From Anaerolineales bacterium (GTDB taxonomy: Bacteria > Chloroflexota > Anaerolineae > Anaerolineales > UBA11858): a stretch of DNA of 64,000 bases. Below are positions 1 to 64,000 of this stretch, one piece after another. The stretch is taken from positions 86,694-150,693 of the forward strand of contig JAXHNK010000007.1 in NCBI GenBank assembly GCA_034520505.1, read 5' to 3'. Numbering within the stretch: position 1 is the stretch's first letter; every line of letters begins with the position of its first letter. The position numbers and the translations under genes were made by a program. Under the pieces are notes generated by a model. The model saw only the letters and a program-made list of their open reading frames with translations. It was not told the origin of the DNA and did no database searches.

Positions 1-1
1 C

Positions 2-547
2 CCTGACGAGCGGTCCCACCAGGGGTTGTTCCTGGCTTTTCAGTACCCGGTGGCGGTTCCCGGGGTGTCCGTGGCCAATTTTTTGAGAACGGCGGTTAAT
101 TCCCGGCGTAAAGCTGATGATCCCGAAGACAAGGGAATTACTGTACCCGATTTCAGGAAATTATTGCGGGAAAAGCTCGAGCTGCTGCAAATGGACACCT
201 CGTTTGCTGGTCGATATCTTAACGACGGGTTTTCCGGTGGAGAAAAAAAACGGGTTGAAATCCTGCAGATGGCTACCCTGGAACCCAAGTTTTCAATCTT
301 AGATGAGACCGATTCCGGCCTGGACATTGACGCTTTACAGATAGTTGCCGACGGGGTTAATTCGGTCAAAGGATCAGATCAGGGAATTTTGATCATCACT
401 CATTATCAACGGATCCTAAATTATATAAAACCAGACTATGTCCACGTGATGTTGGCAGGGAGCATTGCTGAATCTGGAGGTCCTGAATTAGCGCTCAAGC
501 TCGAGGATAAAGGTTATGAGTGGTTAAGAGAAAAGCATGGAAATTAG
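2..547 (+). CDS. sufC: Fe-S cluster assembly ATPase SufC (5' end cut by window edge)
   Basis: Frame is open from base 2 (PDERSHQGLFLAFQYPV...). ABC signature 'FSGGEKKR', Walker B 'ILDETDSGLD' and 'IITHY' are present. sufB and sufD follow immediately. Confidence 0.9.
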   Translation, partial: PDERSHQGLFLAFQYPVAVPGVSVANFLRTAVNSRRKADDPEDKGITVPDFRKLLREKLELLQMDTSFAGRYLNDGFSGGEKKRVEILQMATLEPKFSILDETDSGLDIDALQIVADGVNSVKGSDQGILIITHYQRILNYIKPDYVHVMLAGSIAESGGPELALKLEDKGYEWLREKHGN

Positions 548-588
548 TTTACTGGTAATTTTAGAGCAACCAAGGGAGAATAATTCAC

Positions 589-1995
589 ATGCCCACGGAT
601 GAAAAGTTATTGGAAAGTGTTGGTGATTATAAGTACGGGTTCAGTGATCCGGAAACTCATGTCTTCAAATCCAGGAAAGGGCTTGATGAAGACATAGTCA
701 GAGAGATCTCGGCTATGAAGGGTGAGCCGGAGTGGATGTTGGAATACCGGTTGAAGGCCTTGAAACATTTTTATCAACGCCCGATGCCCACCTGGGGGCC
801 CGATTTATCCATTCTCAACCTCGATGATCTCTTTTATTATGTCAAACCCACAGACAAAGAAGGCAAGACCTGGGATGAGATACCAGATACCATCAAGAAC
901 ACCTTTGACCGGCTGGGAATTCCCGAGGCGGAGCAAAAGTTCTTGTCGGGAGTCGGTGCCCAGTATGAATCCGAGATGGTTTATCACAGCATCCATGAAC
1001 AGCTCGAAGAGCAGGGGGTAATTTTCAAGAGCATTGAGGATGGTCTGCGCGAACACCCTGACCTGTTCCGGGAATATTTTGGAAAAATAATTCCCTACAC
1101 GGATAACAAATTTGCTGCTTTGAACAGCGCGGTTTGGTCGGGCGGCTCTTTTGTTTATATCCCCAAGGGTTTGAAAGTTGATCTTCCCCTTCAGGCTTAT
1201 TTCCGGCTTAACGCCGCGAACATCGGACAGTTTGAACGCTCCTTGATCATTGCTGACGAGGGCGCCCAGGTGCACTATGTTGAAGGCTGCACGGCTCCCA
1301 CGTACACCACCGATTCATTCCACAGCGGCGTGATTGAAATTATGGTCAAAAAGAATGCCCGGGTCCGGTACACGACTATTCAGAATTGGTCTCACAACGT
1401 ATTCAACCTGGTGACCCAACGGGCCAAGGTCGAAGAAAAGGGGACTATGGAATGGGTGGATGCCAACCTGGGGTCCAAGATCACCATGAAGTACCCTTCC
1501 TGTATTTTGATGGGCAAAGGAGCTCATGGAGAGATCCTGTCCATTGCCTTTTCCGGGAAAGGCCAGCATCATGATACCGGAGGAAAAGTTATCCACCTGG
1601 CTCCGGATACCACCAGTAAGATCATTTCCAAGTCCATCAGCAAAGACAGCGGCCGGGCTTCTTACCGCGGTTTGATGAAGGTCAATAAGGGAAACCCCAA
1701 TGTCCGTTCCAATGTGGTCTGCGACGCTCTGTTATTGGACGATCATTCCCGCTCGGACACTTATCCTTATATTGAGATTGATGAGCAAGATGTCAATATC
1801 GGACATGAGGCTTCTGTTTCCAAGGTAGAAGAAGAGCAGCTTTTCTATTTGATGAGCCGGGGTTTGAGTGAAGAGCAAGCCATCAGTATGGTCGTGGCGG
1901 GTTTTATTGAACCGTTGGTCAAAGAGCTTCCTATGGAATATGCAATCGAAATGAACCGACTGATCCAGCTGCAGATGGAAGGATCGATCGGCTAG
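589..1995 (+). CDS. sufB: Fe-S cluster assembly scaffold SufB
   Basis: 468 aa with SufB-typical blocks ('[23 protein letters not shown]', '[18 protein letters not shown]', '[20 protein letters not shown]'). AGGGAG RBS upstream; lies between sufC and sufD. Confidence 0.93.
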
Positions 1996-2007
1996 AGAAG
2001 GATCGTT

Positions 2008-3330
2008 ATGGCATCCAAGCAAAAGTCAAAACAGTTTAATTTTACAGATCAACAGCCGGAAGGGGCAGCCAGCGCTCCCCGCATACTGGGCGAGTATCAG
2101 CAAAAAGCCTGGGAAGTTTATCAATCGCTTCCCTTTCCCACCCTGAAAGATGAGGCCTGGAGGAGGACATCCCTGCGTTCACTGGATCTGGAATCCTTCC
2201 AGCTCAGCAACGGAAAACAACGATCAGACGGGGAGGCCAAGATCCCGGATCAGTTACTTCGACCGGTATCTGCTGAGGATTCCGGGGGTCAAGCCCTGAT
2301 CAGCCCGGAAGGGGTCACGGTCACCCTTGAGGACGGGTTAGCTGCTGAAGGGTTGATTTTCACGGATTTGAAAACAGCAGCCGCGGAGCATCCCCAGCTG
2401 CTGGAAAAAATAATGGGCAGCACAGTCCCTCCGGAGGAAGGCAAATTCGCCGCCCTGACAGCTGCTTACGGCGATAAAGGTTTATTCCTCTATGTTCCCC
2501 GCAATATGCGGGTTGATAAACCGCTGCATAGTCTCACCTGGGCTTCCGGAAGCGGTCAGGCCCTTTTTTCACAGTTGTTAATCTACCTGGAAGAGGGGGC
2601 TTCGCTTGATTATATCCACGAATCCAGTTCTCCGGGAGAGACTGAAAAAGAATCTTTTCTGGGTGAAAATGTCGAAATTGTCCTGGGGAAAAACGCCCGA
2701 CTAACCCTGGCTGACTTGCAAACCTTGGGCACCAACGTCTGGAGCATAGCGCATAAAAACGCCAGGTTAGAAAGGGATGCCCATCTCGATTGGGTGATGG
2801 GAGAATTGGGGTCAAAGCTGAACAAACATTTTATCTCCGTTGATCTGGATGGAGAAGGGGCTGAGGGCCAGGTGTCTGCGCTGTTTTTTGCGGGTGGAGG
2901 CCAGCATTTATCCTTCAACACCAGACAGAATCACAATGCCCCTCATACCAACAGTGATCTTTTATTCAAGGGAGCTCTCAAAGAGGACGGCCGTTCGGTA
3001 TGGCGCGGGATGATTTATGTAGCGCCCGGAGCTAGGAACATTGACGGTTATCAGGCGAACCGCAACATGATACTCAGCGATCAAGCCCGCTCTGATTCCA
3101 TTCCCGGGCTGGAAATCCTGAACAATGATGTCCGCTGCACCCATGGATCCACGGTAGGAAAGATTGATCGGGAACAGCTTTTTTATCTTCAGGCGCGGGG
3201 AATACCCCGGGAGCAAGCTGAACAGTTGATCCTTCAGGGTTTCTTTGAAGTAATTTTTGGACGGATTCCTTATCAAAGTATCCAGGACCGGTTGTGGTCC
3301 TTAATTGAACAGAAGTTAAATCTTAGTTGA
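2008..3330 (+). CDS. sufD: Fe-S cluster assembly protein SufD
   Basis: 440 aa SufB/SufD-family beta-helix C-terminus ('GSTVGKIDREQLFYLQARGI'). Sits 12 nt after sufB. Confidence 0.85.
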   Translation: MASKQKSKQFNFTDQQPEGAASAPRILGEYQQKAWEVYQSLPFPTLKDEAWRRTSLRSLDLESFQLSNGKQRSDGEAKIPDQLLRPVSAEDSGGQALISPEGVTVTLEDGLAAEGLIFTDLKTAAAEHPQLLEKIMGSTVPPEEGKFAALTAAYGDKGLFLYVPRNMRVDKPLHSLTWASGSGQALFSQLLIYLEEGASLDYIHESSSPGETEKESFLGENVEIVLGKNARLTLADLQTLGTNVWSIAHKNARLERDAHLDWVMGELGSKLNKHFISVDLDGEGAEGQVSALFFAGGGQHLSFNTRQNHNAPHTNSDLLFKGALKEDGRSVWRGMIYVAPGARNIDGYQANRNMILSDQARSDSIPGLEILNNDVRCTHGSTVGKIDREQLFYLQARGIPREQAEQLILQGFFEVIFGRIPYQSIQDRLWSLIEQKLNLS

Positions 3331-3471
3331 ATAAAATCAGCTGATCTGCGGTAAATACATACTCTGTCGGCCGATCATCTTCCTGTCAAGAAACAGCTGG
3401 ATATGATAGGATACATGACGGGAGGCAGATATTGGTTTCAGGGATAACTAGCGATAAATGCGGAGGGCAAC

Positions 3472-3753
3472 TTGGCCGGAATTCCATTTTCATCACCCCC
3501 AGAGAGCGATAAAGACTATCAGATAGGAGATCACGTAGAAGTTTACTGTGACCATGATCTGGAGGACGACCGAGTCCGGGATTGGTTAGAAGGCGTGGTA
3601 GTTAAGAAAGGGCACAAAAAAGTCGCCGTTCAATTCCAAAAGAATGTTTATTTAACGGACGGTTGGATGGTTCCAGATCGCGTGCTGTGGTGTCCTGTCG
3701 AATCGAAAAACATCAGAGGAATAAGGAAAAGAAAAAAATCCCGGAAAGCGTAG
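3472..3753 (+). CDS. hypothetical small protein with Lys/Arg-rich C-terminal tail, embedded in the suf operon
   Basis: 93-aa ORF with a TTG start 5 nt after GGAGG (3462-3466). Ends 17 nt before the sufS ATG. No family recognised. Confidence 0.45.
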   Translation: MAGIPFSSPPESDKDYQIGDHVEVYCDHDLEDDRVRDWLEGVVVKKGHKKVAVQFQKNVYLTDGWMVPDRVLWCPVESKNIRGIRKRKKSRKA

Positions 3754-3770
3754 GTTCTAACCTGACCGGG

Positions 3771-5027
3771 ATGGAGATCCCTATGGTAAATGCTGAAATA
3801 ACAGGATTCGACGCCAGCAGAATACGTCAGGATTTTCCTCTTCTGGCCCGTAAATTATCCAACGGGAAGCGAATTGTCTATTTAGATTCGGCAGCGACCA
3901 GTCAAAAACCGGAATCAGTCATCATCTCGATGTCTGAATATTACCGGCGGTCTAATGCCAACATTCACCGGGGGGTCCATTCCCTGGCAGAAGAGGCTAC
4001 TGGAGCCTATGAGGCAGCGAGGGAAAAAGTAGCGGATTTCATCAAAGCCCCATCACCAGAAGAAATTGTATTTACCAGGAATACCACCGAATCAATTAAC
4101 CTGGTCGCTCAAACCTGGGGTAAAGAGAACCTGGAAGCCGGGGATACGATCCTGCTCTCGGAGATGGAGCATCATTCCAATTTAATTCCCTGGCAGATGC
4201 TGGCCGCCGAAAAAGACCTCAAGCTGGAATTTATCCCGGTTACGGATCAGGGGCTGCTGGATCTGGAAGTGTATCGTTCCCAGCTCAGTCAGGGGCCTAA
4301 ATTATTGGCCGTGACCCAGATGTCCAATGTCCTGGGAACCATCAATCCTGTTCAGGAGATGATTTCCCTGGCCAGGGAGCAAGGGGCAGTAACTTTAATT
4401 GATGCTGCTCAATCTGTTCCCCATCTGCCGGTTGATGTGACCGCACTGGATGCGGATTTCCTGGTGTTTTCAGCACATAAAATGTGCGGTCCTACGGGGA
4501 TTGGAGTCCTCTACGGGAAGAGTAAATTACTGCACGAAATGCCGCCGTTTTTGGGAGGCGGTGAGATGATTAAGAGTGTCCAACTCCGTTCGTTTACGGT
4601 CAATGATGTCCCCCATAAATTTGAGGCTGGAACCCCGCCCATCGCCGAGGCCATTGGCCTGGGAGCCGCTGTTGATTACCTCCAAAAAATTGGGATGAAC
4701 GCTGTCCATCACCATGAAAAGGAGCTAATTGAGTATGCACTGGGAAGGTTGGGAGAACTTCCCGGGGTGAAGGTGTTTGGACCGGCTCCAGAACATAAAG
4801 GGGGTGTGGCATCTTTTTATCTGGAAGATGTTCATCCCCATGATATCGCTCAGATCCTGGATCATCAGGGGGTGGCGGTCAGAGCTGGACACCACTGTGC
4901 CCAACCTTTGCATCATAAATTTAACATCCCGGCAACTGCCAGGGCTAGTTTTTATCTGTATAACACCCGGGAAGACGTGGATCAGCTGATTGAAGGCATG
5001 AAGCAGGTTGACCGGATTTTTAGATAA
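3771..5027 (+). CDS. sufS: cysteine desulfurase SufS (class V aminotransferase, group II)
   Basis: 'VYLDSAATSQKP', PLP-lysine context 'FSAHKMCGPTGIG' and 'RAGHHCAQPL' active-site loop. I chose the ATG at 3771 (418 aa), or 3783. The track start at 3663 would overlap the upstream ORF. Confidence 0.9.
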   Translation: MEIPMVNAEITGFDASRIRQDFPLLARKLSNGKRIVYLDSAATSQKPESVIISMSEYYRRSNANIHRGVHSLAEEATGAYEAAREKVADFIKAPSPEEIVFTRNTTESINLVAQTWGKENLEAGDTILLSEMEHHSNLIPWQMLAAEKDLKLEFIPVTDQGLLDLEVYRSQLSQGPKLLAVTQMSNVLGTINPVQEMISLAREQGAVTLIDAAQSVPHLPVDVTALDADFLVFSAHKMCGPTGIGVLYGKSKLLHEMPPFLGGGEMIKSVQLRSFTVNDVPHKFEAGTPPIAEAIGLGAAVDYLQKIGMNAVHHHEKELIEYALGRLGELPGVKVFGPAPEHKGGVASFYLEDVHPHDIAQILDHQGVAVRAGHHCAQPLHHKFNIPATARASFYLYNTREDVDQLIEGMKQVDRIFR

Positions 5028-5059
5028 AACCCGGCTGGAGCTCCAAGGGATCAAGGAAA

Positions 5060-5458
5060 ATGACTATGGAAGACTTTTACCGTGAAATGATCATCGAAAG
5101 ATATAAAACCCCCCGCCACAAGGGTACGCTTGACCCTCATGATTTTTCTTTTGAGGATGATAACCCTGCCTGCGGGGATCATCTCCAGATCGATGTTCGC
5201 CTGAACGAAGATCAGGAGGTCGTTGAGGCCGCCTTCAGCGGACATGGGTGTGCGATTTCACTGGCCTCGGCGGATTTGCTTCTGGAGTCTGTGATCGGGA
5301 AATCATTGGAAGAAGTGAAGGAACTATCCAAACAAGATGTTATCGATATGCTGGGAATTGAACTTGGCCCCGTCCGTTTAAAGTGTGCTTTGTTATCGTT
5401 GAAGGTGCTCAAAGCTGGAGCTTATGGGCTCGGAGAGTCCAGTGAAGATTTGGCCTGA
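5060..5458 (+). CDS. sufU: SufU/IscU-type sulfur acceptor (NifU N-terminal domain)
   Basis: 132 aa with 'NPACGD...', 'GHGCAIS' and 'RLKCALL' Cys motifs typical of SufE-independent SufU. Follows sufS. Confidence 0.85.
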   Translation: MTMEDFYREMIIERYKTPRHKGTLDPHDFSFEDDNPACGDHLQIDVRLNEDQEVVEAAFSGHGCAISLASADLLLESVIGKSLEEVKELSKQDVIDMLGIELGPVRLKCALLSLKVLKAGAYGLGESSEDLA

Positions 5459-5490
5459 TCAACCCTGATCAATAAAATTGACGGCTTAAT

Positions 5491-5530
5491 AAAAGGAACC
5501 CAGTTTGATTAGAATTGGGTTCCTTTTTTA
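5491..5530 (+). terminator. intrinsic terminator of the suf operon
   Basis: Perfect stem AAAAGGAACCCA (5491-5502) / TGGGTTCCTTTT (5516-5527) with a 13-nt loop, running into a T tract (5524-5529). Confidence 0.75.
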
Positions 5531-5759
5531 TCGAAGCAGCAGGAAGATGATGATAGATTTCCAGCAGCCGTTTCTCCGGAACGAGGTTCACCAGAACAGC
5601 CGCCCCCTTTTCCCGGAGGACAGGTTCTGCTTTGCGGTTTTGTTAGCATGCTCAGCCTGATTGAACTATCACCCTTACAGATAAGTTTCCAGCGATCAGT
5701 TCCTCAGTTTCCCCTCTTCCTGTACGGTATAATCAGGGAGAATTTTAGGAGCAGGGTTT

Positions 5760-7541
5760 ATGACCTTTCAGATTGGTGAAAACATCGGCCCCTATCGGCT
5801 GGTAGAAAAACTTGGCAAAGGGGGGATGGCGACTGTATTTAAAGCCTATCATGCCCGGCTGGATCGGTACGTGGCTATCAAGGCTTTACATCCGGCATTC
5901 ATGGAAAACGAGGGGTTCCTGGATCGGTTTCAGCGGGAGGCAAAGGTAGTTGCCCGGTTGGAACATCCCCATATCGTTCCTATTTTTGACTATTCGGAGC
6001 ATGAGGAAAGACCTTATCTGGTATTGAAATATGTCAAAGGCCAGACCCTCAAAGCGTATTTATCAGATCGGGTGATGCCCTTTCCGGAAGTCAGGCGAAT
6101 TTTTGAGGCTGTCAGCTATGCGCTGGTATATGCCCATCAGCAGGGGGTGCTGCACCGGGACATCAAGCCTTCCAACGTCTTGATCGAGGAAGGGGGTCAA
6201 ATATTCTTGGCGGATTTCGGGTTGGCTCGGATAGCCGAAACCAGCCAAACCACCATGTCCGCGCAGATGATGATGGGGACTCCGCATTACATTTCCCCGG
6301 AACAGGCCCAGGGATTGGCGGACCTGGACGAAGGCACTGATATTTATTCCCTGGGCGTGATGATGTATGAGCTGCTGGTAGGAGAAGTTCCTTTTCAGGC
6401 GGATACTCCCTTTTCTGTGATTCACGATCATATTTACAGCCCCCTGCCGATGCCCCGGGAGATCAACCCTGATCTCACTGAGGAAATTCAGCGGGTGCTG
6501 CTCAAATCGCTGGCCAAGTCCCGGGCTGATCGTTATGCGAACCTGGCTGAGATGGTCCGCGATTTCCTGATTGCCCTGGATCGGCAAATCGAGCAAACCG
6601 GACCCCAGAACCCCCGGAAAAAGGCTCCAGTTTACCCCGGGGGACAAGCGAACCGGCAAACCGGCAGTGCCGGAGCGGCTTATCAGCCGACGGTGCAGGT
6701 TGTACAGGAAGCATCTGCACCGGCCCATCCCAGGCGGGAAAAAGTAAAGGCCGGAGGAGGAAAGTTTTCCCTTCCGGGTTTAACCTGGTGGTTTGTGCTT
6801 CCTTCTTTGGTCCTGTTCTTTTTAGCAGCCGCGGTGGTTTCCAGTGCTGCCGGACATCCGGGACCGGATTTAATTACTCCTCCTACCCTGACTCAAGAAG
6901 CAGGACAGTCTTTTATCAATTATGAAAACGAAAAGACGGCTGACCTGCGTGCTCAGATCAGTAATCATCCCCGGGATCCCTTTTTGCTCATCGAGCTGGG
7001 CGTGGAACTGTGGCAAAATGGCCATCAGCAGGAGGCGGAAGGATACTTTAAACGGGCTTATGAAGTAGCCGAAAAGAACCCGGAAAATTACCTGCAGATA
7101 GGTGACTTATTGGCTGATATCGGGATGTGGACTTATTCAACCATTAGTTATCTGCAGCTGGAAAAACATGAAACCGCTGTTCCTCCGGATGTGGTAGAGG
7201 ATAAGATCCGTCGATCTGCCTATTATGCCGGGTTTGAGGAAAATTCTCTGCTTCTCCTTTCCCGTCCGGAGGTTCAGCTGGACAACGATCTGCTTCGTCT
7301 GGTTGAAACCAGAAAAATGATCCTCGGTGGTAGAATGGAATTTGCCGAATTATTGATCAACCGAATCGCTGGTTCACGCCCGGACCTGGAAGAAGTCCGC
7401 TTATTAAGGGCGGATTTGCTCCTTGCCCAGGGTAATCCTGAAGGTGCGAAAATTGAACTGAACCAGCTGCTGCAGCTGGAAGATCTGCCTGGCTGGATCC
7501 GGGATGAGGCTGAGTCCAAGCGAAGAGAACTTAATTCTTAA
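5760..7541 (+). CDS. Ser/Thr protein kinase with one TM helix and an extracytoplasmic helical-repeat (TPR-like) domain
   Basis: Hanks kinase motifs 'GKGGMATVFKA', 'HRDIKPSNVLI', 'DFGLAR' and 'SPEQ'. TM segment 'WWFVLPSLVLFFLAAAVV'. C-terminal helical repeats. Confidence 0.9.
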   Translation: MTFQIGENIGPYRLVEKLGKGGMATVFKAYHARLDRYVAIKALHPAFMENEGFLDRFQREAKVVARLEHPHIVPIFDYSEHEERPYLVLKYVKGQTLKAYLSDRVMPFPEVRRIFEAVSYALVYAHQQGVLHRDIKPSNVLIEEGGQIFLADFGLARIAETSQTTMSAQMMMGTPHYISPEQAQGLADLDEGTDIYSLGVMMYELLVGEVPFQADTPFSVIHDHIYSPLPMPREINPDLTEEIQRVLLKSLAKSRADRYANLAEMVRDFLIALDRQIEQTGPQNPRKKAPVYPGGQANRQTGSAGAAYQPTVQVVQEASAPAHPRREKVKAGGGKFSLPGLTWWFVLPSLVLFFLAAAVVSSAAGHPGPDLITPPTLTQEAGQSFINYENEKTADLRAQISNHPRDPFLLIELGVELWQNGHQQEAEGYFKRAYEVAEKNPENYLQIGDLLADIGMWTYSTISYLQLEKHETAVPPDVVEDKIRRSAYYAGFEENSLLLLSRPEVQLDNDLLRLVETRKMILGGRMEFAELLINRIAGSRPDLEEVRLLRADLLLAQGNPEGAKIELNQLLQLEDLPGWIRDEAESKRRELNS

Positions 7542-7583
7542 GATACCGCTAATTGGGATTGATTTAGAAAATCGGGAGGAAAA

Positions 7584-8345
7584 ATGCGAGTACCGTGTGT
7601 GGCCGGTAATTGGAAGATGCATAAAACTGTCGCTGAAGCTGAAAAACTGGCGATGGAACTGAAAACCAGGCTGGCTGAGATCGATTCAGTAGAAAATGTG
7701 ATCTGCCCGCCTTTTACAGCTCTGGCACCGCTGTCAAAACTGTTGGAGGGATCTTCCCTCGCCCTGGGGGCGCAGAATATGTTCTGGGAAGAGGAAGGAG
7801 CTTACACTGCCGAGATTTCTCCGGGGATGGTAGCGGAACTGGCTTCTCACGTTATCCTCGGCCATTCAGAAAGGCGGGCTCATTTTGGCGATAGCGATCA
7901 AACAGTGAACCGCCGGGTCCTCAAGGCGCTGGAATATGATTTGATTCCCATTATCTGTGTGGGAGAGACCCTGGAAGAAAATGAATCCGGTCGAACGGAG
8001 GAAGTAGTCACCCGCCAGGTACGGGAAGTTTTACAGGGGGTGGAGGTCGACCAGGGAGGCGAATTAATGATCGCCTATGAACCGGTCTGGGCGATCGGGA
8101 CCGGAAAAGCAGCGACACCGGAAGGAGCCAATGAGGTCATTGGCGGTGTGATCCGGGAGCAAGTTGCCCGGATCCTGGGCCGGGAGATCGCTGATCAGGT
8201 CCGGATCTTGTACGGCGGTTCTGTCAAACCCCATAATGCCGCGGATTTCTTTTCCCGGTCGGATATCGATGGGGCTTTAGTGGGAGGAGCCAGTTTGCAG
8301 GCTGATCCTTTCACTGCCATCACCAAGGCGGCGGCGGAGAATTAG
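7584..8345 (+). CDS. tpiA: triose-phosphate isomerase
   Basis: 'AGNWKMHKT', 'GHSERR', 'YEPVWAIGTG' and 'LYGGSV' motifs; GGAGG RBS. Confidence 0.95.
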   Translation: MRVPCVAGNWKMHKTVAEAEKLAMELKTRLAEIDSVENVICPPFTALAPLSKLLEGSSLALGAQNMFWEEEGAYTAEISPGMVAELASHVILGHSERRAHFGDSDQTVNRRVLKALEYDLIPIICVGETLEENESGRTEEVVTRQVREVLQGVEVDQGGELMIAYEPVWAIGTGKAATPEGANEVIGGVIREQVARILGREIADQVRILYGGSVKPHNAADFFSRSDIDGALVGGASLQADPFTAITKAAAEN

Positions 8346-8354
8346 TCGGGGGGT

Positions 8355-8981
8355 CTATCCGGTGCCAAATTGACGGTCACCTGCATCCCCTAGCCCGGGG
8401 ACAATAAATCCATTTTCATTGAGATGGTCATCAATGACGGCCAGATGTAAAGGAACGTCTGGATGTGCTTTCTGCATGGCCTGCACCCCTTCGGGTGCGG
8501 CCAGAATTCCCAGGAATTTTATTTTCCTTACCCCCCAATCTTTGAGAATTTGGACGGTGGCAACAGCCGATCCTCCAGTAGCCAGCATGGGGTCAAGCAC
8601 CAGACAAACGGATACCGTGGGTTCCAGGGGGAGTTTGTTGTAATATTCTACTGGTTGGAGGGTCCTTTCGTCGCGGTATAGACCGATGTGCCAGACTTCA
8701 GCTGAGGGCATTAAGCCCCAGATTCCTTCAACCATCCCTAAACCGGAACGGAGAATGGGGATCAGACCGATGGGCTGTTTTAATTCGCAGCCTGTCGTTA
8801 TGCCCAGGGGAGTGGTGACCTCCCGCTCGGAAGTAGTTAAATCGCTGGTTGCTTCATAAGCCAACAAGGCAGAAGTTTCCCGGATTAGCTCCCGGAATTT
8901 TTTGGATTTTGTGTTCTTGTCCCGCAGCCTGGTTAGTTTATGGGCTACCAGGGGGTGATTGGATGCATAGATATTGCTCAT
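8355..8981 (-). CDS. upp: uracil phosphoribosyltransferase
   Basis: 208 aa: 'HPLVAHKLTRLRDKNT', PRPP loop 'VLDPMLATGGS' and 'IVPGLGDAGDR'. Confidence 0.95.
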   Translation of the reverse strand: MSNIYASNHPLVAHKLTRLRDKNTKSKKFRELIRETSALLAYEATSDLTTSEREVTTPLGITTGCELKQPIGLIPILRSGLGMVEGIWGLMPSAEVWHIGLYRDERTLQPVEYYNKLPLEPTVSVCLVLDPMLATGGSAVATVQILKDWGVRKIKFLGILAAPEGVQAMQKAHPDVPLHLAVIDDHLNENGFIVPGLGDAGDRQFGTG

Positions 8982-9117
8982 TAAAACCTCCGCGCTTGGT
9001 CGAAAATCTGGTCTTGGTCTGGGTCAGCAGTTGAACCCATCCTTTGATTATAACTGGGTCTTTCCCGGCAGGGTGTATTTCCTACGCAATTTGGAGTGAC
9101 TTCGGTATAATCTAGCT

Positions 9118-10152
9118 ATGATGGAAAACGAATCTGAACGGATAATCACCCCCAGCCAGAAATCCGGGGATCATTTGGACCACGCCCTGCGGCCCCAGAA
9201 TTTAACCCAGATGATAGGCCAATCTCAGGTCAAAGAGAACCTGGAGATTCTGATCTCGGCTGCCAGGCATCGAGAAGAAGCCCTGGATCATGTCATGTTC
9301 TACGGTCCCCCGGGTCTGGGAAAGACCACCCTGGCCCATATCCTGGCCAACGAGATGGAAGTGAGAATTAAGGTCACTTCTGGCCCGGCTATTGAAAGGG
9401 CGGGTGACCTGGCGGCGATTTTGACTAATTTAAACGCCGGAGATATCCTTTTTATCGATGAAATCCACCGGCTGGGCAAGGCTGTCGAAGAGGTGCTTTA
9501 TCCTGCCATGGAGGATTTTCGCCTGGATATTGTGATCGGGAAAGGCCCCTCGGCTCGTTCGGTGCGGTTAAAACTGCCGCGGTTCACTATAGTAGGAGCA
9601 ACCACCCGGTTGGCTCTGGTAACCGCTCCTCTCCGAGCCCGGTTTGGAGCAGTTTACCGGCTGGATTATTATTCACCGGAATCGATGGAATTGATCATCA
9701 AGCAGGCTGCTGAGAAACTGCAGGTTCCTACCGAATCCGAGGGCATCACCGAGATTGCCGTGCGGGCCAGGGGTACTCCCCGGGTTGCCTTACGTCTGCT
9801 CCGCCGGGTGCGGGATTATGCTCAGGTCCGGGCGGACGGTGTGATCACTCCGGACATATCATTGGATGCTCTCAACCTTTTGAGCATCGATGAAAAAGGG
9901 CTGGATGATATGGACCGGCGGGTGCTGCGGGCTATCACGGTCAAGTATCAGGGTGGGCCGGTAGGTTTAAAAACCATCGCTGCCTCTATCCGGGAAGATC
10001 CTGACACGATTATGGACGTAGTCGAGCCTTATCTGCTTCAAATGGGTTTTTTACAGAGGACGGCTCAAGGGCGGATGGCAACCAAACAGGCTTATCTGCA
10101 TCTGGGGATCGATCCTCCTGAGGATACCCGGCAGCCGAGGTTGATCGATTAG
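9118..10152 (+). CDS. ruvB: Holliday junction branch-migration helicase RuvB
   Basis: 'LRPQNL..IGQ', Walker A '[11 protein letters not shown]', Walker B '[10 protein letters not shown]' and a C-terminal winged helix. Confidence 0.95.
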
Positions 10153-10154
10153 AA

Positions 10155-10400
10155 GTGGGTGAGGATATGGACCTTCAGAATATCGCCCGGTATTTCGCTG
10201 TGGCAGGGATACTGTTTCTGGTCCTGGCGGGAGGGTTTGCCCTGCTTGCCCGGCTGGATATCCCGCTGGCGAAGTTACCGGGAAATATCCTCATTCGCCG
10301 GGAACATTTTACCTGCATTTTCCCCCTGGCCCTATCCCTAGGTTTATCTCTGGTATTATCCTTGGTGTTGAACCTGATTATCAGAGTCATCGGAAAATAG
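10155..10400 (+). CDS. DUF2905-like small membrane protein
   Basis: 81 aa (GTG at 10155; alternative ATG at 10167), two TM helices flanking 'LAKLPGNILIRREHFTCIFPL'. The position after ruvB is common for this family. Confidence 0.55.
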   Translation: MGEDMDLQNIARYFAVAGILFLVLAGGFALLARLDIPLAKLPGNILIRREHFTCIFPLALSLGLSLVLSLVLNLIIRVIGK

Positions 10401-10423
10401 GTTAACCTCCCAGGAATATACCA

Positions 10424-11446
10424 TTGAAAACGGCTGATTTTTCTTATCATCTTCCTCCTGAATGTATCGCGCAAAAACCGGCTCATCCCCGGGATGCTGC
10501 CCGCCTGCTGGTTTACAACCGGGAAGAAGGTCGGCAGGTTCACACCCGCTTTTCCCGGCTGGGAGAACATCTCGAACCTGGAGATTGTCTGGTTATCAAC
10601 ACCACCAAAGTGCTGCCGGCCCGGATCCGGGGTAAGAAAGCGGACACCGGTGGTAAAGTGGAACTGCTGTTACTGGAAAAAGATGATCCTATAACCTGGC
10701 AAGCCTGGGTAGGGGGAAGTGGATTGACCCGGGGAAAGCGGATGCGTTTTGGGGAGGACCTGGAGGCGGAGGTCATTGAGGTCCGCGGCGGTCCGCTGCG
10801 CATAGTCAGGTTTGACCGACCGGTTGAGCCTGTGCTTGAAAAGCTGGGGGTGATGCCCCTTCCCCCTTACATTCACGCAGATCTGGAAGATCCCGATCGC
10901 TATCAAACTGTTTACGCCCGGCAAACGGGCTCGGCAGCTGCCCCTACAGCCGGACTCCATTTCACGCCGGAATTAATGACCCGGCTGCGGGATCAGGGGG
11001 TTTTGATAGCTCCCGTCATCCTGCGTATCGGGCTGGATACATTTGCCCCGGTTCAGGAGGAAGATCCCCGGGAACATCAAATTCACACGGAATATTGTCA
11101 ATTGAGAGAGGAATCTGCCCGGGTGATCAATCAGGCTGCGGAAGCCGGGGGCAGGGTGATCGCTGTGGGAACCACAGCGGTCCGAACCCTGGAGACCGCT
11201 GCTCTGGGGACGGCTGCAGACCAGGTGGTTCGTCCTTTTCAGGGTCCCACGGATTTGTTCATCCTGCCGGGTTATGAGTTCCGGGCAGTGGATGCGATGA
11301 TAACCAATTTCCATTTGCCGGGCTCAACATTGTTGATGCTGGTCAGCGCATTTTGCGGTCGGGAAAAAATATTGGATCTGTACCGGCAGGCTGTGGAAGA
11401 AGGGTATCGTTTTTATTCATTTGGTGATGCCATGTTCCTGGAGTGA
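10424..11446 (+). CDS. queA: S-adenosylmethionine:tRNA ribosyltransferase-isomerase QueA
   Basis: 340 aa: 'DFSYHLPPECIAQKP', 'NTTKVLPARI', 'PLPPYI', 'YQTVYA', 'GSAAAPTAGLHFT' and 'YRFYSFGDAM'. Confidence 0.93.
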   Translation: MKTADFSYHLPPECIAQKPAHPRDAARLLVYNREEGRQVHTRFSRLGEHLEPGDCLVINTTKVLPARIRGKKADTGGKVELLLLEKDDPITWQAWVGGSGLTRGKRMRFGEDLEAEVIEVRGGPLRIVRFDRPVEPVLEKLGVMPLPPYIHADLEDPDRYQTVYARQTGSAAAPTAGLHFTPELMTRLRDQGVLIAPVILRIGLDTFAPVQEEDPREHQIHTEYCQLREESARVINQAAEAGGRVIAVGTTAVRTLETAALGTAADQVVRPFQGPTDLFILPGYEFRAVDAMITNFHLPGSTLLMLVSAFCGREKILDLYRQAVEEGYRFYSFGDAMFLE

Positions 11447-12388
11447 TTGGTGAAAAGTTATCATGATGGGAAAGTTCTTCCCTATTTAGGCCTGGTTTTA
11501 GGAATCCTCAGCCTCGGCTTTTCTGCAATTTTTGTGCAGCTGGCTCAAGCTCCGGGCACTGTGCTCAATTTTTACCGGATGGGGATAGCGGCTGTGCTCC
11601 TCGCTCTGCCTTTTGGGGTTCAGTTAAAGGCGCGATCCGCCCCCCTGCCGGGCAAAGCTGTACGGCTGGCAGTTCTGGCGGGAATGGTTTTTGCCGTAGA
11701 CCTGGTTCTGTGGTCTACCGGCGTCAACCTGAGCGGGGCGACAAACCCCACTCTGCTGGCCAACACAGCCCCGATCTGGGTGGGATTAGGCTCCCAGATC
11801 TTTTTAGGAGAGAGGAGAGGGACCATTTTCTGGGTGGGTTTAGCCCTGGCATTAACCGGCTCTGCTCTGATTTTGGGACAGGATGCACTGCAATCTGCCG
11901 AACTGGGTTTGGGTTCCTTACTGGGTTTGATCGGCAGCTTTTTTTATGGGGGGTATTTCTTGTTGACCCAGCGGGGGAGGGAAGGTTTGAATTCTTTGAA
12001 CTTTTTCTGGATTGTAGTCGCCAGCGCGACCGTTACCCTCCTGGTTTTTACCCTGATCTTCAGGCATCCCCTCTTTGGTTACAGCAGAAACACTTATCTG
12101 AATTTTATCGCCCTGGGGGTTGTCGTTCAGGTTCTGGGCTGGTTATCCATCAATTATGCCCAGGGGTATCTACCGGCTGCGATCGTCGCTCCTACTCTCT
12201 TGGGGCAGCCGGTGATGACTGCAATTTTATCTTATCTTCTGCTGGGAGAAGCCTTCACAATCTTACAGATTGGAGCGGGTCTGATTGCCATCCTGGGCGT
12301 GTATTTTGTTCATCGCAGCAAGCTGAGCGGCTTCTCTTCGGTCAATGGGCAAGAAGGGGCATCAACTTCGGAAGGTAAGCGCTGCTGA
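11447..12388 (+). CDS. EamA/DMT-family transporter
   Basis: 313 aa, about 10 predicted TM helices in two EamA-like halves. TTG or GTG start abuts the queA stop. Confidence 0.7.
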   Translation: MVKSYHDGKVLPYLGLVLGILSLGFSAIFVQLAQAPGTVLNFYRMGIAAVLLALPFGVQLKARSAPLPGKAVRLAVLAGMVFAVDLVLWSTGVNLSGATNPTLLANTAPIWVGLGSQIFLGERRGTIFWVGLALALTGSALILGQDALQSAELGLGSLLGLIGSFFYGGYFLLTQRGREGLNSLNFFWIVVASATVTLLVFTLIFRHPLFGYSRNTYLNFIALGVVVQVLGWLSINYAQGYLPAAIVAPTLLGQPVMTAILSYLLLGEAFTILQIGAGLIAILGVYFVHRSKLSGFSSVNGQEGASTSEGKRC

Positions 12389-12404
12389 TGGAGGAAAAGG
12401 AATA

Positions 12405-13346
12405 ATGGTGAAAGAAAAAGAAGTGACAACCGTTGGCATCCTGCATCTGTTGATTGTTTATCTCGTCTGGGGGAGCACCTATTTAGCCATCCGGGTGGGG
12501 GTGCGGAGCGGTTCAGGTTTTGCTCCCTTCACTTTCGGGGCGATGCGGGTGATCACCGCCGGAGTATTCCTGCTTCTGTGGGGAAAGCTCCGGGGCGGGA
12601 AATGGAAATTATCCCGGGGCGATCTGCTGACACTGGCGGGATCCGGCCTTTTATTGTGGATCGGGGGAAACGGCCTGGTGGTCTGGGCGGAACAAGAGAT
12701 AGAATCCGGGATCACCGCGCTGATCCTGGCTACAGTTCCTATCTGGGTATCGCTGATCGATGCGATCCTGGACCGCCGACCCGCGTCGCCGCGGATGATC
12801 CTGGCTCTGACCGTGGGTTTTCTGGGTATTGTGGTCCTCAGTGTCCCTCTGCTAAATTCTGGCATTCAGGCTAACATCGGCTATACCGGCGCCTTGATCC
12901 TGGCAAGTTTGTTCTGGAGCGGGGGGATGGTCCTTCAAAGTCGTCGGCCCACAGCCCGCAATCTCCAGATCAGTTCCGGATATCAGCAGTTATTTGGGGG
13001 GGCGGGATTTCTTATCCTAGCACTGTTGTTTAAAGAACCTTTACCCCAGCCATCCCCCCAGGCCTGGTTGGCGTTCGGGTATCTGGTGGTATTTGGCTCG
13101 CTGCTGGCTTTCACCTCCTTTATTACTGTCCTGCAGCTGCTGCCCACCAAGATAGTCATCACCTATGCATATGTAAATCCGGTTATTGCGGTGTTTTTAG
13201 GATGGATCATCCTCGGGGAACACATTACCTGGTGGACTGTTGGGGGGGCTGTCCTGGTCCTGCTGGGGGTTGCCGGAGTATTCCGGGAACGGGTGCGCAG
13301 CCAGCGGAAGACCAAAAGCAAGAACCGGCCGGTCGTTGCTTCCTGA
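12405..13346 (+). CDS. EamA/DMT-family transporter (second copy)
   Basis: About 10 TM helices ('WGSTYLAIRVG...'). I chose the ATG at 12405, preceded by GGAGGAAAAGG; the track start at 12345 overlaps the previous gene. Confidence 0.7.
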   Translation: MVKEKEVTTVGILHLLIVYLVWGSTYLAIRVGVRSGSGFAPFTFGAMRVITAGVFLLLWGKLRGGKWKLSRGDLLTLAGSGLLLWIGGNGLVVWAEQEIESGITALILATVPIWVSLIDAILDRRPASPRMILALTVGFLGIVVLSVPLLNSGIQANIGYTGALILASLFWSGGMVLQSRRPTARNLQISSGYQQLFGGAGFLILALLFKEPLPQPSPQAWLAFGYLVVFGSLLAFTSFITVLQLLPTKIVITYAYVNPVIAVFLGWIILGEHITWWTVGGAVLVLLGVAGVFRERVRSQRKTKSKNRPVVAS

Positions 13347-13427
13347 GTTTAAGTATTATTTGTGGTTTATAATTTATACTCCTTGCGTAATCAACATCTG
13401 CGGGATCATCAAGAAGTCGGAGAATCA

Positions 13428-14732
13428 ATGAGAACAGTAGACATCATCATGAAAAAACGAGATCACGGCGAATTAACCCGGGAAGAAATCAATTATTTCA
13501 TTGATGGTTTTACCCGGGGGGACATTCCGGATTATCAGGCTTCAGCCTGGGCCATGGCTGTTTTTCTGAACGGGATGACAACCCGGGAAATTACCGATCT
13601 TACCCTGGCCATGGCCAATTCGGGTGAAACCCTGGATTTATCCTCTGCGGTGCCCCTGGCCGTGGATAAACATTCCAGCGGTGGGGTGGGAGATAAAACC
13701 ACCCTGGTTGTGGAGCCGGTGGTCGCCGCCTGTGGGTTGGCTGTGGGAAAGATGTCAGGAAGAGGACTGGGGTTCAGTGGGGGGACTCTGGATAAGCTGG
13801 AATCCATCCCTGGATACCGGGTTGATTTAAGTACAGAAGAGTTTTTATCTCAGCTGGAAAATATCGGTCTGGTGCTTACCGGCCAAACTTCCGATCTGGC
13901 ACCAGCGGATGGGAAATTGTACGCTCTGCGGGATGTGACCGGTACAGTTAACTCCATCCCCTTGATCGCTTCCTCGATCATGAGTAAGAAGATCGCTGGC
14001 GGAGCTGACGCCATTGTGTTGGATGTCAAGGTGGGGCTGGGAGCCTTTATGGACACCGTGGAGCAGGCCCGGGAGTTGGCGAAGGTGATGGTTGATATCG
14101 CTAAGCTGGCTGACCGGAAAGCGGTTGCTCTCATCTCGGATATGAATCAGCCTCTGGGAAAGGCAGTGGGGAATGCCCTGGAGGTGAAGGAAGCGGCAGC
14201 GACCCTGAAAAACGGAGGTCCGGAAAGTTTCCGGGAACACTGTCTGGATGTGGCAGCACAGATGTTGATCCTGGGCGAAATCGCTGATACAGAATCCCAG
14301 GCCAGAAAAATCGCTGAAAAGAGTTTGGAGGATGACAGCGCCTGGGAGCACTTCGTTCAATTAGTCTCTGCGCAGGGTGGAGACATTTCTTACCTGGAAG
14401 ATCTTTCCAAGTTTCCTGCGGCTCCGATTATTGAAACGGTCTCTGCTCCCCGGAGCGGTTATCTCTCCCAGATTCATGCCCGCATGGTAGGTGAAGCTGC
14501 GGTTGAACTGGGCGCCGGCCGGGAGGTCAAAGGGCAGCAAATCGATCATGCTGTTGGAGTAGAGATCCTGCGGGAAGTGGGGGATCATCTGGAGGAGGGT
14601 GAAGATTTATTCATCCTCCACGCCCGGGATGAGGATAGCCAGGAGGGCGTTCGGGAGCAGCTGCTGGACGCTCACACTTGGTCCGATGCTCCGGTGGATC
14701 CGCTCCCCCTGATTTATGATCTTATCCGTTGA
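13428..14732 (+). CDS. pdp: pyrimidine-nucleoside (thymidine) phosphorylase
   Basis: 'IIMKKRDHGELTREEINYFI', 'DKHSSGGVGDKTTL' and 'SGRGLGFSGGTLDKLESIPG'. ATG at 13428 follows a GGAG. Confidence 0.9.
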   Translation: MRTVDIIMKKRDHGELTREEINYFIDGFTRGDIPDYQASAWAMAVFLNGMTTREITDLTLAMANSGETLDLSSAVPLAVDKHSSGGVGDKTTLVVEPVVAACGLAVGKMSGRGLGFSGGTLDKLESIPGYRVDLSTEEFLSQLENIGLVLTGQTSDLAPADGKLYALRDVTGTVNSIPLIASSIMSKKIAGGADAIVLDVKVGLGAFMDTVEQARELAKVMVDIAKLADRKAVALISDMNQPLGKAVGNALEVKEAAATLKNGGPESFREHCLDVAAQMLILGEIADTESQARKIAEKSLEDDSAWEHFVQLVSAQGGDISYLEDLSKFPAAPIIETVSAPRSGYLSQIHARMVGEAAVELGAGREVKGQQIDHAVGVEILREVGDHLEEGEDLFILHARDEDSQEGVREQLLDAHTWSDAPVDPLPLIYDLIR

Positions 14733-14817
14733 AGGTAAAGAAGTGATTGGATCCAACTTGTTTCTGTCCGGGTGGGGAAACTGACTGAAGTCAAGGTGCG
14801 GGAAACGGTCAGGTAAA

Positions 14818-15861
14818 TCACTCCAGTTCAGCCAGTAAAGCCCGGGGGTTCCCTGCGTAATCATCCCGGGATTTTTCTCCTGCAGCCAGAGCCAACAAGG
14901 TTTCGGTCAAAACTTTATTGACCGGAGTGGGCACCCCGCAGGTTTCCCCCTTTTCTACAACAGCCCCGTTTAATTTTTTCACTTCGCTTTGTTTTTTACC
15001 CTTGATTAGATCCTGGTGGAAAGAGGGCATTTTATCTCCCCGACCCCGGCTGACTGCCCGGGCAAGAATTGGCCGGGACAGCCACAGGGGCGGGTATTGG
15101 ATAAGGATGGCTAAGAGTTTCACAGGAACCCCGGGCAGGTCAACAGGGGGAATTGAAGCTGATTTCATCACAGTCAGGGCTTCCCTGAGCTGGCGGATTT
15201 CCAGGGAAAAGGTTTCCGCATCCCGGTAAATTTCTCCCGGGGGGATATCCAGGATCGCCGAGCTGGCATTGCCCATCAGGTTGATCAAACATTTTGACCA
15301 TTTCATGGCTTCGGCGTCAGGGTAGTGGCTGGCGTTGAGGTCAGCCTGATTAAAAATCTCGACCAGGCTTTTACACAGTGGATGACTCCCTCCAATTCCC
15401 GTCCCCCGTTTTTTTTCTACGACAATGTCCCCGGTTCCAATTCCCTGAACCGCGGTGGTCACGGTCCCCGGGATGATCTTGTCCTTGCCCAGTGCCCCGG
15501 CCAGCTGTTTTTCATTGCTGATCCCGTTCTGCAGACAGAGCAGGGGGGGAAAAGAATCCCGGTAACGTTCCAGATCAGTGATTACCCGGGAATTATGATA
15601 GGACTTGAGGGCGAAAATGGCCAGGTCAAAAGCGGTTCCGGACAACGCTGTTTTGAGGTCCGGGGCCAGTTCCGGGCGCGGAAGATGATCCCGCCTCTGG
15701 TTGTGCTCGAGGAAGAATCCTTTCTCCCGCAAGGCGGGAAACTTATCCTCCCGTTCCAGGAAGACCACCTGGTGTCCCTGAAGTGCCAGGCTTCCTCCGA
15801 TATAAGTGCCGATTGCCCCGGCGCCAAAAGTCAGAATGCGCAATTTACGGGGAACATTCAT
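14818..15861 (-). CDS. 2-dehydropantoate 2-reductase (ApbA/PanE) family oxidoreductase
   Basis: N-terminal Rossmann 'ILTFGAGAIGTYIGGSLA', with ApbA-like length and C-terminal helical domain. Substrate not determinable from sequence. Confidence 0.65.
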   Translation of the reverse strand: MNVPRKLRILTFGAGAIGTYIGGSLALQGHQVVFLEREDKFPALREKGFFLEHNQRRDHLPRPELAPDLKTALSGTAFDLAIFALKSYHNSRVITDLERYRDSFPPLLCLQNGISNEKQLAGALGKDKIIPGTVTTAVQGIGTGDIVVEKKRGTGIGGSHPLCKSLVEIFNQADLNASHYPDAEAMKWSKCLINLMGNASSAILDIPPGEIYRDAETFSLEIRQLREALTVMKSASIPPVDLPGVPVKLLAILIQYPPLWLSRPILARAVSRGRGDKMPSFHQDLIKGKKQSEVKKLNGAVVEKGETCGVPTPVNKVLTETLLALAAGEKSRDDYAGNPRALLAELE

Positions 15862-16511
15862 CGAGGATCAGCTTCCAGGTGGGGACGGGTGTTGTGGTTG
15901 TGGATGTTCCAGGTTCCCTTATCCGGCAGATATTCTAATTCAGAGAATCCGCTGTTGAAAAATCTAAACCGGGGTCCCTGGAAATTGGGCTGGGGGGTGA
16001 GGCCCAGGACGGCGTGCATCACCTGATTGAACAATCCGCCGTGGCCCACAATCAGGTAGCTGCCGGGATCGGCAGACAAGATCGTGTTGATCGCCTTCCC
16101 CGCCCGGAGGAATAATTCCCATTGGCTTTCCCCGGTCTCAGCGATGGGCTGGTACAGGGGGATAAAATCAGGCTGGGGTAGCTTTTTTTGAGCTTCATCA
16201 TGCAGCAAACCGGCTAATTTTCCATTATCCCTCTCCATCCAGATCGGATCCAGGACCACCTCAAGTTCGAGCTCCCGGGCCAGGATATCCGCGGTGTTTT
16301 TTGCCCGCAGCAGGGGACTGGAAATCAAGTAGTCAAAACTCTTTTCCTGATTTTTCCAGTAAGCTGCCAGCTGCTGAGTTTGGCTCCGCCCGAGCTGGGT
16401 CAGGGGAAAATCCGCCTGGCCCTGATGGCGGCGTTCAGCGTTGCCAACTGACTGACCATGCCGGGTTAAAACTAATTGATAGGGAAGAGAAGATGAAGAA
16501 GCAGATATCAT
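15858..16511 (-). CDS. histidine phosphatase (phosphoglycerate-mutase-like) family protein
   Basis: 'LVLTRHGQSVGN' RHG motif and 'IVGHGG'. Its stop overlaps the panE-like start by 4 nt. Confidence 0.8.
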   Translation of the reverse strand: MISASSSSLPYQLVLTRHGQSVGNAERRHQGQADFPLTQLGRSQTQQLAAYWKNQEKSFDYLISSPLLRAKNTADILARELELEVVLDPIWMERDNGKLAGLLHDEAQKKLPQPDFIPLYQPIAETGESQWELFLRAGKAINTILSADPGSYLIVGHGGLFNQVMHAVLGLTPQPNFQGPRFRFFNSGFSELEYLPDKGTWNIHNHNTRPHLEADPR

Positions 16512-16680
16512 GCGGCTACCCTTATTCTAGCTAATCTCCTGTACGGTTCCTGTCACCCGGCTGCTGGATTGTCCGGTGAAAATTCGGTAAAATTTGATTC
16601 ACTTAAACTTTTTTCCGGCCGGAAAGCAGCTGGGCGGCAGTCGGGCTGTTTTTTTCCGGGGTATTCCACCTCAATTCCTT

Positions 16681-17634
16681 CTAAGTCGATTCTTTTTGGG
16701 TGGTAATTTTACCTTTGTCCCAATCTTGAGCTCCCCGTAGAAAAGCGTCACCGGCCATAGGCTTTTTACCTGCCGGTTGAATTTCTTCCAGAACCAGGAT
16801 ACCTTTCCCGGCCCCAACTGCCGGATACCCTTCATAGGTAATTAACACCCCGGCCCCGGGGGAAGTTACGTTTACCGCCCGGGTTTGGTGAACAATCAGA
16901 CGCTGATTTTCCCAGAAAGTGAAGGAGCCCGGCCAGGGATGATAGGCCCGGACCTGCCGTTCCAGCTGCTGGGCGCTCTGGTTGAAATCCAGCTCCCCAT
17001 CGGACCGGGAAAGCAGGGGCGCATAGGTCGCCCGGGAATCATCCTGCGGTCTGGGTTTTACCTCCCCCCGCAGATAGGCGGGGATTGTCTCTACCAGCAG
17101 ATCGGCTCCCATCCTGGCCAACCGGTTAAAAAGTGTGCCTCCAGTATCCTGGTCTGTAATGGGTGTTGACCGCTGGGCGAGGATCGGTCCGGTATCCAAC
17201 CCCGCGTCCATTTTCATGATCGTTACACCCGACTGGTCGTCACCATGAAGGATCGCTGCGTTGATCGGAGATGCACCTCGCCAGCGGGGAAGCAGGGAAG
17301 CGTGCACGTTAAGACATCCCCTCTCCGGCAGAGAAAGGACCGTCTGGTTCAGAATCTGACCGTAGGCTGCCACCACAATTAACTCGGGCCCCAGCTCAGC
17401 AAGCTGCTTTAAAAAATCCGGTTGATTGGGGGATGTGGGTTGATAAACAGGAAGGCCGAGCTTGAGGGCGGACCTTTTTACCGGCGGCGGGGAAACTCTT
17501 CTCCCCCGGCCAGATTTTCGATCGGGCTGGGTGACCACTCCTATCACCTGGAATTTTTCATCCAGCGCTTTCAGGGTAGGCAGGGAAAAGTCTGGAGACC
17601 CCATGAAAAGAATTTTTATTGGCATATCACGCAT
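16681..17634 (-). CDS. fmt: methionyl-tRNA formyltransferase
   Basis: 'ILFMGSPDFSLPTL', 'VVTQPDRKSGRGRR' and 'NVHASLLPRWRGASPI'. Confidence 0.93.
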   Translation of the reverse strand: MRDMPIKILFMGSPDFSLPTLKALDEKFQVIGVVTQPDRKSGRGRRVSPPPVKRSALKLGLPVYQPTSPNQPDFLKQLAELGPELIVVAAYGQILNQTVLSLPERGCLNVHASLLPRWRGASPINAAILHGDDQSGVTIMKMDAGLDTGPILAQRSTPITDQDTGGTLFNRLARMGADLLVETIPAYLRGEVKPRPQDDSRATYAPLLSRSDGELDFNQSAQQLERQVRAYHPWPGSFTFWENQRLIVHQTRAVNVTSPGAGVLITYEGYPAVGAGKGILVLEEIQPAGKKPMAGDAFLRGAQDWDKGKITTQKEST

Positions 17635-17837
17635 TCTAACACAGGAGCACGTTCAGGCGGAAAAATGCGCCCGTGTTCTGGGACTCATCTCGGGCTGTAA
17701 GGGTTCTCTGTTGGGAAAAACTTCAGTGAGGAAAACAGCGAGACATAAACTGATGGGCGGACAGCCGAATCCGCCGGGCTGGTTATTCCCGGGAGGGGGC
17801 GCTGACCGCTTCTGGCGAAAGGCGTCAAGGCTGGTTG

Positions 17838-19937
17838 TCAATCGGCTGTTCTGATTTGATCACGCCCCCGTTCTTTGGCCACATAAAGCGCCCGATCAGC
17901 CAGGATAAGCAGTTCATTGATGTCGGTGCTGTGGGTGAAAAGGGTGGCAATGCCCTGGCTGACTGTGGGGGTGGGAATGGATTCGCCGAGGTGGTTGTTG
18001 ATCGGCAGTTCTGCCAGGGTGGTCCTGATCCGCTCGGCTACCTGTAAAGCCTGGTCCCGGTTGGCCTTGGGCAGCGCAATGGCAAATTCTTCTCCGCCCC
18101 AGCGGCCCACCAGATCGCCTTTTTTGATATGAGACTCGATTGCCTGGACCGTCAGGCGCAGCACCTGGTCCCCCAGGATATGCCCGTAAGTATCGTTGTA
18201 TTGCTTAAAATGATCGATATCCAACATGATGATGGATAAGGGTATTTCTTTTCCCAAAGAATCTTTTGCCAGATCTGTTAACCTGGAAACGAATGTCCCG
18301 TGATTGAGCACTTCGGTCAGGGAATCCAGGGCAGCTTGACGTTCTACCTCCTGGTGGTGGCGGGCATTTTCTATGCTCAGCGCCGCCTGGCGGGCCAGCT
18401 GCTCGAGCAGGGCTTGATCGTCGATATCAAATTGCCCCGGGAGATAACTGGCGACAGCGAGCAGACCGATGAACTCCGATTCGTGGAGCAGGGGGACGCC
18501 AAGCCAGGAGCGGGTGATTTCTTTCTCTCCGACCTGGAGAGGTTTTACCGGTAAAGAATCCTGTTCTTTGACCAGATCCCTGATCAGCAGCGGTTGATGA
18601 TTTTGGACTATCCAGCTGGATAAACCCTGATCGGCGTCGGTCTTTTGGGGCGGGTAGCGTTTGCCCCTGTCAATCAGCATCCTCAAGTCTAACTGGTTCT
18701 GATCCGGAAGGTAAAGAGCCACAAAATAGGCATCGCTGGGCAGAACCTTAGTCAGCTGTTGATAAATCAATTCCAACAAATCATCTATTTCGATGGTTTT
18801 GCTGATCGCTTGGCCGACTTCATAGAGCACGGTCATCCGTTTGGCCTGATTTTCTAAGTTTTTGTGCAGTTTCGAGGTGTTTATCGTAGCTGCAATTTGA
18901 TTGGAGATCGTGGTGAGCAGATCCATCCGGGTTTGATCAAACGGTTCTCGATCCAGGTTTCTTTCCTCTCCGATAGAAACCAGACCCAGAACCTCATTTT
19001 CCAGCAGGATGGGAAAGATGCAGACAGTTTGCACCTGCTCCCAGAACAAAGATTTTCGTTCCACAGCAGTCAACGTATCCGGTTTAGAGCTTTGATCCAA
19101 AATGAGAAATTCTTTCGATTCCACCACTTGTTTGTGTTTGGGAAGATGTTTCAGAGGATATTCACCTCCTAGTTCTTTCTTTAATCCGTCCAGGTAGCGC
19201 AGGGGATAAATGCCGTAATCCAGCAGTTTATCTTTTTTGTTGTTTAATAAAGTGATTCTGCACGTGGTGGTGGGCAGACCTTCAGTGATCTGGTGAGCAT
19301 ATTGAGGAAGGGATTCCAGCAGGCTGGTGTTTGGAGATACGTTCTGGTTGCTGTTCAACAGCATGGTCAGGGATTTGCTTTTCTGGGATGTCGTTTGTTC
19401 ATATGCCTGAATCGTCCGGCTGATAAAAATGGTCACCAGCGCAGCTAAACTCAGGCCGATGATATCGTAGAATTGGTTGAAGAAATAAAGGGAGGAGGAA
19501 TGATCCCACAACAGCGAATTGATAAGATAATTCAGACCGGCGGTGATGAGAAAAACGGGCAGCATCCATTCCCAATTTCTGAATACCCCGATAAACAGGA
19601 TGATTAACATATAAAAAAGATCAACCTGCAGTCCGTACGGATGTAAGAGATAATGAAAACCAGCAGTCAGGATTATTCCCAGCGAGGTGAAAAGGTAAAA
19701 ACCCTGGGGGTGTTCCTGTCTGTGAGGTATCATCCAGTGGAAAATAAAGATGGTATAACCGGCGGACAGAGTGAGCAGGCCATATAATATGTTTTGTTCT
19801 ATGCCGGACACAGGTAGGAGTAAAACGACAGCCGTCAGGCAGATGATCAGGATCCAGATAAAGACCTCAATGGGTTGGAGGATCTGTTTTAAGCGGAATT
19901 TTGACAGCTGCCCTAGAAATGTTTCAGACATTTTCAC
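17838..19937 (-). CDS. membrane-bound diguanylate cyclase (multi-TM N-terminus, 2x GAF, GGDEF)
   Basis: 699 aa: about 6-7 N-terminal TM helices, two GAF-like regions, and a C-terminal 'RWGGEEFAIAL' GG(D/E)EF active site. Confidence 0.88.
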   Translation of the reverse strand: MKMSETFLGQLSKFRLKQILQPIEVFIWILIICLTAVVLLLPVSGIEQNILYGLLTLSAGYTIFIFHWMIPHRQEHPQGFYLFTSLGIILTAGFHYLLHPYGLQVDLFYMLIILFIGVFRNWEWMLPVFLITAGLNYLINSLLWDHSSSLYFFNQFYDIIGLSLAALVTIFISRTIQAYEQTTSQKSKSLTMLLNSNQNVSPNTSLLESLPQYAHQITEGLPTTTCRITLLNNKKDKLLDYGIYPLRYLDGLKKELGGEYPLKHLPKHKQVVESKEFLILDQSSKPDTLTAVERKSLFWEQVQTVCIFPILLENEVLGLVSIGEERNLDREPFDQTRMDLLTTISNQIAATINTSKLHKNLENQAKRMTVLYEVGQAISKTIEIDDLLELIYQQLTKVLPSDAYFVALYLPDQNQLDLRMLIDRGKRYPPQKTDADQGLSSWIVQNHQPLLIRDLVKEQDSLPVKPLQVGEKEITRSWLGVPLLHESEFIGLLAVASYLPGQFDIDDQALLEQLARQAALSIENARHHQEVERQAALDSLTEVLNHGTFVSRLTDLAKDSLGKEIPLSIIMLDIDHFKQYNDTYGHILGDQVLRLTVQAIESHIKKGDLVGRWGGEEFAIALPKANRDQALQVAERIRTTLAELPINNHLGESIPTPTVSQGIATLFTHSTDINELLILADRALYVAKERGRDQIRTAD

Positions 19938-20006
19938 TATTTCCTGATCATGAACTTCAAGGGGTCCATAATGGATAAACGATTGAATGGCAAATAACCG
20001 TTTAAT

Positions 20007-22739
20007 TTACTGATGTTGGATTTTTTTTAAAAACACCCTGACTACCCGGGGATCGAACTCTTTCCCCGAATTTTCTTTGATGTATTGGATGGCTTGTTGT
20101 TGGGACCAGGCTTTCCGGTAGGGGCGGTCACTGCGTAAGGCATCCCAGACATCAACCACGGCGAAAATCCGGGCTGCGAGCGGGATGTTTTCTCCAGTGA
20201 GACCGGCTGGATAGCCGCTTCCGTCCCACCGCTCATGATGAGAAAGGGGAATGTCCAGGGCGGGGGTGATATATTGAATTGGTTTGAGCATCTTCTCGGC
20301 GTAAAGGGGATGTTTTCTGATTTCTTCCCATTCATCCTCGGTTAATTTCCCTGGTTTTAACAGAATTTTATCTGGAATAGCAATTTTCCCCACATCATGG
20401 AGAAGGGCCCCCCGGCGGATATGGATCATTTCTTCTGGGGGGATATTCATCTCCCGGGCGATAGCCAGGGTCAGGTTCACCACTCGTTTACTGTGTCCTT
20501 CTGTCTCGTGATCTTTCATCTCTAAAGCCCGGGCCCAACCCTGCAAGGTTGAATCGTAGGCCTGGGACAGTTCCAGGTTTGTGCTCTGTAAATCTTCAAA
20601 CATTTCCGCATTATCAATAGCAATAGCTGCTTGCCCGCCTAAAGTGTCGGCGTAGTTCTTCCATTCCTGGGGGACTTGCTTTGGGGACCGGTTGAAAAGC
20701 TCCAGGACACCCCGGATTTTTCCCTTAAAATTTAAAGGTAAAGCATAATAAAAAACGAAATTTTCGTCCTGGAGGTAGCGGCTCTGGATAAATTTACCTG
20801 GTTTTTCCGTTAAATTTGATATATGCACCGGTTTGTTTTCCAGGACAGCCTGACCGGCGTACCCTTTGCCAACCAGAAGATGGGTAGATGTTAAGGCGCT
20901 GGTCTTAAAACCCCTGGATTTTTTATAGGACAGGGTTTTCGAGTCCTGATCGAGGAGCAAGATACAGGCGGCATCGACTTCTAGCTGGCTGAGGACGTGC
21001 TCCAGGATGATGTTGAGGGTGATATTGATGTCCAGACTGCTGCTGATCGTCCGGTCAATACTGCGCAGGGTTTGCAGGCGGTTGACTTGTCGCTCAACTG
21101 TCCTGTACAACCTTGCCCGCTGGATGGAGATTGCTAATTGACTGGCCAGGGTGACCAGGAAGCGTTCGTCTGCAGCTGAGTAAGCATCGGGTCTTTTGTC
21201 CTCGGTGTTAATCACCCCTAACACATTATCCTGCACTTTGATAGGCACACATAATTCTGATTTGATCCCGGGGACTATTTCCAGGAACTGCGTGCTTTCC
21301 TCGACGTCGGGAAGGTAGATTGATCCTCCGGTTTTGACCACCTGCCCGACAATACCCTTGTTGAGGGGTACTTTGACATCTACCAATTCCTGGGGGATAT
21401 TCCGGTAGGAGGGGTGTACGGTTAACACCTTTTCCTGGGGGTCAAGCAGCAGCACCCCGTAAAATTCTGGGTTGAGGACCTTTCCCATGATCTCTGTTGC
21501 TTGATCTATGATCACATTTTCATCCGTTTCCACGGTGGCCGTTGTGGCTAAATTGTGCAATGAGGATGTTTCCTGCAGCTGGCGTTCGAGGATTTGTTCC
21601 CGTTTTTTTCTTTCACTGATATCCCGCAGTCCGACCAGGATGACTTCTTCCCCGCCTCCCATCAGGTGCGGGCGGGTGGTAAACTCCACCGGGAATTGTT
21701 CCCCGCTGGCCCGGAGGTGAATGGATTCGGTGGTGAATTCTTCTGCGGCTGTATAGGGGTTATCGGGAGAGGGAACCTGATCATGTTTTTCTTCCGGGAC
21801 CAGATCGCGGACGGTTTTGGTGAGAAATTCTTCCCGGGAGTAACCGTATATATCACAGGCCTGCTGATTGACATCAACAATTTCGCCGATCATGTTCTGG
21901 ACCAGCAGCGCATCCTGAACACCGTTAAAAATTCCCCGGTAACGCTGTTCACTGGTTTCCAGCTTCTGGACTGCTTTTTCCCGTTCGGTGATATCGATAA
22001 AGGAGGCTGCCATCTGCCCCTGGCGGCCTATCGGGCTTACAGTCAGATAACCATAACGCGTTTCTTGGTCCTGGGTAAGGTAGCGGAATTTAATTTGATC
22101 AGGTGGGGCTTGCTCTTCTTTTCCGCTGAGCTGTAGATATTCCTTAATCTGCTCGTGGTCATCCGGGTGGACAAAATCTGTCCATTTCAATTTTCCTTCG
22201 GATGCATCTTTTGAATAGCCGGTTTGTTTGCCGAATTCGCTGTTAGTTAGAGAGATGGTGTGATCAGGTTCAATGATGATTGTGGCTGTTCCCGTATTTT
22301 CAAAAATGGTCCGGTATCGTTTTTCGCTCTCTTTGAGAGCCTCCTCTGCTTTCCGGGCCTGGCGTTTTACCTGATGTTCCTCAAGGGCTTTTGTCACTGC
22401 TGGACCCAGCCGGGTCAATCGGTCTTTAATCAAATAGTCAGCAGCGCCCAATTTGATCAGCTGGACAGCCGTGTTTTCACCTACGCTGCCCGTGATCACC
22501 AGAAAAGGGATAGAAAATTTTTTCTCCGAGAGGATCTCTAAAGCCCGGGGAGCGTCAAATTGGGGCATAGAATAGTCAGAGAGGATGATGTCATAATCTG
22601 GACGCAGGATTTCCAGGTAATCGTTTTCGGTTTCTACCCGGTCCCAATCTGGTTGATAACCTTCCTTGCGGAGTTCGTGGAGCATCAGCTCTGCATCGGA
22701 GGGATTATCTTCTAAAATTAATACCTTTAAAGATTTCAT
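20007..22739 (-). CDS. response regulator REC-PAS-PAS-GAF-GAF-HD-GYP (c-di-GMP phosphodiesterase type)
   Basis: 910 aa: REC 'VLILEDNPSD...ILSDYSMPQFD', PAS blocks and GAF blocks. HD 'ALLHDVGK' and 'HHERWDGSGYP' near the C-terminus. Confidence 0.88.
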   Translation of the reverse strand: MKSLKVLILEDNPSDAELMLHELRKEGYQPDWDRVETENDYLEILRPDYDIILSDYSMPQFDAPRALEILSEKKFSIPFLVITGSVGENTAVQLIKLGAADYLIKDRLTRLGPAVTKALEEHQVKRQARKAEEALKESEKRYRTIFENTGTATIIIEPDHTISLTNSEFGKQTGYSKDASEGKLKWTDFVHPDDHEQIKEYLQLSGKEEQAPPDQIKFRYLTQDQETRYGYLTVSPIGRQGQMAASFIDITEREKAVQKLETSEQRYRGIFNGVQDALLVQNMIGEIVDVNQQACDIYGYSREEFLTKTVRDLVPEEKHDQVPSPDNPYTAAEEFTTESIHLRASGEQFPVEFTTRPHLMGGGEEVILVGLRDISERKKREQILERQLQETSSLHNLATTATVETDENVIIDQATEIMGKVLNPEFYGVLLLDPQEKVLTVHPSYRNIPQELVDVKVPLNKGIVGQVVKTGGSIYLPDVEESTQFLEIVPGIKSELCVPIKVQDNVLGVINTEDKRPDAYSAADERFLVTLASQLAISIQRARLYRTVERQVNRLQTLRSIDRTISSSLDINITLNIILEHVLSQLEVDAACILLLDQDSKTLSYKKSRGFKTSALTSTHLLVGKGYAGQAVLENKPVHISNLTEKPGKFIQSRYLQDENFVFYYALPLNFKGKIRGVLELFNRSPKQVPQEWKNYADTLGGQAAIAIDNAEMFEDLQSTNLELSQAYDSTLQGWARALEMKDHETEGHSKRVVNLTLAIAREMNIPPEEMIHIRRGALLHDVGKIAIPDKILLKPGKLTEDEWEEIRKHPLYAEKMLKPIQYITPALDIPLSHHERWDGSGYPAGLTGENIPLAARIFAVVDVWDALRSDRPYRKAWSQQQAIQYIKENSGKEFDPRVVRVFLKKIQHQ

Positions 22740-22812
22740 ATGGATGTTGTCCTAGCCTAAACCGGGGAAACTTAAGAAAATTCGGGGTGGTTTTGAGGCT
22801 TTTTGATCTTGT

Positions 22813-23256
22813 TCAGGCAGCCTGTTGATTTACCTTCAGCCAGTAAGACCCAACCTGTTGAACGGTTTTTGAAAATTGATTAAAATCAACCGGTTTGGTG
22901 ATAAAACTGTTAGCTCCCAGGGCGTAACTTTGGCGGATATCTTGTTCCTGGTCTGAGGAAGAAAAGACCACCACAGGAATATTCCTGGTTTGGGGATGGG
23001 CCTTGATCTTTTCCAGGACTTCCAGCCCGTTGACCTTGGGCAATTTAAGGTCAAGCAAAATCAACCGGGGTGGGTTAGGCTCCTGCAATCCCTGATAATT
23101 TCCCTTTCCAAAGAGGAAATCAAGGGCTTCTGCCCCATCTCGGATCACTTTGATGTTCTCGGCTAGCTCTTTTTGGCTCAAGGCATGTAAAGTCAACTCT
23201 TCATCTGAGGGATTATCCTCTACGAGGAGGATATCAGGTGGTAAATTGTTTTCCAT
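22813..23256 (-). CDS. single-domain CheY-like response regulator
   Basis: 147 aa: 'ILLVEDNPSDEELT', phospho-Asp context 'LILLDLKLPKVNG', 'VVVFSSS' and 'ANSFITKP'. Confidence 0.9.
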   Translation of the reverse strand: MENNLPPDILLVEDNPSDEELTLHALSQKELAENIKVIRDGAEALDFLFGKGNYQGLQEPNPPRLILLDLKLPKVNGLEVLEKIKAHPQTRNIPVVVFSSSDQEQDIRQSYALGANSFITKPVDFNQFSKTVQQVGSYWLKVNQQAA

Positions 23257-23366
23257 CGTTTGTTTGCGGATGAACGGGTATTGGTTCTAACTAAAGTATC
23301 TGTGATTTTCTGTTTGATTGCTGTTGCGACATAAGAATTATACTTGATAATGGTCAAATCAGGTGT

Positions 23367-25652
23367 TTACCCGGGTTCCGGCGATGGACCCAGGGTGAAA
23401 TAGAACGCTGCTCCTTGATTTACTTTTCCGTCTGCCCATATCTTTCCCCCGTGGCGGTGGATCAAACGCTGCACAATCGCCAGTCCCACCCCGGTGCCCT
23501 CGTAATCCTGAGATTTATGCAGCCTTTGAAAAATTCCAAAGAGCTTGTCGGTATATGCCATATCAAAACCCACACCGTTATCCTTCACGAAGTACACGCG
23601 CTCATCACCCTCCAGGAAGGAACTGATTTCAATCTTTGTCTGGGGCTGATTTTTGGTGTATTTCAGGGCGTTGTCTATCAAGTTAACATAGATTTGCTTC
23701 AAGAACCCGGCGTCTGCCTGGCAGGGGGGTAATGTGTCTAGAATGATCTCCATTTTTCTGTCCGGATAATCTCTTCTCAGGGAGTCAATCACACCTTCAA
23801 CCAGATCCCGGGTGTTTATCTGCTCGATATTTAAGGCTTGCTGCCCCAGACGGGAGAGAGAGAGCAAATCTTTGATAAGGATGTCCATCTGATTAGCATT
23901 TTCCTGGATCAGGTCCAGATAGCGGAACGCTTCGTCAGGTATCTGGGGTTTAAACTCACTCATCAGGATCCGGGAAAAACCATTAATCGCCCGCAGCGGT
24001 GCCCGGAGGTCATGGGAAACAGAATAGGTGAAGGATTCCAGTTCTTGATTGGCCAGCTGCAGCCGGGTGGTGGTATCTTCTAATTTGCGGTTAGTTACCT
24101 GAAGATCTTCCAACAGGTTGGTTAAAGCCTTGTTCAGCGTTTCTACTTCTGTTATCCGGATTTCTAATTCTCCGGTCCGTTGATCGACCAGGTCTTCCAA
24201 TTCTTCTTGATAAGATTTCAGCTCCTGTTCAGCCCGGAGTCTTTCAGTGATGTCATTTCCCGAGGAAAGGATGCCCGTGATCTGTCCTTTTTCGTCTTTC
24301 AGCAGTACGTTGTTCCAATCGATGATTTTTTCAGTGCCGTCTTTGGTGATCACTTGATTTTGATGATTCTCAACTACAGGTGACCGCCCTTCGATCATCT
24401 CCTTGAATACCTCTCGAACTTTTTGCTGGTTTGCGGGCGGAATACAGATTTCAAACCAATCTTTTCCGAGCAGATCCTCCTCACGATGTCCGAGCAGCTG
24501 ACTGCCAAAGTCGTTAATCAAAATAATCGTTCCTTTTTGGTTAAGGGCAACGATCATCACTTTGGCGATGTCCAAAAAATTCTGAGCCCGATTCCGTTCC
24601 TTGAGCAGGGCTTCTGCAATCCCTTTCCTTTCTGTGATGTCGGTGGTAAATCCCTGAATGGTAAATGATCCATCAGGAGATCTGTGATTGATCCGGGCAT
24701 TCATGGATAGCCAGATCAGCTCGCCGTTTTTCTTCTCTGCCTGGTAGGCAAAATCTTTCACCTGTTGGTTCTTTTTTAGTTCCTGGAGAAAGGTCTTTCT
24801 CCGTTCCGGATTATGATAGAGTTCAGTCCCCAGGTCATTATAGGCATTGAGTGCCTCCTCTTTGGTCTGGTAACCCAGGATTTCAGCCATTTGCGTGTTG
24901 ACTTCCAGGACTTTGCCGTCAGATGTGGTTCGAAAAATTCCTACAGGAGCCTGTTCGACAAGTTTGCGGTAGCTTTCTTCGCTGTCCAGGAGAGCGGATT
25001 CTCTCTCTAAATTTTCGCTGATATCTTTGATGATCCCGATGAATCCGGTAAGTTCTCCCTGATTATTCCTCAGATAGGAGACAGTGGTTTCCCCGGGAAA
25101 GGTTTCCCCATTTTTCTTCCGGTAAACTGTGATCGTAGAAATATCGGGATCGGTAACTTGGGGGGTTAATTTTTCTCCCAGGGATTGATACTGCTCCGGT
25201 TGATGGTAGATAACATGGGTCTTTTGGCCCTGAAGTTCTTCCAGGGAGTAGCCGAACAATTCGCTGAAAGCAGGGTTCCAGTCAATGATTTCCCGCTGGG
25301 TATTGGCCACCAGGATAGGATCCCTGATGCTTTTAAATAAGGACAGATATTTCTCTTTTGAATTCCGGAGCTGGTGTTCTTTCCGGATGAGTTTCCTGGT
25401 GTGAAAGTTAATACTCAGCCAGAGCAGCAGACCGGTGGTCCCGACATAGAAAAATCCTTTGATCGTTTGTAGTCTGGTTAAAGCCTGAGGATCGGTCACC
25501 GCCAGGATCAGGATCCTGTCCGAAAGCCGGATCCATAATCCGCCAAGGATCAGATAACCGGCGGTGATCAGGAGGGGAGTCCAGGAGATGGCGTTTCGAT
25601 TCTTTATTTTCTTCCTCAGCTGGTTCCAGGTTGATTGGCTTTTGGTGCCCAT
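23367..25652 (-). CDS. multi-PAS sensor histidine kinase
   Basis: 761 aa: two N-terminal TM helices and several PAS/PAC blocks. H-box 'SVSHDLRAPL'; HATPase N/G boxes 'DNALKYT', 'DNGVGF' and 'GTGVGLAIV'. Confidence 0.9.
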   Translation of the reverse strand: MGTKSQSTWNQLRKKIKNRNAISWTPLLITAGYLILGGLWIRLSDRILILAVTDPQALTRLQTIKGFFYVGTTGLLLWLSINFHTRKLIRKEHQLRNSKEKYLSLFKSIRDPILVANTQREIIDWNPAFSELFGYSLEELQGQKTHVIYHQPEQYQSLGEKLTPQVTDPDISTITVYRKKNGETFPGETTVSYLRNNQGELTGFIGIIKDISENLERESALLDSEESYRKLVEQAPVGIFRTTSDGKVLEVNTQMAEILGYQTKEEALNAYNDLGTELYHNPERRKTFLQELKKNQQVKDFAYQAEKKNGELIWLSMNARINHRSPDGSFTIQGFTTDITERKGIAEALLKERNRAQNFLDIAKVMIVALNQKGTIILINDFGSQLLGHREEDLLGKDWFEICIPPANQQKVREVFKEMIEGRSPVVENHQNQVITKDGTEKIIDWNNVLLKDEKGQITGILSSGNDITERLRAEQELKSYQEELEDLVDQRTGELEIRITEVETLNKALTNLLEDLQVTNRKLEDTTTRLQLANQELESFTYSVSHDLRAPLRAINGFSRILMSEFKPQIPDEAFRYLDLIQENANQMDILIKDLLSLSRLGQQALNIEQINTRDLVEGVIDSLRRDYPDRKMEIILDTLPPCQADAGFLKQIYVNLIDNALKYTKNQPQTKIEISSFLEGDERVYFVKDNGVGFDMAYTDKLFGIFQRLHKSQDYEGTGVGLAIVQRLIHRHGGKIWADGKVNQGAAFYFTLGPSPEPG

Positions 25653-25658
25653 AGAAAT

Positions 25659-28013
25659 TTAATTATCCTTAATTTCTGAGAAGTTTATAGGATCATCCCC
25701 CAGAGGATCATCGACAGCTGGATCAAGTCCCGCTTCCTGCAGCTGGTTTTGGAGGACTTTGATAATTTTCTTTAGTTCTGCCATCCTCACTTCTCTCCCG
25801 GCCATGAGGTTAACTATTTTTTGCAGCTCAGAGGTGCGTTCCTGGACGCGCTGTTCTAACTCCTCAGCATATTGCTGGATTTGTTCGTAAAGCCGGGCGT
25901 TCTCGATAGCCTGGGCTGCCTGGGCTGCAAAGGGTTTGGCCAACTCAGCGTCCGAATATCCGTAAGCGTGAGCCTGGTAGCTGTCAAAAGTAATGTGGCC
26001 GATTAAATTCCCTTTGATTAACAAGGGCACACCCATCCATCCCCGGACATCACCGGTGTTTTCCCAACCCTGGAACCGGGGGTCTTTACTGGCGTCGTCA
26101 ATGATGATCGTTTGTTTGGTTTCTTTGATCTCCTGAAAAAGAGGACTGTCGAGGGGGTAAGTTTTTCCTATGATATCTTCGTCAATTCCCCGGGAGGTGA
26201 CAATTCTTAAGTGTTCTCCTTCTACCAGAAAAATTGTGGCGCTGGAGTAGGGTATGGTCTCGATAATGTTTTCCATAATCAGGTCCAGAACCTCGTTCAA
26301 CGATAGTGTTGAGGTGAGCGCGGTGGAAACTTTCTGCATGCTTTTTAGTTTCCTGATGTGTTCCTTGATCTCAAGTTCTGCCTGGATGCGGTCTGAGATG
26401 TCCTGGTGGGTGCCTGCCATCCGCAGGGGTTTTCCATCCTCCGCCCATTCGACAACCCGGCCCTGGGCCAAACCCCAGACCCAGTGTCCTTGTTTATGTT
26501 TCATGCGCATTTCCAGGGAATATTGTTCTAGGTCCCGGGCAAAATGCCGGGAGATTAATTCATAAAACTTTTCTAAGTCATCAGGATGGATTAATTCCTC
26601 CCAGGATTCAATGGAAAGTGGGGAGATTTCTTCTTTGGTGTGACCAATGATATCCGCCCAGCGGTCGTCGATGACTATTTCGCCGTTGGGGATGTCCCAA
26701 TCCCACAGCCCGACATTCGTACCTTTGATAGCCAGGTCCAGGCGCTCTCGATAGGTTTCCAGGGCGCTTTGGTCTTTAAGTTCTTCCGTGATATCCCGGA
26801 TGGTTCCTTGGAGAGCGATCACACTTCCGGATTCATCTCTCACTGCTGCCGAGGTGAATAATGTGTTGATCACAGAGCCGTCTTTCTTTCTCAAAGCCAC
26901 AGGATACTCTTTGAGGAAATCCTTTTCTTCAATTTTCTGGATGTGGTTCCAGCGGTCATCAGGATCTGCATAGAATTCGATCACCGGGGTGTTGAGGAAT
27001 TCTTCCCTGTCTTGATAGTCAAACAACTGCAGGGTGGCGTCATTGACATCAATCCATTCGCCGTCCTTCGAGGTGATAAATACGCTGTCCTTGGAGGTTT
27101 TGAAAAACCTTTGATATTTGTCTGCGCTTTCCTGGAGCGACCGGGTCTTTTTCCTGATGATGTATCTCATACTTCCCGCTGCTGCCAGGAGGATGAGAAC
27201 TGTGCCTCCGCTGGCGATCAAACTCCATTTCAACCAGCTCGGGATCACAGAGGTTGAGGATGGGTTAATCATCCGGTCAAAGGATTGATAATAGAACGAA
27301 TCAGGGTCTGATTTCAGGCTAATCAGGTGTTGATCAATGGTTGGCAGCAGCGCATTTTGAGCATCCCGGGAAGCGATAAACACAATCTCCAGGGGATTGA
27401 ACATAATTCCGGTCGATCTGACCTGATACTTGGCAGCGTTTTCTTGAGCAAAAAGCTGATCGACAACGCCTGCGGCTGCCCGTCCGGACGCGATCGCCTG
27501 CAGGACCTCAGAATAATCGTTCACCAGGATCTGGTTGCCCTGGATATTGTGAGTCTGGAGCATTTCCCAGAAGGCTTTGGTGTGATCTCCGCCGCGGACC
27601 AGGGCGATAGGTTCGCCCTGAAGATCACTGACCTGTTTGATTCTTGAGCCTTTGGAGGTAAAAACCTGCCCTGAAATTTGGATTAAGGCTTCCTGGCTGG
27701 TAGCAAAACGGGCAGGGTCGATATCCTGTTCCCGGACCGCGCTGACCAGATCCAGATCTCCTTTTTCTAAGGAGCTCAGGCATTCCTCGTACGTACACTG
27801 CTGATAGGTTAGGTTCCAGCCTTCCTTTTCCGCGATGTGATCCAGGATATCAACGGCAAACCCTTGAGGTGTTCCCTCAGCGTAAATTTGTTGCAGCGGA
27901 GGATAGAAATAAACCCCAACCCGGACGGGAGGCGCTGTCTGGGCGCTTACCCCTCCGGGCAGGGCGATCAGAAGCAGGAGAATGATGATCAAAGGCGCTT
28001 GGAAGTATTTCAT
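25659..28013 (-). CDS. sensor protein without transmitter: signal peptide, periplasmic solute-binding (SBP_bac_3-like) domain, TM, 2x PAS, GAF, C-terminal coiled coil
   Basis: I chose the ATG at 28013 (MKYFQAPLIIILLLLIALPGGVSAQ signal). SBP-like 'VRVGVYFYPP...GFAVDIL', TM 'LIASGGTVLILLAAAG', PAS and GAF blocks. It ends in 'NLMAGREVRMAELKK...' with no H-box or ATPase. The stop is 6 nt before the kinase gene. Confidence 0.8.
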   Translation of the reverse strand: MKYFQAPLIIILLLLIALPGGVSAQTAPPVRVGVYFYPPLQQIYAEGTPQGFAVDILDHIAEKEGWNLTYQQCTYEECLSSLEKGDLDLVSAVREQDIDPARFATSQEALIQISGQVFTSKGSRIKQVSDLQGEPIALVRGGDHTKAFWEMLQTHNIQGNQILVNDYSEVLQAIASGRAAAGVVDQLFAQENAAKYQVRSTGIMFNPLEIVFIASRDAQNALLPTIDQHLISLKSDPDSFYYQSFDRMINPSSTSVIPSWLKWSLIASGGTVLILLAAAGSMRYIIRKKTRSLQESADKYQRFFKTSKDSVFITSKDGEWIDVNDATLQLFDYQDREEFLNTPVIEFYADPDDRWNHIQKIEEKDFLKEYPVALRKKDGSVINTLFTSAAVRDESGSVIALQGTIRDITEELKDQSALETYRERLDLAIKGTNVGLWDWDIPNGEIVIDDRWADIIGHTKEEISPLSIESWEELIHPDDLEKFYELISRHFARDLEQYSLEMRMKHKQGHWVWGLAQGRVVEWAEDGKPLRMAGTHQDISDRIQAELEIKEHIRKLKSMQKVSTALTSTLSLNEVLDLIMENIIETIPYSSATIFLVEGEHLRIVTSRGIDEDIIGKTYPLDSPLFQEIKETKQTIIIDDASKDPRFQGWENTGDVRGWMGVPLLIKGNLIGHITFDSYQAHAYGYSDAELAKPFAAQAAQAIENARLYEQIQQYAEELEQRVQERTSELQKIVNLMAGREVRMAELKKIIKVLQNQLQEAGLDPAVDDPLGDDPINFSEIKDN

Positions 28014-28237
28014 AATGTAGATATTCTGGTCACGTGGACGGGAAAATGATAGAAAAACACTTGGGCTGCAGGAAACCAAGGGTGAGGTAAACAAATTTTA
28101 TCATATCCTGGGGTTTCCATCGGGATGGAGAGCAGTTAGGGAGTTTACAAAAAATTTAAGACTCCGGCTTGCCAGCCTCTTTATTGGGGGAAAACTACCT
28201 GACAGCGGAGGGCGGCCGGAAAAACAGCCGGGGATTG

Positions 28238-28266
28238 TTGACAAAATGAAGAACTGTACTATAAAT
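28238..28266 (+). promoter_or_regulatory. sigma70-type promoter candidate for the DUF4332 gene
   Basis: TTGACA (28238-28243), 16-17 nt spacer, TATAAAT (28260-28266), about 85 nt upstream of the ATG at 28350. Confidence 0.5.
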
Positions 28267-28349
28267 AGTAATAATCAATTTGACAACATTGTTGGGGAGG
28301 ACTCTGGCTCAATCTCAAGATAGTTGAGCAAGGGGAAAAGGAGAAAACC

Positions 28350-28754
28350 ATGGTTCCTCTGGATAAAATTGAAGGGATTGGTAAAATTTCTGCGCAGAAG
28401 TTGAGCTGGGCGGGCATAGAAAGCGCTGAAGCCCTGCTGGAAAGGGGGGCAACCCGCCGGGGAAGGCAGGTTATTGCCGGGGAGACCGGTTTAAGCGGAA
28501 AACGGATCCTGGAATGGGTAAATCATGTCGATTTATTCCGCATCAAGGGGGTGGGGGAGGAATATGCAGATCTGTTAGAGGCGGCCGGGGTTGACAGCGT
28601 GGTGGAGCTCGCCCACCGCAACCCCAAAAGCCTGGCAAAGCGAATTGAGGAAATTAATCAGAAGAAAAAATTAGTCAGGCGTCAACCTTCGCTGAAAGTG
28701 GTCACCCGCTGGGTAAAAGAAGCCCAGAAACTTCCCCGGGTGGTTGAGTATTAA
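28350..28754 (+). CDS. DUF4332 (tandem helix-hairpin-helix) protein
   Basis: 134 aa with two HhH units 'IEGIGKISAQKLSWAGIES' and 'IKGVGEEYADLLEAAGVDS'. RBS AAGGAGAAAA upstream. Confidence 0.65.
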   Translation: MVPLDKIEGIGKISAQKLSWAGIESAEALLERGATRRGRQVIAGETGLSGKRILEWVNHVDLFRIKGVGEEYADLLEAAGVDSVVELAHRNPKSLAKRIEEINQKKKLVRRQPSLKVVTRWVKEAQKLPRVVEY

Positions 28755-28790
28755 GCCTGGGTTGGATCGAAAAAGAAAACGAGGAAAATA

Positions 28791-28821
28791 AAAAAATACG
28801 GCATTTGCCGTATTTTTTTTT
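28791..28821. terminator. bidirectional intrinsic terminator (A-tract / hairpin / T-tract)
   Basis: ATACGGC (28796-28802) / GCCGTAT (28807-28813) with a 4-nt loop. Flanked by an A run upstream and T9 downstream. Sits between the convergent DUF4332 gene and tRNA-Leu. Confidence 0.75.
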
Positions 28822-28834
28822 ATCACACATCGAG

Positions 28835-28916
28835 TAGGGCGGGTGGGACTCGAACCCACATGGTGTGAACCGGGGGATTTTAAGTCCCCTGCGTCTGCCA
28901 GTTCCGCCACCGCCCC
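28835..28916 (-). tRNA. tRNA-Leu (anticodon UAA), class II with long variable arm; CCA not encoded
   Basis: Hand-folded cloverleaf. Acceptor GGGGCGG/CCGCCCT (G1-U72 wobble). D-loop GAACTGGCAGA. Anticodon stem GGGGA/TCCCC with loop CT-TAA-AA. 14-nt variable arm. T arm GTGGG-TTCGAGT-CCCAC. Confidence 0.9.
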
Positions 28917-29000
28917 AAGCGAGGTGACGTCCTTAATTTTACACACCTTGGAGATTTGGTCAAGGGATGCTGGGGGAGAGCAGACGGGGCGGCTTTCCAG

Positions 29001-29831
29001 CTAGAAAAGTATATTTGCCAGCCGGGGTCGGTATTCCCTGGTGAGCTGATTGTCATCCCCCAGCAGCTCAAACAGCCCCAGGACAATTTCTTTCACCTGG
29101 CCGTCTTTATAGGTTTTGTTTTCCCGGAGGACATCCAGCAGCCCATCCAGGGCGGCAGGGTGGTTCCCCAGAACAACTAAGCGCAGCGCCCGGCGGTAGA
29201 TCGCGTCCTGTTTATCAGCCCCGGAGGGCGGCTCCTGGTCGATCTCCATTAATGCCCGAACCAGGGGCTTCAGCTTTTCAACACTCCTGTATTCCAGGCT
29301 GGGAGGGAATCTGGTGAGCAGCCTTTGGGCATGCTCCGGTTGTCCCTGGAATAGATAAGCTTTGATCAAGATTAACGTGGTCCGGGGGTGCCCGGGAAGA
29401 GTTTCCAGGATTTCCTGGCAGGTTTCAATCACCCGGTCATACTTCTTAGCGGCAAATAAGCTCTGCGCCTTTTCAACTAACAGGCTTTCCGGACCGGGAA
29501 TCATCTTCTGGATAAAATCTATAATCTGGGTGGTGGTTTTTGATCCATCTAATTTCCCCACCAATCTTCCATCCTGAAATATCCGCTGAGCGGGAACGGT
29601 CTGGACCTGATAGCGTTTGGTAAGTTCGATATTTTCATCGACGTTTGCTTTGGCCAACCGGAAGTGCCCGTGATTCCTGCGGGCTTCTTGTTCCAGGACC
29701 ACGCTCATCCGCTGGCAGGGATCGCACCATTCTGCCCAGAATTCGACCAGGACAGGTACATTCTGCGAATAGGCGATAACCTGATAATCAAAATTTGATT
29801 CGTTAACTTCAATGATATCTGGGGTAGTCAT
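29001..29831 (-). CDS. thioredoxin domain + TPR-like C-terminal domain protein (YbbN/CnoX-like)
   Basis: 276 aa: N-terminal thioredoxin fold with an intact 'WAEWCDPCQ' CxxC, and a C-terminal helical-repeat region. Confidence 0.8.
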   Translation of the reverse strand: MTTPDIIEVNESNFDYQVIAYSQNVPVLVEFWAEWCDPCQRMSVVLEQEARRNHGHFRLAKANVDENIELTKRYQVQTVPAQRIFQDGRLVGKLDGSKTTTQIIDFIQKMIPGPESLLVEKAQSLFAAKKYDRVIETCQEILETLPGHPRTTLILIKAYLFQGQPEHAQRLLTRFPPSLEYRSVEKLKPLVRALMEIDQEPPSGADKQDAIYRRALRLVVLGNHPAALDGLLDVLRENKTYKDGQVKEIVLGLFELLGDDNQLTREYRPRLANILF

Positions 29832-29836
29832 AAAAT

Positions 29837-30256
29837 TTACATTTCCGGAGCTGATCCGCCAGGCTGTTCAATTTTGATCACGCTGCCGTGGTGGTCAATA
29901 ATTATCTTGAAACCGGTCATTCCCATATAGGTCCGGCTTTCTTCCGGGATGCCGGTTTCCAGCACTTGTTCGAACTGCTGATCGATGTTTTTTAACTGTT
30001 CGGTGAGCATAGCCCGGGAAAAGATATCGTCCTGACCGAGCATTTTGGCCGCTTGCTCGCTGAGGTATTCTTCATGCCCCTGAATCGATTCCCGCAGTGC
30101 TTCCAAAACCTGTTTATCTACCTTTTCCGAGGGGATATGCCGCTTAAACCCGTCATCATCGACCACGTAACAGGGGTCATCACCTACATAGGTGGTTTCC
30201 ACTGCCCGGTCATATTCGTCGACAACTAACCCTGGAAAGAGGGCTTTTCTAGTCAT
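29837..30256 (-). CDS. hypothetical acidic protein
   Basis: 139-aa ORF 5 nt upstream of the thioredoxin gene. Coding-like composition; no family recognised. Confidence 0.5.
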   Translation of the reverse strand: MTRKALFPGLVVDEYDRAVETTYVGDDPCYVVDDDGFKRHIPSEKVDKQVLEALRESIQGHEEYLSEQAAKMLGQDDIFSRAMLTEQLKNIDQQFEQVLETGIPEESRTYMGMTGFKIIIDHHGSVIKIEQPGGSAPEM

Positions 30257-30281
30257 AGTTGATCACCAAAGCTTTCTCAAC

Positions 30282-30638
30282 CTACTGCCCAGCGATCCAC
30301 TCTGGTTCGGGGGTGATTTCTTTTTCCGGTTTTTTTCCGGGGTCTTCCAGCCCGGTGCTTTCCACGGTGTTTAAAATCCGGATGTTCATGTCAGATTCAA
30401 CAGTCATCTGACAGGATAACCGGAATCCTTTCTCACCTTTGTCCTGCCATTTATCACGTTCTGCCCGGGTCATCCGGGATGGTTCGCCGTCCAGAAATTC
30501 AACCCGGCAGGTTGTGCATTTTGCGTAACCTCCGCAGCGGTGAAGGATGTTTACCCCGGCGGTTTCGATGGCGTTTACCAGGCGGGTACCGGTCTGGACT
30601 TCAAAGGTTCCCTCTCCTTCAATGGTGAGTTTGGGCAT
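30282..30638 (-). CDS. 2Fe-2S ferredoxin
   Basis: 118 aa with Cys ligand pattern 'CGGYAKCTTC...(31)...SC' (C-x5-C-x2-C-x31-C). AAGGAGG RBS. Confidence 0.85.
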   Translation of the reverse strand: MPKLTIEGEGTFEVQTGTRLVNAIETAGVNILHRCGGYAKCTTCRVEFLDGEPSRMTRAERDKWQDKGEKGFRLSCQMTVESDMNIRILNTVESTGLEDPGKKPEKEITPEPEWIAGQ

Positions 30639-30681
30639 CGTCCCTCCTTAAAATAACAGAATTGTTAGAGCTATTTTATGA

Positions 30682-31260
30682 TTAATTTTGCTTTCCATCA
30701 ATAGCAGCCAGCAAAACTGCTGCCGCCAACCCCAGCCGGGGATCCAGAACCTGTTGATCGTCGAGAGAAAAATCAATCACCAGTTCATATCGCAGCAGGT
30801 GAAATTTTTGCCTGAATTCGGCAGCTGGTTTCCCTGCGATGTCTACTGAATAGGATTGCGGGAGCAGGGAACCTAACAACAGCCTGCGCAGCAGAGCTTT
30901 TCCCAGCTGATCCTCTTCGATTTTCCCCAAAATTTCCCGGGAAGGAGTCAGCAGCTGCCAGTGATCCCTGACCAGGGAGGAAAACCCCTTCCTGCGTAAA
31001 AAACCCACGGAAGCCCCGGAGGAAGCATCGATCACTTGATAAGAAGCGGCAAAATCGATTACCTGTTGGGCTTTAATCACCAGCAGTTCCCGGGACATCG
31101 CTTCATCCTGATAAATCCTGATGTCTTCCCGGAGTTTAAACATTTTTTGTTTACTGTACATCACCAGATTCCCCTCCGGGTTGAAAATGCGATACTGATT
31201 AGCGATGGAGAGCATCTTTCTTTGCAGGGTATAAGTTTTACGGGTAAATGCCTGGTGCAT
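30682..31260 (-). CDS. LURP-one-related / scramblase-like (tubby C-terminal fold) protein
   Basis: 192 aa. The repeated beta-strand pattern ('YRIFNPEGNLVMYSKQKMFKLREDIRIYQDE..RELLVIKAQ') resembles the PF04525 family. Judged by eye only. Confidence 0.45.
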   Translation of the reverse strand: MHQAFTRKTYTLQRKMLSIANQYRIFNPEGNLVMYSKQKMFKLREDIRIYQDEAMSRELLVIKAQQVIDFAASYQVIDASSGASVGFLRRKGFSSLVRDHWQLLTPSREILGKIEEDQLGKALLRRLLLGSLLPQSYSVDIAGKPAAEFRQKFHLLRYELVIDFSLDDQQVLDPRLGLAAAVLLAAIDGKQN

Positions 31261-31305
31261 GTCCGACTTTCCTTTCAGGTAAACTGGTTTAGGGGGATTC
31301 GAAGT

Positions 31306-32340
31306 TCAGGGACGGGGAATTACATCGACAATAGTGCCGGTTTTGTCATAGGTTGATTGTTCGCCGGCGGGAACCTGGGGCAGCGACCAACGGTACAGCC
31401 ATTGGGATGCCCGGGAGGGAAGGTTGATACAACCGTGGCTGCGGGCCTTGCCAAAATCATTATGCCAGTAGGTTCCGTGCAGGGCGATTCCGCTTTCTGT
31501 TATGTAGCTTATCCAGGGTACTCCCGGCAGGTCGTACCCGTTGTAAGCCAGGTTTCCGGCTGCCATATGCCGGGATGGTCGTTTATAGTTGGTCAAATGC
31601 CGTCCGGGCGGTGTGATATATTTGCCCGTACTGAAGTCAGCTCCGGTAGCGGCTTTGACCATAAAAACAGGTTCATTCCACTCATAAGCAATGACAACCT
31701 GTAAATCAGTCCGGACCTCGATCCTTTTGGCATAGTGGGGGACATGGGGTGAAATCAAGCTTAATTCCTCCGGGGGGAGCACCCGCAGATGGGCAGCGGG
31801 AACATAGTAATCCAGATCCCATTTATCCTCCAGGATATGGTAATAAGGGGTTCCGTCCTGGGCAAGGACTAATCCGGCGATCCAATGGGTAGTTTCATAA
31901 TAAAATCGGTAAGCTACGTGATAGCTGGCTCCCGGGGTCCAGAGGGCATCAGTGTAGGGAACGGTGACTTCTGCCAGGGCACCACCGGCGGGGATAGCAG
32001 AAATGACCGGGTTGGTCTGGGTACGGACCGGCTGCACGCCGCCGGAATGTACGTAGCCTTCTCGACCAATTCGATACCAGACCCGGTTGTATTCTGGCTC
32101 AGTCCCGCCAATTCTCACCTGGGCAATAGGTAAAACGGTGTCTTTCCAATACAGCCGGAGTCTTTTACTTTCAAAGGACGGCTTCTGAAAAAGGCCGATA
32201 TTCTCGTAAATCACCCGTCCTTGCTGACCGGAAAACAGCTTGCTTAACGGGCTGAGGCCGGGGCTGGATAATCCCAACAGGCCCAACCCACTGAGTTTCA
32301 GGAAACCTTTTCTGGTCAGCTGTTTGTTTTTTGACATCAT
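31306..32340 (-). CDS. L,D-transpeptidase (YkuD domain), exported
   Basis: Catalytic 'HGTYWHNDFGKARSHGCINL'. Tat/Sec-like N-terminus 'MMSKNKQLTRKGFLKLSGLGLLGL'. I chose the ATG at 32340, 1 nt after the upstream stop; the track start at 32403 overlaps. Confidence 0.85.
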   Translation of the reverse strand: MMSKNKQLTRKGFLKLSGLGLLGLSSPGLSPLSKLFSGQQGRVIYENIGLFQKPSFESKRLRLYWKDTVLPIAQVRIGGTEPEYNRVWYRIGREGYVHSGGVQPVRTQTNPVISAIPAGGALAEVTVPYTDALWTPGASYHVAYRFYYETTHWIAGLVLAQDGTPYYHILEDKWDLDYYVPAAHLRVLPPEELSLISPHVPHYAKRIEVRTDLQVVIAYEWNEPVFMVKAATGADFSTGKYITPPGRHLTNYKRPSRHMAAGNLAYNGYDLPGVPWISYITESGIALHGTYWHNDFGKARSHGCINLPSRASQWLYRWSLPQVPAGEQSTYDKTGTIVDVIPRP

Positions 32341-32341
32341 A

Positions 32342-33337
32342 TCAGTAATGAATATTGACGATGGTTCCCACACTTGCCCAGTTGAACAGCCATCCAGATT
32401 CATCAGTGCGCATATTGACGCAGCCGTGGCTCATGGGAGTCCCGAAATTATTGTGCCAGTAAGTACCGTGAATGCCGTACCCCTTATAAAAGTACATGGT
32501 ATAAGGCACGTTAGGTAAATAATATCCCGGGCCGCTCATGTGAGCATAACGGTATTTGACATAAATGCGGTAAGTTCCAGTAACTGTGGGGGTCACCCAG
32601 GTGCCGGTTGAAACGACAAATTTCCTGACTATTTTGTTTCCCTCATAGGCGTACAACCTCTGTTTGCTCAGATCGAGATCAATCCAGCGTTGGTTGGCCG
32701 AAATATCCGTGGGGAATCGGTATTTTTGATTGACTGGCGGTTTTTTGGTCTTGGTTGGCTGGGGAGTGGGCGTGGGGGTAAAAGTGGGTGTTGGCGACGG
32801 GGTGGATGTCGCTGTCGGTGTGAGGGTTGGTGTATATGTCAGGGTGGCTTTAACCAGGTTATCCTGGGTATCAGCAGTGGGTTGGGGCGTTAACTGCAGG
32901 GAGGGAAAGGCAAAGGAAAAATCAGGAGTCCACAGCCAACCGAGGGTGACCATTAACAGGACGAATACGGTCACAAACCAGGGGAGAACGGCGGGTTTGC
33001 TGGCAACCATCTGATCCCGGGAAAAGGAGAGGGAAAGCGGATCCCTCCGGGGCCGAGCAGCAGCGTCTAATTTCCGTAATCTGTCCGCAGCCCAGCGCAT
33101 CCCCCGCCGGGCAGCCTGACTTTGCGGGTTAATTTCCAGGGCCTTTCTCAAGTAGACGATGCTTGCCTGGGGAGATGACAGGGAAGCCAGAAACAGCCAG
33201 GGCTGCTCCTGGTCCGGGGCAAGTTTGACCGCTTTCCAGGCCAAACGCCGGGCTTTTTGTACCTGGCCTTTTTCCATGGCCTCTTTGGTTTGATTCAGCA
33301 CCTGTTGGGTGCTGACAGGATCTTGATCTTGGGTCAT
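32342..33337 (-). CDS. L,D-transpeptidase with N-terminal cytoplasmic TPR-like segment, TM helix and Pro/Thr linker
   Basis: 'HGTYWHNNFGTPMSHGCVNM' YkuD motif, TM 'LPWFVTVFVLLMVTLGWLW' and linker 'TPTLTPTATSTPSPTPTFTPTPTPQPT'. Confidence 0.85.
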   Translation of the reverse strand: MTQDQDPVSTQQVLNQTKEAMEKGQVQKARRLAWKAVKLAPDQEQPWLFLASLSSPQASIVYLRKALEINPQSQAARRGMRWAADRLRKLDAAARPRRDPLSLSFSRDQMVASKPAVLPWFVTVFVLLMVTLGWLWTPDFSFAFPSLQLTPQPTADTQDNLVKATLTYTPTLTPTATSTPSPTPTFTPTPTPQPTKTKKPPVNQKYRFPTDISANQRWIDLDLSKQRLYAYEGNKIVRKFVVSTGTWVTPTVTGTYRIYVKYRYAHMSGPGYYLPNVPYTMYFYKGYGIHGTYWHNNFGTPMSHGCVNMRTDESGWLFNWASVGTIVNIHY

Positions 33338-33340
33338 GGG

Positions 33341-34108
33341 TCACTCGGGATTTATTTCTTCCCTGTACAGATAACATAAAATACCCTGGGTAATTCCGCG
33401 GGCAACTTTCTCCGGGTGTTGGGTGAGCAGTTCTCGATCCTGATTCATGAAACCGGTTTCCAGGATCACGGCCGGCGTTTCCGGAGAGATCTCACTAAAG
33501 GCATGATAAGAAGTCATATCCTGGGTAAGTCTGGTATCTTCTCGTAATCCGGTGGCAGAAGCGTAGCGGTTTTTTAAACAGGCCATCAATCGCGCGGCCT
33601 GTTCCGGGCGTTTGTTTTCTACGGTCTCTGCTACTTTGAAGCCGGTACCAAGCTCGGGGATATATTCGCAGGTATCGGCATGAATGGATATTAGAGCGTC
33701 TGACTGATAATTTTCCAGCGTGTCGTCAAACTCTTTGAGCAAATCTACCTGAATCCCTTCCATCAGCAAATATTGCCTGGATAAGTCAGCAACTGTGTAA
33801 TTGATGTCTACTTCCCGGTGGCCGCCCAGGCTGTCGGGACAGATGGCACCTACGTCATGACCCCAGTGCCCCACAACAAGCCCAACGTGAAACTCTTCCT
33901 GGGGGGCGTTAGCATCTTCAGAAGGATCAGCGGTTAAATTATCGCCCTGGAAAAGGGCCAGATTGGATTCGATTCCAGTCGCCGGCCAGGCGGTAAAAAG
34001 GGTGGCGGTAAGCACAGCAACCATTAAGACAGTGAGAAGTCCTTTGACTGTCTTGAGAAAAAGGTTGCTTGGTGCCGAGGTTTTAGAGGATTCCGCTTGT
34101 GATTTCAT
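33341..34108 (-). CDS. N-acetylmuramoyl-L-alanine amidase (Amidase_3)
   Basis: N-terminal TM/signal anchor. Zn-ligand context 'VVGHWGHD', 'LISIHAD' and 'ILETGFMNQ'. Confidence 0.8.
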   Translation of the reverse strand: MKSQAESSKTSAPSNLFLKTVKGLLTVLMVAVLTATLFTAWPATGIESNLALFQGDNLTADPSEDANAPQEEFHVGLVVGHWGHDVGAICPDSLGGHREVDINYTVADLSRQYLLMEGIQVDLLKEFDDTLENYQSDALISIHADTCEYIPELGTGFKVAETVENKRPEQAARLMACLKNRYASATGLREDTRLTQDMTSYHAFSEISPETPAVILETGFMNQDRELLTQHPEKVARGITQGILCYLYREEINPE

Positions 34109-34300
34109 TCGGATATAATAGTCTCAGTAAAAATCGGAAAAAGGAATTTTATCAGCCTTATTTTACCCTATGATAGGCTCGACAGCCCCAGGAAGTGTTC
34201 CAATCGAAGGTGTTTTCTAAGCCTAAATTAAGGAAAAATAACCGGTTTACCTCGGATTTTGATTAAATTTCAGGCTCTACCCGATTAAAGGTGCAAGAAA

Positions 34301-34876
34301 ATGACCATACTTCTAAGCGAGGATGACCAAAAGCAGCTGTTAGAATTGGCCAGAGAGGCCCTGAACTGCAAGACACGGGGAGAGAACATCCCTCAACCCG
34401 ACCTGGCTGATTATTCTCCTGCTGTTCGGGAAAAAAGGGCTTGTTTTGTGACTTTGAAAAAGGGATCCAAACTGCGGGGGTGTGTGGGTTGTTTAGAAGC
34501 CAGGCAGCCTCTGGTTTATGAAGTTAGGGATCGGGCTGTAGCGGCGGGTTATCAGGATTTTCGCTTTCCCCCGGTGCAGGCGGAAGAACTTCCCCAGATT
34601 ACGATCGAGATCTCTTACTTAAGCCCTCCAGAACCATTGGTTTATCAAAACCCTGAAGAACTGGTAGAAAAACTTAATCCCGGGGTGGATGGCGTGGTTC
34701 TTGCTCGGGGAAACCGGAAAGCGACCTTCTTACCGCAGGTTTGGGAGCAGCTTCCCGCCCCCGAACAGTTCTTAAGCCGTTTATGTTTGAAAATGGGGGA
34801 GCAGCCGCAGGCCTGGCAGGAGAAACATTTTATTGTTAAAACATACCAGGTGGAAAAATTCAGGGAACCGGACTGA
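34301..34876 (+). CDS. AMMECR1 domain protein
   Basis: 191 aa with the hallmark 'ACFVTLKK...LRGCVGCLE' and 'ATFLPQVW'. Confidence 0.85.
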   Translation: MTILLSEDDQKQLLELAREALNCKTRGENIPQPDLADYSPAVREKRACFVTLKKGSKLRGCVGCLEARQPLVYEVRDRAVAAGYQDFRFPPVQAEELPQITIEISYLSPPEPLVYQNPEELVEKLNPGVDGVVLARGNRKATFLPQVWEQLPAPEQFLSRLCLKMGEQPQAWQEKHFIVKTYQVEKFREPD

Positions 34877-35102
34877 GCTGCGGGGACGGCTGGAATCTGG
34901 ATCTACCCGGGGATTTAATCCTCCAGTTTCTGGCAGGCACCTGCTTTCAGGGATCCCGATGATTGGTCGAGATTATTGGTTGAAGATAGATTTCTTCCCC
35001 GGTTAAACCGGGAAACTGTGCTAGAATAACCTCAGATTTGATTGTCACAGAAAGGCTGAATAAATCCCTTTGCCGCCGTCTAAAAAGGCCCTATGAAGCC
35101 CT

Positions 35103-38100
35103 ATGACTGAAAATAATTCTGAATCTAAGCCAAAGCCTCATGAACGCTTCAAAGAACTGCTGGAAAAGGCCAAGAGTGAAGAAGACCGGGCTGAAATCCT
35201 GGCGGAAATGTACTTAAAAGGAGATTATCCACCTTTTTTAAAGCCTGATGATGATCAGAGTGTGATCAGGGAAGAAGGTTCCAAACTGTCGGAAGGCGCT
35301 GAAGAGAGCAGAAGTCTCCGGGAAGAACCAACAACAAGTACCGGGGAAGAGCAATCAGCTCAGGATGAGGGTGTAGGTGAAGTAACTCCTCCTTACCAGG
35401 AAACGGTGTTACTGGGCGATGAATCTGCTGATGCAGAGACTGCGCTTGAGATTGATCCCGGAGCAAAAGACACAGAGCAGTTCCCGGCTGAACAACAAGA
35501 GAAGGAAAACCCGCTAAAAGATCCTTTTGCGGATACTCCACCTCCCGCTCTGGGAGAAACACCCCGGACACCTCCCCCTGCGATGGATTCCAGGGGTATG
35601 CCCTTGCCCCGGCGGGTCGAGGGGAGCGCTGCTCGGGAAACTGTTTCTCCTCAAGTAACGAAAAATCGGTCAGCCCTTCCCGCTTCCCGGCGGTATTCTC
35701 AACCGCACCGTTCCTCCTCCCAACCCCGTAAGGCTGGTTGGTTTGCAAGGGTCAAGAGCTGGTGGAAGAATTCCGGACCCCCCAGCTGGGATTGGAGCGG
35801 CAGGTTTGGTTGTTTGTTGAAGATGGGGGTGATTGGTTTATTTATCGGGGTGATCCTGGCCATAATTACCGCTTCTCTGGGGATTTACCACTATCAGAAG
35901 ATCGCCAGAACCCTGCCTGATGTGGAAGACCTCAGAGAGCAGGCTGCCCAATTTGAGACCACGCGGATCCTGGACAGGGAAGGGAATGAGTTGTATGAAA
36001 TTCTGGATCCCAATGCCGGCCGCAGAACCTACGTTCCCCTGGAGGAGATTTCTCCTTATCTGGTGGCAGCGACGATTGCTACTGAAGACGCAAATTTTTA
36101 CAGCCACCCCGGGTACGATGTCTTCGCTATAGCCAGGGCTTTTTATCAGAACCTGGTCAGTGATGAAATCGTTTCCGGAGCTTCGACGATCACCCAGCAG
36201 TTGACCCGGATGCTGTTATTATCACCGGAGGAACGTGCCCGCAGAACCTATGCCAGAAAGATCAGAGAGGCGATCCTGTCCGCAGAGATCACCCGACGCT
36301 ACAGCAAGGATGAAATTCTAGAACTCTACCTCAATGAGATCAATTTCGGGAACCTGGCTTACGGGGTAGAGGCGGCAGCGGAAACCTATTTTAAGACTTC
36401 TGCCAAAAACCTCACGCTGGGCCAGGCTTCGTTCCTGGCTGGTATTCCCCAGCTGCCGGCGGTTTATGACATTTACAACAACCGGGACGTCACCTTGAGC
36501 AGACATGAAAGCGTGCTGGTCCTGATGTACCAGGTCAGCAAAGAGCAGGGGTGTATTTATGTCAGCAATAATCAGCAGCGAATCTGCATCGGTCCCGGAG
36601 AGGCTACAGCAGCAGCCGAGGAAATTCGCCAGTATGAATTTACTGCACCTTACGGCGATATTCGCTTTCCGCACTGGGTAACATATATCCGGTCTTTGCT
36701 TGAAGAACGCTACGACCCGCAGACCATTTACCGGTCCGGGTTTACTGTTTACACAACGCTCGATCCCGGATTGCAGCAGGCCGGCCAGGATATAGTTCGT
36801 CAGCAGGTAGATGCCCTGAAGGGGAAAAGGGTGTCCAATGGAGCACTGATTGCGGTTCGACCTTCAACCGGTGAGATCCTGGCGATGGTAGGGTCCGCTG
36901 ATTTTAACAACGAGGATATCCAGGGTGAGATTAATATGTCCGTGAGCCCCCGGCAGCCGGGGTCGGCTATTAAACCATTAACTTATCTGGCAGCTTTTGA
37001 AAAAGGTTGGACGCCGGCGACGTTGATCTGGGATGTCCCTTCCGAGTTTCCCCCTTCTGGAGACCCCAATGATCCCCGTCCTCCCTATAAACCTGTAAAT
37101 TATGATGAACGATTTCACGGACCGGTCCGCCTGCGCTCGGCCCTGGCCAATTCGTATAATGTGCCAGCGGTGAAAACCCTCGATTTTGTGGGCATTTACG
37201 ATAATCCGGATACTCAAACCGAGGAAGGATTGATTCCTATGGCAGAGCGCTTGGGGATCACCACCCTGACCAGAGATGATTACGGTCTGAGTTTGACCCT
37301 GGGTGGAGGGGATGTGACCTTGCTCGAACTTACCGGTGCTTTTGCGACCATGGCTAACGGGGGCAGGCGCGTCCCACCGGCAGCTATCACCAGAATCGAG
37401 GATTTTCAGGGCAATGTGGTTTTCGATTATCAAACCCCCTCCGGCGAGCAGGTGCTCAGGCCGGAACATGCCTTCTTGATTTCCTCTATCCTGTCGGACA
37501 ACCGGGCGCGAACGCCGGCATTTGGTCCCAATTCTCTGCTCAACTTACCGTTCCAGGCGGCGGCGAAAACCGGCACAACCAACGATTTCCGGGATAACTG
37601 GACTGTGGGCTATACACCGGACCTGGCCGTTGGGGTCTGGGTGGGCAACGCTGATTACACCCCGATGATTGACACCAGCGGGTTAACCGGGGCGGCTCCG
37701 ATCTGGAATCAATTTATGAAAACGGGGATCCAGCAGCTGACCGGCGGCAATCCCTCTTCCTTTGTCAGACCGGCGGGGGTGATTGAACGGGTGATCTGTT
37801 CGGTATCGGGGACGGTGCCTTCTCAGTGGTGTCCCGATCAACAAAGTGAATATTTCGCTGCCGATCAACCCCCGCAGCCCGAGGAAGAAGACCTCTGGCA
37901 GGAAGCCACCCTTGACACCTGGACCAATATGCTGGCTTCGCCGGAATGTTCGGAATTTACCAAAACTGAAATGGCGATCAAGTTGGATGACCCCTGGGCG
38001 ATCAAGTGGCTGCGGGAAACCAATCAGGGACAGATGTGGGCGAAAAATCACGGTTGGAAAAAATGGCCCTATATTATCCGGGAGGATGAGATCTGTGAAA

Positions 38101-38621
38101 AGGATGATCCCCGGCCGATCCTGGAAATTGCTTCACCCCGCCAGGATGATGTGATTGATTCATCACCATTAAAAATCTTTGCCCGGCTGGATGCCACGGG
38201 TAAGTATAAAAGAGCGAGTCTGGAATTCGGACAGGGCTCTGATCCTGGCGATTGGGAAGTGCTGGAAAGGTTTGATTCCCCGATCACGGAGACGTCTGAG
38301 GTTTATTCCTGGGATGTCAGTGAGCTTTCTGCCGGGGTGTATTCTTTGAAGTTCCGGCTGGAAAGTACGCTTGGCGGCTATGCAGAAAAGATCATCCAGA
38401 TAGATCTCCAGGTGCCTACGCCCACCCCGACCCCCACTTCCACGCCTACTTTAACCCTGACTCCGACGCCGACGGAAACCCCGACGCCGACACCGACAAA
38501 CACCTCAACCTCAACCGCTGTTCCCCCGACGGCAACTTTGACCCCCAGTCTGACCCCGACACCCAGCCCGACACCCAGCCCGACACCCAGTCTGACCCCG
38601 GAACCCAGCCCGACACCTTAG
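35103..38621 (+). CDS. class A penicillin-binding protein (GT51 glycosyltransferase + transpeptidase) with long N- and C-terminal extensions
   Basis: 1172 aa. About 230-aa acidic/Pro-rich N-terminus, then TM '[21 protein letters not shown]'. GT51 '[12 protein letters not shown]' and 'GASTITQQL'. TPase 'GSAIKP' (SxxK), 'SYN' and 'KTGTTN'. Extra C-terminal domain plus a Pro/Thr tail. Confidence 0.9.
38415..38618 (+). repeat. in-frame Pro/Thr/Ser low-complexity repeat (68 codons) at the PBP C-terminus
   Basis: Translates to [28 protein letters not shown]...[24 protein letters not shown]. The DNA shows reiterated 'cccgacacccag' units. Confidence 0.9.
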
Positions 38622-38693
38622 AAAGAAAGGATCCCCGGGTATCTGGAAGATTTTCTTGGAAAATCAGGGTCGGAGGGTCAAAGGGGCAGAGAT

Positions 38694-40934
38694 TCAGATC
38701 AGGGGAAGTTGGGGGGCGTCATAGGTCAGGGGATCAAGGTTGAATCTTTCCGGGAAGTTTTCCGGCGTGAGGCTTCCTTCCTCTGCCAGGCGGCGCAGGT
38801 GGCGGAATTTCAGGAAGCTCCAGGAATCTGCGATCAGGTCAGCCAGCGGGGGATTATGTTTAAGTTTGTGAGCGACCAGTTTTGCCCTGCTCCCGGGAAG
38901 GACGATCCAGGGGTGGGGAGGCTGCTCGGTGTGTCTGGTGATGATTTTGTTCAATAGGGCGGATGCGGAGATAAAAAAAGTGGCTTGGGTTTCACCCCCC
39001 GCAGTCCAAGTGTAGACCAGCACCTGTCCTATGGGGGGTAATTGTTTGGTCTGAAAGTTTAATTCTTCTCCTATTTTTTGCAGGTGCCCGGCGATCTCTT
39101 TCAGGTCGTGAACCCGGTTTTCAGGTTGATCGCCTGTTTTCAACGTCCATTTTGTTTCCCCGATGTCCAGGGGTTCTGCATAGGATTCCAAACATACCGA
39201 AATCAGATCCGCTGGCGGGGTGAGCAGCCCGGGGAAGGCAGCAAAAAGCTGGTCCTCCAGCTGCTTCCGGAGGGAGGATTGATCTTGACCAACCAGCAGT
39301 TGAACGAGCTCGATTTCAACCTGGTCGGAAAGGGGGCTGACCCCCGGATTTAGCTCCTGGTGCCACCAGGTATCCGGTTCTGAATAATAAAGGAATCCCT
39401 GCCTGTAGGCATAGGTTTCGTCCAGCTCTTGACTTATCTGCTGATAAATCTTATCAACTGGTGTTTTTGACCCGGGGGGAATTAAGCCGCTGTCAGCTAA
39501 CGCTGAAAGCCCGGCGGCGTATAAAGTCAGGGTGTGGCAGGGTTCTCCGGCATCCTTCAACAGCTGATATCCTGCATCTAACAGTTTTGTTTTCCGGGTT
39601 ATAGCCCTGGGCGGCTGGTCTTCGTGTGGAGCTTGCCGCCAGCTGAGCTGAGCTTGGGCTGGTCGGGAATTGAGGGCCAGACCCTGAAGGGAAATTCCCG
39701 CAGATTGGGCTGCAGTTAGAGTGGCTGATAAAAAGGAAGGGTTTAAGCCGGACAGGGTGCCAAACCAGGTGGTGTCGACATCCACGAGGCCGCTCAGGCT
39801 GGAAAGGTTGCCCTCCACAGCTCTCGCGTACCAGGTCCAATCCATATCGCTCAGGGTGAGGATATTCCGGAGGGCAGCGGCTGATTCTTGACCCCAGAGC
39901 CAACCGGACCAGAGAGCGGAGAGCGACCAGAACACGGGATTCGGATGGGGAGGGGCCACGACAATCAGAGAAATAGGCTGGCTTATTGATTCCTTGATCA
40001 GATCTCGGGAGCGGCCGGGAAAGAGGGTGATGCCGCCGTCCCGGGGAGGGAGGTCCGGCCAGTTCTGCACAGAGACAGGGGTATGCTCCCCGGGCCAGGA
40101 ATTGACACCTTCTTCAAACACATACCAGACGTTATTTTCCCGGTATTGTCCCGGGGGCTTAAGTTCGGTGAGAAGTGGGGTTTTGGAATCAGCGGGCAGG
40201 AGGGCATGACAGTGGGCGAAGGCATTCAGCAGCAAGGCAGCCAGGTGCCTTTTCATGGTCTCTTCAACCCCCAGGGCTGTGTATTTATTGATCAGGGTGA
40301 ACAGGGCATAAACCGCCCGGGGGGGATAAATGCTCAACGTTTTTTCCACGTGAGGATGGATGGGGTCTTCTGGGGAAGCAACCCGGGTCAGGGCCCGGGC
40401 ATGATAGAGAGAATTATCCCGGTAGCTCAGGGCTCGTTCAACATCATCCTCAGTGGTTTGATATTCTCCCTGATCCCCACAGTCCGGACAGCGGCAAATT
40501 TTGCGGATGGGGAGGGATTTTTTCCGGCTCCAGATAAAAGCTCGGGCAGAGATCGGGCTGCCGCACTGGGGACATTCTGTTTCGTATAGGGATAAGACAT
40601 GAGGCTCAAGGCGTTCTTTGCCTTTGAAGGAGCCGGCCAGGGCAGCCACCGCGGCGTTCAATTGATCTTTTTGGGGAGGGGTGGCTAAGGTCTTGACCAG
40701 GAATCTGGTGATGGGATTGTTAACAGCGGCCAGGTACCGGTGGCCGCTCCGGGCAGCTTCCAGGGCCAGCAGGGGGTTGCTGCCGAAAGAATCCAGCAGC
40801 AAACCCGGGGGAGGCGGCTGCCGCTCCAGCCAGACTTTAAGAACGCCTTCCCGGTATCCAGGGTAATAATCTTCGAGTGGATAGCGGATTGAAGGTCGGT
40901 TCCCGCGAATATAAGCGAAGTTGTTTTTCGGCAT
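38694..40934 (-). CDS. hypothetical Zn-ribbon protein resembling a degenerate N6/N4 DNA-methyltransferase
   Basis: I chose the ATG at 40934, 5 nt after GAGGAGGGGG (746 aa). Motif-I-like 'LLDSFGSNPLLALEAARSG..AAVNNP', Cys4 ribbon 'CPQCG...CRCPDCG', and motif-IV position 'VVAPPHPNPVFWSLSALWSGWLW'. Confidence 0.6.
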   Translation of the reverse strand: MPKNNFAYIRGNRPSIRYPLEDYYPGYREGVLKVWLERQPPPPGLLLDSFGSNPLLALEAARSGHRYLAAVNNPITRFLVKTLATPPQKDQLNAAVAALAGSFKGKERLEPHVLSLYETECPQCGSPISARAFIWSRKKSLPIRKICRCPDCGDQGEYQTTEDDVERALSYRDNSLYHARALTRVASPEDPIHPHVEKTLSIYPPRAVYALFTLINKYTALGVEETMKRHLAALLLNAFAHCHALLPADSKTPLLTELKPPGQYRENNVWYVFEEGVNSWPGEHTPVSVQNWPDLPPRDGGITLFPGRSRDLIKESISQPISLIVVAPPHPNPVFWSLSALWSGWLWGQESAAALRNILTLSDMDWTWYARAVEGNLSSLSGLVDVDTTWFGTLSGLNPSFLSATLTAAQSAGISLQGLALNSRPAQAQLSWRQAPHEDQPPRAITRKTKLLDAGYQLLKDAGEPCHTLTLYAAGLSALADSGLIPPGSKTPVDKIYQQISQELDETYAYRQGFLYYSEPDTWWHQELNPGVSPLSDQVEIELVQLLVGQDQSSLRKQLEDQLFAAFPGLLTPPADLISVCLESYAEPLDIGETKWTLKTGDQPENRVHDLKEIAGHLQKIGEELNFQTKQLPPIGQVLVYTWTAGGETQATFFISASALLNKIITRHTEQPPHPWIVLPGSRAKLVAHKLKHNPPLADLIADSWSFLKFRHLRRLAEEGSLTPENFPERFNLDPLTYDAPQLPLI

Positions 40935-41011
40935 CCCCCTCCTCACTTATCTAATAGGTTCTGGATGATCAGTTTAATAAACGACGGGTGAATTTGTTTT
41001 TCCCGTTCTGG

Positions 41012-42457
41012 TCAACTTTCGATGGTATGGAGCAGGGCGAAATTGGGTGGGACCATTTCTGCAATGGGGAAACCGGCGATAAGGACAATTTCCTGCCCGG
41101 CGTCTATCGGTGTATCCTGAATCACAGCCACGTTAACCAGTTCTAACATATCTTCCACTGTTTCAGCATGCGGAATCAGATAAGGCATTGTGCCCCAGAG
41201 CATGGATAAATAGTGGTAGGTTTTTTCCCGGGGGGTAAAAGCCAGGATGGGCACTGTGGGACGGGCTTTGGACATCAGTCTTGCTGTCCTGCCGCTGGTA
41301 GTGAAAACAGCGATGGCAGCAACTGAGCGATCATGGGCTAATTCTCTGGCGGCACGGGTAATAGAAACCGCATTATCCTGGATGTAGTCATCGGTGAGAG
41401 CAAAGTTTGATTGGCCCCATTCTTCCATATGCTTTTCGCTTTGGCGGATTATAGAAGCCATCATTTGGACTGTCTTGACAGGATATTTCCCGACCGCGGT
41501 TTCCCCGGAGAGCATCACGGCATCACTGCCGTCCAGGACTGCGTTGGCGACATCAGAAGCTTCTGCTCTCGTCGGACGGGGGGAGCTAATCATCGACTCC
41601 AGCATCTGGGTGGCGATGATCACAAAACTGAGGTGTTTGTTGGCCATGGAAATAATCCGCTTCTGGGCGATGGGGACCAGTTCTGGCTCCATTTCTATTC
41701 CTAAATCCCCCCGGGCGACCATCACTCCATCAGCGGTGTGGATGATTTCATGTAAGTTATCAATGGCATCCGGATGTTCTAATTTGGCGATGATGGGCAG
41801 GCTCTTGAGTTCCGGGTCAAGCTTGATGATTTCCTCGCGGAGACCTGCTATATCCGCGGCGGATCGGACGAAAGATAAAGCAATGATATCAACCCCGTGT
41901 TCGAGCCCAAAGTCCAGGTCCTGGAGATCCTTTTCCGTCAAACTGGGCAGGGAGAGGTTCGCGCCCGGCAAATTAATCCCTTTGTTGGGTTTCAGGGTTC
42001 CCCCCACGACCACCTCGGTGATTACGTTTTGCCCCTGAATTTCTTTGACGGATAATTCCAACTTACCATCATCAAGGAGGATTTTTCCCCCGATTTTAAC
42101 GCTGTCCGCTAAACCAGAAAAATTAACCGGGATGATGTCCTGGGTACCTGCAAAGTCCTCCGGAGATAGGATCAATTCCTGACCGTCCTGAAGTTCCACA
42201 GACCCTTCCTGGAGGGGTCCGGTGCGAATTTTCGGACCGCACAGGTCCTGCATAATAGTGATCGGACGGGAGAGCTGTTTGGCCTCTTCCCGCAAGGTCT
42301 GAATAACCTGGGCGTGGGTGGGGTGGTCCCCGTGGGAAAAGTTGATCCGGGCGATATCCATCCCCTGGGTTAAGAGCTCCCTGATAGTTTCTTGATCATT
42401 GCTGGCCGGGCCGATGGTGGCCACGATCTTGGCTTTTCTGTATTTCTGGTCTAGCAT
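41012..42457 (-). CDS. pyk: pyruvate kinase
   Basis: 481 aa: 'KIVATIGPAS', 'ARINFSHG', 'GPKIRTG', 'MVARGDLGIE' and 'ATQMLESM'. Confidence 0.95.
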   Translation of the reverse strand: MLDQKYRKAKIVATIGPASNDQETIRELLTQGMDIARINFSHGDHPTHAQVIQTLREEAKQLSRPITIMQDLCGPKIRTGPLQEGSVELQDGQELILSPEDFAGTQDIIPVNFSGLADSVKIGGKILLDDGKLELSVKEIQGQNVITEVVVGGTLKPNKGINLPGANLSLPSLTEKDLQDLDFGLEHGVDIIALSFVRSAADIAGLREEIIKLDPELKSLPIIAKLEHPDAIDNLHEIIHTADGVMVARGDLGIEMEPELVPIAQKRIISMANKHLSFVIIATQMLESMISSPRPTRAEASDVANAVLDGSDAVMLSGETAVGKYPVKTVQMMASIIRQSEKHMEEWGQSNFALTDDYIQDNAVSITRAARELAHDRSVAAIAVFTTSGRTARLMSKARPTVPILAFTPREKTYHYLSMLWGTMPYLIPHAETVEDMLELVNVAVIQDTPIDAGQEIVLIAGFPIAEMVPPNFALLHTIES

Positions 42458-42532
42458 GCGGGTTACCTCGACAAACTTAGTTAACAGAACGGTTCAGCTT
42501 GATCATCCGGGAGATCGGAAACAGCCAGCCGA

Positions 42533-43828
42533 TCAGATATAATTTAATTCGCTTGCCTCCCGGGTCAGCTGCTCCCGGAACTGGGGATGAGCAATGCCAA
42601 TCAGGGCTTTTGCCCTTTCCCGGATAGTTTTTCCATAGAGATCAGCCACTCCGAATTCGGTGACCACATAGTGAACGTGGTTCCGGGAAGTGACAACTCC
42701 GGCTCCCTTTTTTAGTGTCGTCACGATCCTGCTGAAATCTTTCGCTTTACTGGGAAGGGCGATGATGGGCACTCCGCCTTTAGAGCGGGAGGCTCCGTAG
42801 ATAAAGTCCAGCTGTCCCCCCACACCGCTGTACAATTTCGTTCCGATGCTGTCAGCACAGACTTGGCCGGTGAGGTCAATTTCGATAGCAGAGTTGATGG
42901 CCACCATCCGTTCGTTCTGGGCGATGACAAAGGGGTCATTGACATATTCCGTGCGGTGGAATTCTATCAGGGGGTTATTATGAACCCATTGATAAAGGCG
43001 TTCGGTTCCCAGGATAAACCCGGCGATGATCTTTCCCGGGTGAAGGGTTTTCTTGGCATTGGTGATCACGCCGCCCTCGACCAGGTCGATCACCCCATCG
43101 GAAAACAATTCGGTGTGGATTCCCAGGTCCTTTTTTTCAGACAGGTAATCCAGCACCGCATCTGGAATTGCCCCAATGCCCAGTTGCATCGTGGCCTGGT
43201 CGGGGATAAGCTCCGCGATGTATCCCGCGATCTGCTGAACAGTCTCCGAAGGTTCGCCGCCGCCCATAGCAAGCTCCGGAAGTTGATAGCTGACAGGCAC
43301 AATATAATCGAGGGCATTGACATGGATGAATGAATCCCCCAGGGTGCGGGGCATCTTTTCATTGACTTCGGCTATGATGATTTCTGCTGATTCGGCAGCA
43401 CTTTTGCTTAATCCCACTTCCACGCCAAAACTGCAGTAGCCGTGTTGGTCAGGAGGGGAGAGGTGGACAAAGGCAGCGTTGACCGGTAGGTGATTTTCTT
43501 TGAACAGCAGGGGAAACTCAGACAGCAGAACCGGCGTAAAATCTGCCCGTCCCTCCTGGACTGCCTGGCGGGTGTTGTGGCTGATGAACATGGTGTTCAC
43601 CCGTAAGTGGCCTTCCATCTCCGGGCTGACATAATCCGCGGATCCTATGGTCAGTGCCTGGTTAATTTCTACGTCCTCTAACTCAGGAGCCCGGTCCACT
43701 AAAGCGCTGAGGATCTTTTTGGGGACAGAGCAGTTGCCGGTTAGAAAGACCCGGTCACCAGATTTAACGGCCTTGACCGCTTCCTTGGCACCAACGACTT
43801 TATCGCGATATTGTTTGGTCCAACTCAT
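42533..43828 (-). CDS. acetyl-CoA hydrolase/transferase family protein (4-hydroxybutyrate/succinyl-CoA:acetate CoA-transferase-like)
   Basis: 431 aa with family-typical blocks 'GDRVFLTGNCSVP', 'HTELFSDG' and 'AINSAIEIDLTGQV'. Specificity not assignable. Confidence 0.75.
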   Translation of the reverse strand: MSWTKQYRDKVVGAKEAVKAVKSGDRVFLTGNCSVPKKILSALVDRAPELEDVEINQALTIGSADYVSPEMEGHLRVNTMFISHNTRQAVQEGRADFTPVLLSEFPLLFKENHLPVNAAFVHLSPPDQHGYCSFGVEVGLSKSAAESAEIIIAEVNEKMPRTLGDSFIHVNALDYIVPVSYQLPELAMGGGEPSETVQQIAGYIAELIPDQATMQLGIGAIPDAVLDYLSEKKDLGIHTELFSDGVIDLVEGGVITNAKKTLHPGKIIAGFILGTERLYQWVHNNPLIEFHRTEYVNDPFVIAQNERMVAINSAIEIDLTGQVCADSIGTKLYSGVGGQLDFIYGASRSKGGVPIIALPSKAKDFSRIVTTLKKGAGVVTSRNHVHYVVTEFGVADLYGKTIRERAKALIGIAHPQFREQLTREASELNYI

Positions 43829-43830
43829 AA

Positions 43831-44925
43831 TTATTTTCTACCTTCCAGGGCGTAAGTTAATGCTTGGTTGACGATCTTTTGCTGGTAGGTGTAAACACCA
43901 TTTTTCAGGGAGATGTTCTTCTCTAGGGCATGGTCAATGCCGGATCCAGCTACCTGCTTGATAAAAGGCCATGAGGCATTGCTCAGGGAATGGGTGGCAG
44001 TTCTTCCCAGAACTCCGGTCATATTAGGGACACAATAGTGAATGACATCCTCTTCCAGGTAAGTGGGGTTGCTGTGATTGGTAGGACGGCTGGTTTCTAA
44101 GCATCCCCCCTGATCGATGGACGCGTCAATGACAATCGAACGCGAGTGCATCAGTTTCACCATTTCCCGAGTGACAATCACCGGGGATGGAGCACCCGGG
44201 ACGAGGACAGCTCCGATAACTACATTGGCAAATTTGCAAACTTTCTCAATGTTAAAAGGATAAGAAACCAGGGTGTTCACCTGGCTGTGAAATTCACGAT
44301 CTATTTCCTGGAGCACTTCCAGAGAATTATCCAGCAGGTAGACGTTTGCTCCCAGTCCCAGGAAAACCCGGGCGGCATTCATTCCCACTGTGCCCGCTCC
44401 CAGGATGATGACATCAGCAGCCGGGATCCCCGGTACACCGCCGAGGGCGAAGCCCTTACCGCCGTAATTGTTCTGGGCCAGGGTCGCGGCGATCTGGGGG
44501 ATCATCCTGCCGGCCAGCTGGCTCATAGGTTTAAGCACAGGAAGCTTTCCCTGCTGATCTTGAATGATTTCATAACCCACGGCGGTGATATTTTTGTCCA
44601 GGAGGGATTTGACTTTGTTGGAACTGCTCGCAGAAAGATGAAGAAAGCCCATCAAAGTTAAGCCTTCCCGCATCCAGTCATACTCTTGATTGGTTGGGGG
44701 GGCAACTTTGAGGACTAATTTCGCACGACCGTAAATTTCGTCACCGCTGTAAACGATGGTTGCCCCTGCTTGTTGATAAGCGTGATCCTGAAATCCACTG
44801 CCCAGGCCGGCTTCATGTTCCACGAAAAGGTCATGGCCGTCAGCGGCAAGCAGCTGAACCCCAGCGGGCGTCAGCCCTACCCGGTATTCGGAATCACGTC
44901 GTTCTTTGGGGATGCAAATATTCAT
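43831..44925 (-). CDS. ald: alanine dehydrogenase
   Basis: 364 aa: 'IPKERRDSEYRVGLTPAGV', 'PVLKPMSQLAGRM' and Rossmann 'IILGAGTVGMNAA'. Confidence 0.85.
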   Translation of the reverse strand: MNICIPKERRDSEYRVGLTPAGVQLLAADGHDLFVEHEAGLGSGFQDHAYQQAGATIVYSGDEIYGRAKLVLKVAPPTNQEYDWMREGLTLMGFLHLSASSSNKVKSLLDKNITAVGYEIIQDQQGKLPVLKPMSQLAGRMIPQIAATLAQNNYGGKGFALGGVPGIPAADVIILGAGTVGMNAARVFLGLGANVYLLDNSLEVLQEIDREFHSQVNTLVSYPFNIEKVCKFANVVIGAVLVPGAPSPVIVTREMVKLMHSRSIVIDASIDQGGCLETSRPTNHSNPTYLEEDVIHYCVPNMTGVLGRTATHSLSNASWPFIKQVAGSGIDHALEKNISLKNGVYTYQQKIVNQALTYALEGRK

Positions 44926-44949
44926 AGGATGACCTCATCTGCTGATTGA

Positions 44950-45867
44950 TTAATTTAACAATCGGACCAGAATCGCTTTCTGAGCGTGCAGGCGGTTGTG
45001 TGCCTGAGGGAAGAGCATCGATTGGGGACCATCAGCTACCTGGTCGGTGATTTCTTCTCCACGATGGGCTGGCAGGCAGTGCATGATGATCGCATCCTCC
45101 GGGGCTTCAGAAACCAATTGTTGGTTGACCTGATACGGGGGGAAAACTTTAAGCCGTTGGTCAGCCTCTTCTCCCTGGCCCATGCTTACCCAGGTGTCGG
45201 TGTAAATCACCTGGGCGTTCTGGACCGCCTGAACGGGATCGTTGAGCAGGTTGATTTCACCTCCGCTCTCCGCCGCAATTTCTTTTCCAATCTGAATTGA
45301 TTTTTGGGGCATTTCGTAGCCAACCGGGTTAGCGATGGTGAAATTGGCACCGAGCTTGGCGCAGATATGCATCAGGGAAACCGCTACATTGTTGCCGTCA
45401 CCGACGAAGGAAACGTTGATTCCTTTCAAGTTTCCGAACACTTCGTAAATGGTAAGGGCGTCAGCCGCAGCCTGGCAGGGATGATTGTAATCGCTCAAGC
45501 CGTTGATCACCGGAATGGAGGCATAGCGGGCGAGCTCAACCACGTGCTCATGGTCAAACACCCGGGCCATAACGGCATCCACATATCCGGATACCACCCT
45601 GGCGACATCGGCGATGGACTCCCTCTTCCCCAATCCGATTTCCGCAGGTGAGAGATAAAGGGCATCACCCCCCAGATGGCGCATGGCCATGTCAAAAGAA
45701 ACGCGGGTGCGTAAGCTCGGTTTTTGAAAGATCATGGCCAATACTTTGTCTTTCAGCAGCGGCTGGTTGCCCTGCTTCTGGTGCTCGGCTTTCAATTCAA
45801 CTGCCAGGTCTAAAATATCCTGCAGCGAGGAAGAAGTTTGATCTCCGATTGTGAGAAAGTCCTTCAT
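44950..45867 (-). CDS. argF: ornithine carbamoyltransferase
   Basis: 305 aa: '[12 protein letters not shown]', 'HPCQ', 'DTWVSMG' and 'HCLPA'. Confidence 0.92.
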
Positions 45868-46281
45868 TTAATCGTCTCCTGGTCAAATATCTAGCTGGGA
45901 AATAGGTTACCTGAAGTATAACATGATTATCTTTCCCGGGCCTGAACCGTCTTCCATCGAGATCAGGAAAAAACTATTCCAGCGGGAAGGTCCTCAGCTG
46001 GTCTCGGATGATAAACTTATCATTAAAGAAGTAAGCTTGTATGAAGAAAAATTCACAAAAAGATTGCTGACTGAGAATTGCAAAAAAGGTTAAAAAGAAG
46101 TATGATTAGGGACACTGAACTCGTCTGTAAATTTAATCAAAGTCGTTAATCTGGATTTGGGCAGATTTTCGCGGATGAGGTAAATAAATTTAATCAAGGA
46201 ATATCCTGGAACTGAGATGGGATCAAAGAGAAAAATTTGATCTTCTAGCCAGTTCTGTCAGGATGTATTTGGAGGTTGGTG

Positions 46282-47058
46282 ATGAGCGCGAAAATATTAA
46301 TTGTCGATGATGAGAAAGCTGTCCGGGAATCCCTGGAGGAAATTCTTAAACTTGAAGATTACCAGGTGGAAATCGCATCCAGTGGAGAAAAAGCTTTAGA
46401 GTTGATCAATGAAAACGATTACGCCCTTGTGCTGCTCGACCTCAAGATGTCCGGTATTGACGGAGTAGAAGTGATGAAGCAGATCAGCCGTTATGCCCCG
46501 GAAACCAAGGTTATTATCCTGACCGGACACGGCACCCTGGAGTCAGCGATTGAAGCCCTCCGCACCGGCGCGGAAGATTATATGTTGAAACCTTTTGAAG
46601 CCTCCACCATCCTGGACAGCATTGGCCGGGCGCTGTCCAAAAACGCCCAGAAGAAACGGAAGGAGTTATTGATTGAACAATTGGAATCATCTCTGGATCA
46701 GTTGAAAGATGTAGAAGGGATCACCACCCCGGAAATGCCTTCCCGGCGGGTGATCACCCTTCCCCAGGGAATCATGGTGGACCTGGAGCGCCGTGAAATG
46801 TGGCGGGGAGGGGAGCGGGCTCACCTCACGCCCACGGAAGGTAAGCTGCTCAGTGTGTTCCTGGAAAACAGGGGGCGGGTGATGAGCCATAAGGAAATAG
46901 TTTTTCTGGTCCAGGGGTATGAGACTTCCGAATGGGAAGCTCCGGAAGTGCTGCGTCCGATGATCAGCCGCCTGCGTAAAAAGCTGGCCACTTTCCCGGA
47001 TGTAGAGGAGTGGGTGGAAAACGTCCGCGGCACCGGTTATGTTTTTGATCCCAAATAG
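46282..47058 (+). CDS. OmpR/PhoB-family response regulator (REC + winged-helix)
   Basis: ATG at 46282, 6 nt after GGAGG. REC 'ILIVDDE...LVLLDLKMSGIDG'. Trans_reg_C 'LTPTEGKLL...ISRLRKKL...VRGTGYVF'. Confidence 0.9.
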   Translation: MSAKILIVDDEKAVRESLEEILKLEDYQVEIASSGEKALELINENDYALVLLDLKMSGIDGVEVMKQISRYAPETKVIILTGHGTLESAIEALRTGAEDYMLKPFEASTILDSIGRALSKNAQKKRKELLIEQLESSLDQLKDVEGITTPEMPSRRVITLPQGIMVDLERREMWRGGERAHLTPTEGKLLSVFLENRGRVMSHKEIVFLVQGYETSEWEAPEVLRPMISRLRKKLATFPDVEEWVENVRGTGYVFDPK

Positions 47059-47085
47059 ATGGGCGTTTGCCCAACTAAAACTCAG

Positions 47086-47114
47086 AAGCTTCCCCAGGAC
47101 CGGGGAAGCTTTTT
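47086..47114 (+). terminator. intrinsic terminator after the response regulator
   Basis: AAGCTTCCCC (47086-47095) / GGGGAAGCTT (47102-47111) with a 6-nt loop, followed by TTT. Confidence 0.65.
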
Positions 47115-47220
47115 GGTTAAGGGTTGGCAGGCACCCCGGGAACACACGCCCCTAGAAAACAGGAAAGCCAGAACTGCTTGCGTGTGGGTGAAGGACAAGC
47201 TGCCCTGGTTAAAGAGAAAG

Positions 47221-47292
47221 AGCGGGTGACGGGATTCGAACCCGTGCGTGTCAGCTTGGGAAGCTGATGCCTTACCACTTGGCTACACCCGC
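47221..47292 (-). tRNA. tRNA-Gly (anticodon CCC); CCA not encoded
   Basis: Hand-folded. Acceptor GCGGGTG/CACCCGC. Anticodon stem TCAGC/GCTGA with loop TT-CCC-AA. T arm ACGGG-TTCGAAT-CCCGT. Discriminator U. Confidence 0.9.
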
Positions 47293-47499
47293 TGGGGTCA
47301 ACTTGCAAAATTCACGTGAAAAAAATTATAACAGAAAAAAAACTGCCAACAAGGGAAATGAACTTTCCCGACCTGGTTGAGGAATCCTCCGGCAATAAAG
47401 AATGGATGGATTTGTTACCGGTTTATTTATCCATCGTGCTAAACTTGGTAAAATGGAGTTAGATACAGAGACTATTCCGGGGGACAAAAGGAAGCAGGT

Positions 47500-64000: not shown

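Follow-up and report, generated by a model that had tools for sequence, protein, structure and literature searches.

A conserved Anaerolineae protein with a remodelled DUF1156-type DNA methylase fold and a putative sliding-clamp-binding tail

What is the function of a 746-aa zinc-ribbon protein that resembles a DNA methyltransferase with replaced catalytic motifs and is encoded between genes for a penicillin-binding protein (PBP) and pyruvate kinase in the genome of an Anaerolineales bacterium? An identical protein, U5K99_09885, is deposited at NCBI as a hypothetical protein of an Anaerolineales MAG. The initial annotation, made from the 64,000-nucleotide stretch of DNA that was analysed (hereafter, the window), placed the gene between a PBP and pyk and saw no helicase, nuclease or ATPase partner. 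Both neighbours are identified here with coordinates, and no such partner, active nucleases included, is adjacent to the gene or present at 80 orthologous loci. The gene and its immediate surroundings are as follows.

38694..40934, minus strand: the gene under study, 746 aa plus stop codon (open reading frame)
40935..40944, minus strand: Shine-Dalgarno sequence GAGGAGGGGG, directly 5' of the ATG (from the sequence)
35103..38621, plus strand: convergent class-A PBP gene, with Transgly and Transpeptidase domains (context)
41012..42457, minus strand: pyruvate kinase gene (pyk), co-directional and upstream (context)

The 746-aa form, starting with the ATG at 40934, is favoured over the longest form of the reading frame (38694..40946, minus strand, 750 aa, GTG start) because the Shine-Dalgarno sequence adjoins the ATG; its N-terminus aligns with the N-termini of the orthologs. 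A promoter and terminator scan yielded nothing above the shuffled expectation.

Homologs were detected in no fewer than 536 species genomes, virtually all of them from Anaerolineae/Chloroflexota, and they number more than 1,600 representatives of clusters at 50% identity, the best 150 of which are all orthologs. Thus, the protein, previously called an orphan, is encoded by a solitary gene but belongs to a large family. No relatives were found on plasmids or phages, against which tblastn with the C-terminal half or the full protein gave nothing informative, and a look-up of cluster names returned solely 'hypothetical protein'. The synteny of the orthologs is of the housekeeping type, with pyk upstream and the class-A PBP convergent: the PBP gene is directly adjacent in 34 of 70 orthologous loci and lies within a few genes in about 46 of 81, and a string of argF, AlaDH-like, acetyl-CoA hydrolase and pyk genes (pyk last) precedes the gene in 27 of 77. 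A DUF499 ATPase or helicase-nuclease neighbour was detected in none of 81 loci, and replication or repair genes were found neither in the window nor at the orthologous loci. Membership in a defence island was rejected because the synteny is non-defence in 81 loci. These observations are best explained by a vertically inherited, Anaerolineae-wide chromosomal protein; the PBP adjacency is context, and a functional linkage is only putative. Genes for an Amidase_3 protein and a YkuD L,D-transpeptidase also lie nearby within the window.

The proposed homology to the Zn-ribbon adenine methylases of the DUF1156/COG1743 family is borne out by profile-profile, HMMER and fold searches. In an hhalign comparison with 32 genuine DUF1156+PF01555 enzymes, the family was matched at 97.5% (E 5.8e-12) across motif I, motif II, the linker helix and the Zn ribbon, and a profile comparison started from the single sequence gave E 1.6e-10. 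An HMMER profile of residues 27-160 matched all 120 real enzymes (103 at E<=1e-6) and none of 707 controls, and the PADLOC MTase_II models matched 20 of 46 family members. The family consensus given in the initial annotation agrees with the real enzymes, which carry VLDPFMGGGTTIVEALRxGCNVIGxDLNPVAWF in the N-terminal block, and the strings it had quoted are all present: LLDSFGSNPLLALEAARSGHRYLAAVNNPITRFLVKTL at residues 46-83, CPQCG at 121-125, CRCPDCG at 147-153 and VVAPPHPNPVFWSLSALWSGWLW at 325-347, the last starting 172 residues past the ribbon (estimated previously at about 170). Of the two blocks said to resemble the methylases, the first is significantly similar (the E value of 5.8e-12 above), whereas the second is collinear with its counterpart but not significant alone.

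Outside residues 27-160, sequence comparison gives no significant support for methylase homology. The region of residues 161-262 alone gave E 9e-4 against the methylases, and region-restricted hhalign and HMMER comparisons of residues 161-300, 300-440 and 441-746 were weak or null, so that the correspondence of motif IV rests on collinearity and strand position. The 'BR-MTases' of DUF499-centred BREX-related systems are exemplified by WP_114587329 of Haloplanus rubicundus pCBA1113-01. The DUF1156 comparator is encoded next to DUF499 and a PglZ-like phosphatase, and residues 1-45 of our protein showed no significant similarity to residues 1-100 of the comparator. PF06634, the N-terminal domain of DUF1156 proteins, matches the comparator but neither the protein under study nor any of 46 family members, and PF01555 fails to match the protein, reaching E 0.09 in 1 of the 46 members. 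The Pfam check that had been suggested for this locus would thus look negative despite real homology. Single-sequence scans of Pfam, NCBIfam and PDB yielded Zn-ribbon noise only and no methylase match, searching PDB with the family profile (hmmsearch) returned only zinc fingers and TFIIS, and a per-member Pfam scan returned nothing significant. Matches to the Pfam families GpA_ATPase and RecO_C were rejected as sub-threshold Zn-ribbon artefacts.

The AF2 model (pLDDT 91.7) has the seven-strand order of class I methylases, with strands b1-b7 at residues 45-48, 66-70, 263-267, 321-326, 389-394, 414-422 and 427-434 and a terminal b6/b7 hairpin. The methylase fold extends to about residue 435. In Foldseek searches of PDB with the whole model, the top matches are all SAM methyltransferases, none of which reaches E<=1e-3; the only significant methylase match, to a DNA N4/N6 methylase, is the best match in the viral library (E 7e-6, probability 1.00). 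The methylase part of the protein comprises the following features.

40710..40802, minus strand: strands b1-b2 with remodelled motifs I and II, residues 45-75 (model, alignment)
40458..40583, minus strand: Cys4 zinc ribbon in the insert after strand 2, residues 118-159 (C121, C124, C149, C152)
40149..40454, minus strand: helical part of the TRD-like insert, residues 161-262 (model, profile alignment)
39630..40148, minus strand: strands b3-b7, residues 263-435 (model, alignment)
39891..39962, minus strand: equivalent of motif IV and Trp-rich helix VVAPPHPNPVFWSLSALWSGWLWG, residues 325-348 (alignment)

The motifs that define the active enzymes are replaced throughout the family, as had been claimed for the FxGxG glycines and the (D/N)PPY tetrad of the single protein. 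Motif I, DPFMGGGT in active enzymes, is DPFG[AS]SP in the family and DSFGSNP in our protein; motif II, GxDLNP in active enzymes, is AANNP and AVNNP, respectively. The family consensus at the motif IV equivalent is A(L/F)PRPNQAFWTLSALWxGWLWG, with (A/V)(L/I/F)PR at the position of the tetrad, which is APPH in our protein. Among 257 orthologs, none has a GxG glycine loop, none has [DNS]PP[YFWH], and a single one has an acid (D or E) in motif II; hence, the survey of orthologs proposed in the initial annotation encountered no intact tetrad, and no defence genes in 81 loci. Other elements of the methylases persist. The Cys4 ribbon, whose four cysteines are kept in 256 of the 257 orthologs, corresponds in the alignment to CxxC pairs one and three of the DUF1156 methylases; PRAVYALFTLINK in the TRD-like insert is collinear with FNxRQLLxLGKLL of active enzymes; and the motif III-like YRENNVW corresponds to their VENNxWG. 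The remodelled motif segments show the highest conservation across the 257 orthologs (0.72 and 0.68), and residues 45-75 form the most conserved segment of the protein.

Because M.TaqI-type enzymes function with a non-glycine motif I, the loss of GxG alone is weak evidence of inactivity. However, all three motifs are replaced by conserved residues, from which we infer that adenine N6 methylation has almost certainly been lost. An active orphan methylase of the Dam/CcrM type was rejected given the family-wide absence of the motifs. Since the pocket is the most conserved part of the protein, which keeps both the motif III acid, E266 of RENNxW, and the D of DPF, SAM or another ligand may still bind. 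Homology, family-wide motif replacement and the lack of partner genes together make an exapted, probably non-catalytic methylase fold, as originally suggested, the best reading.

The C-terminal region of about 400 aa, to which no function had been ascribed, can now be divided. Its first part belongs to the methylase fold, and the rest is predicted to consist of two winged helices, a degenerate nuclease-like domain and a putative clamp-binding tail.

39354..39596, minus strand: first winged helix-turn-helix-like domain, residues 447-527 (model, Foldseek)
39138..39332, minus strand: second winged helix-turn-helix-like domain, residues 535-599 (model, Foldseek)
38775..39137, minus strand: predicted restriction-endonuclease-like a-bbb-a-b domain, residues 600-720 (model, Foldseek)
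38697..38738, minus strand: conserved tail LDPLTYDAPQLPLI, predicted to be disordered, residues 733-746 (alignment, model)
38697..38711, minus strand: putative beta-clamp-binding pentapeptide QLPLI, residues 742-746, the exact C-terminus

The model of the C-terminal half has a pLDDT of 93, and its last 310 aa are predicted to form the two winged helices and the restriction-endonuclease-like fold, with Foldseek matches to FokI, EcoT38I (probability 0.99), Cap4, Can2, McrC, NgoMIV and an RPB5-like domain; FokI is the top match but a weak one (E 1.5e-3, TM 0.2). Across 257 sequences, neither an acidic residue nor a Lys is conserved at the positions of the catalytic D in b2 and (D/E)xK in b3, and the invariant residues of this domain are R607, W643, P680, R683, K690, K709 and R711. 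An active Type IIS/IIG enzyme was rejected because the methylase and nuclease sites are both degenerate.

The initial account of the C-terminal region overlooked the tail, which is the strongest functional clue. Residues 740-746 have a pLDDT below 50 in the AF2 model, and D734, P735 and Q742 are invariant. A clamp-type motif occurs within the last nine residues of 239 of the 257 orthologs and is exactly terminal in 213; the background is 1 in 707 neighbouring proteins and none in 120 active methylases, and among 62 long frames in the window only the gene under study encodes one. Position 1 of the pentapeptide is an invariant Q, position 2 is L, M or I, position 4 is L or M, and position 5 is L, F or I, with Ile or Leu in about 56% of the members in place of the canonical Phe. 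The variants found in the family include QMSLL, the clamp motif of E. coli MutS. Another variant, QLSLF, is a characterised clamp motif (PMC12309361), and the beta-clamp-binding motif is defined as QL[S/D]LF or QxxLF, with positions 1, 4 and 5 conserved (PMC12309361, PMC4549789). Active haloarchaeal DUF1156 relatives end in QLDLxDFS, which matches the PIP box of H. volcanii, QxxLxxFx. Judging by its pentapeptide, the tail of the Anaerolineae protein most likely hooks it to the replication clamp. Literature searches found no clamp-binding methylase-like protein of bacteria, and the clamp-type tail, the extent of the methylase fold and the C-terminal domain map are new findings.

The best explanation, to which we give about an even chance, is that a defence methylase was domesticated into a DNA binder that no longer methylates and is tethered to the replisome. 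In this reading, the ancestor was a DUF1156-type (BREX-related) N6-adenine DNA methyltransferase, from which the class I fold, the Zn-ribbon target-recognition insert and two predicted C-terminal winged helices are retained; because these parts are kept, the protein most likely still binds DNA. The SAM loop, the motif II acid and (D/N)PPY are swapped in every member for DPFG[AS]SP, AANNP and A[LF]PRPN with the Trp-rich helix, and the nuclease-like domain, lacking D...(D/E)xK, presents invariant Arg and Lys residues instead. The Q-[LMI]-x-[LM]-[LFI] tail would attach the protein to DnaN loaded on DNA behind replication forks, where the remodelled pocket, the TRD and winged helices, and the basic surface of the nuclease-like domain would engage newly replicated DNA non-catalytically, so that the protein might act as a reader, protector or organiser of nascent DNA.

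A rather unlikely alternative is that the protein is still an enzyme, namely, a clamp-tethered, replication-coupled methyltransferase or other SAM-dependent transferase with a non-canonical site that maintains a modification of nascent DNA, much as DNMT1 is tethered to PCNA for maintenance methylation. Conservation within the protein is highest in the former active-site segments, ENNxW is invariant in both families, the D of DPF is kept, and the G-[AS]-S-P loop still consists of small residues; moreover, active haloarchaeal relatives bear clamp-type tails, so tethering would have evolved in a catalytic context. Against this, (D/N/S)PP(aromatic) is found in none of the 257 orthologs, with the catalytic D/N position occupied by Ala or Val and the stacking aromatic by Arg, the motif II acid is missing in 256, and no methylase of Pfam or NCBIfam is matched.

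Still less probable, in our assessment, is that Qxx(L/M)(L/F/I) is another terminal signal, such as a partner-docking peptide or a degron, and the protein a regulator or nucleoid DNA binder that acts off the replisome. The motif is short and degenerate, with the frequent Ile or Leu at position 5, and there is no replication gene in the synteny. Nevertheless, its Q is invariant, positions 2, 4 and 5 are limited to residues allowed in known clamp motifs, its placement at the very end of a disordered tail far exceeds the background (213/257 versus 1/707), variants identical to characterised motifs (QLSLF and QMSLL) occur, and in archaeal relatives the corresponding position is taken by the archaeal clamp motif.

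A very improbable reading is that of a lone defence-system remnant, BREX-related or a Type IIG/IIS-like restriction-modification fusion, that is still anti-phage or decaying. The closest characterised relatives are indeed defence methylases encoded beside DUF499 and PglZ-like genes, and the combination of a methylase, DNA-binding domains and a nuclease fold resembles single-chain restriction-modification enzymes; however, the family persists at full length and with invariant residues throughout a single class (536 or more species genomes), has a stable housekeeping synteny with defence partners in 0 of 81 loci, is absent from plasmids and phages, and has both catalytic sites replaced by new conserved residues rather than eroded. 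A scaffold or regulator of cell-envelope biogenesis that works with the adjacent class-A PBP can be practically discounted: although the PBP gene is the most persistent neighbour (34/70; ~46/81), even where the upstream genes differ, and the Amidase_3 and YkuD genes lie nearby, the two genes are convergent and hence not co-transcribed, all recognizable domains (methylase, Zn ribbon, winged helices, nuclease fold) are of the nucleic-acid type, and the AF2 model gives no sign of a signal peptide or of a membrane segment.

If the replisome-tethered binder is the correct reading, an anti-phage methylase has been recycled into a housekeeping protein kept by an entire bacterial class, and the sliding clamp gains a new, testable client in Chloroflexota, a phylum in which replication and chromosome biology have hardly been studied. 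In practical terms, a family of more than 1,600 clusters, labelled 'hypothetical protein' in every source and lacking a Pfam model, now has a domain map. The PCNA-type motif on active archaeal relatives suggests that BREX-related methylases may act at the replication fork, and a location there would bear on how defence systems keep self DNA marked. More tentatively, as a possibility that we would not call probable, DUF1156 methylases might form a clamp-tethered prokaryotic lineage, with haloarchaeal PIP-box and bacterial beta-clamp tails and DNMT1-like self-marking, of which the Anaerolineae version would be a previously undescribed core replisome factor, a dead methylase joined to a dead nuclease, that reads or organises nascent DNA.

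The family shares with the DUF1156 methylases the gamma-type motif order, an insert that bears a Zn ribbon and follows strand 2, the R-containing helix motif, ENNxW and a collinear b4/motif IV region. HTH-like domains lie C-terminal to the core in those methylases and, as two predicted winged helices, in our family; profiles of the C-terminal regions show no sequence similarity. Unlike the methylases, our family is without the DUF1156 helical domain at the N-terminus and without the GGG loop, the motif II Asp and DPPY; its single Zn ribbon, in place of several CxxC pairs, lies in an insert about 120 residues shorter; it adds the predicted restriction-endonuclease-like C-terminal domain and the bacterial clamp motif; and it is never encoded beside DUF499, helicase or PglZ genes. 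The eukaryotic DNMT1-PCNA pair and the haloarchaeal PIP-box-like tails offer a parallel, that of a methylase-fold protein with a short clamp peptide that would localise it to forks. DNMT1 is a catalytically active C5 methylase, whereas the protein described here is unrelated to it in sequence, has lost the catalytic motifs and carries a tether of the bacterial QLxL[FLI] type.

NucS/EndoMS likewise is a DNA-scanning protein in which a domain of the restriction-endonuclease fold is joined to a C-terminal peptide that binds the sliding clamp. It is, however, active as a mismatch endonuclease, its catalytic site is intact, it has no methylase domain, and no homology between it and our protein was detected. 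Like the predicted C-terminal half of our protein, FokI has winged-helix recognition modules and then a PD-(D/E)xK-type domain, and the single-chain Type IIS/IIG enzymes also have a methylase and a nuclease fold in one polypeptide. In the Anaerolineae protein, both catalytic sites are degenerate, and the domain order is unlike that of Type IIG enzymes, in which the nuclease is N-terminal. By description of fold and motif, the C-terminal domain is also like the inactive REase (iREase) sensor domains of BREX/BR helicases, in which the restriction-endonuclease fold is kept under selection although the catalytic motif is fully degenerate, and which a preprint proposes to be non-enzymatic nucleic-acid binders (10.1101/2025.10.09.681413). 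The iREases, however, reside in helicase effectors of defence loci, whereas the domain described here shares a chain with a pseudo-methylase, and its gene has housekeeping surroundings.

The gene for the 746-aa Zn-ribbon protein is real. The N-terminus of this form is in register with those of its orthologs in the alignment, all strings quoted in the initial annotation were found in the translation, and an identical protein is on record in NCBI from an Anaerolineales bacterium MAG as 'hypothetical protein'; all sources consulted on the family (this protein and its orthologs) give the label 'hypothetical'. Scans for promoters and terminators around the gene returned nothing above expectation.

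Features of the target gene (window coordinates) and protein (residues)
38694..40946 (-): ORF of 750 codons from GTG
40934 (-): ATG of the 746-aa form, directly after Shine-Dalgarno GAGGAGGGGG
residues 46-83: N-terminal block
residues 121-125: CPQCG
residues 147-153: CRCPDCG
residues 325-347: VVAPPHPNPVFWSLSALWSGWLW

The methylase homology proposed in the initial annotation is confirmed and extended by profile comparison. Scanning the target sequence by itself against Pfam, NCBIfam and PDB yielded only Zn-ribbon noise, and PADLOC MTase_II matched it weakly (E 0.006); MTase_II models match 20 of 46 family members scanned singly (best E 4e-7), spanning residues ~10-160 only. With greedy extension, the profiles of the family and of the DUF1156/COG1743 N6-adenine DNA methyltransferases (DUF1156 enzymes) are collinear across the whole catalytic domain.

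Motifs of the family and of the DUF1156 enzymes
Motif I: LDPFGaSP in the family, LDPFMGGGT in the DUF1156 enzymes
Motif II: aaNNPI in the family, GxDLNPVA in the DUF1156 enzymes
Zn ribbon: CxxC...CxxC in both
Helix motif: PRAVYALFTLINK in the family, FNxRQLLxLGKLL in the DUF1156 enzymes
ENN motif: RENNVW in the family, VENNxWG in the DUF1156 enzymes
b4 and motif IV: AVxxA(L/F)PRPNqaFW in the family

Taken alone, residues 175-300 match the DUF1156 enzymes weakly (E 9e-4), and residues 300-445 and the C-terminus not significantly, so that the correspondence from residue 175 onward is suggested by collinearity and structure. The family is almost certainly a diverged homolog of the DUF1156-type adenine methylases. 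It is to be filed only as a derived homolog, not as a member, because it has neither the DUF1156 domain nor DPPY, lacks the SAM loop together with the motif II acid, and does not occur in a DUF499 neighbourhood, all four being defining features of those enzymes.

The AF2 model of the target, with the family alignment as input, is confident (pLDDT 91.7, pTM 0.89), and its strands are ordered as in class I methyltransferases.

Elements of the AF2 model (residues)
45-48: b1
66-70: b2
between b2 and b3: 190-residue insert holding the Zn ribbon
263-267: b3
321-326: b4
389-394: b5
414-434: b6/b7 hairpin

The top Foldseek matches in PDB are all SAM methyltransferases (EcoP15I Mod, Dam, RsmF and others) and are weak (E at least 3e-3), whereas the best match among predicted viral structures is a Pandoravirus DNA N4/N6 methylase (E 7e-6, probability 1.00), with further DNA methylases next in the ranking. 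The C-terminal half is predicted to be winged-helix and nuclease-like, without catalytic residues, and is likely to represent a dead nuclease fold.

The loss of catalytic and cofactor motifs, described initially for the target, holds throughout the family. In 257 full-length members, [DNS]PP[YFWH] is never present near b4, where the tetrad is (A/V)(L/I/F)PR, and motif I, which reads DPFG[AS]SP, never contains GxG; an acid occupies the motif II position in a single member (AANNP in the family), and the four ribbon cysteines are kept in 256. Conservation across the protein is highest in two segments, residues 45-75 (mean column identity 0.72) and the Trp-rich helices that follow motif IV (0.68), and the motif III-like E266-N-N268-x-W270 is invariant in the family and in the active enzymes. 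Because the replaced segments are the most conserved ones and the motif III-like stretch is invariant, the old active site has been remodelled and fixed rather than decaying, with family-wide motif loss under selection. The main rival reading, a still-catalytic, non-canonical methyltransferase tethered to the sliding clamp (DnaN, or beta, in bacteria; PCNA in archaea), draws on the same extreme pocket conservation and on the retained motif III acid, but we consider it unlikely. The remodelling argues strongly against N6-adenine methylation, and the family very probably consists of proteins other than N6-adenine methylases; the remodelled pocket may still bind a ligand or a flipped base.

The target itself departs from the family at three of its most conserved remodelled positions, S49 (P in others), N53 (S) and H330 (R), the outlier residues 49, 53 and 328-330 being encoded at nt ~39945-40790 of the window. 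It reads DSFGSNP against DPFG[AS]SP (P49 in 45 of 46 members) and APPH (328-330 region) against A[LF]PR (R330 in 40 of 46), reflecting either relaxed constraint in this lineage or errors in the MAG sequence.

The target ends in LDPLTYDAPQLPLI, with D734, P735 and Q742 invariant and pLDDT below 50 across the tail. The pattern Q[LMIV]x[LMIVF][LMIVFYW] occurs within the last nine residues of 239 of 257 members, at the exact C-terminus in 213, and most of the 18 exceptions retain QxxΦF a few residues ahead of the terminus. Variants include QMRLL, QMSLL, QLSLF, QLALF and QLRLF, position 2 being L/M/I, position 4 L/M and position 5 L/F/I. One of 707 neighbouring proteins has the pattern, and it is absent from all 120 active DUF1156 methylases examined and from the window's other long reading frames. 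Bacterial clamp-binding motifs are defined as QL[S/D]LF, more generally QxxLF or QLxLF; their critical residues are those at positions 1, 4 and 5, and they commonly lie at unstructured C-termini (PMC12309361, PMC4549789). Since pattern, position and disorder agree with this definition, the tail corresponds in every sequence-level respect to a beta-clamp-binding motif and is quite probably a genuine one.

Clamp-type tails were also detected in active relatives: ~56 of ~56 haloarchaeal DUF1156 methylases retrieved as comparators, which are mutually close and amount to about a single observation, end in D(T/E)QLD(L/I)xDF(S/x).

Haloarchaeal DUF1156 N6-methylases
L004:5728-8361: locus of Haloplanus rubicundus pCBA1113-01
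P0268-P0323: retrieved comparator proteins

This tail fits, at the extreme C-terminus, the PCNA-interaction (PIP) box of Haloferax volcanii, QxxLxxFx (PMC7776575). Other members end in SQLNL, TQLNI, KQERLL or KQEKLL, and a recent BREX survey (preprint) describing 'BR-MTases' makes no mention of PCNA or clamps. Two clades of the methylase lineage carry a predicted host-appropriate clamp motif at the same position, which supports a functional tail in the target, suggests that the haloarchaeal defence methylases are clamp-tethered, and raises the possibility that tethering is older than the loss of catalysis.

A word-indexed search retrieved 164 full-length relatives (35-56% identity) without a Pfam domain, and a family profile run exhaustively against 1.84 billion cluster representatives matched 1,680 of them at E<=1e-3, with 722 reaching E<=1e-30; each of the best 150, the matches listed, is full length. 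When every GTDB species is represented by a single genome, relatives are encoded in at least 536 of these genomes, essentially all labelled Anaerolineales, Anaerolineae or Chloroflexota, and the plasmid and phage collections searched contained none except one distant true methylase. A MAG labelled 'uncultured Nitrosomonadaceae bacterium' contains an ortholog locus (L015, CAXMRF010000042.1) whose synteny is typical of Anaerolineae, probably through contamination at binning; the synteny of several loci carrying the labels 'Chloroflexia' or 'Chloroflexus sp.' also resembles that of Anaerolineae. The gene is chromosomal, occurs throughout the class and lies outside defence contexts.

Pfam bears out the neighbours initially assigned to the target, a convergent class-A PBP (Transgly and Transpeptidase) and a co-directional pyruvate kinase, and the reported absence of defence partners extends to all 81 loci sampled, none of which contains a DUF499, PglZ, helicase or nuclease partner. 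In 27 of 77 loci the gene comes straight after pyruvate kinase, at the end of the string argF, AlaDH/PNT-like, acetyl-CoA hydrolase and pyk; alternative upstream neighbours are an NmrA-like epimerase and a 446-aa secreted protein without a Pfam domain. PBP convergence is the most persistent synteny feature (34 of 70 loci with a visible downstream gene), and about 46 of 81 loci have a PBP no more than a few genes downstream. The remainder of the window contains signalling and housekeeping genes; the row at 17838-28094 looks like a c-di-GMP signalling cluster, and cyclase-AAA_16 architectures are often tied to signalling or conflict systems.

Neighbouring features (window coordinates unless a locus is named)
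L002:4554-5897, L003:4606-5952 and cluster 13 in 9 loci (e.g. L026): ~446-aa protein, predicted to be secreted or a lipoprotein, divergently upstream of the target's ortholog, replacing pyk in several lineages
35103-38621 (+): class-A PBP with a ~280-residue low-complexity acidic/Pro-rich N-terminal region ahead of the membrane anchor and a Pro/Thr/Ser repeat tail at the C-terminus
17838-28094 (-): four consecutive large signalling proteins (GAF-GGDEF; response regulator-PAS-GAF-HD_5, HD-GYP-like; multi-PAS histidine kinase; SBP_bac_3-PAS-GAF)
47500-49539 (+): 679-aa fusion of an adenylate/guanylate cyclase catalytic domain and an AAA_16 (STAND-like) ATPase domain
53463-56051 (-): 862-aa ORF, no Pfam match at E<=1e-5
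56111-61432 (-): adjoining 1,773-aa protein, almost wholly TPR repeats

Overall, the initial proposal of a partnerless, exapted methylase homolog stands and is broadened. The protein would lack methylation activity and engage DNA, and its tail would dock on DnaN, so placed as to act on newly replicated DNA; we hold this combined picture of a derived, non-methylating, clamp-docked DNA binder with middling confidence. The searchable literature yielded no account of a methylase-like bacterial protein that binds the clamp. DNMT1-PCNA and NucS are clamp-tethered DNA enzymes, and the family may work likewise, albeit without evident catalysis.
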